The notes under the pieces: generated by a model
The model's database searches: none
Seen by the model: the letters and a program-made list of their open reading frames with translations, nothing else
Told to the model about the DNA's origin: nothing
Part shown: piece by piece, positions 1-64,000 of the stretch
Layout of the letters: each line of letters begins with the position of its first letter
Numbering within the stretch: the first letter of the stretch is position 1
Made by a program: the position numbers and the translations under genes
DNA from: Candidatus Pacearchaeota archaeon
GTDB lineage: Archaea; Nanobdellota; Nanobdellia; Pacearchaeales; UBA284
Direction: 5' to 3'
Assembly: GCA_038886195.1 (NCBI GenBank)
Contig: JAVZYK010000001.1
Coordinates: 240,168 to 304,167 of the forward strand
DNA length: 64,000 nt

Positions 1-1
1 G

Positions 2-523
2 GCAAGGAAAGCAATAGAAACGCGTTTTTCTGGAAAAAAACTTGAATATAAAGAAGAAAAGAGGGAATTTTCAAAACCAACGGGAGTTTTTGTAACTTTA
101 ACTAAAAATGGTAATCTTAGAGGTTGTATTGGATTTCCTTATCCTGTTAAACCTCTTGCCGAAGCTGTAATTGAAGCTGCAGAAGCGGCAGCTTTTCAAG
201 ATCCAAGATTCAAGCCATTAAAAGAAAAAGAACTTGATAAAATAAAAATAGAAATTTCTGTTTTGACTACGCCTCAAGAAATTAAAGCTAAAGGACTTGA
301 TATTCTGAAAGAAATTGAAATAGGTAAAGATGGTTTAATCGTTCAATTTTCGGGTTTTTCTGGCTTGCTTTTGCCTCAAGTTGCTTTAGAACATAAATGG
401 AATGTTTTGCAGTTTCTTGAAGCAACATGCAATAAAGCTGGATTACCAAGCAACATCTGGATGAATCCAAATTGTCATATATTCAAATTTCAAGCGCAGA
501 TTTTTTCTGAAGAAAAAAGTTGA
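2..523 (+). CDS. AMMECR1-domain protein (5' end outside window)
   Basis: Frame 2 is open from base 2. Translation ...GVFVTLTKNGNLRGCIGFPYP...LLLPQV... carries the LRGCIG signature of AMMECR1 (from memory). The ORF-track entry 263..523 is only the tail from an internal TTG. Confidence 0.75.
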   Translation, partial: ARKAIETRFSGKKLEYKEEKREFSKPTGVFVTLTKNGNLRGCIGFPYPVKPLAEAVIEAAEAAAFQDPRFKPLKEKELDKIKIEISVLTTPQEIKAKGLDILKEIEIGKDGLIVQFSGFSGLLLPQVALEHKWNVLQFLEATCNKAGLPSNIWMNPNCHIFKFQAQIFSEEKS

Positions 524-525
524 AA

Positions 526-915
526 TTAAATTACGATTTCGGGAAAAGTCACTTTATAACAATTTAACCTATTGAACGCTTTCATATATTTTTCATGATC
601 TTTTATCTTTGCTAAATCTTTAATTTCTTGAATAAGTCTATTCATAATATTGGTTAATTTTTCTTTTATTTCTTCTTCTTTATCAATTATTGCGGTTTCT
701 GTTCCTGTAGTACGTTTAATGTCATTAAGAGCAGATATTATAAATGTAACGACATTTTCTCCCAAATTGAAAGTTCTTATAATTTTGTCTTTATTGCTAA
801 AACCTTTAATAGAAGCAGTATAGCCAAAAGAAACATTTATAAATTTCTTACCTAAATTTAACATTTCAACTTTAAACTCATCTATAGTGAGTTTTGGTGC
901 AACTATTGTTGTCAT
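526..915 (-). CDS. hypothetical protein (129 aa)
   Basis: Intact ORF filling the gap between neighbours. No recognisable motif. Confidence 0.4.
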   Translation of the reverse strand: MTTIVAPKLTIDEFKVEMLNLGKKFINVSFGYTASIKGFSNKDKIIRTFNLGENVVTFIISALNDIKRTTGTETAIIDKEEEIKEKLTNIMNRLIQEIKDLAKIKDHEKYMKAFNRLNCYKVTFPEIVI

Positions 916-1008
916 TTTTCCTTCGTTTTTACATTATTTTTTATTTAGTTTAGATAATGGTTTTTTTATAAATTTTGCTGTTTTATATTATAATATTAAA
1001 CAATAAAC

Positions 1009-1016
1009 TTTATAAC
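1009..1016 (+). promoter_or_regulatory. TATA-box-like element upstream of radB
   Basis: tttataac centred about 28 nt upstream of the ATG at 1040 with no Shine-Dalgarno sequence between. The spacing fits an archaeal TATA box driving a leaderless or near-leaderless mRNA. Confidence 0.35.
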
Positions 1017-1039
1017 TTTTTAAAATTTTTAAAATTTTA

Positions 1040-1741
1040 ATGAAAATTTCAACAGGCTCAAAAGAACTGGATGAATGGCTCAATGGAGGTTACGAAACAG
1101 ACATCATTACAACTTTATATGGACCTGCTGGTTCTGGTAAGAGCAATCTATGTATGATGGCCGCAGCAAGTCAGGCAAAGCTTGGCAAAAAAGTAATATA
1201 TATTGATACGGAAGGTAGTTTTTCTATAGATAGATTAAAACAGCTTGCCCCTTTAGAGATTATAAAAAATATATTTTTGCTTAAAGTTACTAACTTTCAC
1301 GAACAAAAAGAAGCATTTGAAAAATTATTAGGATTATTGAAATACAATGTGTCGCTCATCATAGTGGATAGTATTGTAATGCTCTACAGACTTGCTTTAG
1401 GAGAAGCTACTCAAGAAAAAAATAACGAAAAGATAAAAGCAATAAACAGGTCACTTTTAAGACAATTAAGAATTCTAAACGAAATAGCTCGCAAAAAACA
1501 AATTCCAGTCATTATAACAGACCAAGTATATAGCGAATTTCTTTCTAGAGAAGATTTTGAAGCGGGGAAAGAAAAAAAAGTTGTTATGGTTGGAGGTGAT
1601 ATTTTGCGATACTGGAGTAAATGTATTATAGAATTACAGAATTTGGGTCATAAAAAGAAAGCAATTCTTAGAAAACATCGAAGCCTTCCAGAAAAAGAAT
1701 TTTTATTTGAGATAACAGATAAAGGAATAAAAGCACGATAA
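1040..1741 (+). CDS. radB: RadB-like RecA-superfamily recombination/repair protein
   Basis: 233 aa with Walker A GPAGSGKSN and Walker B-like SLIIVDS. The size and absence of an N-terminal HhH domain fit RadB rather than RadA. Confidence 0.75.
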   Translation: MKISTGSKELDEWLNGGYETDIITTLYGPAGSGKSNLCMMAAASQAKLGKKVIYIDTEGSFSIDRLKQLAPLEIIKNIFLLKVTNFHEQKEAFEKLLGLLKYNVSLIIVDSIVMLYRLALGEATQEKNNEKIKAINRSLLRQLRILNEIARKKQIPVIITDQVYSEFLSREDFEAGKEKKVVMVGGDILRYWSKCIIELQNLGHKKKAILRKHRSLPEKEFLFEITDKGIKAR

Positions 1742-1755
1742 AAATTGTTTTTCTT

Positions 1756-3933
1756 CTATTTTTTAGTTTTTCCTTTTTTTCTTTTTAATTTGGATTTTTT
1801 CTCTTTTGTTTTATAATGGCTCGGATTTAAACAAAAATTCCATGGAGGTTTTCCTTTTCTTATTAGTATTAACATTGGCCATCCACATTCACATTTTTTT
1901 TCACTAGGCTGAACTAAACCGAATTGGGGTAACGCAAAGGTTGTCTTACATTCAGGGTATTCGTCACATGCTGCAAATCTTTTACCTTTTTTGCTTCTCA
2001 AAATGATCAAAGAACCCTTACTACAAATAGGACATTTAAATAAAATATTTGCTTTTTTTGTTTCTTCTTGAACTTCATAGTGGGCCTCGATTAAAAATTT
2101 TCCTATGTCTTTTTCGTGTTTCTTGAATTGTTCTGAAATCTTCAATAAAGTTTTTTTTGCTTCTTCTATAACTTGATTTTTTTCTTTAATTATGGCTTTA
2201 ACATTTTTTTCTTGTTGAATTCTTTCCATTTTTTCTTCAAAACTTCTTGTCAATTTTTCATCGATAATTAAAGGGCAATTGTTCTTGAATGCGTCTACTA
2301 CAGCCATTCCAAGTTTTGTTGCTTGTATTGAACTTCCTACAATATAGCCTCTTTTGTATAGCGTATCTACGATCGCTGCTCTCGTAGCTTTTGTCCCAAG
2401 ATTTCTCTTTTCTAATTCTGAAACAAGCGATGCTGGACTATATCTTTTAGGAGGTTGGGTCTCTTTTTGTTCAAGTCTAATATCTTTTATCCTAACTTTT
2501 CCATTTAAATCAGGCAAAATTTTTTCTTCAATTTTGTAAGGATAAACATCGAGCCATCCTTTTTTTAATATTTTTAAACCTTGAGAAGAAAATTCTTTTT
2601 TATCTATCTTTAAAATAATTCTCTTTTCTTCAATTAAAACGTCATCGCAAAAACATGCGAGAAATCTTCTAACTATCAAATCATAAATTTGTCTTTCTTG
2701 AGGCGTTAATTTTTCAGGATATTCTCCAGTAGGAAAAATGGCTGGATGGGCTGGATCTGTTTTTTTACCTTCAATTGGTTTAGTTCTAGTTACAAACTTC
2801 ACAAGATCTGGATAAATTTTTTCAATTCTCGTAAGAATTTTGCTTAATCCGATAGTGGGAGGCAACTTTTGTGATGAAGTTCTTGGATAACTAATTAAGC
2901 CTTGAAGGTAAAGATTTTGAGAAATCATTTGAGTTTGCATCGGTGAGAAACCAAAGAATTTATGAGCTTCTAACTGTAAAGAAGTTAGATCAAAGGGAGG
3001 TAATGGTTTTAATTTTCTTTTTTCAACTATTGTTTCTGCTTCTGCAATTTCGTTTTTAAGCTTTAAAAATTTTTCAGCTTCTTCTTTTGAAAAAATTTCT
3101 TTATTATATTTTAGTTCTATATTATTTATTCCTTCTATAGAAAGAAATACAATCCAATAAGGCGCTGGCTTGAAATTTTTAATTTCTTGTTCTCTCTTTA
3201 CTACTAAAGCTAAAGCGGGTCCTTGAACACGACCTATCGACATTATTCTATAAACTCCGGCGTTTTTAAGAGCTTCCATCAAAGCCCTGCTTAAATTTAT
3301 CCCATAAAACCAATCGAGATAATGACGAGTTTCACCAGCATATGCTTGACCGAAATCAATGTTTTGCATAATTTTTTTATAAGATTCTAACAAATCATAT
3401 TTAGTTAATGTTGAAAATTTCATTCTTTTTGCATCTTGTTGATTGCATAAAAATCTTAAAACATTGAAACCGATAAGTTCTCCTTCAACATCATAATCGC
3501 AAGCTATTATAAAATCAGAAGCATTTTTTGCAAAGTGTGAAATAACAGAAGCGTATTTGCGCGCAAATCCTGGAATTGGCCTCCATTCTATTTCGAAAAC
3601 GGGCCATGATGTTGTTTTTTCTTTTTCAGCAAGTCCAAAAAGATGTCCTACGGCGCTAACAACAATAAATTTTTTAGAATCGTGCTCTAATTCATAGTAG
3701 GGAATTCCTCCCATGTTTCTTTTTATAGGGGCGATATCGGCTAAAGCATAAGCTATCTTCATTGCCGCTTGTGGTTTTTCACAAATTACAAGAACATAAT
3801 TTTTTTCTTTTTCATTGACTTTTTCTATAAATTCAACTTCTTCCGGCAATGGTTTTTGAACTGGAGGAATAATGTAGCCTCCTCCATTATCCTGAAAAAT
3901 TTTATCTACTCTTGGTTTTTTCTTTCTTGACAT
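1756..3933 (-). CDS. topA: DNA topoisomerase I (type IA) with C-terminal zinc ribbons
   Basis: 725 aa. Toprim start VLVICEKPQAA..., DYDVEGE acidic cluster, active-site region GLISYPRTSSQKL, and C-terminal CPICS...CDEYPECK and CECGWP zinc-ribbon motifs. Confidence 0.85.
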   Translation of the reverse strand: MSRKKKPRVDKIFQDNGGGYIIPPVQKPLPEEVEFIEKVNEKEKNYVLVICEKPQAAMKIAYALADIAPIKRNMGGIPYYELEHDSKKFIVVSAVGHLFGLAEKEKTTSWPVFEIEWRPIPGFARKYASVISHFAKNASDFIIACDYDVEGELIGFNVLRFLCNQQDAKRMKFSTLTKYDLLESYKKIMQNIDFGQAYAGETRHYLDWFYGINLSRALMEALKNAGVYRIMSIGRVQGPALALVVKREQEIKNFKPAPYWIVFLSIEGINNIELKYNKEIFSKEEAEKFLKLKNEIAEAETIVEKRKLKPLPPFDLTSLQLEAHKFFGFSPMQTQMISQNLYLQGLISYPRTSSQKLPPTIGLSKILTRIEKIYPDLVKFVTRTKPIEGKKTDPAHPAIFPTGEYPEKLTPQERQIYDLIVRRFLACFCDDVLIEEKRIILKIDKKEFSSQGLKILKKGWLDVYPYKIEEKILPDLNGKVRIKDIRLEQKETQPPKRYSPASLVSELEKRNLGTKATRAAIVDTLYKRGYIVGSSIQATKLGMAVVDAFKNNCPLIIDEKLTRSFEEKMERIQQEKNVKAIIKEKNQVIEEAKKTLLKISEQFKKHEKDIGKFLIEAHYEVQEETKKANILFKCPICSKGSLIILRSKKGKRFAACDEYPECKTTFALPQFGLVQPSEKKCECGWPMLILIRKGKPPWNFCLNPSHYKTKEKKSKLKRKKGKTKK

Positions 3934-3970
3934 TGAATATTAAAAAAGCTGGCTTATAAAAAACTTCCTT

Positions 3971-5677
3971 TTATTTGTGGCCGAACCAAAAAATTAGCTT
4001 TCTCTTAGTTTTTTCATCTAAACGACAAAAACCAAATCTCTCAAACTGGCAAATATCTCCAACTTTAAGTTCACGAACCATAGGTTCGGCCAAACCTTCA
4101 ATAACAGAACCGTCGGGCATTAAAACTTCTACATTTACTAAATTCTTATCTACTGGAAGCCAGTGTATAAGCTTAGCATTTAATTTTTCATCATATTCTT
4201 TAGAGAGAAATTCGAAATAGTCATTTTTAGTAAAATTAAAAAGATGCATAAATCTATAATTTTGTCCTTTATTTTTTTCTATAAAATCATAATCTGATTT
4301 TTGAATATAAAATTTATTAAAAGTATTGAAATTTCTATAGCCTCGTTCTAGATGATCTGGATGTAAAGGAACTTTTGCTTTTAATCTGGGGGCGCTTTTG
4401 ATAGTGATTTTGACAGGTTCTGCAATAAAGAAATATCTATTGCTTGATTCGACAAATTTTTTATTTTCTTTATAAAGATTTTCTATTGGTACTTTTGCTT
4501 CTGTTTGAGTTAAACCTAGAGCCAAGATAAAGGCGCGAATAGCTTCTGGTTTTATACCTCTTCTTGCAAGGGATTGCAAACTCCAAGTTCTTGGATCGTG
4601 CCATCCTCTATAAACTCCTTCCTTAACTTCTTTTTGTGATTTGCTTTTAGAAATTTTTGCTCCTTCAATTTGAATTAAACCAGAGTGGATTATTTCTGGT
4701 GCCTCCCATCCAAAAATATTCCAGATATATTTTTCCATTTCGCTTTCCATCATTAAATCCTTGCCGCGTAAAATATGAGTAACTCCAAGAAGATGATCAT
4801 CTATTGCCCATGAAAATTCTAATAAAGGCCATACGCTATATTTTTTACCGACTCTTGGATGTTCTTTATTTGTAATTCTAAAAAGAACTCTATCACGAAA
4901 TGCAGGATTCTTGTGCTTCATACTAGTTTTTAATCTTAACGTCGCTTGTCCTGGGTTATATTCTCCATTTAACATTTTTTTCCATTCTGCAAGATTTCTA
5001 TCTACGCTAAATTTTCTGTGTTCACATTCTTTTCCTTTTATTCTGTTTTCATGTAAAGTTTTAGTATCACAGAAACAGACATATGCTTTATCTTTTTTTA
5101 TTATCTCTTCAGCATATTTATAATATATTTCAACTCTGTCTGATTTATAAAGCGTTGGTTTTTCATATTTCACACCGAGCCAATCCAATCCTTCTGGAAT
5201 TAAACTATAAGATTCCTCAACAATTTGTTTTTCTTCAGAACCAATAGTATCGTCTATAACAACAAGCAATTTTCCATCATACATTTTACAGTATTCATCA
5301 TTCAAGATAGCTGGCCTTGCATTACCTATGTGTAAAGGACCTGAAGGAAATGGTGCAAATCTCATAACTACTTTGCCTTTAATGGCATTAGGTAAAGGAG
5401 GCAAACCTTCTCTAATTTCTCGTTTTTTTACTAAATTTTCAAGTTCTGTGAATCTCTTTTGCTGTTCTTCTAAATTCATGGAATTAACTCGTTGAACTAT
5501 CTTTTGAACAAGAGGCATAACTTCTTTAATTTGTTCTTTTAAAAGGCCTTCTCGAAATAGTTTTGGTAAAACAGCACTTGATTGAGCTTTGCCATTATGT
5601 GTCAAAGCATTAGCTAAAGCATAAGCTTCTATCTTTTTTTCATCAAAATTAAAACTCTTAACTTCTCTTTTTGCCAT
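3971..5677 (-). CDS. gltX: glutamyl-tRNA synthetase (archaeal/eukaryal-type GlxRS)
   Basis: 568 aa. Class I HIGH-type motif PSGPLHIGNARPAI and KMSKS-type motif KISKSKS. Length and C-terminal beta-barrel region are typical of archaeal GluRS. Confidence 0.88.
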   Translation of the reverse strand: MAKREVKSFNFDEKKIEAYALANALTHNGKAQSSAVLPKLFREGLLKEQIKEVMPLVQKIVQRVNSMNLEEQQKRFTELENLVKKREIREGLPPLPNAIKGKVVMRFAPFPSGPLHIGNARPAILNDEYCKMYDGKLLVVIDDTIGSEEKQIVEESYSLIPEGLDWLGVKYEKPTLYKSDRVEIYYKYAEEIIKKDKAYVCFCDTKTLHENRIKGKECEHRKFSVDRNLAEWKKMLNGEYNPGQATLRLKTSMKHKNPAFRDRVLFRITNKEHPRVGKKYSVWPLLEFSWAIDDHLLGVTHILRGKDLMMESEMEKYIWNIFGWEAPEIIHSGLIQIEGAKISKSKSQKEVKEGVYRGWHDPRTWSLQSLARRGIKPEAIRAFILALGLTQTEAKVPIENLYKENKKFVESSNRYFFIAEPVKITIKSAPRLKAKVPLHPDHLERGYRNFNTFNKFYIQKSDYDFIEKNKGQNYRFMHLFNFTKNDYFEFLSKEYDEKLNAKLIHWLPVDKNLVNVEVLMPDGSVIEGLAEPMVRELKVGDICQFERFGFCRLDEKTKRKLIFWFGHK

Positions 5678-5740
5678 AGTTACAATAAAAATAGATAGTT
5701 TAAATAATTAACTTCAATTACATTTGAAGTTATCGCTTTA

Positions 5741-5748
5741 TTTATAAA
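5741..5748 (+). promoter_or_regulatory. TATA-box-like element upstream of the ArsR-like gene
   Basis: Palindromic tttataaa located 23-30 nt upstream of the ATG at 5771, with no SD. Confidence 0.35.
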
Positions 5749-5770
5749 CTAACATTTTTTATATAAAATC

Positions 5771-6337
5771 ATGGAAAAATATTTGATGATTTCGCTTGAG
5801 GACGAAAGGGCAAAATACATTTCAGAAGTTCTTAAGAACAATACATGCAAAAAAATTCTAGATCTTCTTTCAGAGAAGGAATTAACAGAAAGTGAAATTG
5901 CGAAAACTTTGAAGCTTCCTTTGAATACTACAGACTATAATATTAAAAAATTATTAAAAGCTGATTTAATAGAAACAACAAAAAATTATTTCTGGAGCAT
6001 TAAAGGCAAAAAGATTCCTGTTTATAAAGTTTCAAATAAATTTATTATCATTTCACCTAAATCAAAAAGTTACTTCAAACCTGTGGTTCTTTCAATTTTA
6101 ATTTCTTGCGCATTGACTTTTTTGATTTGGTTTTTTTCAAGTTCTTTCCAAAGAATGACTATAGAAGAAACCATGTTAAAAGCAACTCCTAAGATGGCAG
6201 AAGCCAAATCTTTTGCATTTCAATCATTTTTATTGTCTCTACCTTCGTGGGCGTGGTTCCTTGCTGGCTCGTTAATTGCTCTTGTTATTTATGCAATCAT
6301 ATTAATCATAAGTTGGAAACGGCTAATTAAATTATAA
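5771..6337 (+). CDS. ArsR-family winged-helix regulator fused to C-terminal transmembrane segments
   Basis: N-terminus KILDLLSEKELTESEIAKTLKLPLNTTDYNIKKLLKADLIE is an ArsR/SmtB-like HTH. The C-terminal half has at least two long hydrophobic helices (VVLSILISCALTFLIWFF, WAWFLAGSLIALVIYAIILII). Confidence 0.65.
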   Translation: MEKYLMISLEDERAKYISEVLKNNTCKKILDLLSEKELTESEIAKTLKLPLNTTDYNIKKLLKADLIETTKNYFWSIKGKKIPVYKVSNKFIIISPKSKSYFKPVVLSILISCALTFLIWFFSSSFQRMTIEETMLKATPKMAEAKSFAFQSFLLSLPSWAWFLAGSLIALVIYAIILIISWKRLIKL

Positions 6338-6354
6338 AATAAATTTAAACAAAA

Positions 6355-6360
6355 GGAGGT
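6355..6360 (+). promoter_or_regulatory. Shine-Dalgarno-like site (GGAGGT) for the SIMPL gene
   Basis: ggaggt lies 10 nt upstream of the ATG at 6371. It is complementary to the conserved CCUCC near the 16S rRNA 3' end. Confidence 0.45.
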
Positions 6361-6370
6361 TAAAACAAAA

Positions 6371-7105
6371 ATGGAAAAATCAGTTCAGATAACATTAATA
6401 ATAGTGGTTGCGGTTTTAATTCTAGCGGCATTGATAACTTTTTTGATACTGCGTAAAGAAGCGCCTTCTAATACGATTAGCGTTCAAGGACAATCTACCA
6501 TCAAAGCAAATCCTGATTTAGTTATAGTTTATTTCCGCGCTGAGACAAACGGCTCAACGGCGCAGGAAGCAAAAGACAAAAATGCAGAAATTGTTAATAA
6601 AGCTACATCTGCCTTGACAAAGATAGGAATTCCTGAAGAAAAGATACAGACAGAAAATTTTAACATTTATCCAGAATATGATTGGATTGACGGTCAACAA
6701 AAGTTTAAAGGTTACAAGGCAGTTCATTCATTTAAAGTTATTCTTGAAACAGCACAGATAGAAAAAACAGGGGCAGTCATCGATGCAGGCGTAGATGCTG
6801 GTGCATTAATAAGCTATATCAACTTTGAGTTAAGTACAGAGAAGCAAAATGAATATAAAGCCGAAGCGTTAAAACTAGCATCTCAAGATGCAAAGACAAA
6901 AGCAGAAGCAATTGCTACAGGTTTAAACAAAAAGCTTGGTAAGTTGGTGTCAGTTTCTGATATGAGTTTTGATTATTATCCTTGGCCCATTTATAGAGCT
7001 GCAGATGTAGGAAATGTAGCAGAAGCAAAAGAAGCTGTAACAAACATAAAACCGTCAGAACAAGAAATTAGCGCTAGAGTTTCGGTAGTTTATCAAATTA
7101 TTTAA
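6371..7105 (+). CDS. SIMPL/DUF541-domain secreted or membrane-anchored protein
   Basis: N-terminal TM helix, then ISVQGQSTIKANPDLVIVYFRAET...KAVHSFKVIL...ISARVSVVYQI. This is the typical SIMPL (DUF541) layout as I recall it. Confidence 0.65.
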   Translation: MEKSVQITLIIVVAVLILAALITFLILRKEAPSNTISVQGQSTIKANPDLVIVYFRAETNGSTAQEAKDKNAEIVNKATSALTKIGIPEEKIQTENFNIYPEYDWIDGQQKFKGYKAVHSFKVILETAQIEKTGAVIDAGVDAGALISYINFELSTEKQNEYKAEALKLASQDAKTKAEAIATGLNKKLGKLVSVSDMSFDYYPWPIYRAADVGNVAEAKEAVTNIKPSEQEISARVSVVYQII

Positions 7106-7129
7106 TTTTTTTATTTTTTTAATCTTTTT

Positions 7130-7600
7130 TTATTTTTTTCTTAATAAGAAAATTATTAACAAAACCACTCCTACAGTGTTGCTGATATCTGCCAAATTAA
7201 ATGAAGGCACCGGCAAAAAAGAAAAAGAAAGCCAATCAATTACATAGCCAAAAAAAATTCTATCAATCATATTACATAAAGTTCCTGCAAATAAAAAAAT
7301 TAAACCAAGATGTAGTAAATTAGAATAAGGGAGAGAAAAATAAAAATATGCTGCAAGAATTAAAACAATCAAAGCAACGATTATCAATAAAATTCTTGTC
7401 CAAGAGAAACCTTGTAACAAATTGAAGGCAGCACCATAGTTAAGAGAACGTTTTATACATAAAATAAAACAACCAAAAAAAAAGGATGAAAGAAGTTTTG
7501 TATATCTATCCAGAATATAAATTAACAGTACAAGAATAAGAAAAAGATAAAATTTCTCAAAGCAAAAGCAATTTTTCATACTTTTTTTCATTTTTAACAA
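7130..7600 (-). CDS. lspA: lipoprotein signal peptidase (signal peptidase II)
   Basis: Four TM segments. LDRYTK, NYGAAFN, NMIDRIFFGYVIDW and FNLADISNTVG match the conserved LspA blocks, including both catalytic Asp contexts. Confidence 0.8.
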   Translation of the reverse strand: MLKMKKSMKNCFCFEKFYLFLILVLLIYILDRYTKLLSSFFFGCFILCIKRSLNYGAAFNLLQGFSWTRILLIIVALIVLILAAYFYFSLPYSNLLHLGLIFLFAGTLCNMIDRIFFGYVIDWLSFSFLPVPSFNLADISNTVGVVLLIIFLLRKK

Positions 7601-7610
7601 CCAACATTAA

Positions 7611-7937
7611 CTAATATTTCAAGTCAATTCTTCTTTCTATTCGTTCAATTTTTCTCTCCATTAGTTCGATTCTTTCAATTACTCTATCGATTCTTCTATC
7701 AAGACGCTCTATTTTTTCAATATCTTTCGGAGAACTTGATGCAAATTGCGTTTGAGTTTGAGAATCCGAAGAAGCAGCAGCTGCCAACGTTCCCAAAAAA
7801 CCAAAATCTTGTTCTGAAGAAGTAGAAGCAAGGGTCGCCTCTTTTAAAGCCCGATGTCTATTTTCAATCTCTTTTAATTTTCCTAAATCAATAACTGCTT
7901 CATTTTTTACTTTTTTTTTGAAAAATGGGAATTTCAT
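7611..7937 (-). CDS. hypothetical coiled-coil protein
   Basis: 108 aa. The C-terminus is a heptad-like repeat IEKIERLDRRIDRVIERIELMERKIERIERRIDL. The middle is S/T/A/Q-rich. Confidence 0.45.
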   Translation of the reverse strand: MKFPFFKKKVKNEAVIDLGKLKEIENRHRALKEATLASTSSEQDFGFLGTLAAAASSDSQTQTQFASSSPKDIEKIERLDRRIDRVIERIELMERKIERIERRIDLKY

Positions 7938-8009
7938 ATAGTTTTAAATTGTTCAAGTTTTATAAATCTTATCTTAAATACATATTAAACAAAAATTATC
8001 TTAAAAAAC

Positions 8010-8019
8010 TTTAAATATA
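8010..8019 (+). promoter_or_regulatory. TATA-box-like element upstream of ORF 8039
   Basis: tttaaatata located 20-29 nt upstream of the ATG at 8039, with no SD. Confidence 0.3.
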
Positions 8020-8038
8020 TACTGCACTATATATTTAC

Positions 8039-9493
8039 ATGACAGATGTTGATAAAATAATAGCGGTAGTTCAGCCAAAATATTCTGAAAATCCATTAGA
8101 AATTCAGAAATTGCTTAAAGAAGCTGAAAAAGACAAAGAAAATAGAGAAGCAAAAATAAGAGAAGCGATAGAAAAAGCAAAACCAAAACCAATATGGGAT
8201 CATGCAATAACTTATGATAGTAGTACTGAACAGCTAGAACCTATTTATTTTTGGATTTTAGATCTTATGCAAGATTCAAAAATGAAAGTGGAAAAATTAG
8301 TAGATAACTTTACTGCAACTGCTGGCGGTGGTTATTTTGCTGAAATAGGTTCAAGAGCCACTAGAATGCAAGAGGAAGGTATGAAAATTTTGGGAGCTGT
8401 TAATACTGTAATAAAATCTATAATAAACATAATTTATGACTTGAAAGAGTTTGAAATAAGATTAAAACAATATGATTTAGCAAAAAGCAAAAATCCTAAA
8501 GAAGCTGAAGCGGGATTGCTTGGATTAAAACAAATATGGATTGATAAAGTCGATGCACAGAAAGGTTATGGCAGCATCAATATGATGACTCGCGAAATAG
8601 GTTTTATTACATTAAGAGATGCTTTTATGGTTGCAAAAACTCCGGAAGATGTAGATAAATTGGATTTAAATGATAGAGTTAAGAGAATTTTGAAAGCAAG
8701 AGTGACAGAATTTTTAGAATGGAAAACAAGAAGTGAGATTGAACTTCGCAAAAGATATGAAATTGAAAAAAATTATTTAAAAAGCCAGGTTGGAGCATTG
8801 AAACTTTATACGAGATGGGCTAAACCATATTTGAAAGCTGCAGAACAATTAATGATGACTGAAAAAAAATTAACAGAGCCTTCTCTTGTAAATGCTTTTA
8901 ATACTCTTTTGCTTGAATTATGCATTTTAGGTACTCAAGAAATAAATATAAAAGAAGCGGTAGAAGCCAAATTATTGCCTCCTTCTTTCCGTGAGCTTAA
9001 AATTAAAAGGCCTTATTATGTTTGTATTCTAATTGATTTTAAATTCAGAGGAATTCCACAAAGAGTAAGTCAGGCAGGCCATTACGCTTTCGGTGGAAGA
9101 GTGGATATTAATTTTAAAGCTTTTGCATTAAATGAAGATGAATTAAAAGTTTTTAAAAAACAGTTAGAAAAAGAAGATTTTTATGATGCTATAAAATTGG
9201 TTCAAACAACAACAGAAGAAAGTTTAGCGCAGATTGTGGAAGATATAAATCATTTTTTAGAAGAAAAGAAAGAGGAGAAAGAGAAGAAAAAGGAGAAAGA
9301 GAAGAAAAAGGAAGAGCTTGATTTAGGAAAGATAAAAAAAGATAATTTTGAAGAATCAGTAATTAGAGCATTTGCAGAGCAGCAAGCAGCTGCGACGTGC
9401 TTTAAAATTTATGATGTTTACAAAAAAAGTCATGGTATGGCGTCTTTTGCTGAACCTTCTTGGGAGCTGCCTAGTTGGCGTGAGAGGAAATAA
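8039..9493 (+). CDS. hypothetical protein (484 aa), first gene of a three-gene module
   Basis: Long intact ORF with ordinary (not low-complexity) sequence over about 400 aa and a K/E-rich tail (EEKKEEKEKKKEKEKKKEE). I cannot name a family. Confidence 0.55.
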   Translation: MTDVDKIIAVVQPKYSENPLEIQKLLKEAEKDKENREAKIREAIEKAKPKPIWDHAITYDSSTEQLEPIYFWILDLMQDSKMKVEKLVDNFTATAGGGYFAEIGSRATRMQEEGMKILGAVNTVIKSIINIIYDLKEFEIRLKQYDLAKSKNPKEAEAGLLGLKQIWIDKVDAQKGYGSINMMTREIGFITLRDAFMVAKTPEDVDKLDLNDRVKRILKARVTEFLEWKTRSEIELRKRYEIEKNYLKSQVGALKLYTRWAKPYLKAAEQLMMTEKKLTEPSLVNAFNTLLLELCILGTQEINIKEAVEAKLLPPSFRELKIKRPYYVCILIDFKFRGIPQRVSQAGHYAFGGRVDINFKAFALNEDELKVFKKQLEKEDFYDAIKLVQTTTEESLAQIVEDINHFLEEKKEEKEKKKEKEKKKEELDLGKIKKDNFEESVIRAFAEQQAAATCFKIYDVYKKSHGMASFAEPSWELPSWRERK

Positions 9494-9515
9494 AATTTTA
9501 TAAATAATTCAAAAA

Positions 9516-10139
9516 ATGTTAAATAAAAATTCAAAAAGAAATTCTAAAAATAAAATATCTAAAAAAAGAAAAGAAGAAAAAGTGAAGGAAAAAAAGGAAT
9601 TGGAAAAGAAAATAGAAAAAATAAATTCTAATGAATTTGATTTTCAGTTTGAAATAACTTTTAATGATGCTTCTACTAGAGAAGTCCCGGTGCTTAGAAC
9701 TGAGCCAATAACTAATACTAATATATCTATAAGCTTAGAAGATTCTCTGAACAAAGTAATTACGACTGAAAAAAACATATCTGAAAAATCTAAAAAAGAG
9801 GAAAAATTGTATTTCCATACTCCTGTTCATTATGATAAGGATATAAAAAAATACGCTACAGAAAATAATGAAGAAGAAAAAGCAAAGGAATTTGAAGAAA
9901 GCATAATCGGACCTTTACACAAAAAATGGCATAGCCTTAGAGAAAAAAATAAAGCAAATAAAACGGAATTTATCGAAATGCAAAATGAGCAAGGAATGCG
10001 AGAAATGATATTCGAAGAAATAAAAAAATATGAAAAAAAATACAATAAATTAGAAAGAGAAAATGAAGCCATCGAAAGGCCGGAAAGAAAAAAAGATAAA
10101 ATAAAATATTATTGGAATAATACGATAATAATTAAATAA
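9516..10139 (+). CDS. hypothetical lysine/glutamate-rich protein
   Basis: 207 aa. Starts 22 nt after the previous stop and ends 2 nt before the next start. Highly charged low-complexity sequence. Confidence 0.45.
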   Translation: MLNKNSKRNSKNKISKKRKEEKVKEKKELEKKIEKINSNEFDFQFEITFNDASTREVPVLRTEPITNTNISISLEDSLNKVITTEKNISEKSKKEEKLYFHTPVHYDKDIKKYATENNEEEKAKEFEESIIGPLHKKWHSLREKNKANKTEFIEMQNEQGMREMIFEEIKKYEKKYNKLERENEAIERPERKKDKIKYYWNNTIIIK

Positions 10140-10141
10140 AA

Positions 10142-11917
10142 ATGGCTTATAACATTGAATCATTTTATGAGGGTAGTTTAAGTCCTTTAGAGCCAACATA
10201 CGGAGAATTATTTACAGGTTATAGAGTTCCATTTTCAAGAATAGGAGCTCCTACAAGCATACAGACAGCAAATCAAATTTCTGAAGTTTCCGCAAGACTT
10301 AGCGAAGGAATGCGTGTAGTTGAATTGCAACCAATAAGTTTAGATGTTTTTGAAACAATTCCAAAACAACATTGGAAAGAAACTGAAAGATTGTTAAAAC
10401 TTACTGGAGCTGAAGCAACGCTACATGCTCCAATTATTGATCCTTCTGGATTTACTGAAGAAGGATGGAATGAAATTGCAAGAAGACAGGCAGAAGAAAT
10501 ACTTAAAATGTCTTTAGAAAGAGCGCATGAATTAAATCCAAAAGGCAACGTTCCTGTAACTTTTCACGCTACAGCGGGCGCTCCTTCTACAGAGGCTATA
10601 AAATTAATGCCTAATGAGATGGGAGATGTGATTCCTGCTGTTAATAAAGATACAGGACAGCTAGTTTATTTAAGAAGAGAGAAAAAATATGTCCCTGAAG
10701 AAGCAAAAGAAATTTTGATAGATCCAGAAGAGCAAATTAGAGAACATAACAAAAGAAGATGGAAAAATCTAATAAGTCAAATAGCTTGGGAAAATAGTAA
10801 AGCTTATGAAGAGATTTCTACAAGCGCACCAATAGTTGCTCCAATTTATGATGAATTGACAAAAGGAAAAATAAAAGAAGAAGAACTTCTTCCAGAACAA
10901 AGAGCGGCACTTTCTGCATTCGAAATGGGGCAGGCTCTTTATGAAGGAATAGGTTCAAACATAAAAGCTTGGTTCGACGAAGCTATGAAGGTGTGGCCAG
11001 AAAATGTAAAGAAAAGAAAGGAAATAGAATTGATTAAAAAAAATTTAATTGAAATAGATGGAAAAAATTTAATTGAAAACAATCCAATAGAAGCTGCAAG
11101 AAAATATGATGAAACATTAAGACTTTTCAAAAAAGTTATTTCAGAAAATCCTCCTGAAGTTTATGTTTCTACAGATAAATTTGCTTTAGAAAAAAGTAAA
11201 GAAACTATTGCTAACGCTGCATTAGATGCTTTCAAAAAATTTGGAAATAATGCTCCTATTATTAGTGTAGAGAATGTATTTCCTGGAACTGTATTTGGCC
11301 AAGCAGAAAAATTGAAAGAACTAATTCAAAAAGCCAGAGAAGAATTTGTAAATAAAGCTAAAAAAGAAGGCATAAGTGAATCAAAAGCAAAAGAGGCTGC
11401 GCAAAAGTTAATAGGAGCGACTTGGGATGTCGGGCACATTAATTTGCTTAGACGTTATGGTTTTAAAGAAAAAGAAATCGTTGAAGAAACTAAAAAAATA
11501 GCTCCTTTTGTGAAACACGTACATCTTACTGATAATTTTGGGTTTAGAGATTCTCATTTGCCCCCAGGAATGGGAGAAGTGCCTTTCAAAGAAATTTTAA
11601 AAGAATTAGAAAAGGCTGGTTTTAGAGGAAAGGAAATAGTAGAAGCTGGCGGCTTTGTTACTCAATTTAAAACTTCTCCAACACCTTACGTTCTTGAAGC
11701 TTTAGGGTCGCCTATTTATGGAATGGAAATGCAACCTTTTTGGAATCAAGTTAGAGGAAGCTATGGATTGCCTGGAATTTATTATGGAGGCTATGGCATG
11801 ATGCTTCCTGAACAACATTTTTCTACTTATGGAGCTGGATTTGCTACATTGCCAATGGAGCTAGGAGGATCAATGCCTGGAAAAGGCCAAAGATTTGCAG
11901 GAACTCCTATGGAATAA
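10142..11917 (+). CDS. xylose-isomerase-like TIM-barrel (AP endonuclease 2 family-like) protein with a large internal insertion
   Basis: The N-terminal part (VVELQP...ATLHAPIIDPSG...VTFHA) and C-terminal part (WDVGHINLL...VKHVHLTDNFGFRDSHLPPGMGEVPFKEILKELEKAGFRGKEIVEAG) resemble the metal-binding strands of this TIM-barrel family. They are separated by about 230 aa of unrelated sequence. Confidence 0.5.
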   Translation: MAYNIESFYEGSLSPLEPTYGELFTGYRVPFSRIGAPTSIQTANQISEVSARLSEGMRVVELQPISLDVFETIPKQHWKETERLLKLTGAEATLHAPIIDPSGFTEEGWNEIARRQAEEILKMSLERAHELNPKGNVPVTFHATAGAPSTEAIKLMPNEMGDVIPAVNKDTGQLVYLRREKKYVPEEAKEILIDPEEQIREHNKRRWKNLISQIAWENSKAYEEISTSAPIVAPIYDELTKGKIKEEELLPEQRAALSAFEMGQALYEGIGSNIKAWFDEAMKVWPENVKKRKEIELIKKNLIEIDGKNLIENNPIEAARKYDETLRLFKKVISENPPEVYVSTDKFALEKSKETIANAALDAFKKFGNNAPIISVENVFPGTVFGQAEKLKELIQKAREEFVNKAKKEGISESKAKEAAQKLIGATWDVGHINLLRRYGFKEKEIVEETKKIAPFVKHVHLTDNFGFRDSHLPPGMGEVPFKEILKELEKAGFRGKEIVEAGGFVTQFKTSPTPYVLEALGSPIYGMEMQPFWNQVRGSYGLPGIYYGGYGMMLPEQHFSTYGAGFATLPMELGGSMPGKGQRFAGTPME

Positions 11918-11972
11918 AAGATAATATTTAAAAAATAAAAATTATTCAAAATATAAGTTTAAAAGAGGTAAA

Positions 11973-12806
11973 ATGGTTGAAGAAAAGAAGAAGACAAAAG
12001 TTTCTGAAAAAGAATTCCCTTCTTTGCGCCTAAAAGAAGAACAAGATATTGCGTATGATTTTGCTACAAAAGTTTATGAAAAATTTGGCAAGATAATAAA
12101 ATCTATAGTGCTTTTTGGCTCTAGTGCAAAGGGTAAGGCAGTAAAGGGAAGCGATATTGACATAATCATATTGCTTGATGATTGTTCTATACAATGGGAT
12201 GCTGAATTGATTGCTTGGTATCGAGAAGAATTAGGAAAGTTAATTAGAGAAAATCCGTATAGAAAGCCTTTACATATTAATTCAGTAAGGCTAAGTACTT
12301 GGTGGCAAGAAATGTTGCGTGGAGAACCAGTAATTTTAAACATAATTAGATGGGGTCAACCTTTAATTGATTTTGGAGGTTTTTTCACGCCCCTAAAAGT
12401 TTTGCTTGCTCAGGGGAAAATTAAAGCAACTCCTGAATCAATTTATGTAATATTACAAAGAGCTCCTTTGCATATGGCTAGAACTAAGGCAGCTTTACTT
12501 AACAGTATTGAAGGGCTTTATTGGGCAATGGTTGACTCAAGTCATGCTGCTCTTATTGCAGCAAAAAGAATGCCTCCAAGTCCTGAACATATAGCAGAAA
12601 TGTTACATGATACTTTTGTTATATCTAAGAATTTAGATCCAAAATACGTTGCATGGTATCGTGAAATGTATACTTTGGCTCATGAAATTTTGCATGGAAA
12701 TAGAACAGAAGTTTCTGGCAAAGAAATCGAAGAATGGCAGAAAAGAACTGATTTGTTTGTAAGAGAAATGGCAAAAATAATCGATAGAATAATTAGTGAA
12801 AAGTGA
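11973..12806 (+). CDS. nucleotidyltransferase fused to a HEPN-like helical domain (KNTase-like architecture)
   Basis: Minimal NTase motif VLFGSSAKGKAVKGSDIDIIILLDD. The C-terminal helical region contains an Rx6H match (KRMPPSPEH) in an ALIAAK...H..E.L context reminiscent of HEPN. Confidence 0.6.
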   Translation: MVEEKKKTKVSEKEFPSLRLKEEQDIAYDFATKVYEKFGKIIKSIVLFGSSAKGKAVKGSDIDIIILLDDCSIQWDAELIAWYREELGKLIRENPYRKPLHINSVRLSTWWQEMLRGEPVILNIIRWGQPLIDFGGFFTPLKVLLAQGKIKATPESIYVILQRAPLHMARTKAALLNSIEGLYWAMVDSSHAALIAAKRMPPSPEHIAEMLHDTFVISKNLDPKYVAWYREMYTLAHEILHGNRTEVSGKEIEEWQKRTDLFVREMAKIIDRIISEK

Positions 12807-12830
12807 AAAAATAAAAGAAACATAAAAAAA

Positions 12831-13406
12831 TTATTCTTCTTTTTTCTTTTCTTTACATTTATCCAATTCTTCTTTTAATTTTCTTTCTGCTTCAAATTTT
12901 ATTCCTACATACAATGCATCTATATCTCTTACGGCCCAAGCCAGATAATAATCGCTTTTCTTTCCTGTTTTTTTTGATAAATAATCTGAAAGATATGCTC
13001 TTTTTTCTCCTTTATCTAATTCTCCTATTTTTTCTATGTATTTATATTGTGCATGAGCCTCTGCCAAATCTTTATAAGCTTCTTTTCCTAATTTTAGTGG
13101 TGGCAATTCTTTTAACAACTCATAGGCATCTTTATCTTTTATTATATCGGCGTAAGAAACTTTTTCAGAAACTTCATCTAGCAGTTTCATTTTTGTTTCA
13201 ATCAACTTTTCTCCTACTTCTGTTGGTGTTGCTTGTCTTAACCGTTCTTCGGGTGTTCCTTCTATGGCGCTTACCGTTCTTAAAGCAAAAACATCGTGAG
13301 GATTTTTAATGTATCTGTCTTCAGCTTTTTTAATTCCTATATATCGTTTTATTAAATCTTCTGGATTGAGTTCTTCTTTCTCTTTTTCTTTTGTTTTTTT
13401 AGACAT
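12831..13406 (-). CDS. hypothetical charged protein (191 aa)
   Basis: Intact ORF with K/E-rich ends. The antisense ORF 12914..13309 is low-complexity and judged spurious. Confidence 0.45.
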   Translation of the reverse strand: MSKKTKEKEKEELNPEDLIKRYIGIKKAEDRYIKNPHDVFALRTVSAIEGTPEERLRQATPTEVGEKLIETKMKLLDEVSEKVSYADIIKDKDAYELLKELPPLKLGKEAYKDLAEAHAQYKYIEKIGELDKGEKRAYLSDYLSKKTGKKSDYYLAWAVRDIDALYVGIKFEAERKLKEELDKCKEKKKEE

Positions 13407-13510
13407 CTTAATTTTTAAATCAAATTTTATAAGTTTGAAATATTTAAAAACATTTCCTTTATTTTTTTTAAAAAGAAAGTTTTAAATAAAACAAAATAAA
13501 TAATTTAGAT

Positions 13511-14206
13511 ATGTTCAAGAAAAAAATCAAATGTAGTTGTGGTAAGAAAATAGATGTTAATTTTAATTTCTGCCCATATTGTGGAGCTAAATTAAAGACA
13601 CAAATAGAAAGAGATAAAGCCTTAGACAAAGAAGTTAAAGAAATGGTGAAAGAAGTAGAAGATGCTTTTGGAATGCCATTTTTTATGAAATTTCCTTTTG
13701 AGAAATTAGTAAAAAAATTTGTAAAGGATATAGAAAAACAGTTTCAAGAATATGATGAATTGATTGCTAGAGAAAAGATAAAACCAGAAAATGTTTCTGG
13801 AATAAGCATAAGTATAAAACAAAGCCCTAATGGAGAACCGATAATTCAAGTTAAACAATTTGGAAACAAAGAAGAGGTTCCTATTAAAACAATCAAAGAA
13901 GAAATTAAAGAAAAGGAGTTGCCAAAACCAAAAATATCAGAAGAAGAGGCATTAAAACTGGCCAAACTTCCTAGAGAAGAGCCTGAAACCAAAGTAAGAA
14001 GGCTTTCTGATAAAATTGTTTATGAAATTGCTTTGCCTGGTGTTAAAAGTGAAAAAGACATTATAATAAATAAATTACAAAATAGTATTGAAATAAAAGC
14101 ATTTGCTAAAGATAAAGCTTATTTTAAGTTAATTCCTTTGGGATTGCCTATAAAAAAATATCGACTTGATAAAGAAACTCTTATTTTAGAATTAAAGCCT
14201 TATTAA
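13511..14206 (+). CDS. zinc-ribbon protein with C-terminal Hsp20/alpha-crystallin-like domain
   Basis: N-terminal CSCGKK...CPYCGAKL zinc ribbon. The C-terminal about 80 aa (VRRLSDKIVYEIALPGVKSEKDIIINKLQNSIEIKAF...LILELK) has the strand pattern of small-HSP/CS domains. Confidence 0.5.
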   Translation: MFKKKIKCSCGKKIDVNFNFCPYCGAKLKTQIERDKALDKEVKEMVKEVEDAFGMPFFMKFPFEKLVKKFVKDIEKQFQEYDELIAREKIKPENVSGISISIKQSPNGEPIIQVKQFGNKEEVPIKTIKEEIKEKELPKPKISEEEALKLAKLPREEPETKVRRLSDKIVYEIALPGVKSEKDIIINKLQNSIEIKAFAKDKAYFKLIPLGLPIKKYRLDKETLILELKPY

Positions 14207-14258
14207 TTTTTTAATTAAAAAGCCATAAATTTTTAAATCATAGTTCCTTAAGAAAATT

Positions 14259-15806
14259 ATGAAAAGAGGGATTATATTGTTTTTTATTTTATATTTCATT
14301 TGTATCTCTGCTCACTGTGTTTCTGCTTATGATGGTTATGGATATTTCGGCGCTACAGATTTTCCTTCCGTTTCAGAATTGGCGCAAAACGAGTGGGTAA
14401 ATGCCGCATTGCTTTTTTTATTGATTTTTGCATTTTGTTGGTTTGTGCTCCAGAATGTTTTTGGAGCGCAAAAAGGTGCTGGAATTGTCATTTCACTTAT
14501 AATGGCTGCAATAGGAGCTTTAGGAGTAGTTTACTTTTATGGACCTATAATAAGCAAAGTAGGCCATTGGCTTTTATTTTTAATACTTGCTGTGATAGGA
14601 TTTCTACTTTTTATTCAATTCAGAGCTCAAGGAAATGTTGCGTTTTTTATTCTTCTGGCTCTTTCTCTTTTATGGCTATTTTTTGGTCATCGTATGCTTT
14701 GCCCACCTTTAGGAGCTCCTTTTCCTCATGAACTTTGTATTTTGCTTGATACAATTGCTGCAATTTTAATAATTATAGGAATAATAAAGCTCTTAGCATG
14801 GATTTTTGGCAGAATTAGTGGTCATATTAGTATAGGTGGTGGCGGAGGTGGAGATGGTGGTGGAGACGGAGGTGGAGATGGTGGTGGAGATAATCATTAT
14901 ACATTGACAATAGGGGTTCAAGGATATGGTACAACAAATCCTGCTCCAGGAAATTATAGAAAAAAAGAAAATTCAAAAATAACTGTAAGAGCGATTCCTA
15001 GAAACAATGCTAAATTTGATCATTGGGAACTTGATGGAGTAAACTTGGGTGCAAATCCTAAAGTAACAATAACTATGGACTCTGATCATACTTTATATGC
15101 TATATTTAGCGGAGCTTCTCCTCATATAAATATTAAAATAGTTGTAGAAGGTCCTGGTACTACAATTCCTTCTCCAGGGATACACAGCTATCCAATAAAT
15201 ACAACCGTAAATTTAACTGCAATTCCCGCAAAGAATGCTACATTTAAAGAATGGCGTATCCAATATGTTAAAGGAACTTGTAAGTCAAGAAGTTTCAATT
15301 TAAATTTAAAATCTCCGGTATTTGCTGGCAAGAATTTAATAAATATTATTGCGGTATTTGAAGGAGAAGCGCCGCCGATAAAAGTTTATATAGAAGCCAA
15401 TCCCAAAAGAATAGGAGAAGGTGGGGTAACAACAATAAATTGGCATGCCAATAATGCAGACTGGGTTGAAATAACTCCATTTATAATAGGAAAAAAAGCA
15501 CCGCAAGGTTCACAAAAGGTTAAGTTATATAAATCTACTACCTTTACTGCAATTGCTGGAAACAACAAAGGTCAGAGAGCCAAGGCTTCTTGTTATGTTG
15601 AAGTTTTAAAAGCAATAACTCACGAAGAAAAAAAGATGTTGCCACCGCCCGCTGAAATTGATATAATTAAACGAAATTTAAATAGAATACAAAATCTTTT
15701 AGATAAAGAAATGAAAAAAGGGGATAAAGCCAACAGGGCTAGAATAGATAAACTCTTAGAGATGCGCGATAAATTAAAAAAAAGACTTAGGGAAATAAGA
15801 AAATAA
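14259..15806 (+). CDS. polytopic membrane protein with Gly/Asp linker and tandem beta-repeat ectodomain
   Basis: About 5 hydrophobic helices, then GGGGGDGGGDGGGDGGGD. Two similar modules follow (YTLTIGVQGYGTTNPAPGNY...FDHWELDG...HTLYAIF and INIKIVVEGPGTTIPSPGIH...FKEWRI...IIAVF), resembling divergent InlB B-repeat-type domains. Coiled-coil basic tail. Confidence 0.55.
   Translation: MKRGIILFFILYFICISAHCVSAYDGYGYFGATDFPSVSELAQNEWVNAALLFLLIFAFCWFVLQNVFGAQKGAGIVISLIMAAIGALGVVYFYGPIISKVGHWLLFLILAVIGFLLFIQFRAQGNVAFFILLALSLLWLFFGHRMLCPPLGAPFPHELCILLDTIAAILIIIGIIKLLAWIFGRISGHISIGGGGGGDGGGDGGGDGGGDNHYTLTIGVQGYGTTNPAPGNYRKKENSKITVRAIPRNNAKFDHWELDGVNLGANPKVTITMDSDHTLYAIFSGASPHINIKIVVEGPGTTIPSPGIHSYPINTTVNLTAIPAKNATFKEWRIQYVKGTCKSRSFNLNLKSPVFAGKNLINIIAVFEGEAPPIKVYIEANPKRIGEGGVTTINWHANNADWVEITPFIIGKKAPQGSQKVKLYKSTTFTAIAGNNKGQRAKASCYVEVLKAITHEEKKMLPPPAEIDIIKRNLNRIQNLLDKEMKKGDKANRARIDKLLEMRDKLKKRLREIRK
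14835..14888 (+). repeat. in-frame 12-nt periodic repeat encoding G5D(GGGD)3
   Basis: ggtggtggcggaggtggagat ggtggtggagac ggaggtggagat ggtggtggagat read directly from the sequence. Confidence 0.85.
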
Positions 15807-15870
15807 TTATCGACAAATTTATAAATATAAGAAAATTAATAAAAATAAAAAAACAAAAGAGGAAAGTAAA

Positions 15871-16077
15871 ATGGTTTTTTATGGGAATCCTGCAAAAACT
15901 TGGCTATTAATATTGGGATTAGTTATAATTATAGTGAGTGTTGCTGGAATTTTGATTAATTTAGGAATAACTTTTTGGATTTTAGAAAATTTACCAACAA
16001 ATCCAATAATTTATTTAGGAATTGATGCAGCAATTGGACTTATAATGTTAATTATTGGTTTTAATCCAATGATTTAA
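15871..16077 (+). CDS. small membrane protein (68 aa, two TM helices)
   Basis: Preceded by aaaagaggaaagtaaaATG (SD-like). Almost entirely hydrophobic. Confidence 0.4.
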   Translation: MVFYGNPAKTWLLILGLVIIIVSVAGILINLGITFWILENLPTNPIIYLGIDAAIGLIMLIIGFNPMI

Positions 16078-16081
16078 AATT

Positions 16082-17128
16082 TTAGAACCAATTATCTAAA
16101 CCTTTTTGGCTTGCTTCTTTTTTATGTTCATAAACTTTCTCTAAAGCAGAATCTACTCTTTCTTCAGAAAAATCATGTTCCTTACATAAAATTCTCTTAA
16201 TAGCATTTGTATTAATTTTATCAAATTCTATATTGTAATTGCTTGTAACGTCTGGTTTCTTGAATAATTCAAAAATGTCTCGCCATTCAAACTCTAGTTC
16301 GGGGATCTTGCCTTCTTGAACTTGTTTTTCTATTGCATTAAAAATAAGTACAGGAGTTTTATATTGTAGTACTAATTGCAAAGCTTTCTTTGGTCCAATT
16401 CCCTTTACTCCACCAGGATTAAAGTCAGTACCTACTAAAATACCTAAACAAATAAGTTGTTCATAATTGAGTTGCAAATTATTCAAAACTCGTTCGAGCT
16501 CTATAAGTTCAGGCATTATCGGAACATATGCTCCAGAAGCCAATCTTCTTTTTTTGGCTAAAGTCAAATTTTGTATAAGTCGCGAAGCTCCAAAAAGCAA
16601 AGAATCGTAATCTTGGCTCGCGACAGCGTAAGCATCTCCTCGTTTAACAATAAAAGCACATTGCGCTTCACCTTCGCTCGGAGCTTGAATAACTGGCAAG
16701 CCTAAAACTCGCAATAACTCTTTACTCTCTTGAATCATTTCATCGCTAAGCCTTAGTGTTTGTCTGGCCCATTTGAACATTTCTTCTTTCTCTCCCTTTT
16801 CCTTGGCTTCTTCATACTTCTCTCGAGCCTCTTCTTTACGAGCAGCTCTTGCTCTTGCAGTCTCCTCTTTCAACTCGGGAGGCTTTCCATCAAAAACATA
16901 AACAAGCTTCAATCCTTTTGACATTAAGTTGGTTGTTCTATAAAATAATCCTGATAGATGTGAAGTTATTCTTCCTTTGCTATCCATTAACGGAGTTCCG
17001 TCGGGCTGCCTTATATTAGCAAGAAACTGATAAAGAGCATTGAAAGCATCTACCGCTATAATTTTGCCTTTTAAATCTTCAAGTTTTATCTCTTTTTTTG
17101 GTACAAGTTCGCCAATCTGTAAACCCAT
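16082..17128 (-). CDS. fen: flap endonuclease 1
   Basis: 348 aa. MGLQIGELV..., AVDAFNALYQFL, VYVFDGKPP, APSEGEAQCA, SQDYDSLLFG, GTDFNPGGVKGIGPKKA. These are the canonical XPG-N/XPG-I and H3TH blocks. Confidence 0.92.
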   Translation of the reverse strand: MGLQIGELVPKKEIKLEDLKGKIIAVDAFNALYQFLANIRQPDGTPLMDSKGRITSHLSGLFYRTTNLMSKGLKLVYVFDGKPPELKEETARARAARKEEAREKYEEAKEKGEKEEMFKWARQTLRLSDEMIQESKELLRVLGLPVIQAPSEGEAQCAFIVKRGDAYAVASQDYDSLLFGASRLIQNLTLAKKRRLASGAYVPIMPELIELERVLNNLQLNYEQLICLGILVGTDFNPGGVKGIGPKKALQLVLQYKTPVLIFNAIEKQVQEGKIPELEFEWRDIFELFKKPDVTSNYNIEFDKINTNAIKRILCKEHDFSEERVDSALEKVYEHKKEASQKGLDNWF

Positions 17129-17164
17129 AAAAAACTAAATCAAAGAAAACTTAAATAGTTTGCT

Positions 17165-17785
17165 CTAAAAGCCGTTTTCTAAAATTTTTTTAAAATTATA
17201 AAATTTTTTCTTGACCTTTTCATTATGTTCTTTGTTTGGATTCCAATTTTTTAAAACACAAATTGCAGAATCTATATTTTTGATTTTCTTTTTATCCATC
17301 CAATATCTTATAAAAATTGCAGCATAATCGTGTTGTATTTTTGGATTTAATAACAATCTGTGTTTTCTAACATTATTAACGGCAACAGCAGTATCTTGTT
17401 TTCTTAACATTTCTTCTAGCCACTTATGATTATTTTCATTTATCGCATAATAACCCCAAGAAAAATTTTTCAAATTTCTATCCGTTATCATATTTTCAAA
17501 TCCTGTTTCGTGAGCAGCCAATGCCAATAAAAGAGCGTGAGAAACATTATATTTCTTACTTGCTTCATAAGAATCTTTGGCGAAAGCATATGCTTCATTA
17601 TAGTCCAAACTATCGTTCCAATAGCTTTTATGTTCTGTTTGAATTATTTTTACTACTTTGTTAATATATTCCTCCAGTTTATCTTTTTCTTTTTTCTTTG
17701 TTTGCGATTCTAAAAAGAAATTAATTTCTTTAATAGCTATTATTGAAAATAAACCTAACAATAACCACCTTCCGATTTTTACCAT
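17165..17785 (-). CDS. membrane-anchored protein with weak lytic-transglycosylase (SLT)-like motif
   Basis: N-terminal TM helix. HALLLALAAHETGFENM resembles the catalytic E-S/T-x-F block of SLT/goose-lysozyme-like domains. No other block was recognised. Confidence 0.35.
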   Translation of the reverse strand: MVKIGRWLLLGLFSIIAIKEINFFLESQTKKKEKDKLEEYINKVVKIIQTEHKSYWNDSLDYNEAYAFAKDSYEASKKYNVSHALLLALAAHETGFENMITDRNLKNFSWGYYAINENNHKWLEEMLRKQDTAVAVNNVRKHRLLLNPKIQHDYAAIFIRYWMDKKKIKNIDSAICVLKNWNPNKEHNEKVKKKFYNFKKILENGF

Positions 17786-17832
17786 TTTTAATTTTTAAAA
17801 TATTTTTTGTAACTATTGAAAAGTAACATTTA

Positions 17833-17840
17833 TTTATAAA
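17833..17840 (+). promoter_or_regulatory. TATA-box-like element upstream of polB
   Basis: tttataaa located 22-29 nt upstream of the ATG at 17862, with no SD. Confidence 0.35.
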
Positions 17841-17861
17841 TCTTTCTTAATTATTTAATTA

Positions 17862-20318
17862 ATGCTAACAATAAATTTTATTCCGATAGATTATGATACT
17901 TTTGATTGGCAAGGCCGCAATTATATGAAAATTATTGGAAGAGATGATAAAGGTAAAAGAATCTGCATTGTAGATTATTTTGAACCCTATTTTTGGGCAA
18001 TCTTCAAACAAGGAATAAGCGATAGGAAAATAAAAGAGATCAAAGAAGAAATAAAAAAAATAAAAATAGAACAACCTAGCAGAAAAACAGCAGTGGAAAA
18101 AATTGAACTCCATAATAAAAAATTTCTCGGCCGAGATGTAAAGGCCCTAAAAATTTTTATAACAAATTATAAAGATGCTCATTTTGTAGCTAATAAAATT
18201 AATTTTCCAGAGATTGAAGCTTGCAGAGAATATGATATTAATCCTATAACAAAGTATATAATTGATAAAAAATTTGTACCTTTATCATGGTTTAAAATTT
18301 CTGGAGAAATTCTTAAAGCTGAAGATTTTGGAGGTTTAGTCAATTCTTTAGATGTAGATTTTTGTATTAAACTAACAAAAATCGAAGAAAAAATTAAAGA
18401 AAAAATATTTGAACCAAAAATAATGGCGTTTGACATTGAAGCAGATGAATTCGAAATAGGCAAGGGAGAAATTTTAATGATATCTTTAGTTTCAAAAAAT
18501 TTTAAAAAAGTTTTAACATGGAAAAAAGTTTCTAGAGCTTCAGAATTTATTGAATTTTGTAAAGATGAAGCTGAGATGCTAGAGAAATTTATTAAATATA
18601 TTAAAGAACAAAAACCAGATATAATTGTAGGATATTTTAGCGATGGATTTGATTTGCCTTATTTAAGAGCAAGAGCTGAAAAAAATAAAATAAAACTTGC
18701 TCTTGGCCTTGATAATTCGCAACCTTATTTTTCTCGTGGCCGTATCAATTCTGGAAGAATTTTTGGAATAGTTCATGTTGACTTATTTAGATTTATTGAA
18801 ACAGTATATTCGCAATATTTACAATCTGAAACTTTAGGCTTAAATGAAGTTGCTACTGAAATTCTCGGTGAAGGTAAAAAAGATTTTGACAGTTGGAAGA
18901 AATCTTCTAAATTAAAGGAAAACGAATGGCTCAATTATTTTGAATATAATTTACAAGATTCTATTTTAACGTATAAGTTAGCAGAAAAATTTTGGCCAGA
19001 TATGCTGGAATTTTGCAATATTATTCAAGAGCCTTTGTTTGAAATAACTCGTAAAAGCATGTCGCAGCTTGTTGAAGATTACATCTTACATCATCTTAAT
19101 GAATATAATGAAATAGCCGAAAGAAAACCCTTACATGATGAAATTGAAAGAAGAAGGACTCGAGAAAAATATACTGGAGCTTTCGTTTTACAGCCAACAC
19201 CTGGCCTTTATGAAAATCTTGCTATGTTTGATTTTACGAGCATGTATGCAAGCATCATAGTAACATACAACCTTTCTTTGGCATCATTTAGAGAAAAAAA
19301 AGAACAAAATTGTATAGAAGTAGATTTAGGAAATAAAAAAGTCTATTTTACAAAAAAACCACAATTTTTTTCATTGATGCTTTCAGACATAATAGAAAAA
19401 AGAAAGAAATATAAGCAAGAATATAAACAAGTTCCTTCTGCAATAAATAAAGCGAGGAGCAATGCTTATAAGCTGCTTGCCAATGCGAGTTATGGCTATC
19501 AAGGCTTTTTCGGAGCACGCTATTATTGTGTTGAGGCGGCTGCGGCAACGGCGGCGCTAGCAAGAAAATTCATTTACGACATGATAAGTAAAACAAATGA
19601 AGCAAGCTATAAAGTAATTTATGCTGATACAGATGGCTTTGCTTTTTTATTGCAAAAACATACCAAACAAGAAACTCTTGAATTTTTAAAAAAACTAAAC
19701 TCAGAGCTGCCGGGAATAATGGAATTGGAACTCGAAGATTTTTATGCCAGAGGTATTTGGGTTACGAAACGGACTGGCGAGTTCGGTGCAAAGAAAAAAT
19801 ATGCTTTGATAACAGAAGATGGTAGATTAAAGATAAGAGGATTTGAAACAGTAAGGCGAGATTGGTGTAACCTTGCTAGAAAACTTCAAAACGAAGTACT
19901 TTTAAGGATTTTAAAAGATGGTAATGAAAAAAAGGCTCTTGAATATACTAGAAAAATAATCAAAGATTTAAAAGAAAGAAGAGTGGGAAAAGAAGACATA
20001 ACCATAAGAACTCAACTTAAAAAACCCTTGTCAGAATATAAAGCTATAACTCCTCATGTTATCGCGGCTAAAAAGATGGAAGAGAAAGGCTTACCCATTA
20101 GTGCTGGAATGTTAGTAGAATATTTCATAGCAGAAACTAGAGAAACAAAAAAATTGGTTAGAGAAAAAGTTAAACTTCCAGATGAAGAAGGCGAGTATAG
20201 TATTCAATATTATCTTGAACATCAAATTATTCCTGCTGTTGAGAATATTTTTGAAGTTTTTGGCGTTACAAAAGAAGATCTGATAGAAAAAAAACAAAAA
20301 AAACTGCTGGAATTTTGA
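17862..20318 (+). CDS. polB: family B DNA polymerase
   Basis: 818 aa. Exo motifs FDIEAD and NLQDS. Pol motifs DFTSMYASII (DxxSLYPS), KLLANASYGY and YADTDGF. Confidence 0.92.
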   Translation: MLTINFIPIDYDTFDWQGRNYMKIIGRDDKGKRICIVDYFEPYFWAIFKQGISDRKIKEIKEEIKKIKIEQPSRKTAVEKIELHNKKFLGRDVKALKIFITNYKDAHFVANKINFPEIEACREYDINPITKYIIDKKFVPLSWFKISGEILKAEDFGGLVNSLDVDFCIKLTKIEEKIKEKIFEPKIMAFDIEADEFEIGKGEILMISLVSKNFKKVLTWKKVSRASEFIEFCKDEAEMLEKFIKYIKEQKPDIIVGYFSDGFDLPYLRARAEKNKIKLALGLDNSQPYFSRGRINSGRIFGIVHVDLFRFIETVYSQYLQSETLGLNEVATEILGEGKKDFDSWKKSSKLKENEWLNYFEYNLQDSILTYKLAEKFWPDMLEFCNIIQEPLFEITRKSMSQLVEDYILHHLNEYNEIAERKPLHDEIERRRTREKYTGAFVLQPTPGLYENLAMFDFTSMYASIIVTYNLSLASFREKKEQNCIEVDLGNKKVYFTKKPQFFSLMLSDIIEKRKKYKQEYKQVPSAINKARSNAYKLLANASYGYQGFFGARYYCVEAAAATAALARKFIYDMISKTNEASYKVIYADTDGFAFLLQKHTKQETLEFLKKLNSELPGIMELELEDFYARGIWVTKRTGEFGAKKKYALITEDGRLKIRGFETVRRDWCNLARKLQNEVLLRILKDGNEKKALEYTRKIIKDLKERRVGKEDITIRTQLKKPLSEYKAITPHVIAAKKMEEKGLPISAGMLVEYFIAETRETKKLVREKVKLPDEEGEYSIQYYLEHQIIPAVENIFEVFGVTKEDLIEKKQKKLLEF

Positions 20319-20993
20319 TCAAAACTCGCTTAGTTTCTTTTGACCTTGTTTTTTAATCTCTCGGCCCCAGGTCTGCCATGATTTCCTTATCAATCCCAAT
20401 CTAGCAAGCTCTTTTGCTTTTTGAGTTTTTAAAAATTTAATACAAAGAGGATCTGAAGGATAACCAGAGCCGCATTCAATATTGTATTGTTTTTTTATTT
20501 TCTCAAGTTCTAAATCTCTCGTTACTTTCGCTAAAATTGATGCAGCTGAAACAACAGGATGATTAATATCTGCTTTATGCTCACATTTAAGAATTATTTT
20601 TTCTTTATCTTTTACATTATTTAATAAATAATTTTTCCATGCAATTACGTTATTAGAAGGACAATCTATAATAACCTCTGCCTTATGAATGTTTTTCGTC
20701 AAGATATTTATTATTTCTGCGGCTTTAATTGCCTCTATCTTATTTAAGTTTATTTTCTGTGTTATCAAATCGTCAATTTCTTTAGCTGAAGTTTTTAAAA
20801 CACAATGTGCTGTAACTATTTTTTTAATCTCTCTTGCTAAGAATTCGCGACGATGTGGAGAAAGCAGTTTAGAATCTTTAACTTTAATAAGTTTTAATTT
20901 AGCCTCTTGCTTTTCATCAACCAACACGCCTGCCAAAACCATTGGCCCTATTACTGGGCCTCTCCCAGCATCATCTATTCCTATGTAAAACAT
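20319..20993 (-). CDS. rnhB: ribonuclease HII
   Basis: IGIDDAGRGPVIGPMV at the N-terminus, then DSKLL and SAASILAKV blocks. 224 aa. Confidence 0.9.
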   Translation of the reverse strand: MFYIGIDDAGRGPVIGPMVLAGVLVDEKQEAKLKLIKVKDSKLLSPHRREFLAREIKKIVTAHCVLKTSAKEIDDLITQKINLNKIEAIKAAEIINILTKNIHKAEVIIDCPSNNVIAWKNYLLNNVKDKEKIILKCEHKADINHPVVSAASILAKVTRDLELEKIKKQYNIECGSGYPSDPLCIKFLKTQKAKELARLGLIRKSWQTWGREIKKQGQKKLSEF

Positions 20994-21014
20994 CTTTCTA
21001 CCTCTTTAAAAAAG

Positions 21015-21134
21015 TAGCGGGGGCGGGATTTGAACCACGCGACCTCGAGGTGTCCTCAATCAAGATTTCTGAGCAAATCAAGGAAACCTTGATTTTATGG
21101 GCCTCGCGAGCTAACCAGGCTGCTCCACCCCGCT
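21015..21134 (-). tRNA. tRNA-Met (CAU), initiator-like, with about 44-nt insertion in the anticodon loop
   Basis: Reverse complement folds by hand as AGCGGGG-UG-GAGC-AGCCUGGUUA-GCUC-G-CGAGG-CCCAUA[44 nt]A-CCUCG-AGGUC-GCG(U)GG-UUCAAAU-CCCGC-CCCCGCU-A. It has an A1:U72 pair, and the insertion contains a 9-bp hairpin AAAUCAAGG/CCUUGAUUU. Confidence 0.75.
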
Positions 21135-21218
21135 ATAAAATTAATATGTCGTTAATCTTTTAAATGTTTTCATCTCCGATGTCGAAACATATAAAAAATT
21201 GAAGGCATTTTTATATTG

Positions 21219-22271
21219 ATGTTTAAAAAGAGTGTTAACAAATCTAAAAGAACTAATCAAAAAGCTCAGGTAACGCTTTTTATTATCATTGCCCTTCTTA
21301 TATTGGCGATAATTCTTCTAGTATTTTTTTATTTTAAACCTTTGACGGGCTTAATAAAAGCAGATATAGATAAGCCAGTCTACAAGGACTTAAGATTATG
21401 CATTCAAGAAAAATCTGTAGAAGGGATTTTTCAACTTGGAAAACAAGGAGGCTACTATAACATTAGCAGCCCTTTTGGATATTATTATGAAATCACCTTG
21501 CCTTTTTTCTTTAAAGATGGCAAAAGTCTTCTTCCGCAAATAACTTTTTTTGAAAGAGAATTTTCACAGTACATGGAAACTAAAGTCAAGGAATGTCTGG
21601 CTAACTTAAATAAATTTGAGCAGTATGGCTATACTATTGATATCGAGTTCAACAAAACTAAAGTAATAGCAAACTTTAATGAAAAAACGAATCTAAAGGT
21701 TGACTATTCAGTAAGGGTCTCTAAAAATTCGGCACAAATTTTGCTTAAACCAACTGACTTAACCCTTGATTTTAACTTTCTTGAAAAATACTCTCTTATG
21801 AAAGAGATAATTGAGGAACAAGAAAAAAACCCAAATTCTTTGCCTTTTCTCTTTATCATAGATCTTGCAAAACAAAACCGATTTGACTTTGAATTAATCG
21901 ATCTTAATGACAGCAACTACATCCTTATTCTCTTATTCAACACCACATTAAAGGAAGAGCCGTACAGAATGGCTTTTTTAATAGGTTATAACTTCACAGA
22001 GTTTTCGTCTGAAAAAGAAATCAGCATCGCCCCAATCCCAGAATTTAATATAACACAAGAAGAGATATTTGAATATAAAATTAATGCGACTGGCAAAGAC
22101 CTTAGTTATTATGCCTATACAAATTTATTTAATATAAGCCGTACTGGCCTAATTAAATTTAATACTTCTATATTGCCTAATGGTAGGACGGAGGTATTAA
22201 TAAAAGTGACTGATTTCAAAAATGAAAGTGCTTACGCTTTCATGATCTTTAATGTAAATATTTCAAAATAA
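21219..22271 (+). CDS. secreted or anchored hypothetical protein with class III-like signal peptide
   Basis: ATG at 21219 (the ORF track starts at TTG 21216). N-terminus KRTNQKAQ-VTLFIIIALLILAIILLVFF resembles archaeal prepilin-type signals. No family recognised for the remainder. Confidence 0.5.
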   Translation: MFKKSVNKSKRTNQKAQVTLFIIIALLILAIILLVFFYFKPLTGLIKADIDKPVYKDLRLCIQEKSVEGIFQLGKQGGYYNISSPFGYYYEITLPFFFKDGKSLLPQITFFEREFSQYMETKVKECLANLNKFEQYGYTIDIEFNKTKVIANFNEKTNLKVDYSVRVSKNSAQILLKPTDLTLDFNFLEKYSLMKEIIEEQEKNPNSLPFLFIIDLAKQNRFDFELIDLNDSNYILILLFNTTLKEEPYRMAFLIGYNFTEFSSEKEISIAPIPEFNITQEEIFEYKINATGKDLSYYAYTNLFNISRTGLIKFNTSILPNGRTEVLIKVTDFKNESAYAFMIFNVNISK

Positions 22272-22275
22272 TAAA

Positions 22276-24441
22276 ATGTCCAGGAAACTTTTTACAATTT
22301 TCACATTTCTTTTAGCTATTTATATTCTTGAATTTGTTAGCGCCCAAGTGAATTGGCAGGAAATAGAGCAAAGACCCTCTAAGCTTTATGATATAAAATT
22401 ACTTGAAGCGGCATTCAATGAAGATGCTATAAAAACCGTAAAGATAATTGACCAAAATCCTGAACTACTACAAAGAGAGAAGTTTAAAGAACATGTAATA
22501 AACAAGATAGATGTGCTAGCACGACAAAATATTGCTATTTTAAATAATAATCCTAATGTAAAGAGAGAGTGGTTCTTACATTATGGAATTAAAGATAAAG
22601 GAGGCACACTACAAACATATGATGGAGAAATTGTAACTCTTGCATTTCTACCAGTATCTTTTAATATCCGTGAGCAATCCGGATCTATAGTGAATTATGA
22701 TGATACTCTAATATTGCCAAATAAAGCAGTAATCAGAAGGGGTCTAGTAAGATTAGAAGAAGCTGAAAAAAAAGTTGTAATTTTTAACGGCACTATAGAT
22801 ATTACAAATGCTGAAGAAATAGAACTATCAGCTATAACTTCTGATTATAATTATTGCTCTATAATTGATGGTAAGAAAAAGATTTTTGTAGAAAACAAAG
22901 AAACAAGTTCTTCGAGAACAAATATAATAAAAACAAAGAGCTTCTTATCTATAGAAGGGGAAAATATAGTTCTACTAGAGAAAATAATTATAGATGAAAA
23001 AGAAGAATACCGGCCTTATGCAGAAATTTCTGGAAAAGTAACCTTTGAAGATGATGTTATCTTGCTAGAAAGAGGCGCTTCCTATAAAGATTATTGGTAT
23101 GGTTTAAAGAATGCACATTACAAAGTAAGCAAAAAAACATTTATCTTAAATGAACCGGATGCTTGTAATGAAAAGAAAGTTGAAGAAAGCTGTATTGAAA
23201 CAGACCCTAATAAAGGCACTATAAAAGTAAAGGCAAAAGATAATCACATAAGTATAGAGACCTTTTCACTTTCTCCTTTCAGTACTCTTTATGTCGAACC
23301 AATAATTGATGGAAGCGAGATAATTTTTATTGATAAAGGCATAGCCAAAATAGTTTTTAGCAAAAAACCTTTTACTATCGAGGGTTACCTTCATAGGCTT
23401 TCTACTGATATCTTTTATCAATATTTGTTGAATGGCGAACTGCACGAAATCCAAATAAAAGATGGACTTCTTAAATACTGTTCTTTATGCGAAACTAAAG
23501 GATCAATTTATACAATTGATTTGACAAAATTTCAAACTCAGGAAATTAAGCTTTTTGAAAACTCCTATAAATGGGCAACTTTCGCCCTTAGAGATGAAAG
23601 ATATTCCTCTTTAGGAGGAGCCAAGGGAAAAATAGTTTATGCAGATAAATACAAAACATATGAAAAACAAGTGACCCAGGATCTTGAATCATATAAGAAA
23701 TTAATTTTGCGATTTAAGGAAGGTAACCTTACAGAAAAAAAAGAGTTAAAAAAATTAGTTGAAGAAAGAATAAAAAAATTAGAAGAACAACTCGCGCAAG
23801 AAACAGATGAGAGCAAAAAACAAGAACTAATGAAAGAGATAAGCGAAAGAAAAGGATACATAAGAGATCTTGAGAGGGAAATTAATTTTCTTGAAGAACA
23901 AATTGAAAGAATAAAAAAAATAGAATATGCTTATGATTGTATTGGTTTTGTTCAAGCTGCTTTTATAGAAGGCGAAAAGGCAATGAAAAGACAACCTTAT
24001 AATTGGTATAAAGAAACAGATGGTTTCAAGCTTGTTCAAGAACTAACATCCAGGTATAACCTAAACAAAGTACTGGTGGTTTTTGGTTCTCCATTTAACG
24101 AGACACATTATATTCATGGGGTAACTAAGGACATAGCTCCAATTCCTCCAGAAATCCTGGCAACAAGAACGAAAATCTTATATTTCGAAACAAAGCGAGA
24201 GCGCGACGATTTTCTTAGGACAATTCCACCAGGTTCGCCTTTCCAAAATTATAATATAGATGGCACACCGCACCATAGCGGTATCAAAGGCATTTCAGAT
24301 AGTTCGTTAGAAGCCCACATAGGACAGGATATTGGTTATCTTTCAGAAGATGACATTCAAAGATATAATGATCCCTTAGTTTTTGCATTTCCAGAAAAAA
24401 AGAGATTAACTTTAGATGATTTACAAACAGCAAAAAAATAG
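22276..24441 (+). CDS. large secreted protein with coiled-coil region and NlpC/P60-like C-terminal domain
   Basis: Sec-type signal (FTFLLAIYILEFVSA-Q). C-terminal YDCIGFVQAAF ... PPGSPFQ ... TPHHSGIKG ... EAHIG fits the Cys...His...His order of NlpC/P60 papain-like hydrolases, but with longer spacing. Confidence 0.45.
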   Translation: MSRKLFTIFTFLLAIYILEFVSAQVNWQEIEQRPSKLYDIKLLEAAFNEDAIKTVKIIDQNPELLQREKFKEHVINKIDVLARQNIAILNNNPNVKREWFLHYGIKDKGGTLQTYDGEIVTLAFLPVSFNIREQSGSIVNYDDTLILPNKAVIRRGLVRLEEAEKKVVIFNGTIDITNAEEIELSAITSDYNYCSIIDGKKKIFVENKETSSSRTNIIKTKSFLSIEGENIVLLEKIIIDEKEEYRPYAEISGKVTFEDDVILLERGASYKDYWYGLKNAHYKVSKKTFILNEPDACNEKKVEESCIETDPNKGTIKVKAKDNHISIETFSLSPFSTLYVEPIIDGSEIIFIDKGIAKIVFSKKPFTIEGYLHRLSTDIFYQYLLNGELHEIQIKDGLLKYCSLCETKGSIYTIDLTKFQTQEIKLFENSYKWATFALRDERYSSLGGAKGKIVYADKYKTYEKQVTQDLESYKKLILRFKEGNLTEKKELKKLVEERIKKLEEQLAQETDESKKQELMKEISERKGYIRDLEREINFLEEQIERIKKIEYAYDCIGFVQAAFIEGEKAMKRQPYNWYKETDGFKLVQELTSRYNLNKVLVVFGSPFNETHYIHGVTKDIAPIPPEILATRTKILYFETKRERDDFLRTIPPGSPFQNYNIDGTPHHSGIKGISDSSLEAHIGQDIGYLSEDDIQRYNDPLVFAFPEKKRLTLDDLQTAKK

Positions 24442-24444
24442 CCT

Positions 24445-25095
24445 TCAATTTCTTAATCTAGTAACAAATATTGCTGATGTATTGGTACGTTGAAGCAGTT
24501 TCTCTAGAGGTTCAATAGTTACTTCTGCTGGGGTTTCTTCGTTAGCGAAGGGATTTGCATGCAAAATATTGCTGTGACCTGCGTAAATACCCATGTGCCA
24601 GGGCCAATAACCAGTGCTATCTATGGCTGCTAAAGAATCATCCTCTATTATCTTAAAAGGAGTCAGAAGATAAACTATATCGCCAACTCTCATCCTGTTT
24701 GTTAAATTTTGTATATTGTCTGCAATTACGCCATCCAACCCTTCAACAGGATGGCCTAACTTGCCACTTTTTACAAGCCTGGAAGGATAAACTGAAAGCT
24801 TTTTCCAATCTTTGCCCGTTACATTAGAATAAGCTAAGAATATCAAGCCCATACAATCAAGCTTTTTCTTGCTTCTACCTCCCCAAGCATAAGGCACACC
24901 ACGATACTTTTTAGCAGCATTGAATAGTTTATAGCCTATTGAAGCAGTATCGACATCTGGAATGAAAGAAGAGGAATCAGATAAACACTCAGTTTGCTTA
25001 CTTTCTCCCAGCATTTCATCAAGCTCAGGGTTTTGACTATAGCCATTATCAGAGTTGTTGCCTAAAATCAAAAAAAATAACAAAGCTTTTAACAT
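24445..25095 (-). CDS. NlpC/P60-family cell-wall peptidase
   Basis: GVPYAWGGRSKKKLDCMGLIFLAY, GDIVYL and HMGIYAGHSNILHA are the classic NlpC/P60 blocks. N-terminal hydrophobic signal. Confidence 0.8.
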   Translation of the reverse strand: MLKALLFFLILGNNSDNGYSQNPELDEMLGESKQTECLSDSSSFIPDVDTASIGYKLFNAAKKYRGVPYAWGGRSKKKLDCMGLIFLAYSNVTGKDWKKLSVYPSRLVKSGKLGHPVEGLDGVIADNIQNLTNRMRVGDIVYLLTPFKIIEDDSLAAIDSTGYWPWHMGIYAGHSNILHANPFANEETPAEVTIEPLEKLLQRTNTSAIFVTRLRN

Positions 25096-25161
25096 TTTTA
25101 TTTTGTCACTATTTTATAGTAAAAGCCTTTTATAAATCTTTCTTTAATAATAGAAATAAAA

Positions 25162-25279
25162 TGGGGCTGCCCGGATTCTCAACGGGAAGTCCTTGGGTTG
25201 ATAAGGGCTTGCCCTTATTTTGAACCGGGGTCCCGTGCGCCCTAGGCACGTATACTAGACCAAGCTATACTACAGCCCC
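25162..25279 (-). tRNA. tRNA with about 43-nt insertion in the T-loop; anticodon reads AGG (Pro) in my hand fold
   Basis: Reverse complement: GGGGCUG-UA-GUAU-AGCUUGGUCUA-GUAU-A-CGUGC-CUAGGGC-GCACG-GGAC-CCCGG-[50 nt beginning UUCAAA and ending AAU]-CCGGG-CAGCCCC-A. The insertion contains a perfect 8-bp hairpin AUAAGGGC-AA-GCCCUUAU. Confidence 0.7.
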
Positions 25280-25315
25280 TCTTTTTAATAAATAAAAATG
25301 AGTTTAAATTTTTTT

Positions 25316-26356
25316 TTAATATTTCTTAATTGAAATTATATTTTCAATTTTATCTATTTTAAATTTGACAGGCAGAAATTTTTCTATTACAAAAGCATTT
25401 GTTTTTGCATGTTCTGAAATGCCTGATGTTTTTAATGAACTTTTAGTTAATGCAAGATATGGCAATAGTTGATCTGAAGCATAAATATCAACTGCGGCTT
25501 TTTGTTCAATTTCTTTTAAAAGTTGAACTGCAACTTCGGTTCCTACTTTTTCTGAAGATTTTCTTCTTTCTCCTATTACACTTGAACCTATTACTGAATT
25601 TCTAGTTTCTAACCATATTGTAATTGCTGAGCCTGGACTATAGCTTTCTTCGTATTTGGTTTGAATATCAATAGGTAAATTAAGTCCATTCAATAATTTT
25701 TCAGCTTGTTGAGCTTGTCTATTCGCTACATTTGCTTTTTTTAAGTTCATTGATGCTATTGAAATTCCTTTTATTCTAAGAAACTGGCCACTTTCTATAA
25801 GATTAAATTGTTTTAATTCCATTGGTTCTGCTTTAAAATTTATAATTCCGCCACCCTTCGGAAAGAACCCTCTGCGCACAATTTTTAACGTCGCTCTGTA
25901 ATTGAATTTTCTTAAAAGTGTTAGTAAAATATTATTAATATAATCAATAGAAGGAGCCCCTTTTACATCAGTTCCTCCCCTTATTTCAATTTCTATAGCG
26001 TTATTTATTTTTGTAACAACAGGCATCAAAGCTTGAAGTACTAAAGCTATACTGCCTGCTGTTCCTATGTCGATTTTTAATTTTGTTGTTTTTATTTCAT
26101 TACCTGGCCAAAACCACAACTCCTTTGATCCAATAAAATTTCCTTGAACCTTTGCATTACAAAGTTTCGCTACCGCATCTACACAGCTAAAATGTTGAGC
26201 AGCTAAACCAGGATTTTTTCTTTTAGCTCTAATATTAACAATGTGAAACGCTTTATTAGTTAAAGCACTTAAAGCTAAAGCGGTTCTAATAATTTGGCCG
26301 CTACCAGAACCGTAACTGCCATCTATTTCAACAACCTCTTTTTTTGATTTTTCCAT
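25316..26356 (-). CDS. rtcA: RNA 3'-terminal phosphate cyclase
   Basis: 346 aa. EIDGSYGSGSGQIIRTALALSAL near the N-terminus, and a conserved His context YASDQLLPYLAL near the C-terminus. Overall RtcA length. Confidence 0.85.
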   Translation of the reverse strand: MEKSKKEVVEIDGSYGSGSGQIIRTALALSALTNKAFHIVNIRAKRKNPGLAAQHFSCVDAVAKLCNAKVQGNFIGSKELWFWPGNEIKTTKLKIDIGTAGSIALVLQALMPVVTKINNAIEIEIRGGTDVKGAPSIDYINNILLTLLRKFNYRATLKIVRRGFFPKGGGIINFKAEPMELKQFNLIESGQFLRIKGISIASMNLKKANVANRQAQQAEKLLNGLNLPIDIQTKYEESYSPGSAITIWLETRNSVIGSSVIGERRKSSEKVGTEVAVQLLKEIEQKAAVDIYASDQLLPYLALTKSSLKTSGISEHAKTNAFVIEKFLPVKFKIDKIENIISIKKY

Positions 26357-26390
26357 ATAAATTTTTAAATAATTTTTACTTTAATATTTT

Positions 26391-26627
26391 ATGTCAGGTC
26401 CAGGCGAAGGAAAGCATCTTTTAAAAAAGGTTAAAGTCTATTTACATGAACAAGGTAAAAGCAATGCAAGAATCACTCATATTGATATAGAATCGCCAGA
26501 AATTGCTGAAATCATTAAAGAAGGCGAAGCCACATATTGTGCTGGCAAACGAGGCGGATGCTTTATTGGTTTAAAAAAAGAAATGCTTGAAAGAGCTAGA
26601 AAAATTATTGAGAAAAAGAAAAAATGA
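26391..26627 (+). CDS. hypothetical small protein (78 aa)
   Basis: Intact ORF divergent from rtcA. No motif recognised. Confidence 0.4.
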   Translation: MSGPGEGKHLLKKVKVYLHEQGKSNARITHIDIESPEIAEIIKEGEATYCAGKRGGCFIGLKKEMLERARKIIEKKKK

Positions 26628-26975
26628 ATTTAAATAAAAAAATAGGAGAATTTTTTGAAATAAGTGCCAATGTAAATTTAATTCCATTATTCCCTATCTT
26701 AGTTCTGCAGCGCTTTCCTTTTACAACATTATCGACGGGAATAATAATCGTGATGGTCTTTTAAATGGAATTGCGGCCGCTTCGTTAATTCTTGGTTTAT
26801 GTATTTCTAGTATCAGTTATAAAATCTATAAAAAAATCGAACAAAATCCAGAAGAAATAGAGAAATTAGAGCAGATTACGAGCAACAAACTAATAAGAAA
26901 TGCAATCGAGTATTACAGAAAAGCGAAGGCTAGTAAAAATAAACTTTAAAAGTATATGGCTCTTTACAATTTTAA

Positions 26976-27058
26976 GCCGGGATGGCCCAATGGTACGGCG
27001 CAGGTTTGCTAAACCTGTTTCCCTCGTGGATTTCTGGGTTCGAATCCCAGTCCCGGCG
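26976..27058 (+). tRNA. tRNA-Ser (GCU)
   Basis: GCCGGGA-UG-GCC-CAAUGGUAC-GGC-G-CAGGU-UUGCUAA-ACCUG-[16-nt variable arm UUUCCCUCGUGGAUUU]-CUGGG-UUCGAAU-CCCAG-UCCCGGC-G. Uninterrupted class II tRNA. Confidence 0.9.
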
Positions 27059-27103
27059 TTTCCTACTCGCAAGATTTTTAAATTGCTTTTAGCTTAGACT
27101 AAA

Positions 27104-27880
27104 ATGGTTAAGCAAAAAGAAATGGAAAGAAAAGAAGTAGAAATAGAAAAGCAAGAAATAAAAGAAAAAAAAGATGGTGAAGAAAAAGAACGTGAGGAAT
27201 TAATTGTACCTTTAGAGGATTATATTAATGCCGGTGTACACCTTGGAACAAGAGCTGTGACACCTGAGATGAGACAATATGTTTATAGAAGAAAAGCTGA
27301 TGGAATTGCTGTTTTAAATACAAAAAAAATAGATGAGAAAATTTCTATAGCCGCAAAGTTTCTTTCACAATATCTTCCTGAAGACATCCTCTTTTGTTGT
27401 AGACGTGATGCTGGAATTAAAGCTGCAGAAGCGTTTAAAAATGCTCTTGAGATAAAAAGATTCTTTACTAGATATCCTGCTGGAATAATCACTAACCCAA
27501 AACTAGATAATTTTTTTGAACCAAAAGTTCTCTTTATTGTAGATCCTTGGCTAGATAAAAATGCCTTAAATGATGCTGTAAAAATCCATATTCCCATTGT
27601 TGCTTTATGCGATACTAATAATACTACTGCAAACATAGACATTGTTGTGCCTTGTAACAATAAGAGCGCCGCAAGCATAGGTTTAGTACTTTATATTATA
27701 GCAAAACTATATCTTGAAAATAGGAAAATAGATAAAAAAATATCTGCTAAAGATTTTTATGAATTTACAGAAGAAAAAAAAGAAAAGAAGCCTACGAAAA
27801 AGAAATTAAAAGAAGAGTTAATTAAAAGAATAACTATAGATGAAAAAAAAGAAATAGAAAAGGAAAGCAAAAAAGAATAA
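27104..27880 (+). CDS. rps2: ribosomal protein uS2 with K/E-rich terminal extensions
   Basis: Core LEDYINAGVHLGTRAVTPEMRQYVY...ADGIAVLN...VDPWLDKNALNDAVKIHIPIVALCDTNN matches uS2. It has about 30 aa of K/E-rich N-terminal and about 45 aa of K/E-rich C-terminal sequence. Confidence 0.85.
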   Translation: MVKQKEMERKEVEIEKQEIKEKKDGEEKEREELIVPLEDYINAGVHLGTRAVTPEMRQYVYRRKADGIAVLNTKKIDEKISIAAKFLSQYLPEDILFCCRRDAGIKAAEAFKNALEIKRFFTRYPAGIITNPKLDNFFEPKVLFIVDPWLDKNALNDAVKIHIPIVALCDTNNTTANIDIVVPCNNKSAASIGLVLYIIAKLYLENRKIDKKISAKDFYEFTEEKKEKKPTKKKLKEELIKRITIDEKKEIEKESKKE

Positions 27881-27938
27881 TAAGCATCGACTTATAATTA
27901 TAGTTATGTTTTTAAGTTTCTAGTTCTTAAAAATTTAT

Positions 27939-28010
27939 GCCTCGGTAGCTCAATGGTAGAGCATCTGCTTCGTAAGCAGGTGGTTGAGGGTTCGAATCCC
28001 TTCCGAGGCT
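27939..28010 (+). tRNA. tRNA-Thr (CGU)
   Basis: GCCUCGG-UA-GCUC-AAUGGUA-GAGC-A-UCUGC-UUCGUAA-GCAGG-UGGUU-GAGGG-UUCGAAU-CCCUU-CCGAGGC-U. Uninterrupted. Confidence 0.9.
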
Positions 28011-28504
28011 TATCGTTTTATTTGAATAAAATCAAATATGTCGGCTTCTTTGCTTTCAAGAATTTTGCCGGTAAAACAATCTATATGTAATTTTAAAATT
28101 TTAAAATTACTCAATATGCAAGTTATGTTCCATAATTGCTCATTATTAATTTTTTGAAGAATCAATATTATCTTATTAATGTCGTAGTCAATTAGATTTT
28201 TTCTCTTTATTTCTTTATTAATAATTTCCTTCAATTTATCAATATCTATTTTTATATTTTCATTTAAAGAAGTAATTTTACTTTTGGGATTAAATTCATC
28301 TGTTTTGAATTCAATTTCATCGTTAATAGAAAAAGTCGCTGCCTTTTTATTAGTCAAATAAAAATCAAATTGCTGAGTTTCTAATTCAAATTGAGAGTTC
28401 ATAACAAAAAATGCACTAAACAAAAAACTTTTTTTATTTTTGGCTTTAAATTTTTTAAATTCTTTAGAATCTTTCAATTTTTTTAATGAATCTTGAAAAG
28501 ACAT
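28010..28504 (-). CDS. hypothetical protein (164 aa) directly downstream of thrS
   Basis: Its start codon abuts the thrS stop (28504/28505). No motif recognised. Confidence 0.45.
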   Translation of the reverse strand: MSFQDSLKKLKDSKEFKKFKAKNKKSFLFSAFFVMNSQFELETQQFDFYLTNKKAATFSINDEIEFKTDEFNPKSKITSLNENIKIDIDKLKEIINKEIKRKNLIDYDINKIILILQKINNEQLWNITCILSNFKILKLHIDCFTGKILESKEADIFDFIQIKR

Positions 28505-30247
28505 TTAAACTGTTAACTCCCTCTTTTCTATTTTTTCTTTAATTTCCTTAATAAAGTTTTCAAGTTTAACTCCAAATTCTGGTTTCTTGCCGCGAGCTCT
28601 TACAGCAAGAGTGTTGTTTTTTTCTTCTTTATCACCTATTACAATTATATAAGGGATTCTCATTATTTCCGCTTCTCTAACTTTATAATCAACCGTCGCA
28701 TCTCTAAAATCTGAATCAACTCTTAATCCTTCTTTTTTTAAAACATTAACAATTTTTTCAGCTGCTTTTATATTTCTATCAGTAAAACTCAAAACTCTAA
28801 TTTGAATTGGCGCTAGCCAGACCGGAAGATTTCCATTTAAATGTTCTAACAAAATACCAATAAATCTTTCAAATGAACCATAAATGGCTCTATGAATCAT
28901 TACAGGCCTATATTTTTTATTGTCTTCTCCCATATATGTTAAATCAAATCTTTCTGGCATTGCAAAATCAACTTGAATTGTAGCGCACTGCCATGTTCTG
29001 CCTAGAGAATCTTTAATATGGAAATCAATTTTTGGACCATAGAAAGCCCCAGCGCCTTTCATAATTTTAAATTTCATTTTATTTTTCTTCAAAACATTTT
29101 CTAAAGCCTTTTCTGCTTTATCCCACATTTCATCACTGCCTATTCTTTTTTCAGGTCTTGTTGAAAGTTCAATATGATAGTTAAACTTAAATGGCTTGTA
29201 TAATATTTCAACAAGTTTTATAACGCCCTCTATTTCTTGCTCTAATTGTTTTTCAGTACAGTAAATATGAGCATCGTCTTGAGTAAATTTTATAACGCGA
29301 AATAAACCGCCCAAAACTCCGCTCAATTCTTGTCTATGAACTGTTCCTAATTCTGCCATTTTTAAAGGAAGTTCTTTATAGCTACGAGGTTTTGTTCTAT
29401 AAACAAGAATGCCTCCTGGACAGTTCATTGGCTTAACTGCAAAATCTCTTCCTTCATATTTTGTTAGAAAAATATTTTCTTTATACTTCTCCCAATGTCC
29501 CGAAATTTTCCAAAGTTTTGAATCCATAATCTGTGGCGTAGAAATTTCTAAATATCCTGCTTTTCTATGTTCTTCACGCCAAAACTTAATAAGTTCTTGA
29601 TAAATTATCCAGCCATTATGATGCCAAAAAACCATGCCTGGAGCAACTTCGTTAAAACTAAACAAATCTAACTTTTGTCCTATAATTCTGTGATCGTTTT
29701 CCTTGAGTTTGCTTGTATCTAAAATTGTTTTAGAAATCTGATTAAGAAGTTGCTTATAATCGTATTTTTCTTCTTTCACCTCTTCTTTTGCTGCTTTAAT
29801 CTCTCTTGCTTCTTTTTCAACTTTGCCCTCTGAACTTATGCTTCTACTAAGCTCACTAAGAGGATGTCCTTTACATTTAAGTTCAAATTCTTTATAGTAA
29901 CCAAAAGGAGCTCGAACCACCTCATATTTTTTATCCAAAAGAATTTTTTCAGCTTCTTTTAACACTTCCATTGCAAAATCTGGCTTTGCTAGAAAAGGAG
30001 AAAGATGAGCATAAGGATAAAGTACAATTTTTTTACATTTAACTTGAGAGGCAATGTCTATTATATTGTCAACAAGCAATTCTGCAGCATTTTTCTCATC
30101 AGTTTTTTCAACAGCAGTCAAAACCACTAGACACTCCTTAACTACAACTCCTTTTTTTTGTTCTTCGCTCAATTCTTCTGGATTTGCAATTGCTTTTTTA
30201 ACTGGCTTAAAATTTATATAATCGCAATGTAGTGTTAAAATTTTCAT
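28505..30247 (-). CDS. thrS: threonyl-tRNA synthetase (archaeal type with N-terminal DTD-like editing domain)
   Basis: 580 aa. The N-terminus MKILTLHCDYINFKP... is typical of the archaeal ThrRS editing domain. Class II core blocks: HRQELSG, FTQDDAHI, GAGAFYGPKIDF, and anticodon-binding PIQIRVL...YIIVIGDKE. Confidence 0.9.
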   Translation of the reverse strand: MKILTLHCDYINFKPVKKAIANPEELSEEQKKGVVVKECLVVLTAVEKTDEKNAAELLVDNIIDIASQVKCKKIVLYPYAHLSPFLAKPDFAMEVLKEAEKILLDKKYEVVRAPFGYYKEFELKCKGHPLSELSRSISSEGKVEKEAREIKAAKEEVKEEKYDYKQLLNQISKTILDTSKLKENDHRIIGQKLDLFSFNEVAPGMVFWHHNGWIIYQELIKFWREEHRKAGYLEISTPQIMDSKLWKISGHWEKYKENIFLTKYEGRDFAVKPMNCPGGILVYRTKPRSYKELPLKMAELGTVHRQELSGVLGGLFRVIKFTQDDAHIYCTEKQLEQEIEGVIKLVEILYKPFKFNYHIELSTRPEKRIGSDEMWDKAEKALENVLKKNKMKFKIMKGAGAFYGPKIDFHIKDSLGRTWQCATIQVDFAMPERFDLTYMGEDNKKYRPVMIHRAIYGSFERFIGILLEHLNGNLPVWLAPIQIRVLSFTDRNIKAAEKIVNVLKKEGLRVDSDFRDATVDYKVREAEIMRIPYIIVIGDKEEKNNTLAVRARGKKPEFGVKLENFIKEIKEKIEKRELTV

Positions 30248-30300
30248 TTTATATTGCTCTTTTATAAAGTTAAAGAAAAGAGATTTATAAAATTAACTTA

Positions 30301-31470
30301 TTATTCAAAAATCGCCTCTACTAGCGTTTTGCCTCCATCAAGAGTAGTGCCGAATCTAAATTTTTCTTCTGGCGCTGCTTGATAGGAGCTCATAACATTA
30401 GTATAAAGTATAAAAGGCAGTCTAAAACTTGTACTTCTATTGCTACTCACGTTTCTTGTCGTAGTTTCTGTGCCATTGAGCATTTTCAAAAGAGTTCTTT
30501 CTAAAAAAGGAGAACATTCATATGGGTAATAAATTTTAAAGTCGCTCATGTCGATTTCTTCTAAAGACGAAGAAGTTCCTCTAACTTCCAATTCAATAAT
30601 ACCAAGATCATAATATCTTTGTTTCATTGCTTCTCTATCTTCTGGGCGCACATCATCAACAGTACCAAATCTTGCTATCCACATATCATACCATCCAATT
30701 CTTTTTCTGTAAGCATCGTTAACTTTATATTCAACATTATATAAATCATTATTCACTTTAATCCATTCGCCCAAATCATAAACTATAGGACCTATTTCAG
30801 TTTTTTTATTTGTTTCTTCTGTTATCTCCTGCTGTTCTTGTTCTGTTGTTATTTCTTGTTTTTCTGTATTGGCTTTTTCTTTTGGCTCTCTTTTTAAATC
30901 AACATCTACTTTAAAAGCCAAATCTTCATTTTTTACGAAATAGTCTTTAAAAAAATATGTTGATTTTTCCTCAATATTTTGATATCCGCTTAAAATCAAA
31001 GTATCGGCTTTAAAAGCAAGAAAGAGCTTTTTATATTCAGAAGATCTGGAAGGATTATAAATTAAAATTTCTCCATTTTTCGCTTTGTATAGAAAAGAAC
31101 CTTCAAAGGAGCGCTTCCAATAACCTTCATCGTCTAATTCTAGAAAAAACATAGAATCTTCAAAAAAATACAAGCAGCCTGCTGGCAAATTAGAAATGTC
31201 TTTACAATAATTTTCTAATTCTCTCGTATTAATTCCGTAATTATTTTCTTCTTTAACTACAAACCATTTGCCTATTAGTTTATTCTGCAAACCGATTTCA
31301 TCCTTTCTTTCATAAGTTTCATTTCTAGTATTGTTTTTAAAATCGTAATTTTCTTTTTTGTAAGTTGGAGTTTTAGAGTTGGATTGATCACTATTGCAGT
31401 TACAAAGAATAAAAACCAATGGACTTCCAACTAATAAAGTATTTAAAAAATCCTTCAATTTAAACTTCAT
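30301..31470 (-). CDS. secreted hypothetical protein (389 aa)
   Basis: N-terminal hydrophobic signal ending ...LVFILCNCNSDQ (possible lipobox-like Cys). No family recognised. Confidence 0.5.
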   Translation of the reverse strand: MKFKLKDFLNTLLVGSPLVFILCNCNSDQSNSKTPTYKKENYDFKNNTRNETYERKDEIGLQNKLIGKWFVVKEENNYGINTRELENYCKDISNLPAGCLYFFEDSMFFLELDDEGYWKRSFEGSFLYKAKNGEILIYNPSRSSEYKKLFLAFKADTLILSGYQNIEEKSTYFFKDYFVKNEDLAFKVDVDLKREPKEKANTEKQEITTEQEQQEITEETNKKTEIGPIVYDLGEWIKVNNDLYNVEYKVNDAYRKRIGWYDMWIARFGTVDDVRPEDREAMKQRYYDLGIIELEVRGTSSSLEEIDMSDFKIYYPYECSPFLERTLLKMLNGTETTTRNVSSNRSTSFRLPFILYTNVMSSYQAAPEEKFRFGTTLDGGKTLVEAIFE

Positions 31471-31578
31471 TTTTAATTTAAATTTAATTTAAACCTTACA
31501 TAATATAAAAAAGAGAATTTTATAAATTTTTATACAAAAATTTATATATGTTTAAAGCTTAAAAAATTTCAATATAAA

Positions 31579-33681
31579 ATGCGAGAAAAAATTTTCATTA
31601 TATTTGTGTTTGCTTTTATACTTTTAGTTTCTAATTCTTCTGCAACAATCATTTCATCAGAAATCAATTCAATCTATAATCTTGGAGATAATATTCATGT
31701 TGAATCAAAGATTTCTAAAGAAGCTGTATTTGAAGGTTTTTTTAAAGTAATTTTGAATTGTAATGGAAAGGAGACTTTAATGTATTTCTCACCAATAATT
31801 CTTGAAAAAAACAAAGAAAAAACAATAACTATAGATTTTCCTGTTACTATAACAGGATCTTGTTATATAAAATCAATAATCGAAGATAAACAAAACACAG
31901 CAATAGAAGAAGCAAAAACAGGAAATTTTATTTTAAGCAACAAAATAAATGTAAATACAGAAATTAATAAAAAAGAATTCAAACCTGAAGAAAATTTACA
32001 AATAACGGGAAATGCCGTAAAAGAAAATGGTAAAGAAGTTAATGGTGTTGCGATAATTTATTTTAATGGTAAAGAGTATTCTATTAGTGTTTCTAGGGGA
32101 AAATTTTCATTCTCATATAAATTTGATACTGCGGTTGAGCCAGGAGATAAAACAATAACAATCAAAGTCAAAGATGATAACAACAATTTTGGAGAAGCTG
32201 TAGCAACTATAAAGATAGAAGCCATTCCTACTACCTTAATAATTGAGACAAATAATGAAAGTTTTGTGCCAGATTCTATTTTATTGATAACTCCTAAATT
32301 GCTTGACCAAGCAAAAAACATTATGACTGCAACCATAAATGTTAAACTAATAAGACAAACTTCTCCATTAAAGTCAGAAACTTTAATTGAAGAGTTAGTA
32401 AAAAGTGGAGATTCCACTATGTTTAGATTCACAAAATTTCACCAGCCAGGCACCTACGTTATTGAAGCTTCTTGGCAAAACTTTAAAGAAAAGAAAACAG
32501 CAATTTTAACAGAATATAAAAAAATAAATGTGAGTCTTGAGGACGATATTTTATATATCACCAACATAGGAAACGTTCCTTTCAAAAGAAAAATAGAAAT
32601 TAGTTTTTTGATTCAAGACCAAGAAATTAAAAAAATAATGGAGCTTGATTTAAAAGTTGGTGAAAGCAAACGCTATAAACTTGAAGCTCCACAAGGGACT
32701 TATGATATTAAAATCAACACAGGAGATGAAACTCTAACATTTTCAAGAATTCCCTTAACAGGAAGCGTTGTTGCAACAATAGATCTAGAAAAAAAATCAA
32801 ATATAGAAAATAATTTTTTATTCATAATTTTGATAATTATGATGGCTTTAATTATTGTTTTTCTTGTAGTTAGAAAGATTACAGAAAAACAAAAGATAAA
32901 AAAAGAAATGAAAATAGTAAAAGAGAAAATATCTAAAACAAACTTGCCATCACACATATTTATTGGAAGAATAGATCAATTTTCTCCTGAAGAAAATGAT
33001 ATAAAAAAATATTTTGAGAAGTATTCGAGAAAATTGCATGCAAATAAAATTATTTCTGTTCCAGTTTATGGAACAAAACAAGAAATCACTGCTTTAATTC
33101 TTGAATTCCAAGGTTTTGAGAAATTAAAAGAGTTAAAGAAAAAAAATGCTTCTCTTTATGGCAATATTCTCGATGAATATTTTGCTAATATAATAGAAAG
33201 AATAAAAGAAAATCAAGGAGTTGCTTCTCTTTATGGCAACGAGTTGATAATTTTATTCAATATAGTTAAGCAATATAGACATGATTTGGGAGCAATAAAG
33301 ACGGCTGAAGCTATAAGACAGATAACTAATGAATTAAATAACTTGCTTGCAGCAAAAGGTTTCGAATATGGCCTAGCAATAAAAGCAGGAATAAATACGG
33401 GAATGGCAAATGTAACTTCAATTCAAAATAATGAAGTTAAATATACATCGATAGGTGATACAACTTCTTTAGCTAAAGCGCTAAAAGAAAGAGCAATTGC
33501 TAATGAAATCTTAATGACAGAAACCATTTATCAACGCGTGGCTAATGTGATTAAAGCAAAAAAAATTATGCCTTACCATTTAAACGAACAAGACGCCATT
33601 AACATTTATTCTCTTGAAAGTTCTTTGAATTTTAGAGAAAAACACGAATGGTATGTTAAAAGAGCTTTAGGAAAACTTTAG
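31579..33681 (+). CDS. single-pass receptor-like protein: Ig-like ectodomain, TM helix, cytoplasmic class III nucleotidyl-cyclase-like domain with substituted catalytic positions
   Basis: Sec signal, about 400 aa of beta-rich ectodomain, and a TM helix (FLFIILIIMMALIIVFLVV). The C-terminal part ITALILEFQGFEKL...GVASLYGNELIILFN...KAGINTGMANV...YTSIGDTTSLAKALKERA...ILMTETIYQRV parallels the cyclase homology domain block order. Confidence 0.5.
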   Translation: MREKIFIIFVFAFILLVSNSSATIISSEINSIYNLGDNIHVESKISKEAVFEGFFKVILNCNGKETLMYFSPIILEKNKEKTITIDFPVTITGSCYIKSIIEDKQNTAIEEAKTGNFILSNKINVNTEINKKEFKPEENLQITGNAVKENGKEVNGVAIIYFNGKEYSISVSRGKFSFSYKFDTAVEPGDKTITIKVKDDNNNFGEAVATIKIEAIPTTLIIETNNESFVPDSILLITPKLLDQAKNIMTATINVKLIRQTSPLKSETLIEELVKSGDSTMFRFTKFHQPGTYVIEASWQNFKEKKTAILTEYKKINVSLEDDILYITNIGNVPFKRKIEISFLIQDQEIKKIMELDLKVGESKRYKLEAPQGTYDIKINTGDETLTFSRIPLTGSVVATIDLEKKSNIENNFLFIILIIMMALIIVFLVVRKITEKQKIKKEMKIVKEKISKTNLPSHIFIGRIDQFSPEENDIKKYFEKYSRKLHANKIISVPVYGTKQEITALILEFQGFEKLKELKKKNASLYGNILDEYFANIIERIKENQGVASLYGNELIILFNIVKQYRHDLGAIKTAEAIRQITNELNNLLAAKGFEYGLAIKAGINTGMANVTSIQNNEVKYTSIGDTTSLAKALKERAIANEILMTETIYQRVANVIKAKKIMPYHLNEQDAINIYSLESSLNFREKHEWYVKRALGKL

Positions 33682-33740
33682 GCAAAATTTAAAAATCCGA
33701 ATATATTAAAATTAATAAATAAAAGAGGAAAAAGTTGAAA

Positions 33741-33746
33741 GGAGGT
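33741..33746 (+). promoter_or_regulatory. Shine-Dalgarno-like site (GGAGGT)
   Basis: ggaggt ends 3 nt before the ATG at 33750. This argues for 33750 rather than the TTG at 33735 as the start. Confidence 0.45.
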
Positions 33747-33749
33747 AAA

Positions 33750-34337
33750 ATGGAAAATTCAACTTTTTGGGCAATATTCATCATTGTTCTAGTAGTGGGT
33801 ATAGCTCTAGGAATCGCTTATACAACTTCTTCAATGACTGGAAAGGCAATATGGGATAAACTGTTACCTACATACAAAGTTCCAGAAACAACTGTTCCAG
33901 TTTCAGAAAGTCCTGTAGCACCAACACAACCAGCAATAGCAGGCACTCAATTGCCGATAACTTATCAAGGAGTTTTGAATATGTTGAACAAATGCACTAT
34001 AGTCCATATAATGAACAATTTTACAAATATTTCCTGCAATAATGTATGTCAACAGCAAGCAAAAACATGTGTTCAAGCATTTACCTTTGACCCAGTTTCA
34101 GAAATCACCATACCTTACGAATGTTCTTGGATGAAGGGAACAAATAGACTTTATTGTAATTGTTGTTCAGCTCCTATTTTAAATGCGGCCGAGGTTACGG
34201 CGATAAAATCCTTTAAAGAAACTGGACAACCTCAAATATATCAAATAGATTGTAATCGTGATTGTTGTTGGACTGAAAGAGTTATGTGTTGCTGGTATGG
34301 TGGATGTGAGAGCGGATGTTGTTGGGCTACACGATAA
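33750..34337 (+). CDS. membrane-anchored cysteine-rich protein with C-terminal CCW motifs
   Basis: N-terminal TM helix, Pro/Thr-rich linker, then a Cys-dense domain ending DCCWTERVMCCWYGGCESGCCWATR. Confidence 0.55.
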   Translation: MENSTFWAIFIIVLVVGIALGIAYTTSSMTGKAIWDKLLPTYKVPETTVPVSESPVAPTQPAIAGTQLPITYQGVLNMLNKCTIVHIMNNFTNISCNNVCQQQAKTCVQAFTFDPVSEITIPYECSWMKGTNRLYCNCCSAPILNAAEVTAIKSFKETGQPQIYQIDCNRDCCWTERVMCCWYGGCESGCCWATR

Positions 34338-34406
34338 TTTCTTTTTTATTACTTTTTAATAGTTAAAAATAGTAAGATTTATATATTTATTATTTTTTAA
34401 ATATTA

Positions 34407-34928
34407 ATGAAAATAAAACCATTTTTAATTGGAACTATGGTTTTGGCTTTATTTCTAATGTATGCTCCAAAACTAAACAATTATCTTAATGAAGAACCAC
34501 AGCCAAAAAGAAAATTAGAAGATCAAATTAAATATAATGATAGTTTAATAAAAAATTATTCTTATTCTAATCTTTATGTATTAAAAGAGCCTAAAGGAAA
34601 AAGTTGGAAGAAATTTATTGATGATATAAAAAGAAAAGATTGCATTCTTATTAATTATTGTGCTGATGAATGCATTTCATGTAATTATTCAAAAGAATAT
34701 TTCATAAAAACTGCGATGGAAAATAAAAATATAGATTTTTTTATTATAAATTACAGATTTTTTGATGATAATGGAAAAGAATTAGTAGACAGTCTTGAAA
34801 AATATAATTTAAATGAGCACAGTTTACCTACTTTTGTTTTTCATAAAAAAGGCAAAAAACAAAAGATTGATTATACAAGAAAAGGGCTACTTAAATTAAA
34901 ATTTATTAATTTTTTTCAACTCTTTTAA
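34407..34928 (+). CDS. secreted thioredoxin-fold-like protein
   Basis: N-terminal signal or TM helix. CILINYCADECISCNY (CxxC in the expected position after a beta-strand) and a later LPTFVF (cis-Pro loop context) fit a thioredoxin-like fold. Confidence 0.45.
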   Translation: MKIKPFLIGTMVLALFLMYAPKLNNYLNEEPQPKRKLEDQIKYNDSLIKNYSYSNLYVLKEPKGKSWKKFIDDIKRKDCILINYCADECISCNYSKEYFIKTAMENKNIDFFIINYRFFDDNGKELVDSLEKYNLNEHSLPTFVFHKKGKKQKIDYTRKGLLKLKFINFFQLF

Positions 34929-35858
34929 CAATAAGCAAGCTTTACAATAATCGTGAGAAGAGGCAAAGCCACAAAGCTTGCATTTTCTGAATTCAATGTC
35001 TTCATACTTTTTCTTGATTATTGGCATCAACTTCAAGAATGAGCTAACTATGGCGTTTTTAACTTCAACGTGTTTTTTATCCATATCATCAAGCCATTTG
35101 CGAATTTCAATACGCCAAGTTTCGCCTCGTAAAGGACATGTTGCAATCTTTTTGCTCGGAATAGGCAGTTTCTTTAGATTAGCATAAAGTACAATTTCTT
35201 TTGTCGAGCATAGATAAAAAGGCTTAACTCTTTGCACAAAAGCTTTAGTTTCTTTTATTCCTGTTTTTGGTCCGAGTTTTGCTAAAAGTTCAGGACTTCC
35301 TTTCATTAAATTCAGTAAAATATTTTCAGCTTCATCATCAAGCGAGTGAGCGGTAGCAATTATATTAACTCCAAGCTCTTTAGCTTTCTTGTTAAGCAAC
35401 CACCGCTTGAGAATACTACATACAGCGCAGTTCGATAATTTCATTTTTTTAATTTTTTTCAAAATTTTTTTATCATCAAGATTAAAGCCAAATTCTTTTT
35501 TAAAAGAGAAAACTTTTAACGGAACTCCTAACTTTTCACAGAATTTTTTTCCTTCTTTCAGAAGATAAGAACGATAATTTCTAATTCCTTCATCGATTGC
35601 TAAAGCAACTAATTCCTGATTTCTTGCTTGACAGAATTTGTTTAATATGTAAAGCAAAGTTAAACTGTCTTTACCGCCAGAAAAGGCTACGGCAACTTTA
35701 TCCTCTTTGTTAATGAGCTGGTATTTTCTAATTGTTTTGAAAACTTTGTGCTCGAAATACTTAAGAAATTGATTTTTATCAAGCCATTTTCCACAACTTA
35801 GAAAATAAACTTTATCTTTTGGTTTATTCATCTTCTCCCCTAGCCACGCTCTTGCCAT
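34896..35858 (-). CDS. PP-loop ATPase, tRNA thiolation family (TtcA/TtuA/NcsA-like)
   Basis: VAVAFSGGKDSLTLLYIL (SGGKDS PP-loop), ATAHSLDDEAE, internal Cys pairs (CAVC) and a C-terminal CKLCG...CKAC zinc ribbon. Confidence 0.78.
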   Translation of the reverse strand: MARAWLGEKMNKPKDKVYFLSCGKWLDKNQFLKYFEHKVFKTIRKYQLINKEDKVAVAFSGGKDSLTLLYILNKFCQARNQELVALAIDEGIRNYRSYLLKEGKKFCEKLGVPLKVFSFKKEFGFNLDDKKILKKIKKMKLSNCAVCSILKRWLLNKKAKELGVNIIATAHSLDDEAENILLNLMKGSPELLAKLGPKTGIKETKAFVQRVKPFYLCSTKEIVLYANLKKLPIPSKKIATCPLRGETWRIEIRKWLDDMDKKHVEVKNAIVSSFLKLMPIIKKKYEDIEFRKCKLCGFASSHDYCKACLLLKELKKINKF

Positions 35859-35860
35859 TA

Positions 35861-36070
35861 TTACTTAACTTCTTTAATGCTGATAATATTTACAGGACAA
35901 ACGTCTGCGGCTTGCTTATTACATTTATATTCTTTCTCGCTAATTTCAGTTTTCTTAGGTTTCGCTTTTCCGTCTTTAGCCATAACCCAATTTTCAGGAC
36001 AAGTTGCAACACAAGCTCCACAACCTATGCATTTTTCATGTTCTTGTATTATTTTATATTTTTTTGCCAT
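35861..36070 (-). CDS. small 4Fe-4S ferredoxin
   Basis: 69 aa with CIGCGACVATCP and a distal C...CP (AADVCPVNII). Confidence 0.8.
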   Translation of the reverse strand: MAKKYKIIQEHEKCIGCGACVATCPENWVMAKDGKAKPKKTEISEKEYKCNKQAADVCPVNIISIKEVK

Positions 36071-36085
36071 TTTATTTTTCTTTTA

Positions 36086-38653
36086 TTATTCTTTTTTATA
36101 TTCTGTCTCTTCCATAACTTTCACTACATCTGTAACTTTATCATCTTGTCTCAATTTAATAATTCTAACGCCTTGTGTATTTCTTCCCATAACTCTAATA
36201 TCTTTACAAGGCACTCTTATAACCATGCCTTTAGCTGTTGTTACTATAATAGAATCTTTAGATGTAACAAGTTGAACAGCCACAACATTTCCATTGCGTT
36301 CTGAACAGTTTATATTTATAATTCCCTTACAAGCTCTTGCAGTTTTTCTATATTCTTCTATAGCGCTCCTTTTTCCGAAGCCCTTTTCTGTTACTGTTAA
36401 GATCGATTCTTTGATATTTTCTTTATTTAATATTTCAAGACCAACAACTTCATCTCCTTTTTCAAGTTTAATAACAGTAACACCATAAGCCGACTTACCC
36501 ATTTTTCTAACTTCATTAGAATTAAATCTTATTGCAATTCCTTTCTTTGTCGCTAAGAAAATTTCATCATCTTCTTTTACAAGCTGTGCTTCTACTATAG
36601 CATCATCTATTGGCAATTTAGCCGCTATAACGCCACTTTGTTTTATTCTAATAAATTCTTCTAAGCCAACTTTTTTACCAATTCCTTTTTTTGTTACAAT
36701 AAACAAATCTCCTTTTAATTGTACTAAAGGAATTACTGCTTTAATTTTATCAGTAATTTGCAACAAGTTTATTAAGGCCTTGCCTTTGCTGTAGCGCGTT
36801 GCTTCAGGAATGTTGTATGCTTTTAATAAATATAATTTACCTCGCTCTGTCAAGAATAAAATAAAATCGTGAGTTGAACATACAAAAACTTTTTCAACAA
36901 AATCTCCTGTTGTAAGTTCAGTTCCTGTAATGCCTTTGCCTCCACGCCTCTGTTCTTGATAGAGCTTTAAAGGCATTCTTTTAATGTAGCCTTTAGCAGT
37001 CAAAAGAACAGCAACTTGTTCTCTTTTTACAAGTTCGAGTTCAGAAACTTCTTTAGGAGCTCTTTCAAGAATTTGTGTCCTTCTAGAGTCCCCATATTTT
37101 CTCTTAAGTTCTTGCAGTTCATGTTTTATAATATCGAGAATGGCTTGTTCATTAGCAAGAATTGCTTCAAGTTCTTTTATTTTTTTCTTTGTCTCTTCAA
37201 AATCTTTCTTTAGTTTATCTTGTTCAAGTTGTGTTAGTCTTTGTAATTTCATATCAAGAATTGCTTGAGCTTGTTTTTGGCTTAATTTGAATTTTGTAGT
37301 CAAACCAGTTAGAGCCTCTGTTATGCCTTTAGATTTCTTAATTAGTGATATTACATCTTCTAAATTTTTCAATGCAACTAATAAGCCTTCCAAAATATGC
37401 TCGTGTTCTTGAGCCAGTTGTAGGTCAAATTGTGTTCTTTTTTTAATAACATATTGTCTATGTTTAACATAACATTCAATTAATTGTTTCAAGTTAAGAA
37501 TTTGAGGTTTTCCTTGAACTAAAGCAAGCATAATTGCATTAAATTTACTCTGTAAAGGCGTCAATTTGAAAAGCTTGTTTAAAATCAATTTTGAATTTGC
37601 TCCTCTTCGCAGCACAAGAACAATCCTAATCTGATCTTTGGCGCTCTCATCTCTTATGTCTGCAACATCTTCAATTTTTTTTGTTTTAACAAGTTCGGCA
37701 ATCTGTTTTATTAATTCGGCTTTATTTATTTGGTAAGGAATTTCTGTAATTACAATATATTCTCTATCTTTTTTTTGTTCAATAGTTGCTTTACCTTTCA
37801 TTATTATGGCGCCTTTACCGGTTTTGTAAACTTCTTCAATTCCATGTGAGAAAATTGAAGCGCCAGTAGGAAAATCAGGCCCTTTAATGTAATTCATTAA
37901 TTCCTCAACCGATATTTTAGGATTTTTAATATACGCAATAATAGCATCTGCTACTTCATTCAAGTTATGTGGAGGAATACTAGTCATCATTCCTACTGCT
38001 ATGCCTTGCGAACCATTGATTAACAAGTTTGGAAGCTTCGCAGGTAAAATTTCTGGTTCTGTCAAAGTGTTATCAAAATTAGGAAGCATTTTGACAGTTT
38101 TCTTTTCAATATCTTGTAACATTTCTTCTGCAATTGCGCTTAAACGAGCTTCTGTATAACGCATTGCTGCGGGTGGGTCGCCATCAATTGAACCAAAATT
38201 GCCTTGGCCCTCGATCAGAGGATAACGCAAAGAAAATGGTTGAGCCATTCTAACGAGAGCATCATAAACAGCAATGTCACCATGAGGATGATATTTTCCT
38301 ATGACTTCACCAACTATGCGCGCTGTTTTCTTTGTTGGTTTATTATGTTGCATCCCTAACAAGTTCATTGCATACAAAATACGACGCTGTACTGGTTTCA
38401 GGCCATCTTCGGCGCTAGGTAGAGCTCGCGAGACAATAACACTCATCGCATAATCAATATAGGCTTTTTTCATCTCTTCTTCTATCCTAGTTATTTGAAC
38501 TTTTTCTTCTTTGCTTATATTTAATAGAGGCGAGACTTTATCTTCTTTATTTTCATTATTATTGTTATTGCTATCGTTATTATTTTTATTATCTTCTTCT
38601 TTCGCTCTTTTTTCTTCTATTTTCTTTTCGTCTACCATTTTATTTTTTAACAA
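36086..38653 (-). CDS. gyrA: DNA gyrase subunit A
   Basis: 855 aa. [40 protein letters not shown] (active-site Tyr), and a C-terminal beta-pinwheel of repeats. The N-terminal about 45 aa is N/K/E-rich. Confidence 0.95.
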
Positions 38654-39003
38654 GTAACATGAAATAAGCCAGCTTTTCTTGTTTCTGTTTCATTAAAAAT
38701 TTCAATTGCTTTTGGTGTAGCTTCAGTTATAAGTTTAGTGCCATATTTAGAACATTCTCGTTCAACCCCTTGTTCTAAACGACAAGCTTTATATTGCCCT
38801 AAACCTATAATCAAAACCTGAGGTTTTGTTGCAAGCAAACTTTTAATTTCTTCTGTACAAATTACATGATGTGTTCCATACCATTTTTCACTTATATTGC
38901 TTCTTTTAGCTACAATTCCGTTAGCATCGATAACTATGTCATAATCATAAGTTTTATTATCTACAGTTATTTTTCCAAATTTAGTTTCATTTATTTGTAC
39001 CAT
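38647..39003 (-). CDS. MTH938-like (DUF498/NDUFAF3-like) protein
   Basis: 118 aa. [17 protein letters not shown]...[13 protein letters not shown]...[11 protein letters not shown]...[14 protein letters not shown]...AGLFHVTC follows the MTH938 family pattern as I recall it. It overlaps the gyrA start by 7 nt and starts 2 nt after the gyrB stop. Confidence 0.6.
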
Positions 39004-39005
39004 TT

Positions 39006-40970
<1,965 letters not shown>

Positions 40971-40974
40971 TCAA

Positions 40975-41008
40975 TTTTATCGTCGAGAATTAAACTTTTT
41001 ATCGTCGA
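40975..41008 (-). repeat. 12-nt perfect direct repeat, 22-nt period, upstream of gyrB
   Basis: ttttatcgtcga occurs at 40975-40986 and 40997-41008 (gene-sense TCGACGATAAAA). That is 32-65 nt upstream of the gyrB ATG at 40943. Confidence 0.5.
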
Positions 41009-41110
41009 CAACATATGAAAGAAAACTATATTTAAAAAGCTTTTGCCTGAATTAAGGCTTAAATCTATGATATATAAAAGAATTAAATTTTTAAGCTTTT
41101 TAATGTTTTT

Positions 41111-42469
41111 TCATTTTTTTATGGGCCTCTTCTTTTTTAATGTGAAGTATAAAATTAAACCCACAATCACTAAAGCAAAAATAACAAGATAATACCAACA
41201 AATTCCAACGCCACCAATATAAATTCCCCAACAAAATCCAAACAAACAGCATAAAGGCTTACATATGTTTCTTTCACATTTGTAAACTTTTCCTAAAAAT
41301 AAAGGACCTAAGTTAAAGCCAAGCTTATCACAGCCACAATCTTTACAGCAGTTATTTTTATTTTCTGCAAGTTCACATCTGTTATCACCACATTTGGCAG
41401 CATAACAATCAGCAGGACAATTTTGCCATGTTTCGCCTTTATCTGGCTCACAAATACCATTGCCGCAAGTTGCGCAATCAGTTGGACAGTTTTCAGCAGT
41501 TTCATTCTTGTCTGTTTCGCAGACAAGATTGCCACAATATATTACACAATCAGGACAATTAGCATAAGTCTCACCCATATCGCAAACATTATCATAGTTA
41601 CAATTAGCACAGCAATCTTGACAACAAGTTACAACATTTTCATTACATTCGGCCTGACAAACGCCATCGCCGCAAAGACATCCTGGACAATCAATAGGAC
41701 AATTTAAGGAAGTTTCAGTAAAATTAAAGCACAATCCGATTATAACATCACAAACACCATTACCACATTTACAATCTTGAGGGCAAGTTATGTTAGTTTC
41801 ATTAAAAGCGGCTTGACATAAGCCATCAGGACAATGACAATCGGAGGGGCAATTAGTGCAATTTTCACCTATTGCAATATCGCAAGTGCCATTCATATTA
41901 CAAATAGCACAATCAATACAATTAGTTACATTTTCGCAACAACCAGTTAAGTTTGTAGGATGGGGCCAACAGAAGCTAGGACAAGGCTCGCAAATTGAAT
42001 TATTGTTACAAATAGTTGGACAATCTTGTGGGCAAGTCAAACAAGTTTCGTTGCCATTGCATATATAATCGCCACAATAAAAAGGAGAACTTAAATTAAC
42101 AGTAGGAGCTTGATCATTTCCTGATTTAGAAAGTTTAACACTTGTATTGGCAGTATGATTTTCATCTTTGAAAATGTAAATATAAACAGTATCGTTTTCT
42201 TGCCATTGTTGCTGGCAATTGCCAATATCTTGAGCATACCAATTGGCTTGTTTAGAATTTCCTGTTACACCAACAATATCAGTAAGAACACAATAGGAAA
42301 CGCCATTTCTAGTCACGTTAAAAGTTACAGTTGCTCCATTAGCATCAGTGCCATCGCTTGCATTATTAACCATTCCATTCACACCGTGCTGGGTGCCGGC
42401 AGAAACGAAAATCATTAATAGAGCCAAGATTAAAATACTAACAGACAAAATCAAAACTGCTCGTTTCAT
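41111..42469 (-). CDS. cysteine-repeat surface protein with C-terminal membrane anchor
   Basis: Sec signal and a beta-rich N-domain. Then about 300 aa with repeated units of the form CG(D/N)G(V/I)C...E(T/N)xxNCPxDC (for example ITCPQDCKCGNGVCD, LNCPIDCPGCLCGDGVCQ, ENCPTDCATCGNGICEP, QNCPADCYAAKCGDNRCE). C-terminal TM helix plus KKKRPIKK tail. Confidence 0.6.
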   Translation of the reverse strand: MKRAVLILSVSILILALLMIFVSAGTQHGVNGMVNNASDGTDANGATVTFNVTRNGVSYCVLTDIVGVTGNSKQANWYAQDIGNCQQQWQENDTVYIYIFKDENHTANTSVKLSKSGNDQAPTVNLSSPFYCGDYICNGNETCLTCPQDCPTICNNNSICEPCPSFCWPHPTNLTGCCENVTNCIDCAICNMNGTCDIAIGENCTNCPSDCHCPDGLCQAAFNETNITCPQDCKCGNGVCDVIIGLCFNFTETSLNCPIDCPGCLCGDGVCQAECNENVVTCCQDCCANCNYDNVCDMGETYANCPDCVIYCGNLVCETDKNETAENCPTDCATCGNGICEPDKGETWQNCPADCYAAKCGDNRCELAENKNNCCKDCGCDKLGFNLGPLFLGKVYKCERNICKPLCCLFGFCWGIYIGGVGICWYYLVIFALVIVGLILYFTLKKKRPIKK

Positions 42470-42688
42470 TTTTCCTCTTTTTATGGAATGATCAGGATTT
42501 TCTTATTTTTAAATATTTTGAAATTGAAAGATAGGCAAATTTTATAAATGTATGAACATTATACTATTCATAGGAAAAATAAAAAAGAGGTAAAAAAAAA
42601 GGAAGCGGTAAATTTATGCAATGGCGATTCTTGATGACAAAATTTTCTTTTAGCAGTGATGTGTTTTATTTAATAAAAACAAGAAAAA

Positions 42689-44719
42689 ATGAGAATAAAA
42701 AGATTAATTAAAGACAAGAAAGGTATAACAAAAACAATTGTAATCGTTTTGCTTATCGCCGCCATTGTTTTTCTAATCTTTTCATCAACCGCGCTCATTG
42801 CACAGAATGAGACAACTAGTACTTTAACCGAAGAAATAAATTCAAATGAAACAAATCAGACCGAGCCGCCCATTGTCGAGCCCGAGTGCTTGACAAACGA
42901 GGATTGTGATGATAACAATGAATCTACTATAGACTTATGCATTGAAGGAAACTGTTCTTATCAAGAAATTGTGCCTCAACAGCCTCAACAAAACGAGACA
43001 AACTTGACAAATTTCACTTTAGTTATTGAAGATTATGAAGGCCACAGAGTTTACGCTCAGCTTTCAATTTATGATAAACAAGAAAAGAAATGGGAGAAAA
43101 TTGATAGAGAAGCGGAGGTAGAGAAAGGTAAACATAAAGTAAAGATAAAATTGACTCAAACTATCAAGGAAATTGAAATTGATTCTTTAGAAATTACTGA
43201 AGCAAAAGAGTATAAATTAAGGATCGACGAAGTGCCTTTGGAGAAAAGTCCAAATGCAGAGGCTGTTCAGATTTATGCAATTGATCCTACACAACTTGAG
43301 TTTAGCGAGGCAATTGTTACTGTAAAAGCAAAAGGCACAGAACTATGGAAATGTAAAGATTGGGACTTTGACTCAAGAACTTGTAATGGCGAATGGACTT
43401 ATTTGATGGCAATTGTTCCTGGCCAAGATTATTCATTCACCTTGACACCGGAAGACCCTGCTTATATAGAATATAATTATAGTAATTATCAAATAGAGGG
43501 CCATATGGCGTGGAGTTCTAATAATGCTTTGTCGAAACCACCTTCTGGAGGCCCTGCAGTACCTAATGAAAAAGAATTGAATTCTACACAATATAGCCAG
43601 ATAAATGCTTCTGACAATATTCGAGCTTCTGTCGCAAGTGCAAATTATAGAACCTTTAGATTTATGTTCAAGCTTAACCAAAGTACAAGCCGGATTGTTA
43701 ATCTAACAATTGCATGGGAAGGCTATACTACTGGAGCAAATGCTGTACAGAGGCGAGTTGATTTATATGTTTGGAATTTTACAAGTAATTCCTGGAGCGC
43801 TTCTTTAGCCAATAACAACCTTGCTGCTGATTATTGGTTAAGATATACCTTTGCACCAAGTTCGCCTGAAGAATTTAAACATATAATAAACTCTACTAAT
43901 CATATAATCTTTCTTGTTGAAACGCCAGATCCTGCTGGAACACAGACTTTCTATACTGACATGGCAAATATTTCTGTTTGGGCTGATATTGTTGGGCCGA
44001 ACATTACTTTTATTAGCCCAACTCCACCCAATGGCAGTTCTCAAAATGAGAGTTGGGTAACAATTAATGCTTCTGTTATAGATGATATGAGTGTACATTC
44101 TTGCATTTTAGATTGGAATGGAACAAATGAAAGTATGAAAGCAGAAACAGGATCAGGCGTTACGTGTTGGATTAACAAAACAAATTTGGCTCCTGGAAAT
44201 TATACATATCGTGTTTATGCCAACGATAGTTATGGAAACTGGAATGTCTCTGAAACAAGAACTATAGAAATAAGAGAAGTTTGTGCTATAGCAATAGGAT
44301 TATCAGAAGAATTAAGCAAGGGAATTTTGTGGAATGTTACTATTTTGCCTGCATCGAATTTAAGCGCAATTGGCAATAATGAAATATCAGAAACTAGTTA
44401 TAACATAACTATCTATATAAATGGAAATTGTAGAGCAGACCTATATATGAGGGCAGAAGATGATTTAAAAACAGAAACGAGCCAAATTATAGGTTTAGGA
44501 AATGAGACTTATTGTTATAATTTAACCGATCCAAATGTTCCTGGAGTTGCTTGTAGAAGCATTACTAAAAATTTTGTAGACAATTTAATAGGAAGCGATT
44601 TAAACAATACAAATGTTATTTATTTAAAATTTTATCTTAATGTTCCTAGTGGCCAACCTTCTGGAATATATAAAAACAACATTACAATTAAAGGCGTCAA
44701 GGCAGGAGAAAATCCTTAA
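42689..44719 (+). CDS. large surface protein; class III-like signal; C-terminal module paralogous to the next gene
   Basis: N-terminus DKKG-ITKTIVIVLLIAAIVFLIF, a small Cys knot (CLTNEDCDD...CIEGNC), and many N-x-S/T sequons. The last about 145 aa align by eye with ORF 44802..45356. Confidence 0.6.
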   Translation: MRIKRLIKDKKGITKTIVIVLLIAAIVFLIFSSTALIAQNETTSTLTEEINSNETNQTEPPIVEPECLTNEDCDDNNESTIDLCIEGNCSYQEIVPQQPQQNETNLTNFTLVIEDYEGHRVYAQLSIYDKQEKKWEKIDREAEVEKGKHKVKIKLTQTIKEIEIDSLEITEAKEYKLRIDEVPLEKSPNAEAVQIYAIDPTQLEFSEAIVTVKAKGTELWKCKDWDFDSRTCNGEWTYLMAIVPGQDYSFTLTPEDPAYIEYNYSNYQIEGHMAWSSNNALSKPPSGGPAVPNEKELNSTQYSQINASDNIRASVASANYRTFRFMFKLNQSTSRIVNLTIAWEGYTTGANAVQRRVDLYVWNFTSNSWSASLANNNLAADYWLRYTFAPSSPEEFKHIINSTNHIIFLVETPDPAGTQTFYTDMANISVWADIVGPNITFISPTPPNGSSQNESWVTINASVIDDMSVHSCILDWNGTNESMKAETGSGVTCWINKTNLAPGNYTYRVYANDSYGNWNVSETRTIEIREVCAIAIGLSEELSKGILWNVTILPASNLSAIGNNEISETSYNITIYINGNCRADLYMRAEDDLKTETSQIIGLGNETYCYNLTDPNVPGVACRSITKNFVDNLIGSDLNNTNVIYLKFYLNVPSGQPSGIYKNNITIKGVKAGENP

Positions 44720-44801
44720 AACGCAAAGCACAAAGTTTAAAAACTTTTTATATTATAATAAAAAGATACTAAAAATAAATATTAAAAAGAGGTAAGTTAA
44801 A

Positions 44802-45356
44802 ATGAAATTAAATAAATTTTTAATTTTTTTAGTAGTTGCAGTAATTGCATCTATATCGTTGATAAAAATAGAAGCACAACAAAGTGAACAAACTACCATT
44901 AGTAATGTAACTGTTGCAGAATATGTTGCTATTGGGTTAAGCACAGATTTAGCAGAAGGGATATTATTTGGAAGCGTTGATCCAGCAACTAATGACAATA
45001 ATGCCACAAAAAACTATGCTGGGGCAGGAGGAGCAACAACTTATTATGTAGCAGTATCTTCTGATAGTAATGTAAATGTTGATTTATGTATAAAGGATAA
45101 TGCTCCTCTAACAAGTTCTGGAGGCCAAACAATACCAAACAATGGCTATACTTGGGATGATGATAGTTCTGGTACAGGACCTACACTTCCTGGCACAGCA
45201 ATGAGTACAACTTATGTTAAAACTGGAGTAACCAATATAGCGCCTGGAGACAATGATTACTTCAGATTCTGGTTAGATATTCCGGCAGGACAACCAGCGG
45301 GCGTTTACAATAACACAGTTTACTTCAAAGGAATAAAAGTTGGAGAAAGTTGTTAA
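44802..45356 (+). CDS. small secreted protein, candidate fibre or major subunit (paralog of the C-terminus of the preceding gene)
   Basis: SD-like aaaagaggtaag upstream and a Sec signal ...SLIKIEA-QQ. YVAIGLSTDLAEGILFGSV and C-terminal FRFWLDIPAGQPAGVYNNTVYFKGIKVGESC match AIAIGLSEELSKGILWNV and LKFYLNVPSGQPSGIYKNNITIKGVKAGENP in the upstream protein. Confidence 0.6.
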   Translation: MKLNKFLIFLVVAVIASISLIKIEAQQSEQTTISNVTVAEYVAIGLSTDLAEGILFGSVDPATNDNNATKNYAGAGGATTYYVAVSSDSNVNVDLCIKDNAPLTSSGGQTIPNNGYTWDDDSSGTGPTLPGTAMSTTYVKTGVTNIAPGDNDYFRFWLDIPAGQPAGVYNNTVYFKGIKVGESC

Positions 45357-45439
45357 TTTTATTTTTTTATTTTATTTTTTTTAATTTATAATGAAAATTT
45401 TTTAAAATTGAATAAATTAAATAAAATCAAAAATAAAAG

Positions 45440-46036
45440 ATGAAAAATAAAGATGTTTTTTTTATCTTTTGTTTAACCTTCTTTTTTATTCTATCATCCG
45501 CTAATGAAAGTTATGCAGCTACTGTAGGAATAGGTTTAAAATGGTTTACAGAAAGCGAGTATGTTAAAGAAGGCACAATAAAGTGCATTGATTATGGTTT
45601 ATATAATCCTTTTGATCAAGATGTTCGTGGTTATTTGGTAGCTACCAAAGATTTAGAAAGTCTATATGATGCTGAAAAACCAAAATTGATTCCTGCGAAT
45701 ACTTCTTCTAAAAATGCTATTCTAACAAAAATATGTTTTAAAATTCCGAAAAAAGTTTATCAAGAAAATTGTATTTTAGGGATGATGTGTGAAAAAAAAT
45801 GTGAAAATATAGAAGAAAAATCATACAAAGGAGAAGTAATAGCTCAATATGATATTTCAAGACCAAATCAAGGAGTGGGTTCTGTTGTCGGATCGAGTTT
45901 TGCCGCTCCTTTAGAACTTAAAGTTAAATGTGAAAAAAAAGAAAGAAATTGGCTTCCTTTAATTCTTGTAGTAATTATAGTGGCGGCGATAATTGTTTGG
46001 CAGTTAATTAAAAGGAAACACAAAAATAGATTTTAA
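45440..46036 (+). CDS. secreted protein with C-terminal TM anchor
   Basis: Sec signal (...SSANESYA-A), about 150 aa of beta-rich domain, a TM helix (WLPLILVVIIVAAIIVWQLI) and a basic tail KRKHKNRF. Confidence 0.55.
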   Translation: MKNKDVFFIFCLTFFFILSSANESYAATVGIGLKWFTESEYVKEGTIKCIDYGLYNPFDQDVRGYLVATKDLESLYDAEKPKLIPANTSSKNAILTKICFKIPKKVYQENCILGMMCEKKCENIEEKSYKGEVIAQYDISRPNQGVGSVVGSSFAAPLELKVKCEKKERNWLPLILVVIIVAAIIVWQLIKRKHKNRF

Positions 46037-46039
46037 AAG

Positions 46040-47680
46040 ATGCGCTATGATAAGAAAAAACTAATATATGTAATTATATTTGCATTATTTTTATTGTTCG
46101 TTTTAGAAATAAAAGAAGTTGATGCCAATATCCAAGAAGCTTCTTCGAGTACCTACATTTCAGAAATTGCTTGTAATTGGTCTGTGGTTCCAATGGAAAT
46201 AAATACAACTGCGGAGTTGGGAGAAAATAAATCTGAAATATTAACACTATTTACTAAAAGCACATCCAATGAAGGAAAACCTTGTAATAAAGGAACAATT
46301 TTAAATATAAATTCTGAAGGAGAAATTGCTTCTTGGATAAATTTTAATGAAAGTTCAATCGTGCTAGGCTATAATGAAACTAAATACGTTTTGGTTAAAA
46401 TAAATGTACCTTTCAATGCTACCCCTTACATTCATACTGGACAAATAAAACTATCTAATCTAACTCACACCATATTAGTTAATATAAATTTAAATATAAG
46501 CGATAATGTTGGAAAGGCGAGATTCATTGTAACGAGTTCTGGTTCTCCATTGAGTTATGCGAAGATAGAAATCTTAAAAAATAATTCAAAAATAGAAGAG
46601 GGTTTTAGTAATAACTTTGGAGTTTGGGAAAGTGGTTGGTTGCCTGTTGGTGAATATTCTGCCACAATATCCAAAACAGGATATCAAACAGGAATTATTT
46701 ATTTTAATATAACAAAAAATATTACTGTCAACATTTCTGTTAGTTTAACAAAAATATCTGGTGGAGGTGGTGGCGGCGGAGGTGGTGGTGGAGGTGGCGG
46801 AGGAGGTTATATTGCTCCCAGCTTTCCTCAAATTCCTTTCTTTTTAACTAAGCAATGTATAAATATAGATAAAGAAATCATAAGAATAAAAATAAAACAA
46901 GGGACAAAACAAAAAGAAAGCATTAAAGTAAAAAACATTTGTAATTTTCCTATAAACATATCTGTAGACATAGGAAATATAATAGAATTTATAGAAATAA
47001 AAGAAGGAGAGCTATTAATAAGTTCTAATATAGAATTAGAGTTGAAGCCAAGCGAAGAAAAAATTTTAATTTTAAATTTTTTCGTTGGTGAAAATCAAGA
47101 AGTAAATGTTTATTCTCGTTTAATTTATATAAAAGAAAAAGATAAAGCAATAAAAATTCCAGTAATAATAGAAATAATGCCAAAAGAAACTGTATTAGAT
47201 TTAATTATTGAAATTCTTCCTCAACATTTAGAAATATATCCGGGCCAAGAATTGATGGTAAAAGTAAAAATATATAATTTTGGCGCGGGAAAAGAAGATT
47301 GTACAATTGATTTGTATATTAAAGACATGCAAGACAACATAATAAAACACAAAAAGAAAACCCTTGCAGTTTATAATCAAATAGAATATATAGAAACTTT
47401 TACTCTCCCTAAAAAAATAGAATATGGAAAATATTTGGTTTATGGAAAAGTGGTATCGAAGGGCCAACAAGAATCAGTTTCTTCTGCGATGTTTTATATA
47501 GTAGAGCCAAAAATTTTAGGAATTAATAAAAGATCGTTTTTTATAATAATAATTGTAATAGTTTCATTAGTTGGGATTTTATTTTGGATTTTGATTAAAA
47601 ATATACTCCTAAAAGAAGCTCTTTCAAATTTAAAACAAAAATATAAAATACACATGATAAAACACTATATTAAACGATAA
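46040..47680 (+). CDS. surface protein with beta-sandwich modules, Gly16 linker and C-terminal TM anchor
   Basis: Signal peptide. A CarboxypepD_reg/PEGA-like stretch (ARFIVTSSGSPLSYAKIEIL...GEYSATISKTGYQTG), G16, a CARDB-like stretch (LEIYPGQELMVKVKIYNFGAGKEDCTIDLYIKD) and a C-terminal TM helix. Starts 3 nt after the previous stop. Confidence 0.55.
   Translation: MRYDKKKLIYVIIFALFLLFVLEIKEVDANIQEASSSTYISEIACNWSVVPMEINTTAELGENKSEILTLFTKSTSNEGKPCNKGTILNINSEGEIASWINFNESSIVLGYNETKYVLVKINVPFNATPYIHTGQIKLSNLTHTILVNINLNISDNVGKARFIVTSSGSPLSYAKIEILKNNSKIEEGFSNNFGVWESGWLPVGEYSATISKTGYQTGIIYFNITKNITVNISVSLTKISGGGGGGGGGGGGGGGGYIAPSFPQIPFFLTKQCINIDKEIIRIKIKQGTKQKESIKVKNICNFPINISVDIGNIIEFIEIKEGELLISSNIELELKPSEEKILILNFFVGENQEVNVYSRLIYIKEKDKAIKIPVIIEIMPKETVLDLIIEILPQHLEIYPGQELMVKVKIYNFGAGKEDCTIDLYIKDMQDNIIKHKKKTLAVYNQIEYIETFTLPKKIEYGKYLVYGKVVSKGQQESVSSAMFYIVEPKILGINKRSFFIIIIVIVSLVGILFWILIKNILLKEALSNLKQKYKIHMIKHYIKR
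46760..46807 (+). repeat. in-frame run of 16 glycine codons
   Basis: ggt gga ggt ggt ggc ggc gga ggt ggt ggt gga ggt ggc gga gga ggt read directly from the sequence. Confidence 0.9.
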
Positions 47681-47731
47681 ATTTATAAGCCAAAACAAAC
47701 AAAAATAAATATAAAAAGAGTAAAAATAAAA

Positions 47732-48535
47732 ATGGGTGAGTCGATAGGAATTTTGTCGATAAAAGGTGGTGTTGGTAAGACAACTACAGCAGTAGCTTTA
47801 GGAGCTGCGCTCGCGCAAAGGAATAAAAATGTCTTGCTTGTTGATGGAAATTTTTCTGCTCCCAATCTTGCTTTGCATCTAGGTATTGTTAAGCCAGAGA
47901 TAGGACTTTATGATGTGTTACAAGGCAAGGCCAATGCTCTTGGTGCAATAATTCAAACAGATTATGGTTTTGATATTATTGCTAATAAACTGGCTTTTAA
48001 AAAAGTATTTTATCCTGATTATTTAAAACTTAAAGAAAAAATACAACACTTAAAACATCACTATGATATTATTTTAATTGATAGCTCTCCTAGTTTAGAT
48101 CATGAAACTTTGGCTGCAATGATGGCAAGCGATAAGATTTTAATTGTAACAACGCCAGATCATGCCACTCTTTCTTGTACTTTGCATGCTGTCAAAGTAG
48201 CCAAGCAAAAAAAAGTGCCTATAATTGGGTTGATTTTAAATAAAGTATATGGAAAAAAATTTGAATTAAGTCTAGAACAAATAGAAGAAATAACTGGCGT
48301 GCCGGTCTTGGCCGTAATTCCTCATGAACTAACAATTCCAGAAGCACTATCGGAGCTGAGGCCAACAACACAAGGTAAAGAAACTGATGCTACAGTCGAA
48401 TATAAAAAATTGGCCGCTTTCCTTGTTGGTGAGAGTTATAAAGATCGGCGATTCAAAACAAGATTGAGAAACTTATTTTCGAGCAAAATTCCTAAACAGG
48501 AAATAAACAGACAACAACCAATTAGAAATTTTTAA
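47732..48535 (+). CDS. MinD/ParA-family P-loop ATPase
   Basis: Deviant Walker A SIKGGVGKTTTAVALG, LLVDGN, and Walker B ILIDSSPS. 267 aa. Confidence 0.8.
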   Translation: MGESIGILSIKGGVGKTTTAVALGAALAQRNKNVLLVDGNFSAPNLALHLGIVKPEIGLYDVLQGKANALGAIIQTDYGFDIIANKLAFKKVFYPDYLKLKEKIQHLKHHYDIILIDSSPSLDHETLAAMMASDKILIVTTPDHATLSCTLHAVKVAKQKKVPIIGLILNKVYGKKFELSLEQIEEITGVPVLAVIPHELTIPEALSELRPTTQGKETDATVEYKKLAAFLVGESYKDRRFKTRLRNLFSSKIPKQEINRQQPIRNF

Positions 48536-48537
48536 TT

Positions 48538-49341
48538 CTACGTTTTATAAATAACAAATTTTGAGCCGGCATAACTAGATATGATTGCTGTTATAGCAAT
48601 GTTTCCTATTTGTGTCTTGAAAATTGGTTCTGATATTGGCTGATTTGTTCTGTCCGCAAATTTTTTAATAATTGTTTTAATTTCGTCTTCTGTTAATGTG
48701 ACAACAGTTTCTTGAATTTTGCCTTCTTTTTTTATCTTTATAGGTAAATTTGCTCCATCACACTGAATCATATTAACAGAAGCATCCTGGATAAATGTAT
48801 TTAATTTATCTAAATCTATAATTGGAGATAGTCCTGGCTTTTGCGTTAATGGAATTTTTGTTATTTTAGGTTTAGGGGGTGGCGGTAAAGGCCATGCTGG
48901 TGTTAATTTTGGAGGTTTTGGTAAAGGCGGTAATGGTCTTTGGTATATGGGCGCTACTGGAGCTGGAATTGACGGAACTTCGATTAAAGTTGGAGTTGGC
49001 TTAGGCGCTGGTATTTTTTCTTTCTCTATTTTTTCTTCCCTTGGCTTTTCTTCTGGCAAAGCCATTGCCTCGCCTTCTAAAGAAATCTCTTTTAGTTTGG
49101 TTTTTGCCATCGCCATTGCTTTTTTCCCTTCTTCTCTTATACTAGGCCGCAATTTCTTTTCAATCAACGCTTCTTTTTCAGCAGTTTTTGCTTTTTTTAT
49201 TTTTGCTTTTTCTTTCAACTCTGTTTTAGTATTTTCTTCTTCCTTTAATTTTTCTTTCTCTATTTTTTCTTTAATTTCTATTGCTTTTTCAGCAAAAGCT
49301 TTAAGAAATTCTTTTTCATAATTAGATAATTTCTTGGGCAT
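48538..49341 (-). CDS. coiled-coil / proline-rich protein ending in a secretion-ATPase (GspE/FlaI/VirB11-type) N-terminal domain, with no ATPase core
   Basis: The C-terminal about 95 aa FIQDASVNMIQCDGANLPIKIKKEGKIQETVVTLTEDEIKTIIKKFADRTNQPISEPIFKTQIGNIAITAIISSYAGSKFVIYKT parallel the domain that precedes Walker A in T2SS/T4P/archaellum ATPases. The ORF stops there. Confidence 0.5.
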   Translation of the reverse strand: MPKKLSNYEKEFLKAFAEKAIEIKEKIEKEKLKEEENTKTELKEKAKIKKAKTAEKEALIEKKLRPSIREEGKKAMAMAKTKLKEISLEGEAMALPEEKPREEKIEKEKIPAPKPTPTLIEVPSIPAPVAPIYQRPLPPLPKPPKLTPAWPLPPPPKPKITKIPLTQKPGLSPIIDLDKLNTFIQDASVNMIQCDGANLPIKIKKEGKIQETVVTLTEDEIKTIIKKFADRTNQPISEPIFKTQIGNIAITAIISSYAGSKFVIYKT

Positions 49342-49365
49342 TTGAATTTTTGTTAAATTTAAAAA

Positions 49366-49779
49366 TTAAAAATTAAACTCTGGCAAAGGCTGTGGTTTGT
49401 ACTCAGACATCTCTTCTTCTTCAACTGGTTTTTTTCTGAGTGTTTTTATTGGCCTTGTTGTTCCAACACCTGTGCTTTTTGTTTCTTTCTCTCGAACTGC
49501 TTTCTCCAATAAAAGCAAGCCCTTAGCTATGGTTTTATTTTGTTCTATTAAAGAGTCAATCTTATTTATGAGCTCTTGAGGAATAGTTCCTGAAACAGCT
49601 TCTCCTTTTTCTTTAGCTTCTTTAAATGCTAAACTAGCTTCTTCAAAAATTGATAAAATATCAGAAACTTTTTTATTAAGGGCTTTAAGTTCTGCGGCCA
49701 AATTTGTTAAAGTTTTTTGTAAAGCGATTGTATTTTCAAGCAACAATTCAGTAGTCTTTTTCGCCTCTTTTTTTTCCAT
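49366..49779 (-). CDS. hypothetical coiled-coil protein (137 aa)
   Basis: Intact ORF upstream of, and co-oriented with, 48538..49341. Helical heptad-like sequence. Confidence 0.45.
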   Translation of the reverse strand: MEKKEAKKTTELLLENTIALQKTLTNLAAELKALNKKVSDILSIFEEASLAFKEAKEKGEAVSGTIPQELINKIDSLIEQNKTIAKGLLLLEKAVREKETKSTGVGTTRPIKTLRKKPVEEEEMSEYKPQPLPEFNF

Positions 49780-49858
49780 ATTTTCTTGAAAGCAAAGAAT
49801 ATTTAAAAATATTTGCTTGAAGAAATATTTTTAAGGTTATTTATTATTAATAATTTGT

Positions 49859-50002
49859 GCGGGAGTGCCGGAGTGGTCAAACGGGCAGGAATCTTTTGGC
49901 TAACAAAAGATTGCCAAACTCAGATTGCTAAACTTAAGATCACTCCAACATAAGAAATCCTGTGGCTTAGTGCCTGCGAAGGTTCGATCCCTTCCTCCCG
50001 CA
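49859..50002 (+). tRNA. class II tRNA (Leu-like) with 60 extra nt in the anticodon region
   Basis: GCGGGAG-UG-CCG-GAGUGGUCAAA-CGG-G-CAGGA-[67 nt]-UCCUG-[variable arm UGGCUUAGUGCCUGC]-GAAGG-UUCGAUC-CCUUC-CUCCCGC-A. The 67 nt contain CUUAAGA (49933-49939), the usual tRNA-Leu(UAA) loop. Confidence 0.7.
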
Positions 50003-50150
50003 TACTAAATATTAAATTTCAAAGGATTTCTAACGACACCAATTGCTATAATACCAAGCAACTTTTGCAGAAGATTATTGCAATAGTTTCAGCAGTTAGA
50101 TTTGATATATTAATAGACTATGCTACACATTAATAAGAAAATTAGCAATC

Positions 50151-50157
50151 TTTAAAA
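50151..50157 (+). promoter_or_regulatory. TATA-box-like element upstream of the SRP RNA
   Basis: tttaaaa located 21-27 nt upstream of the predicted SRP RNA 5' end (50178). Confidence 0.3.
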
Positions 50158-50177
50158 GTTCTAAAAGCTTTAAAATT

Positions 50178-50443
50178 GTGGCAGGTTAGGCTGGCGTGCT
50201 AGCCCTACGCCGTTCGCAAATGGGCTTTATGGCGAGCTGCAAGAGGGCAAGTCATATACTTATTAACAAGTCCTAACTTGGACGTTGACGTCTTGTCCTG
50301 CTTGATCTTGCCATAATGAACCGGGTCAGTCTCGGAAGAGGGCAGCCCTAAATTATGGTTAAGGTGCTTGCAGGGTTACAAGGCTGAGAAAAAGTTAGGG
50401 AAGCTTGTTAATAAGTATAGAAGCAAGCCCTCGAACCTGCCAC
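50178..50443 (+). ncRNA. signal recognition particle RNA (archaeal 7S-type)
   Basis: The termini pair (GUGGCAGGUU / AACCUGCCAC). A long helix 5 is visible (GAGGGCAAG..UAUACUUAUUAACAAG / CUUGUUAAUAAGUAUA..GCCCUC). The helix 8 core GGGUCAGUCUCGGAAGAGGGCAGCC matches the universal GGUCAGGUCCGGAAGGAAGCAGCC motif. Confidence 0.85.
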
Positions 50444-50479
50444 TTAAAGAATAAAAAGAAAAAGAGGGAAATTAGAAAG

Positions 50480-50992
50480 ATGAATAATAAAAAAGCGCAA
50501 TTTTTCATTATGGGTTCGGTTATTCTAGGAATAATAATTCTAAACATAGCAACAGTATGGAACTATTCTTTGAAAAAAGATCTTACAGAAAAAAAGTTTA
50601 GAACTTTATGTCAAAATTATAAGAATGAAATTTTTGAAATAAGTAAACAAGTTGTAGAATCTGGAAACAAAAATGAAGAACAAGATGCTATTTTAGAATT
50701 CACTATGCAATTTTTACAATACATTAAAACAAATGAACCAAATTTTAAACTTATTTATGTTTACGGAAATAGTTCAAATATTGTAGTTTTTAACTATACA
50801 CAAATGCAATTAACAACGATTCCTAAAGTTAATTGGCAAACAGCGAATGGTTATTATATAGGCTATGGTGCTGGTGATTGGATGAACATATCTAATACAA
50901 AAATAAATAAAAGCTATCGTATTTATCAAGATGAAAGATTTTATTTTATAGCATTTGAAGAAAAGGAAGGTGAATTTTATATATGCGAATGA
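50480..50992 (+). CDS. archaeal pilin-like protein (class III signal peptide)
   Basis: Start moved to ATG 50480 because the ORF-track start 50405 lies inside the SRP RNA. N-terminus MNNKKAQ-FFIMGSVILGIIILNIA. Confidence 0.5.
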   Translation: MNNKKAQFFIMGSVILGIIILNIATVWNYSLKKDLTEKKFRTLCQNYKNEIFEISKQVVESGNKNEEQDAILEFTMQFLQYIKTNEPNFKLIYVYGNSSNIVVFNYTQMQLTTIPKVNWQTANGYYIGYGAGDWMNISNTKINKSYRIYQDERFYFIAFEEKEGEFYICE

Positions 50993-51003
50993 ATTAATTT
51001 AAG

Positions 51004-51528
51004 ATGTCAGTAAGTAAAAAAATTTTAAACAAAAAAAGCAAAATAAATAAAAAAGCAATAAGCGAACTTGTATCTTATGTTTTGCTTATTGTTTTAGCGA
51101 TTGCTATGGCTGCCGTAGCATATGTTTTTTTGAAGCCTTACGCTGAAAAGCCATTGCCAGAAGAGGAATGTCCAGAAGCTGTAAATGTTGTTTTAGAAAA
51201 TTATAGTTGTAATAATAAAATGTTTAGTTTTACCTTAAAAAATCGTGGCTTATTTGATGTATATGGTATAAAGTTAAAGATTATTAACAATAGTGAAGGC
51301 TTACAATATGATTTTTGGTTATATTTGCCTGATTGTGGAGGAATACAAAAATGTAATGATTGTAATGAAGATTGTTTAAAAGTAGAAACTGATCTCAAAG
51401 GAGATTTGGATTATAGCAATTTTAATAAAATTAATGAGCTAGTAATTTATCCAATAAAGGTCATTAATAACAATTTTTATATCTGTAGTAATGCTGTAAT
51501 TAAAGTTCCTTTAGAAGGTTGTAATTAA
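51004..51528 (+). CDS. archaeal pilin-like protein (class III signal peptide)
   Basis: ...KINKKA-ISELVSYVLLIVLAIAMAAVAYVFL, followed by a Cys-containing beta-rich domain. Confidence 0.55.
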   Translation: MSVSKKILNKKSKINKKAISELVSYVLLIVLAIAMAAVAYVFLKPYAEKPLPEEECPEAVNVVLENYSCNNKMFSFTLKNRGLFDVYGIKLKIINNSEGLQYDFWLYLPDCGGIQKCNDCNEDCLKVETDLKGDLDYSNFNKINELVIYPIKVINNNFYICSNAVIKVPLEGCN

Positions 51529-51567
51529 TAAAGCAAAATATTTAAATTCATTTAACAATATAATAGA

Positions 51568-51996
51568 ATGAAAAATGTATTGTGGAATAAAAGAGGAATA
51601 TCTCCAGTTATTGCTACAGTTTTGTTAATAGTCGTTGCAATTGCGCTTTTTTTATTAATATTTTTATGGCTAAAAGGATTTCAAAAGGAAGTTATAACAA
51701 AGTACAATGTTCCCATTGAAACTGCTTGTATGAATTTGAGATATGATGTTATAAAAAGTGGCAACACAATACAAGTTAGCAATCTAGGAAGTACAACCAT
51801 TTATAAGATGAAAGTTTATGTTGATGGAAGTTTAAAGGCCACTATAACAAACCCCATATATCCTTCAGAATCTAGTCAAACCACTATTGGAAGTTGCAAT
51901 AAAGTAAAAGCAATACCTGTTTTGGCGGGCACAACAAAATCTGGCACACAAAGAGAATATGTTTGTGAAAAACAAGCCAAAACAATTAATTGCTAA
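51568..51996 (+). CDS. archaeal type IV pilin (DUF361-type N-terminus)
   Basis: MKNVLWNKRG-ISPVIATVLLIVVAIALFLLIF is the canonical archaeal pilin N-terminal motif. Confidence 0.72.
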   Translation: MKNVLWNKRGISPVIATVLLIVVAIALFLLIFLWLKGFQKEVITKYNVPIETACMNLRYDVIKSGNTIQVSNLGSTTIYKMKVYVDGSLKATITNPIYPSESSQTTIGSCNKVKAIPVLAGTTKSGTQREYVCEKQAKTINC

Positions 51997-52054
51997 TAAA
52001 GTATTATGCTCTTTAAATTAAATTATAAAGAGGTAAAAGCCAAAAAAAGAGAAA

Positions 52055-52558
52055 ATGAAAAATAAAAAAGCTATAGAACCAGTTGTTGCTACAGTTTTAC
52101 TAATAGTTATTACAATTGCAGCAGTTGCTTTGATAATTGCTTTTGTGGTGCCTTTTATACAACAACAACTTGGAGCAAGTGGTGTGTGCTATAAAGCACA
52201 AGGAATTCAAATAGATTCAGAAGCAACTTGTCACAACGAAACGCATTTGATTTTAAAAGTTGTATGGAATGGTAATGAAGCTTTAAATTTAACAAAAATA
52301 AGATTGTCTGCAAGCACTGCTACTGAAACAAAAACATTAACAATGCCTTTAAGTACCCCTTCAGGTAGCTTTTCGATACCTAAAAACCCTGGAGAAGAAG
52401 TTACTTGGACAATAGCTACAACGCAATTTGGATTTGGCGGAGGAAGTGATGGAGCAAGAGCAAACTATACGAGTGTTTCTATAGCGCCAGTAATAAAACC
52501 AGCAAAAGGAAATGAAATAACTTGCGACATAAGAAGCATTGCTGTGGAACGTTGTTAA
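52055..52558 (+). CDS. archaeal type IV pilin (DUF361-type N-terminus)
   Basis: MKNKKA-IEPVVATVLLIVITIAAVALIIAF. Confidence 0.72.
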   Translation: MKNKKAIEPVVATVLLIVITIAAVALIIAFVVPFIQQQLGASGVCYKAQGIQIDSEATCHNETHLILKVVWNGNEALNLTKIRLSASTATETKTLTMPLSTPSGSFSIPKNPGEEVTWTIATTQFGFGGGSDGARANYTSVSIAPVIKPAKGNEITCDIRSIAVERC

Positions 52559-52592
52559 ACTTTTTTATATTTTTATATTTTTGAATAAAAAA

Positions 52593-53108
52593 ATGGAAAA
52601 AGGAGCTATTTGGGTTTCTACTGTTTTGTATATTTTAATTAGTCTTGCGATAATTGGAATGGTTATTGCTGCTGTTACACCAAGAATTAACAGTGCCAGA
52701 GACAAAGCCACAATAGAACAAAGCATAATTATGCTTAACGAATTAGATTCTACGATACAAAAGGCGAGTCAAGTGCAGGGAACAAAATTAAAACAAGAAT
52801 TTAAAATGTCGAGAGGATTTTTAATTATAGATTCTATAAATGAAAAAATAACTTGGCAGCTTAACAATTCGGCTTATCAATATAGTGAAGAAGGAGTATT
52901 AATTAATGTAGGAAATATAGAAGCAAAAACTATTAAAGCTGCAAACGGTTGGAATGTTGCTTTGACTCTAAATTATGGAAATGCCAATATAAATCTAACT
53001 TCGGAAATTAAAATGTTACAGCCAGCAGAAATTCCTTATAAATTGTGGATAGAAAATGTTGGTTTAGATAATACGAATAAAATAATTCTTAATATAACTT
53101 CTAGTTAA
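52593..53108 (+). CDS. archaeal pilin-like protein
   Basis: The ATG at 52593 gives MEKGA-IWVSTVLYILISLAIIGMVIAAV. The ORF-track start 52539 overlaps the previous gene and adds a non-signal-like extension. Confidence 0.5.
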   Translation: MEKGAIWVSTVLYILISLAIIGMVIAAVTPRINSARDKATIEQSIIMLNELDSTIQKASQVQGTKLKQEFKMSRGFLIIDSINEKITWQLNNSAYQYSEEGVLINVGNIEAKTIKAANGWNVALTLNYGNANINLTSEIKMLQPAEIPYKLWIENVGLDNTNKIILNITSS

Positions 53109-53174
53109 ATTTCCAGTTTATTTTAGAAATCTATTCTTAGAAATCTTTAAATATTCTTTTTATTTTTTCTTCTT

Positions 53175-54443
53175 ATGCTTGATATTAAATTAATTAGGGA
53201 AAATCCAAAAGAGGTAAAAGAAAGTTTGAAAAAAAGGGGCCTTGATTTTAAAGATGTCGATTTACTTCTTGAACTTGATAAGAAATGGCGCGATTTGAAA
53301 AAAGAAGTAGAATCATTAAGAGCTGAAAGAAATAAAATTAGTGAAAAGATCAATGAAGCTAAGAAACAAGGGAAAAAAATTGACGATCTAATTTTGCATG
53401 CAAAAGAGCTTCCGAAAAAGATAGAAAAAAGGGAAAAAGAGCTTATAGAGATTGAAAATAAACGTGAAGAATTGTTAGAAAAATTGCCTAATTTAGTTGA
53501 TAAAAGCGTTCCTGTAGGTTCGGCTGAAAAGAATAAAGTTTTAAAAGTTATTGGCAAGATTCCAAAATTTACATTTGAACCAAAAGGGCATGAAGAATTA
53601 CTTATTGGTTTAGATTGTCTTGATATTGAAAGAGCGGCAAAAGTGGCTGGAGCGAGATTTTATTATTTAAAAAGAGAATTGGTAAAATTAAATCAGGCTC
53701 TTATAAACTATGCTCTTGATTTTTTAGCGAAAAAAGGATTTATTCTTATACAGCCACCTTATATGTTGAGGCGAGATGCATTAAAAGGCGCCATTAATTT
53801 ATCTGCTTTTGAAGAAATGATTTACAAAATAGAAAATGAAGATTTGTATCTTATAGGAACGGCCGAACATGCATTAAATGCCTATTATATGAATGAAACC
53901 TTACAAGTAAAAGATTTGCCAATAAGATTTGCTGGAATTTCTCCTTGTTTCAGAAAAGAAGCTGGCGCTCACGGTAAAGATACTAAAGGAATATTTAGAA
54001 TTCATCAATTTGAAAAAGTAGAACAGTTTGTTTTTTGCAAGCCAGAACAAGCATCGAAAGAATTTGATTTAATATTGAAAAATTCTATTGAATTATATAA
54101 AGGTTTAGGAATTCCTTTTAGAGTCGTTTTGCTAGCTTCTGAAGATCTAGGAAGAACTTCGGCGAAAACTGTTGATTTGGAAGGATGGTTCCCTGGTCAA
54201 AATGCTTATAGAGAACTCGGTTCTTGTTCTAATTGTCTTGACTATCAAGCAAGAAGAAGCAACATCAAATACGAAGAAAAAGGTGAAAGAAAATATGTTT
54301 ACACTTTAAATAACACGGCCATAGCAACAGAAAGAATGTTGACTTGTTTAGTAGAAAATTATCAACAAAAAGATGGTTCAATAAGAATTCCTAAAGTATT
54401 ACAAAAATATTGTGGATTTAAAATAATCAAATTTTTAAATTAA
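53175..54443 (+). CDS. serS: seryl-tRNA synthetase
   Basis: 422 aa. MLDIKLIRENP, an N-terminal coiled-coil arm, and class II motifs (FAGISPCFRKEAG, IFRIHQFEKVEQF, TLNNTAIATERML). Confidence 0.92.
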   Translation: MLDIKLIRENPKEVKESLKKRGLDFKDVDLLLELDKKWRDLKKEVESLRAERNKISEKINEAKKQGKKIDDLILHAKELPKKIEKREKELIEIENKREELLEKLPNLVDKSVPVGSAEKNKVLKVIGKIPKFTFEPKGHEELLIGLDCLDIERAAKVAGARFYYLKRELVKLNQALINYALDFLAKKGFILIQPPYMLRRDALKGAINLSAFEEMIYKIENEDLYLIGTAEHALNAYYMNETLQVKDLPIRFAGISPCFRKEAGAHGKDTKGIFRIHQFEKVEQFVFCKPEQASKEFDLILKNSIELYKGLGIPFRVVLLASEDLGRTSAKTVDLEGWFPGQNAYRELGSCSNCLDYQARRSNIKYEEKGERKYVYTLNNTAIATERMLTCLVENYQQKDGSIRIPKVLQKYCGFKIIKFLN

Positions 54444-54461
54444 AAACATTAAAAATTGAAA

Positions 54462-54467
54462 GGAGGT
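54462..54467 (+). promoter_or_regulatory. Shine-Dalgarno-like site (GGAGGT)
   Basis: ggaggt lies 4 nt upstream of the ATG at 54472. Confidence 0.45.
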
Positions 54468-54471
54468 AAAA

Positions 54472-54924
54472 ATGATTTACGATAAATTAGTAGGGAGTTA
54501 CAAAGAAATTTTAGAAGCTGCTTTTGGTGCTAGCGCTTTAGCGATGATAGGAACCTTATTAGTTATTTTTATAATTGTGGCTTTAGCAGTTTATGTTTAT
54601 ACGGCTTGGGCATGGATGACGATAGGCAACAAGTTAAAATACAAAAAATCTTGGTTAGCCTGGATACCTATAGCAAACATTGCAATGATTTTACAATTGG
54701 GCGGCTTTCATTGGGCGTGGGTTTTTCTAGTAGTTGTTCCAATAGCAGGATGGATCGCTTTGGCAGTTTTAACAATTATAGCTACATGGCACATTTATGA
54801 AAAAAGAGACTATCCTGGATGGTTAAGTTTGATTCAAATAGGTAATTTCATACCTTTTATAAGTTGGATTGCTGGAATAGCGAATTTAGTTATCTTAGGA
54901 CTAGTTGCTTGGCTTGATAGATAA
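54472..54924 (+). CDS. small polytopic membrane protein
   Basis: 150 aa with four hydrophobic helices and a WLAWIPIANIAMILQLGG...VVVPIAGWI pattern. Confidence 0.5.
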   Translation: MIYDKLVGSYKEILEAAFGASALAMIGTLLVIFIIVALAVYVYTAWAWMTIGNKLKYKKSWLAWIPIANIAMILQLGGFHWAWVFLVVVPIAGWIALAVLTIIATWHIYEKRDYPGWLSLIQIGNFIPFISWIAGIANLVILGLVAWLDR

Positions 54925-55032
54925 TTTTTATTTTATTTCTTTTTTTATTTACCATTATCAAATTACACCAAAATAGTAAATTTTATATATTGCCATTCTT
55001 TATAAATAAAAAACACAAATAAAACAAATAAA

Positions 55033-56457
55033 ATGGAAACTCAATTATTATTAGATTCTATAGATGGAGAAACTGAAAGAATAAGGGCTGAACAGCAAGA
55101 ACTATATGAAATAAAAGTTGAGTGGCTCGATTTATTTTCTAGATTATTAGGAAAAAGAGTTAAAAAAAATTTTAACAAATACAATCTTTATCAAAAATAT
55201 AAAATTTTTGAAGAAATAATTAAAAAAGAAATTAAAACAGAAGAAGATAAAAAAACATGTCTTCTAGCAATTCCTGCATATCATCTTGCATCAAGCCTTC
55301 TTAATCTTAAAGCTCGGTCTTTAGAACATCTCAACCCTTCATTATTCATATCTTATCAACCAGCTTCTTTAGAAGAAATCAACAATGATAAAAAAACTAT
55401 AGGAGAAGAAATAGAATTGAAAAAAAGTTTAGAAAGAGCTATAAAGTTAGTAGACAGTGAAAGAAAACTTATAGAAAAATACCAAAATAAAATAAAATCA
55501 AGAAAAAACTATGATCTTGGATTTTTCGGAAAAATTGTTTCTAAGATGGCAGTCGCTGCAGAAATTGCATTTTTTGCTTCTTTGTTTGGTAAAGAATGCT
55601 TAAATCTATATTTAACACACAAAGATATAGCACAAAAGCAACAAAGTTGTCAAGAGCTAATAAAACTAAGAAAAATAAAAAATTTAGTTAAAGGTATAGA
55701 AAATAAAGTTTTTGTAACTGAATCTAAAGAATTGGAACCAGGAATTTATAATCTTCTTTCTTTTGTGAAGTATAAGAAAAATGATATAATTAAAAAATAT
55801 TTGGAAGAAAATGAAATAGAAATAGTTGGTTCAACTAGACCTTTCTCTTATCCTCTAGATGGATTGCGATGGGGTGACGGATTTGGTGTTTATAGAAAAA
55901 ATATCGGTGGTGATCCGTGGCATACTGGAATAGACTGTAATAGCAATGCAAATAAAGTAAAAGCTCCTATCGATATGAAAATAGTAGAAACTTCATATGA
56001 AGAAAAAGGAGGATTTTTCGTAAAAGGAAAAATAGGAAAACTAAAGGCAGGAAATGGAATTCTTAAAGTTGTATTATTAAACGGACAAGAATTTGGAATA
56101 AAGATAGATTCTCTAAAATATTGTTCTAAAAAAGATGGTAAAAATAGATTCTATAAAACTCATATAGAATCTTTTGATGAAAGTTTTAATGAAAGCGATT
56201 TGTATATGGTTCTTTGTCACTTTAAAAGAAATTCTATAAAGGTTAAACCAGGAGACTACATTGAAAGAGGACAAGTTGTTGGAATTAAAGGCAAAAGTGG
56301 AAGAGCATCTTCAGAACATTTGCATATAGAACTAAGGATTAAAAAAAATAATAATGTTGTGAGAATAGATCCTTTTCCTTTCTTTGAGAATAATACTGTA
56401 GGAAACATTGATGAACTTTATGCTTTATCTGATTCTATTGAATTTATATTGAAATAA
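55033..56457 (+). CDS. M23-family (LytM-type) metallopeptidase with long coiled-coil/TM N-terminal region
   Basis: GDPWHTGIDCN (HxxxD) and GRASSEHLHIELRI (HxH) in the C-terminal about 170 aa. One internal hydrophobic helix (VSKMAVAAEIAFFASLFG). Confidence 0.75.
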   Translation: METQLLLDSIDGETERIRAEQQELYEIKVEWLDLFSRLLGKRVKKNFNKYNLYQKYKIFEEIIKKEIKTEEDKKTCLLAIPAYHLASSLLNLKARSLEHLNPSLFISYQPASLEEINNDKKTIGEEIELKKSLERAIKLVDSERKLIEKYQNKIKSRKNYDLGFFGKIVSKMAVAAEIAFFASLFGKECLNLYLTHKDIAQKQQSCQELIKLRKIKNLVKGIENKVFVTESKELEPGIYNLLSFVKYKKNDIIKKYLEENEIEIVGSTRPFSYPLDGLRWGDGFGVYRKNIGGDPWHTGIDCNSNANKVKAPIDMKIVETSYEEKGGFFVKGKIGKLKAGNGILKVVLLNGQEFGIKIDSLKYCSKKDGKNRFYKTHIESFDESFNESDLYMVLCHFKRNSIKVKPGDYIERGQVVGIKGKSGRASSEHLHIELRIKKNNNVVRIDPFPFFENNTVGNIDELYALSDSIEFILK

Positions 56458-56488
56458 ATTTTTAAATTGTAAATTCTTCATTAGCATT

Positions 56489-57163
56489 ATGAAAAAACAA
56501 GAAGAACCATTAACTAAACAAAAGAAACAAAAAGGAAAACATCTCAAGATTTTAGCAGTAGGTGATTTGCATGGTGACTCGAGGCAGGCAATTAAATTAG
56601 CAGAAAAAGCAAAGAAAGAAAAAGTTGATCTAGTAATTTTGAGCGGCGATTTGACTTTTGCAGAACAAAGCGTGGATTATCTTGTTGGTCCTTTTGCTAA
56701 AAGAAACTTAGATGTTTTAATTATTCCTGGAAATCATGAAACTGTCGCTACAGCTAATTTTCTTGAAAAACTTTACTCGCCACAAGTAAAGAATTTGCAT
56801 GGTAAAGGTTTAAAGTTTAAAGATATTGAACATAGTATTGGAATCTTCGGAGCCGGCGGTGCAAACATCGGGTTATTTCAACTTAGTGAATCGGAAATTT
56901 ACAATACTCTAAAAAAAGGTTTTGAAAAAATAAAAGATGCGGAAAAAAAGATAATGATAACTCATGTTCATCCTGCTGATTCTTTAATGGCCAAGCTTTC
57001 AAATCTAGTTCCAGGAAGCGAAGGTGTAAGAAAGGCAATAGAAAAATTCCAGCCCGATTTAGCAATCTGCAGCCATGTTCATGAAGCTGAAGGCATAGAA
57101 GAAAAAATCGGCAAGACAAAAGTAATAAATGTTGGAAGAAAAGGTAAGATAATTGTTATTTAA
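56489..57163 (+). CDS. calcineurin-like metallophosphoesterase
   Basis: ILAVGDLHGD, ILSGDLT, IPGNHE, ITHVHP, ICSHVHE. This is the standard metallophosphoesterase motif series. Confidence 0.82.
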   Translation: MKKQEEPLTKQKKQKGKHLKILAVGDLHGDSRQAIKLAEKAKKEKVDLVILSGDLTFAEQSVDYLVGPFAKRNLDVLIIPGNHETVATANFLEKLYSPQVKNLHGKGLKFKDIEHSIGIFGAGGANIGLFQLSESEIYNTLKKGFEKIKDAEKKIMITHVHPADSLMAKLSNLVPGSEGVRKAIEKFQPDLAICSHVHEAEGIEEKIGKTKVINVGRKGKIIVI

Positions 57164-57169
57164 CAATAT

Positions 57170-57540
57170 TTAAAATTGTTTAAACCCTGCTTTCTTTTCT
57201 CTTAACTCCATAATTTCTTGTGCTGTTTTTTCAATTAAATCTATATTTTCTTCAGGAATTGGCACAATTATAGCAATTTTAGATAATTTTACAGAAATGC
57301 TTTCATCTTCAATTCTTTTGAAATAAAGTTTGTCTCCACCAAGACTGCTAAAAGGAACATTAAAATAGTGGTAAGGAGAAATTCTAACTATGCTATTCTC
57401 AATTTTATGCTATTCTCAATTTCCTTTATTTTACCATAAATATGATATTGAAAATCGGTAACTATTTCTACCCATTGATTTTTTTCATTGCTTTTTCTAA
57501 ATCTTTTTCTAGCCCCATAAAAATTAATAAAAAACAACAT
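57170..57540 (-). pseudogene. about 117-codon gene disrupted by a 17-bp tandem duplication
   Basis: Minus-strand reading MLFFINFYGARKRFRKSNEKNQWVEIVTDFQYHIYGKIKEIENSI runs into a stop just after the duplication. Deleting one 17-nt copy restores the frame into VRISPYHYFNVPFSSLGGDKLYFKRIEDESISVKLSKIAIIVPIPEENIDLIEKTAQEIMELREKKAGFKQF-stop (354 nt in total). Confidence 0.6.
57389..57422. repeat. perfect 17-bp tandem duplication (tatgctattctcaattt x2)
   Basis: Positions 57389-57405 and 57406-57422 are identical. The flanking bases differ (c/t before, t/c after). Confidence 0.9.
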
Positions 57541-57561
57541 TTAAAAATCTTTCTTTTGTAA

Positions 57562-58926
57562 TCACTTCATAATTACATCTTTAACCATATAAGCGCCTTC
57601 TAATTTGTATCCTATTTTTCTGTAATACTCTCTAACGCCCACGCCAGAAATAACTTTTATTTTTTTACAGCCACATTCTTTAGCGATTTTTTCAGCCTCA
57701 TTCATTAGCCATCTGCCTATGCCCTTGTGCTGGGCGACTTCCCTAGCCTTTTTGCCTAATTCGACTGCAGGACCATAAACATGCAACTCACGCACAAGCA
57801 GCTCCTTGCTTTTGTTAGGAATTCTTAATCTTATTAAACCAAAAATAATATCGTCTTTGTTAACAACCTCTAAGAAAAACTCGCGGCCTTTGCTCGCGTT
57901 ATATTCTACGATATTTAATCTAAGATTTTTATCAATTTTTTCTCCTTTCAATAATGCAAACCCTATTTCGCGGCATCTGATACATTTACATTCTATTTTC
58001 TGTTTTTTCATTTCTTCTGCTACAACCTTTCGCAAGTCAATTCTTTTTGTTCCTGCAACAAGAAATTCTGGTGGAATTTCTCGCATAACTCGCATAATTC
58101 TACAATAACGAGGCACAATTTTTTTAAACTCAATAAGCAGTTTAATAAGTTCTTCATTTGTATAAGGATGATATTTGCCTTGCTCATACAATTTTTCAAG
58201 TTCTGCTCCTCTGATAACTTGACAAGGATAAATTTTTAATTGATCAGGTCTAAAATCTTGGCTTGAAAACAATTTTTTGAACATTTTAATGTCTTTTTTG
58301 AAATTAGAGCCTGGAAGGCCGGGCATAATGTGATAGCCTACCTTGAAACCAGTATCTTTCAATCTGCGAGTTGCATCAATTACGTCTTTAACAGTGTGGC
58401 CTCTTTTCACTAGCTTGTAAATTTTATCATCAATTGCTTGAACGCCTAACTCGACACGAGTACAGCCAAATTCAAGCATTCTTTTTATGTCGCTTTCGGA
58501 ACAAACATCCGGCCTTGTTTCAATACATAAAGCTACACAACGATGCTTCGCTTTCTCGTTAATTTTCTTTGCTTCTTCAAGTGTTTTAGCTTTCTTGCCA
58601 TTAAGAGCATCATAACATGCTTTAATAAAATTATATTGATAATCTAAAGGATATTCGAGAAAAGTGCCGCCCATAATAATCAGTTCAATCTTGTCAGTCG
58701 GGTGTTTCATTGCTTTGAATGCCTGTAATCTTGCCTTAATTTGTTTATACGGGTCATAATTCAAAGCTTTTGCTCTCATTATTGCGGGGCTTTTTGGCGT
58801 GTATGATTGAGGCACATTAAGCGATGGACAATATAAACAAGTTCCATGCTTGCATTTCATTGGCTTAATAACTACAGCAATAGGAGTAACTCCCGAGATA
58901 GTTTTTGTTGGTTTGCGTTTTTTCAT
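57562..58926 (-). CDS. elp3: Elp3-type radical SAM / GNAT tRNA-modification enzyme
   Basis: 454 aa. A radical-SAM Cys cluster near the N-terminus (MKCKHGTCLYCP), a TIM-barrel core, and a C-terminal GNAT with QHKGIGRWLMNEAEKIA. Confidence 0.85.
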   Translation of the reverse strand: MKKRKPTKTISGVTPIAVVIKPMKCKHGTCLYCPSLNVPQSYTPKSPAIMRAKALNYDPYKQIKARLQAFKAMKHPTDKIELIIMGGTFLEYPLDYQYNFIKACYDALNGKKAKTLEEAKKINEKAKHRCVALCIETRPDVCSESDIKRMLEFGCTRVELGVQAIDDKIYKLVKRGHTVKDVIDATRRLKDTGFKVGYHIMPGLPGSNFKKDIKMFKKLFSSQDFRPDQLKIYPCQVIRGAELEKLYEQGKYHPYTNEELIKLLIEFKKIVPRYCRIMRVMREIPPEFLVAGTKRIDLRKVVAEEMKKQKIECKCIRCREIGFALLKGEKIDKNLRLNIVEYNASKGREFFLEVVNKDDIIFGLIRLRIPNKSKELLVRELHVYGPAVELGKKAREVAQHKGIGRWLMNEAEKIAKECGCKKIKVISGVGVREYYRKIGYKLEGAYMVKDVIMK

Positions 58927-58981
58927 TTTTTGCCTTATAAATAAACAACAACTTTTAAATCTTAAAAAACTTCTTAATGTA

Positions 58982-59608
58982 ATGGCAAGAGAAATTAGTC
59001 AAGAAAAAGTGTGGGATGCAATTGCAGAGCAATGGTATCATTTTAGGCATCAGCAGTTTAAAGACGTGGCAAAAGAAATAGAAAAGCTCGCAAAATTAAA
59101 AAAAGGCAAAATTCTTGAAATAGGCTGTGGAAATTGCAGAAACTTGAAAACTTTTGCCTTGAGAGGCTTTGATTGTTACGGCATTGATTTTTCTAAAGAA
59201 ATACTAAAATATGCTAAAGAATACTGCAAGAAATATGGATTTAAAGTTAAATTAAAAAAGGCAAGAGCCGAAAAATTGCCTTTTAAGAGGAACTTGTTTG
59301 ATTATATTTTATTTATTGCTACATTACATCATTTAAAACCTCAAGCTCAAGAAAAAGCAGTTAAGGAAATGTATCGTGTTCTAAAGCCTAAAGGCATTGC
59401 TCTTGTTGCTGTGTGGAACAAAAAAGTCTCTAAAGCTCAAGAGAAATATATTTCTTGGAGAGTTAAAGGCAAGAACTATTGGCGATATTATTATCTTTTC
59501 ACAATGCCAGAGCTTAAGAAATTGTTTGAGAAGCAAGGATTTAAGATATTAAGACAAAGGATAGGTAAGAATCTTATTATAGTTGTAAAAAGTTTAAAAC
59601 AAAAGTAG
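58982..59608 (+). CDS. class I SAM-dependent methyltransferase
   Basis: ATG at 58982 (the ORF-track start 58850 overlaps elp3). Motif I ILEIGCGNCRN, then DFS, then LKPKGIALVAVWN. Confidence 0.8.
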   Translation: MAREISQEKVWDAIAEQWYHFRHQQFKDVAKEIEKLAKLKKGKILEIGCGNCRNLKTFALRGFDCYGIDFSKEILKYAKEYCKKYGFKVKLKKARAEKLPFKRNLFDYILFIATLHHLKPQAQEKAVKEMYRVLKPKGIALVAVWNKKVSKAQEKYISWRVKGKNYWRYYYLFTMPELKKLFEKQGFKILRQRIGKNLIIVVKSLKQK

Positions 59609-59677
59609 AGGATTTTGATACTACTAATAAATAGTTACTATAGCAAGATTTAAAAATCTCTTTTTCTTTAAATTATA

Positions 59678-60352
59678 ATGGAAAACTCAGAAAAGACATA
59701 TAGTTTATTCGATAGAAATTTAAGAGAATTAATAAAAAATCTCAATTTTATAGAAGATTACATATATATTGGCGGTTTAGCTATTCAATCTTATATTCTG
59801 GCAATCAAAGCTGGAAATATAAAAAAGATTGATTTAAGCCATTTTGATAGTTTGGCTGACAATAACGAAATAAATTTATTATTTCCTAGAAAAGTTTCAG
59901 ACATAGATATCTTAACTATCGAATATCAAAGAGACAATATAAAGGAGCATTTAAAGAAAAAGGGTATAAGATTCATAGAAGGAGATGTTCTTTGGAACGA
60001 TTATTTAATTTATGTTTATTTAAATAATGAAGAATATAAGATACATCCGCTTACTATTCCTAAAAACAATTTATATAATTTTTATAGTTCCTGTGTAAGG
60101 AATGCTGATGAACTTATTCTATTTAACAAAGAAGATAAATTAAGAATTAAACTGCCTAAACTTGAAGATTTGGTATTGATGAAAGAAATTGCTGGCAGAG
60201 AAAGAGATCTCAAAGATATATCTTTAATAGAATATGTATTAAAGGCAAACAATCAAGAAAAGAATTTAGACATAAACTATCTTAAAGGAAGATTAAATTT
60301 AATTAATATAGAGCCAAAGAGCGCGTTTATAAAAAATTTATTAATTGATTAA
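59678..60352 (+). CDS. putative nucleotidyltransferase-fold protein
   Basis: IGGLAIQSY...PRKVSDIDILT resembles a G[GS]...DxD NTase core. The C-terminal LVLMKEIAGRERDLKDISLI resembles the K..AGR.KD..D helix seen in AbiEii/DUF6036-like NTases. Weak. Confidence 0.4.
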   Translation: MENSEKTYSLFDRNLRELIKNLNFIEDYIYIGGLAIQSYILAIKAGNIKKIDLSHFDSLADNNEINLLFPRKVSDIDILTIEYQRDNIKEHLKKKGIRFIEGDVLWNDYLIYVYLNNEEYKIHPLTIPKNNLYNFYSSCVRNADELILFNKEDKLRIKLPKLEDLVLMKEIAGRERDLKDISLIEYVLKANNQEKNLDINYLKGRLNLINIEPKSAFIKNLLID

Positions 60353-60383
60353 AATTTTTAAATAGTGTCTTCTTTAATAATTT

Positions 60384-62147
60384 ATGAATTCCGAAGAGTT
60401 AAAAAGAAAGTATATTGAATTTTTCAAAAGCAAAGGGCATAGAGAGATTCCTAATGCTTCACTTATTCCAGAAAATGATCCAACCGTACTTTTCACAACA
60501 GCTGGCATGCACCCGCTAGTGCCTTTCTTGCTGGGACAGAAACACCCCCAAGGCAAAAGATTAGTGAATTGCCAGAGATGTTTAAGGACTACCGATATAG
60601 ATAAAGTCGGAAATGAAATGCATCTTTCTTTTTTTGAAATGCTGGGCAATTGGAGTCTTGGCGATTATTGGAAAAAAGAAGCAATAGAATGGAGTTATGA
60701 ATTCTTGACAAAAGTTTTGAAAATCAATCCTGATAAATTGTATGTGACTTGTTTTGCAGGAGATAAAGATGCTCCTCGTGATGAGGAAGCTGCAAAAATA
60801 TGGCAAGAAGTTGGAATTCCAAAAGAAAGAATTTATTTTTTGCCTAAAGAAGATAATTGGTGGGGACCTGCTGGAGAAACTGGGCCGTGCGGCCCTTGCA
60901 CTGAGATGTTTATAGATACTGGAAAAGAGCCGTGTAGCAAAGAATGCAGGCCAGGTTGTAGTTGTGGCAAGTATTTTGAAGTTTGGAATGATGTCTTTAT
61001 GGAATATAACAAAACAAAAGAAGGCAAGTTTGAGCCATTGAAACAAAAAAATGTCGACACAGGAATGGGTGTTGAAAGAACTGTAGCAATGCTCCAAGGC
61101 AAGAAAAGTGTCTATGACATTGAGACAATGGCTCCAATTTTAGAGAAAATTAAAGAAATAGCAAAGATAAAAGAGTCTAATGAACAACAATTTAGGTCAT
61201 TAAGAATAATTACTGATCACCTTCGTGCTTCTGTATTTATTTTAGGAGATGAAAAGGCAATTGTCCCAAGCAATAAAGACCAAGGATATATTTTAAGAAG
61301 ATTTATAAGACGAGCTATAAGACATGGTAAGTTGCTAGGAATAAATCAAAACTTTACAGAAGAAATTGCTAAAGTTATTATTGATATTAACGGAAAAAGC
61401 TATCCTTTGCTTAAACAAAAACAATCTTTTATTCTTGAAGAATTAAAAAAAGAAGAAGACAAATTTAGAAAAACTCTCGAAAAAGGTTTAAATCAGTTTA
61501 AAAAATTTTCACAGAACAAGAAGCTTAGCGGTAAAGATGCTTTCTTGTTGTTCCAGAGCTATGGCTTTCCTATTGAGATGACTAAAGAATTGTGCGAAGA
61601 ACAACAAATTGCTTTGGATGAAAAAGGTTTTTATGAAGAATTCAAGAAACATCAAGAAATTTCAAGAGTTGGAGCAGAAAAGAAATTCAAGGCAGGTTTA
61701 GCTGATACAACGAAAGAAACAACCAAACTGCATAGTGCTTGCCATTTATTGCTTTATGCTTTAAGAAAAGTTTTAAATCCAAACATAATGCAAAAGGGTT
61801 CCAATATTACAGCTGAACGTATTAGATTTGATTTTAATTTTGATAGAAAATTGACGGATGAAGAAATAAAACAAGTTGAAGATATCGTTAATGACATAAT
61901 AAAACAAGGGATTAAAGTTGAACGTAAAGAAATGAATGTCAAAGAAGCAAAAAAAATAGCGAAAAGTGAATTTGAATATAAAACAGATATTGTTTCTGTT
62001 TACTTTATAGGCCCATCGATAGAAATTTGTGCTGGACCTCATGTCAGCAATACTGCAGAAATTGGCGAAGGTGGTAAAAAATTTAAAATTGTTGAACAAG
62101 AAAGTGTTGCTGGTGGAGTAAGAAGGGTTAAAGCAAAATTGATTTAA
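60384..62147 (+). CDS. alaS: alanyl-tRNA synthetase, short bacterial-type form lacking the C-terminal (C-Ala) domain
   Basis: FFKSKGHREIPNASLIPENDPTVLFTTAGM, RCLRTTDIDKVG, FFEMLGNWSLGDYWK, GPCGPCTEMF, and editing-domain HSACHLL and CAGPHV. The ORF ends at GGVRRVKAKLI after 587 aa. Confidence 0.85.
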   Translation: MNSEELKRKYIEFFKSKGHREIPNASLIPENDPTVLFTTAGMHPLVPFLLGQKHPQGKRLVNCQRCLRTTDIDKVGNEMHLSFFEMLGNWSLGDYWKKEAIEWSYEFLTKVLKINPDKLYVTCFAGDKDAPRDEEAAKIWQEVGIPKERIYFLPKEDNWWGPAGETGPCGPCTEMFIDTGKEPCSKECRPGCSCGKYFEVWNDVFMEYNKTKEGKFEPLKQKNVDTGMGVERTVAMLQGKKSVYDIETMAPILEKIKEIAKIKESNEQQFRSLRIITDHLRASVFILGDEKAIVPSNKDQGYILRRFIRRAIRHGKLLGINQNFTEEIAKVIIDINGKSYPLLKQKQSFILEELKKEEDKFRKTLEKGLNQFKKFSQNKKLSGKDAFLLFQSYGFPIEMTKELCEEQQIALDEKGFYEEFKKHQEISRVGAEKKFKAGLADTTKETTKLHSACHLLLYALRKVLNPNIMQKGSNITAERIRFDFNFDRKLTDEEIKQVEDIVNDIIKQGIKVERKEMNVKEAKKIAKSEFEYKTDIVSVYFIGPSIEICAGPHVSNTAEIGEGGKKFKIVEQESVAGGVRRVKAKLI

Positions 62148-62150
62148 TAT

Positions 62151-62426
62151 TTAGTTCAAAGGAGTCGGGGTTATTCCTTTAGAGCGCCAAATTTTCTTAT
62201 ATGAATCAATTTTCATTGGTTCTACAAACACAGAATCTTCTTCAAGCAAAAATTTTTCTTTTTGAAACCATAAAAATTTTTTGTATTCTTTAATTTCTAT
62301 TCTTTGTTTAGTAACGAATCCGCCTCTACAATCATAATAAACATTCATCTTGGCATATTTTGTACAGCCAGTGTAAAGTATTGTTGCTAAACTTCCAGCT
62401 AAAATTATTTTATCAACTAAACTCAT
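62151..62426 (-). CDS. small hypothetical protein, possible lipoprotein
   Basis: 91 aa. N-terminal hydrophobic stretch ending LYTG-C (lipobox-like). Confidence 0.4.
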   Translation of the reverse strand: MSLVDKIILAGSLATILYTGCTKYAKMNVYYDCRGGFVTKQRIEIKEYKKFLWFQKEKFLLEEDSVFVEPMKIDSYKKIWRSKGITPTPLN

Positions 62427-62692
62427 TTTATTTTCTCTATAGAATTTAAAATTTCATCAGATCTATTTAAAATTGCTTGTAAAATTTCTTTATCTTTTGC
62501 TTGAGGATTTTTTTCTTTGTATTTAATGGCTTCGGTAGCTGCTGCGATTGCTGCTATTTTTGCATTTCCTTTAAAATTAATTTCTTTCATTACATGTCGC
62601 AATATTTCTTCTATTTCTGCATTTGAGTTAATTCTTTTATAATCTAGGGCTTTATTTATAGCAATAATCATCGACAATTTTTCATTTCCCAT
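62423..62692 (-). CDS. hypothetical helical protein (89 aa)
   Basis: Its stop overlaps the start of the downstream ORF by 4 nt (ATGA-type coupling). No motif recognised. Confidence 0.4.
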   Translation of the reverse strand: MGNEKLSMIIAINKALDYKRINSNAEIEEILRHVMKEINFKGNAKIAAIAAATEAIKYKEKNPQAKDKEILQAILNRSDEILNSIEKIK

Positions 62693-62764
62693 TTTTTTCT
62701 ATCTTTTTCTAATTTTAAAGCCAATATTTAAAGATTATTGTAAAAAAATAGATTATTATTTCAA

Positions 62765-64000
62765 TTATTCTATATATAATGCGGGTTTGCCTGGCTTTGC
62801 CTTGTTTGCCTTGTTTTGAGGATCGTAAGTTGCTTTGTTATTTGCCATTATAGAAACTTTACATGAAAAAATTTGTTCGAGTTCTTTTGCATCATAAATT
62901 TCTGTCTCTTTTGGAATTGTATAGATGTAAATTGCTTTAGGTTTCTTATTTATAATTTTAAGAACATGATTGATGTCTTGCTTTAGTTGTTCCATCAATT
63001 TTTCTTGTTGCTCAAATTCTGGCCGGATTTTTCTTTCATCGGCTTTGGGCCATGATTCTGTAGAGATGAAAGTTTTGTGACCAAGGTTATGCCAAAGTTC
63101 TTCTGAAATATGAGGGCAAAATAATGAAAACATTTTCAAGAAACATTCAAGAGTTTCTTTACTTTCTTCTTCGCCAAATGATTCAAACAAATCTCGAAGT
63201 TTTATTATAGCAAGATTATAACAAAGATTTTCAATATCATTTGTAAATTCTTTGATTGTTTTGTGAAGTTTACTTTCTATTTTTGCGCTGCTTTTTCCTA
63301 TTTTAACTTTATTAAAATAATTTAAAACCTTTAAGATAAATCTGTAGCTGCCTTCTATTGCTTCGTCGCTCCAAGTTGTATCTTTATCTGGAGATGCTTG
63401 CGAAACGAGGTAAAATCTAAGAGTATCGGCACCGTATTTTTTTATCATGTCAAGAGGATTAACAACGTTGCCTCTTGATTTTGACATAACGAAACCATCT
63501 GATCCATGCAACATGCCTTGGTTAAAAAGTCTTGGAAATGGTTCATCTATATTAACAAAATTCATATCACGCAAAGCTTTAATAAAGAATCTTGCATAGA
63601 TGAGATGCATACATGCATGTTCTGCACCGCCAATATAAATGTCTGGAGGCATCCAATAATTTATTTTCTCTTTACTAAAAGGCTCTTTGTTGTTTCTAGG
63701 GTCGCAATATCTTAAGAAATACCAGCTAGAATCAAAAAAAGTGTCCATTGTGTCAGTTTCGCGCTTCGCCTTGCCCTTGCACTCAGGACATTTTGTTTCA
63801 ACAAATTGTTTGTTTGTAGATAAAGGATTGCCTTCACCGAACTTTACTTTTTCAGGCAACAATACCGGCAATTCTTTTTCTGGCACTGGAACAATTCCAC
63901 ATTTATCGCAATAAACCATTGGAATTGGCGTTCCCCAATATCTTTGTCTTGAAATAAGCCAGTCTCTAAGTTTATAATTGATTGTTCTCTTGCCAAGTTT
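62765..64000 (-). CDS. leuS: leucyl-tRNA synthetase, C-terminal part (5' end outside window)
   Basis: The frame stays open upstream of the listed Met to the window edge (…KLRDWLISRQRYWGTPIPMVYCDKCG…). KMSKS-type VMSKSRGN and a C-terminal anticodon-binding region follow. Confidence 0.9.
   Translation of the reverse strand, partial: KLGKRTINYKLRDWLISRQRYWGTPIPMVYCDKCGIVPVPEKELPVLLPEKVKFGEGNPLSTNKQFVETKCPECKGKAKRETDTMDTFFDSSWYFLRYCDPRNNKEPFSKEKINYWMPPDIYIGGAEHACMHLIYARFFIKALRDMNFVNIDEPFPRLFNQGMLHGSDGFVMSKSRGNVVNPLDMIKKYGADTLRFYLVSQASPDKDTTWSDEAIEGSYRFILKVLNYFNKVKIGKSSAKIESKLHKTIKEFTNDIENLCYNLAIIKLRDLFESFGEEESKETLECFLKMFSLFCPHISEELWHNLGHKTFISTESWPKADERKIRPEFEQQEKLMEQLKQDINHVLKIINKKPKAIYIYTIPKETEIYDAKELEQIFSCKVSIMANNKATYDPQNKANKAKPGKPALYIE

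What the first reader, a model, noticed from the sequence alone, without database searches (positions are those of the whole stretch)
42689..48535. Five-gene surface-fibre or adhesin-like operon: a large protein and a small protein share one C-terminal module, followed by two anchored proteins and a MinD/ParA ATPase
- **Layout:** five co-directional genes of 676, 184, 198, 546 and 267 aa, separated by gaps of 82, 83, 3 and 51 nt.
- **Shared module:** the last about 145 aa of the 676-aa protein align by eye with nearly the whole mature 184-aa protein.
  - Near the start: AIAIGLSEELSKGILWNV against YVAIGLSTDLAEGILFGSV.
  - Up to the stop codon: LKFYLNVPSGQPSGIYKNNITIKGVKAGENP against FRFWLDIPAGQPAGVYNNTVYFKGIKVGESC.
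- **Analogy:** a big, sequon-rich protein carrying the same module as a small stand-alone secreted protein is how tip adhesin plus major subunit are organised in beta-sandwich fibres. Examples are SCPU/Csu-type and TasA-type bundling pili. This analogy is from memory and is not a detected homology.
- **676-aa protein:** it starts with DKKG-ITKTIVIVLLIAAIV, which looks like a prepilin (class III) signal.
- **198-aa protein:** Sec signal plus C-terminal TM helix plus basic tail, so it is chaperone- or anchor-like.
- **546-aa protein:** beta-sandwich modules, a Gly16 linker and a C-terminal TM helix.
- I cannot assign any of the four surface proteins to a named family.
Basis: partly seen in the sequence, partly recalled or inferred. 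Interest (0 to 1): 0.78.

Follow-up and report, generated by a model that had tools for sequence, protein, structure and literature searches.

The report
DPANN archaeal adhesin-and-stalk surface gene cluster
This is a conserved, so far unnamed gene cluster of tiny symbiotic (DPANN) archaea that most likely builds a membrane-anchored adhesive stalk or fibre, with a giant variable sticky protein at its tip, so it is a concrete candidate for how these cells attach to hosts or surfaces.

Summary
The last 142 aa of the 676-aa protein match the mature 184-aa protein (BLASTP E 5e-17; shuffle z = 24).

The cluster recurs across DPANN archaea. In 59 non-duplicate loci I found:
- small module protein(s), S: 57
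- a 190–240-aa anchored protein, P3: 55
- a large protein ending in the module, L: 47
- a multi-Ig anchored protein, P4: 42
- a MinD-like ATPase: 6, five of them directly after the last anchored gene, so it is an accessory

The module has no Pfam, NCBIfam or PDB sequence match. It still defines 1,095 clusters at 50% identity.

S-type copies carry a conserved free N-terminal extension and a Cys pair. L-type copies lack both and sit at the extreme C-terminus.

The AlphaFold2 model of S (pLDDT 91.6) mostly matches donor-strand pilins such as CfaB, CsuA/B, FimA, Caf1, archaeal bundling pilus and cannulae. These matches are weak (best E 2e-3). P3 and P4 have macroglobulin/MSP/PapD-like Ig folds.

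Best reading (0.45): a Sec-exported chain, L at the tip, S units, P3 as anchor, joined by strand complementation. Main rival (0.33): a non-polymeric docking complex organised like Firmicute WxL clusters.

The prepilin-signal idea is not supported.

The parts
42689..44719 (+). P1, the 'L' protein (676 aa): a large, sequon-rich surface protein. It has an N-terminal hydrophobic signal or anchor (aa 10-40), a Cys-rich stretch, beta-rich domains, and the shared module at the extreme C-terminus.
   Evidence: ORF. Hydrophobic segment and 33 sequons. Weak Y_Y_Y/Big_7 Ig hits at aa 437-528. In 47 of 59 loci a large protein (387 to more than 3200 aa) ending in the module precedes the small one.
43427..44272 (+). 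P1 central region (aa 247-528): a beta-rich domain plus an Ig-like domain. It is shared with the giant L protein of locus L001 and is the putative binding part.
   Evidence: BLASTP to L001 large ORF residues 935-1223, E 8e-15. The L001 protein carries precomputed NosD/Beta_helix and AF_1625_C hits. Other L proteins carry Laminin_G_3 and PKD domains.
44288..44713 (+). L-type copy of the shared module (P1 aa 534-675). It has no free N-terminal extension and no Cys pair, and it ends ...GENP.
   Evidence: L-type modules (n=49) lie within 0-4 residues of the C-terminus in 47 cases and end in Pro in 38. Cys at the two S-type positions occurs in only 8% and 6%.
44802..45356 (+). P2, the 'S' protein (184 aa): a Sec signal (aa 1-26), a conserved N-terminal extension (aa 27-43, ...TISNVTVAEY), then the beta-sandwich module with the Cys96-Cys184 pair.
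   Evidence: AF2 model with pLDDT 91.6. Fold search dominated by donor-strand pilins. The family has 1,095 clusters at 50% identity.
44880..44930 (+). N-terminal extension of mature P2, the candidate donor strand.
   Evidence: It is conserved across 83 S-type proteins (consensus TxSNVTIxKY) and absent from all L-type copies. It is not part of a strand in the monomer model: residues 20-43 are coil with pLDDT 72-84.
45357..45396 (+). Oligo-T tract directly after the P2 stop codon, a possible attenuating archaeal terminator. It is specific to this window.
   Evidence: T fraction is 0.70 over 40 nt, above the 99th percentile of the window, with two runs of at least 7 T. It is not conserved after S genes elsewhere, 2 of 83.
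45440..46036 (+). P3 (198 aa): a Sec signal, then a mature N-terminus ATVGIGLKW (an amphipathic strand with invariant G30 and G32), an Ig-like ectodomain with conserved Cys, a C-terminal TM (aa 167-194) and a basic tail. It is the putative strand-donating anchor or chaperone.
   Evidence: Alignments A2 and A3. AF2 model with pLDDT 88.7. Foldseek hits: complement macroglobulin domains 6e-5, MSP domains about 2e-4 (TMt 0.51), PapD 3.6e-3. Present in 55 of 59 loci and duplicated together with S in some.
46040..47680 (+). P4 (546 aa): a Sec signal, a variable distal half (weak CarboxypepD_reg at aa 163-236), a Gly16 hinge (aa 241-256), a conserved proximal half with Ig-like domains, a C-terminal TM (about aa 499-519) and a basic cytoplasmic tail of 27 aa.
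   Evidence: The conserved part is the half after the Gly hinge (HMM positions 240-525). A poly-Gly run of at least 4 occurs in 23 of 40 orthologues. Weak recurrent ASH/HYDIN/Cep192/MSP-type hits. Present in 42 of 59 loci.
47732..48535 (+). P5 (267 aa): a MinD/ParA-type ATPase with the deviant Walker A motif (SIKGGVGKT) and a basic amphipathic C-terminus. It is an accessory, not a core member.
   Evidence: A MinD-like gene directly follows the last anchored gene in 5 of 59 loci: the window, L003, L010, L014 and L034. These five are 31-54% identical to each other.

Best explanation
The cluster encodes a Sec-exported, membrane-anchored adhesive stalk or fibre found mainly or only in DPANN archaea.

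**Proposed parts**
- P1 (L) is the distal adhesin. Its variable, heavily glycosylated binding domains end in a pilin-like beta-sandwich module that has an acceptor site but no free N-terminal strand.
- P2 (S) is that module alone, plus a conserved free N-terminal extension.
- P3 is a single-pass Ig-like protein whose mature N-terminus is a conserved amphipathic Gly-containing strand.
- P4 is a hinged multi-Ig membrane strut.
- P5, where present, is a MinD-type ATPase.

**Proposed mechanism**
1. The extension of S inserts into the module of the next, more distal subunit (L or another S). This donor-strand complementation builds a chain of one to many S units under the adhesin.
2. P3 supplies the strand for the most proximal S unit and ties the chain to the membrane. 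This combines a PapD/TapA-like capping role with an anchor role.
3. P4 acts as a scaffold beside the base.
4. The MinD-type ATPase probably positions or regulates the site through the basic cytoplasmic tails.

**Shown:** the shared module, its two consistently different subtypes, the topologies, the conserved gene order, and the fold classes.

**Inferred:** strand exchange, chain polarity, chain length, and the roles of P3, P4 and MinD.
For: - **Homology:** module homology is E 5e-17, z = 24.
- **Conserved order:** the order L, then S (1-3 copies), then P3, then P4 recurs in Woese-, Pace-, Nano- and Aenigmatarchaeota MAGs. Counts over 59 loci are S 57, P3 55, L 47 and P4 42. The commonest orders are L-S-P3-S-P4 (9), L-S-P3-P4 (9), S-P3-P4 (6) and L-S-S-P3-P4 (6).
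- **Subtype dichotomy expected of a tip adhesin versus shaft subunits:** L-type modules are C-terminal (47 of 49 within 4 residues of the end) and lack the extension. S-type modules have the conserved TxSNVTIxKY extension and a Cys pair (96% and 89%, against 8% and 6% in L).
- **S fold:** the AF2 model has pLDDT 91.6, six strands of at least 3 residues, and an extension outside the sheet. The majority of the 50 listed Foldseek PDB hits are strand-complemented filament subunits: CfaB 2e-3, CsuA/B 4e-3, TLP-1a, P. calidifontis bundling pilus 1.1e-2, FimA, Caf1 and cannulae CanA. DUF4402 is the commonest weak Pfam hit among 109 S proteins, in 6 of them, best 3e-3.
- **P3:** an Ig-like ectodomain with macroglobulin, MSP and PapD matches. 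TapA, which complements TasA by strand donation, is described as macroglobulin-like (PMC9245690, PMC10151520). G30 and G32 are invariant in the N-terminal strand at the predicted mature end. S-P3 units are duplicated together in L009, L011 and L038.
- **Membrane-anchored S variants:** variants of about 290 aa have the TM immediately before the extension. This fits the same polarity.
- **L domains typical of adhesins:** Laminin_G_3, PKD, beta-helix and Ig.
- **MinD:** five of the six MinD-like genes found in about 650 kb of flanks lie directly after the last anchored gene, co-directional.
Against: - No fold match reaches E <= 1e-3, TM-scores are 0.3-0.56, and beta-sandwich similarity is promiscuous. 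CBM-like domains of GH123 and NgaAt hexosaminidases are also in the list.
- No multimer prediction could be run, so strand exchange is untested.
- In the P3 monomer model the N-terminal strand is part of P3's own sandwich.
- Some L proteins appear to be N-terminally membrane-anchored through a cytoplasmic domain plus a TM. That fits a distal tip position poorly unless the anchor is cleaved.
- L proteins of more than 3000 aa are unlike compact pilus tip adhesins.
- No sequence-level link to any known pilin family was found.
- The function of P4 is essentially a guess.
Confidence: 0.45

Rival explanations
1. A non-polymeric cell-surface display complex, organised like the WxL (Csc) clusters of Firmicutes. 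In this reading the shared module is a docking or anchoring domain. It binds non-covalently to the membrane-anchored Ig-like proteins P3 and P4, or to envelope glycans. L is the displayed adhesin. S is a small adaptor or competitor that uses the same docking site. No strand exchange or fibre is involved.
For: - The gene logic matches point for point. WxL clusters always contain a small protein (about 180 aa after the signal) and a large protein that share a C-terminal domain, plus a beta-sandwich protein with a membrane anchor (DUF916/DUF3324), and usually a small anchored LPxTG protein. They have one or two small copies per cluster. The large proteins carry beta-helix, Ig and adhesin domains (PMC9772566). 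The pattern here is the same.
- Giant L proteins, some with their own N-terminal TM, fit display better than a pilus tip.
- CBM-like domains appear among the fold hits of S.
- Subthreshold WxLIP_PGBD hits occur in 6 of 40 P4 orthologues, best 8e-4.
Against: - No WxL domain match appears among the 25 families listed (of 70) for the 109 S proteins at E <= 5, and the motif RFWLD is not W-x-L.
- The apparent EF0750_LPXTG hit covers only the signal peptide where the aligned region was shown (P3 residues 1-28).
- Archaea here lack peptidoglycan and sortase.
- This reading does not explain why S keeps a conserved N-terminal extension that L always lacks, nor why the S fold hits are mostly strand-exchanging pilins.
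Confidence: 0.33
2. An extracellular substrate-capture or glycan-processing complex. L proteins with beta-helix, LamG or CBM-like domains would bind or cut polysaccharides. The shared module would be a carbohydrate-binding module, and P3 and P4 would hold the complex at the membrane for uptake.
For: - NosD/Beta_helix and Laminin_G_3 domains occur in L proteins.
- S fold hits include the N-terminal beta-sandwich of GH123 and NgaAt hexosaminidases, and there is a weak sequence hit to 8k2h, E 0.21.
- Firmicute Csc/WxL clusters were originally proposed to serve carbohydrate utilisation (PMC1534035, title and abstract).
- An MFS transporter follows the cluster in L001.
Against: - No catalytic glycoside hydrolase or lyase family was detected in P1-P4.
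- Transporters are not conserved neighbours.
- The extreme length and domain variability of L, next to conserved S and P3, is the pattern of adhesins or host-range determinants rather than enzymes.
Confidence: 0.1
3. A type IV pilus-related system. P1 would be a prepilin-like adhesin processed by the class III signal peptidase and mounted on the type IV-like pilins encoded 2 kb downstream.
For: - The P1 N-terminus contains KKG|ITKT followed by a long hydrophobic stretch, which fits a FlaFind-type pattern by eye.
- Five pilin-like ORFs lie at 50405-53108, with one weak Pilin_N hit.
Against: - Orthologous L proteins have ordinary Sec signals with AxA-type sites, or a cytoplasmic domain plus a TM. 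No conserved class III motif is present.
- P2, P3 and P4 have Sec-type signals.
- The pilin cluster is not a conserved neighbour of the module cluster in the gene tables of the loci fetched by protein look-up.
- Two opposite-strand genes separate the two clusters in the window.
Confidence: 0.05

Closest known systems
Chaperone-usher pili, especially archaic Csu (SCPU-type) and CFA/I, type 1 and Caf1 fibres
   Same: - A two-part adhesin whose C-terminal pilin-type domain lacks a donor strand.
- One to three small subunits with an N-terminal extension.
- An Ig-like accessory protein of the PapD/MSP fold class.
- These pilins are the top fold hits for S. PapD is among the P3 hits.
   Different: - No outer membrane and no usher.
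- The 'chaperone' candidate has a single Ig domain and is membrane-anchored.
- No sequence membership in the Fimbrial or SCPU families.
- The adhesins can exceed 3000 aa.
- The system is archaeal, Sec-exported and glycosylated.
TasA/TapA fibres of Bacillus and archaeal TasA-like filaments (bundling pili AbpA/AbpB, AbpX, cannulae CanA)
   Same: - Sec-exported beta-sandwich or jelly-roll subunit polymerised by an N-terminal donor strand, without an usher.
- An accessory beta-sandwich protein (TapA/AbpB, macroglobulin-like) proposed to donate the first strand and to anchor (PMC9245690, PMC10151520).
- 7ueg and 9h8b are among the S fold hits. Macroglobulin domains top the P3 hits.
   Different: - No Peptidase_M73/TasA match among the 25 families listed (of 70) for 109 S proteins.
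- No PDB sequence match.
- No signal peptidase gene nearby.
- Here a giant adhesin carries the subunit module.
- P3 has a C-terminal TM.
- P4 and MinD have no counterpart.
Haloarchaeal Tat-fimbriae (tafi: TafA/E, TafC, TafF, TafD, TafG)
   Same: A multi-gene archaeal cluster with a major subunit, a proposed tip protein and a proposed membrane-anchored terminating subunit, assembled by strand donation (PMC11821415, PMC12337348).
   Different: - Tafi subunits use Tat signals and need the dedicated peptidase TafD with TafG.
- Neither is present here.
- There is no shared module between a giant adhesin and the subunit.
WxL / Csc cell-surface clusters of Lactobacillales, Enterococcus and Listeria
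   Same: The gene logic is the same: a small and a large secreted protein share a C-terminal domain, next to a beta-sandwich membrane-anchored protein and a small anchored protein. The large proteins carry adhesin-type domains (PMC9772566).
   Different: - No WxL motif and no PF13731 match among the listed families.
- DUF916-type hits are only subthreshold.
- Anchoring is by C-terminal TM helices instead of peptidoglycan binding and sortase.
- The hosts are archaea without murein.
Sulfolobus thread filament (Saci_0406/0405)
   Same: An archaeal, Sec-dependent, glycosylated, strand-complemented filament with a putative cap protein encoded alongside it (PMC9715654).
   Different: - The thread subunit was not among the 50 fold hits listed for S.
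- No sequence relation could be tested.
- Threads have inter-subunit isopeptide bonds.
- The thread cluster has no giant adhesin and no P3/P4-like anchored proteins.

Membership tests
Chaperone-usher pilus systems | Subunit with an incomplete Ig fold plus an N-terminal donor extension | tested here: inconclusive
   The AF2 model of S has six strands of at least 3 residues and an N-terminal extension outside the sheet. CU pilins dominate the Foldseek list, but the best E is 2e-3 and TM-scores are 0.35-0.56. No multimer model was possible.
Chaperone-usher pilus systems | Sequence membership in the Fimbrial or SCPU pilin families | tested here: not met
   P2 has no Pfam or NCBIfam hit. Among 109 S proteins only DUF4402 recurs, in 6, best E 3e-3, subthreshold. 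There is no PDB sequence hit.
Chaperone-usher pilus systems | Two-domain periplasmic PapD-type chaperone | tested here: not met
   P3 has one Ig-like domain plus a TM helix. PapD matches only at E 3.6e-3, behind macroglobulin and MSP domains.
Chaperone-usher pilus systems | Outer-membrane usher | tested here: not met
   No such gene appears in the window or in the loci whose gene tables were read. The conserved partners are single-pass proteins.
TasA superfamily (TasA, AbpA, AbpX, CanA) | Profile match to TasA/Peptidase_M73 or to a solved member | tested here: not met
   It is not among the 25 families listed (of 70) at E <= 5 for 109 S proteins. Profile searches of PDB sequences give nothing relevant.
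TasA superfamily (TasA, AbpA, AbpX, CanA) | Jelly-roll subunit fold similar to AbpA or CanA | tested here: inconclusive
   7ueg gives E 1.1e-2 and TM 0.31. 9h8b gives E 9.3e-2 and TM 0.35-0.41.
TasA superfamily (TasA, AbpA, AbpX, CanA) | Adjacent dedicated signal peptidase (SipW/TafD type) | tested here: not met
   No S24/S26 peptidase was seen among the window neighbours or among the precomputed Pfam hits of the fetched loci. The Pyrobaculum ABP operon also lacks one (PMC9245690).
Tat-fimbriae (tafi) | Twin-arginine signal on the subunits | tested here: not met
   The N-termini of P2, P3 and P4 are Sec-type, with no RR motif.
Archaeal type IV pili | Class III signal peptide conserved on the subunits | tested here: not met
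   S, P3 and P4 have Sec-type signals with AxA-like sites. P1 alone has a KKG|I motif, and it is not conserved in orthologous L proteins.
WxL / Csc clusters | Two WxL motifs or a PF13731 match in the shared C-terminal domain | tested here: not met
   WxL is not among the 25 families listed (of 70) for 109 S proteins at E <= 5, and it did not hit P1 or P2 at E <= 0.1. The conserved motif is YxRFWLD(I/V)P.
WxL / Csc clusters | DUF916/DUF3324 (WxLIP) protein in the cluster | tested here: inconclusive
   WxLIP_PGBD hits occur in 6 of 40 P4 orthologues, best 8e-4, all below the 27.3-bit cut-off. ASH, HYDIN and Cep192 Ig hits are commoner.
WxL / Csc clusters | Cluster logic: small and large protein sharing a C-terminal domain, plus anchored beta-sandwich proteins | tested here: met
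   compared with PMC9772566.
MinD/ParA ATPases (P5) | Deviant Walker A motif and CbiA/AAA_31 domain | tested here: met
   The motif SIKGGVGKT is present. AAA_31 gives 3.9e-25 and CbiA 1.9e-22. Archaeal MinD TIGR01969 gives 161.8 bits, below the 201.75 cut-off.

The most novel reading that the evidence does not exclude
DPANN archaea possess their own usher-free donor-strand fibre. It would be evolutionarily separate, at the sequence level, from chaperone-usher, TasA-like, thread and tafi systems. In it:
- a membrane-tethered Ig protein (P3) acts as both chaperone and anchor;
- a hypervariable giant adhesin carrying the pilin module sets host or substrate specificity;
- assembly sites are positioned from the cytoplasm by a dedicated MinD-type ATPase in some lineages.

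This would make it the attachment organelle of Woese-, Pace- and Aenigmatarchaeota.
Probability: 0.3. Interest if true: 0.82.

Novelty: new variant of a known kind. Interest (0 to 1): 0.62.

Why it matters
How DPANN archaea hold on to hosts and surfaces is largely unknown, and most of their surface proteins are unannotated.

This cluster is widespread:
- 53 loci in species-representative genomes;
- 1,095 protein clusters at 50% identity.

It is syntenic, and it couples hypervariable giant adhesins to a small, conserved, easily expressed subunit and a small anchored partner. That gives direct handles:
- antibodies or tags against S and P3 for cryo-ET and immunolabelling of co-cultures;
- recombinant polymerisation tests;
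- L-protein variability as a marker of host range.

If strand complementation is confirmed, it adds a fifth archaeal donor-strand filament lineage and the first in DPANN. It would also be the first with a pilin module fused to giant adhesins and with a membrane-anchored chaperone-like partner.

The point-for-point parallel with Firmicute WxL clusters, whose mechanism is also unsolved, suggests that one solution to both may exist.

Tried and rejected
- **P3 as a diverged copy of the module.** hhalign of A2 against A1 gives 2.8% probability, so I rejected this.
- **P3 versus P4.** Only a 14-column B-strand motif matches (79% probability). This is not evidence of homology beyond the Ig class.
- **Sequence homology to WxL-cluster proteins.**
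  - EF0750_LPXTG appeared in 6 of 109 S proteins and in P3. Where the aligned region was shown (P3 residues 1-28), it covers only the signal peptide.
  - No WxL domain appears among the listed hits.
  - WxLIP hits are subthreshold.
- **Oligo-T terminator after S as a family trait.** It is present in the window but in only 2 of 83 S genes elsewhere.
- **Class III signal on L proteins.** It is not conserved.
- **MinD as a core gene.** It is found in only 6 of 59 loci.
- **PDB sequence searches.** Searches with P2, P1 and the A1, A5 and A2 profiles gave nothing useful. The A6 profile gave only weak MSP-type and 2qsv hits.
- **Genome scan with A1.** It failed because no stretch was conserved enough. 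It succeeded with the narrower alignment A4.
- **Structure prediction with locus-derived rows.** I redid it with database hits only.
- **Limits of the structure tools.** I therefore could not inspect the groove, the Cys96-Cys184 distance or the placement of the extension.
- **Literature.** I found no paper linking DPANN to donor-strand filaments, and none mentioning DUF4402 or PF14352.

Full report
**Observation**

The shared module is real. P1 residues 534-675 align with P2 residues 42-183 at 31% identity, BLASTP E 5e-17. The Smith-Waterman score is 173 against 32.7 +/- 5.7 for 2000 shuffles, z = 24.

Simple hydropathy analysis confirms the topologies:
- P1 has one N-terminal hydrophobic segment.
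- P2 has an N-terminal signal.
- P3 has a signal plus a C-terminal TM and a basic tail.
- P4 has a signal, a Gly16 run and a C-terminal TM with a basic tail.

P1 carries 33 N-glycosylation sequons, 4.9 per 100 aa, against 0.4-0.7 for cytoplasmic proteins of the same window.

P5 is a MinD/ParA ATPase with a deviant Walker A motif. It scores below the archaeal MinD equivalog cut-off.

The window is AT-rich, about 31% G+C. It encodes archaeal-type pilin N-termini nearby.

**Family and distribution**

P2 has no Pfam, NCBIfam or PDB sequence match.

A word-indexed search found 25 relatives. All come from metagenomes, and the one with an organism name is from a Nanoarchaeota MAG.

A profile search of 1.84 billion representatives found 1,095 clusters at 50% identity with E <= 1e-3, of which 155 have E <= 1e-30. 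Three architectures appear:
- stand-alone proteins of about 190 aa;
- proteins of about 290 aa with a cytoplasmic coiled-coil domain and a TM in front of the module;
- long proteins of 400 to more than 1700 aa with the module at the extreme C-terminus and Laminin_G_3 or other domains upstream.

A scan of GTDB species representatives returned 53 loci. Those with a lineage name are Woesearchaeota, Pacearchaeota, Nanoarchaeota or Aenigmatarchaeota MAGs. Many are labelled only 'uncultured archaeon', and two are labelled Methanosarcinales.

**Synteny**

I called ORFs in all fetched loci and searched them with profiles for the module, P3 and P4, and with P5 for MinD. Counts over 59 non-duplicate loci are:

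| Component | Loci |
|---|---|
| S | 57 |
| P3 | 55 |
| L | 47 |
| P4 | 42 |
| Two or more S | 24 |
| MinD-like | 6 |

The commonest orders are L-S-P3-S-P4 (9), L-S-P3-P4 (9), S-P3-P4 (6) and L-S-S-P3-P4 (6). Several of the loci that lack a component are cut by a contig end.

S-P3 units are duplicated together in L009, L011 and L038.

Five of the six MinD-like genes sit directly after the last anchored gene on the same strand: the window, L003, L010, L014 and L034. They are 31-54% identical to one another, and those of the window, L003, L014 and L034 end in basic amphipathic stretches. MinD is therefore a recurrent accessory, not a core gene.

**Two module subtypes**

I aligned 83 S-type and 49 L-type modules to one profile.

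| Feature | S-type | L-type |
|---|---|---|
| Conserved N-terminal extension (TxSNVTIxKY) after the signal | present | absent |
| Cys at the two conserved positions (C96, C184 in P2) | 96% and 89% | 8% and 6% |
| Position in the protein | whole mature protein | within 0-4 residues of the C-terminus in 47 of 49 |
| Last residue | Cys in 46 of 83 | Pro in 38 of 49 |
| What precedes the first core strand | free extension | directly attached to a preceding Ig-like domain |

L N-termini are ordinary Sec signals, or a cytoplasmic domain plus a TM, with no conserved class III motif.

**Folds**

- **S.** The AF2 model (26-row alignment) has pLDDT 91.6. It is a beta-sandwich with six strands of at least 3 residues. 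Residues 20-43 lie outside the sheet.
- **S fold search.** Foldseek against the PDB gives no hit at E <= 1e-3. The list is nonetheless dominated by strand-complemented filament subunits: CfaB 2e-3, CsuA/B 4e-3, TLP-1a, the P. calidifontis bundling pilus 1.1e-2, FimA, Caf1 and cannulae. Some CBM-like domains of GH123 and NgaAt enzymes also appear. Among 109 S proteins the only recurrent weak Pfam hit is DUF4402, in 6, best 3e-3.
- **P3.** The AF2 model has pLDDT 88.7. It is an Ig-like sandwich followed by a TM helix. Its best matches are complement and bacterial macroglobulin domains (6e-5), MSP domains (about 2e-4, TMt 0.51) and PapD (3.6e-3).
- **P4.** Orthologues share a conserved membrane-proximal half with weak ASH, HYDIN, Cep192 and MSP-type hits, and subthreshold WxLIP_PGBD hits. 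The distal half is variable. A poly-Gly hinge is present in 23 of 40.

**Mechanism proposed**

Three independent architectural facts point to one polarity:
1. L has the module last and has no free strand.
2. S has a free conserved N-terminal strand.
3. P3 has a conserved amphipathic Gly-containing strand (A-T-V-G-I-G-L-K-W, with G30 and G32 invariant) exactly at its predicted mature N-terminus, and a TM at the other end.

The anchored S variants have their TM just before the extension, which fits the same polarity.

I infer a chain from membrane to tip: membrane, P3, one or more S, then L. Each strand would fill the module of the more distal partner, as in chaperone-usher pili, where the adhesin is acceptor-only and the last subunit stays capped by the chaperone strand. 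TapA plays a comparable role for TasA (PMC10151520, PMC9245690).

Chain length is unknown. Clusters with one to three distinct S paralogues suggest an ordered short stalk at least as much as a long homopolymer.

P4 is probably a hinged scaffold at the base. MinD probably positions or regulates the site through the basic cytoplasmic tails, by analogy with other MinD/ParA-family positioning ATPases (my own knowledge, not tested here).

All of this paragraph is inference.

**Rivals**

- **WxL-like docking complex.** The strongest rival is a non-polymeric docking complex. Firmicute WxL clusters show the same logic: small and large proteins sharing a C-terminal domain, a DUF916 beta-sandwich membrane protein, and a small anchored protein (PMC9772566). 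I found no sequence homology to them. This model also leaves the S-specific extension unexplained.
- **Glycan-capture complex.** This is less likely, because no catalytic families and no conserved transporters were found.
- **Type IV pilus-linked reading.** This is also less likely, because the class III motif is not conserved.

**Comparison with the known, and novelty**

Archaeal strand-complemented filaments are an established kind: threads, bundling pili, cannulae and tafi (PMC9715654, PMC9245690, PMC12518558, PMC11821415, PMC12337348). I found none described for DPANN.

This cluster fails the sequence and gene-content membership tests for each of them and for chaperone-usher systems. It shares their fold class and logic. 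I therefore rate it a new variant of a known kind, function unproven.

**Dead ends and limits**

See the 'tried and rejected' field. The main limit is that no multimer prediction and no model coordinates were available, so strand exchange could not be tested.

Noticed in passing
window 50405-53108 (+): Five consecutive small ORFs (142-195 aa) have archaeal type IV pilin-like (class III) N-termini, for example KRGISPVIATVLLIVVAIALF and KKAIEPVVATVLLIV. Only one gets a weak Pilin_N hit, 8.8e-4. This looks like a separate pilin cluster 2 kb downstream of the finding.
   Followed up: partly
window 48538-49341 (-): A 267-aa Lys/Glu/Pro-rich protein. Its residues 173-239 weakly match the N-terminal part of the archaellum/pilus ATPase FlaI, NF058587, E 3.5e-3. 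It lies between the adhesin cluster and the pilin-like cluster.
   Followed up: no
window 41111-42469 (-): A 452-aa secreted protein, transcribed divergently from P1. It has 61 Cys, 16 sequons, repeats of CG(D/N)GxC...NCPxDC and a C-terminal TM. It has no family hit. A 181-aa protein with the same motif occupies the P4 position in L005.
   Followed up: partly
window 55033-56457 (+): A 474-aa protein with a Peptidase_M23 domain, 3e-11. From my own knowledge, M23 peptidases usually cut peptidoglycan, which makes this notable in a DPANN archaeon.
   Followed up: no
P0049, P0052; L050 6554-7468; L011 3040-7107: A subset of module proteins carry a cytoplasmic coiled-coil domain of about 100 aa and a TM in front of the module. 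In the ~290-aa S-type proteins (P0049, P0052, L050) it has the motif LNLHYEFGxxSYSEYSxLF. This makes them N-terminally anchored.
   Followed up: partly
L001 821-7957: The reading frame of the giant L protein stays open for 2378 aa. Upstream of a TM segment it includes a segment that looks by eye like a winged-helix DNA-binding domain. The public gene call starts only at 3365. This could be a fused regulator or a miscalled start.
   Followed up: no
window 36086-40943 (-) and L005 10874-15663: gyrB, a small ORF and gyrA lie next to the cluster in the window and also in a distant relative whose S protein is 40% identical.
   Followed up: no
window 46760-46807 (P4 aa 241-256): The Gly16 hinge. Poly-Gly length at the same junction varies from 4 to 16 among orthologues, and 23 of 40 have at least 4. 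This suggests a length-variable flexible hinge.
   Followed up: partly
window 45357-45396: An oligo-T tract (T fraction 0.70) lies right after the P2 stop codon. A TATA-like AT box and an AGAGGT ribosome-binding site lie upstream of P2. This hints at separate, higher expression of P2 in this genome only.
   Followed up: yes
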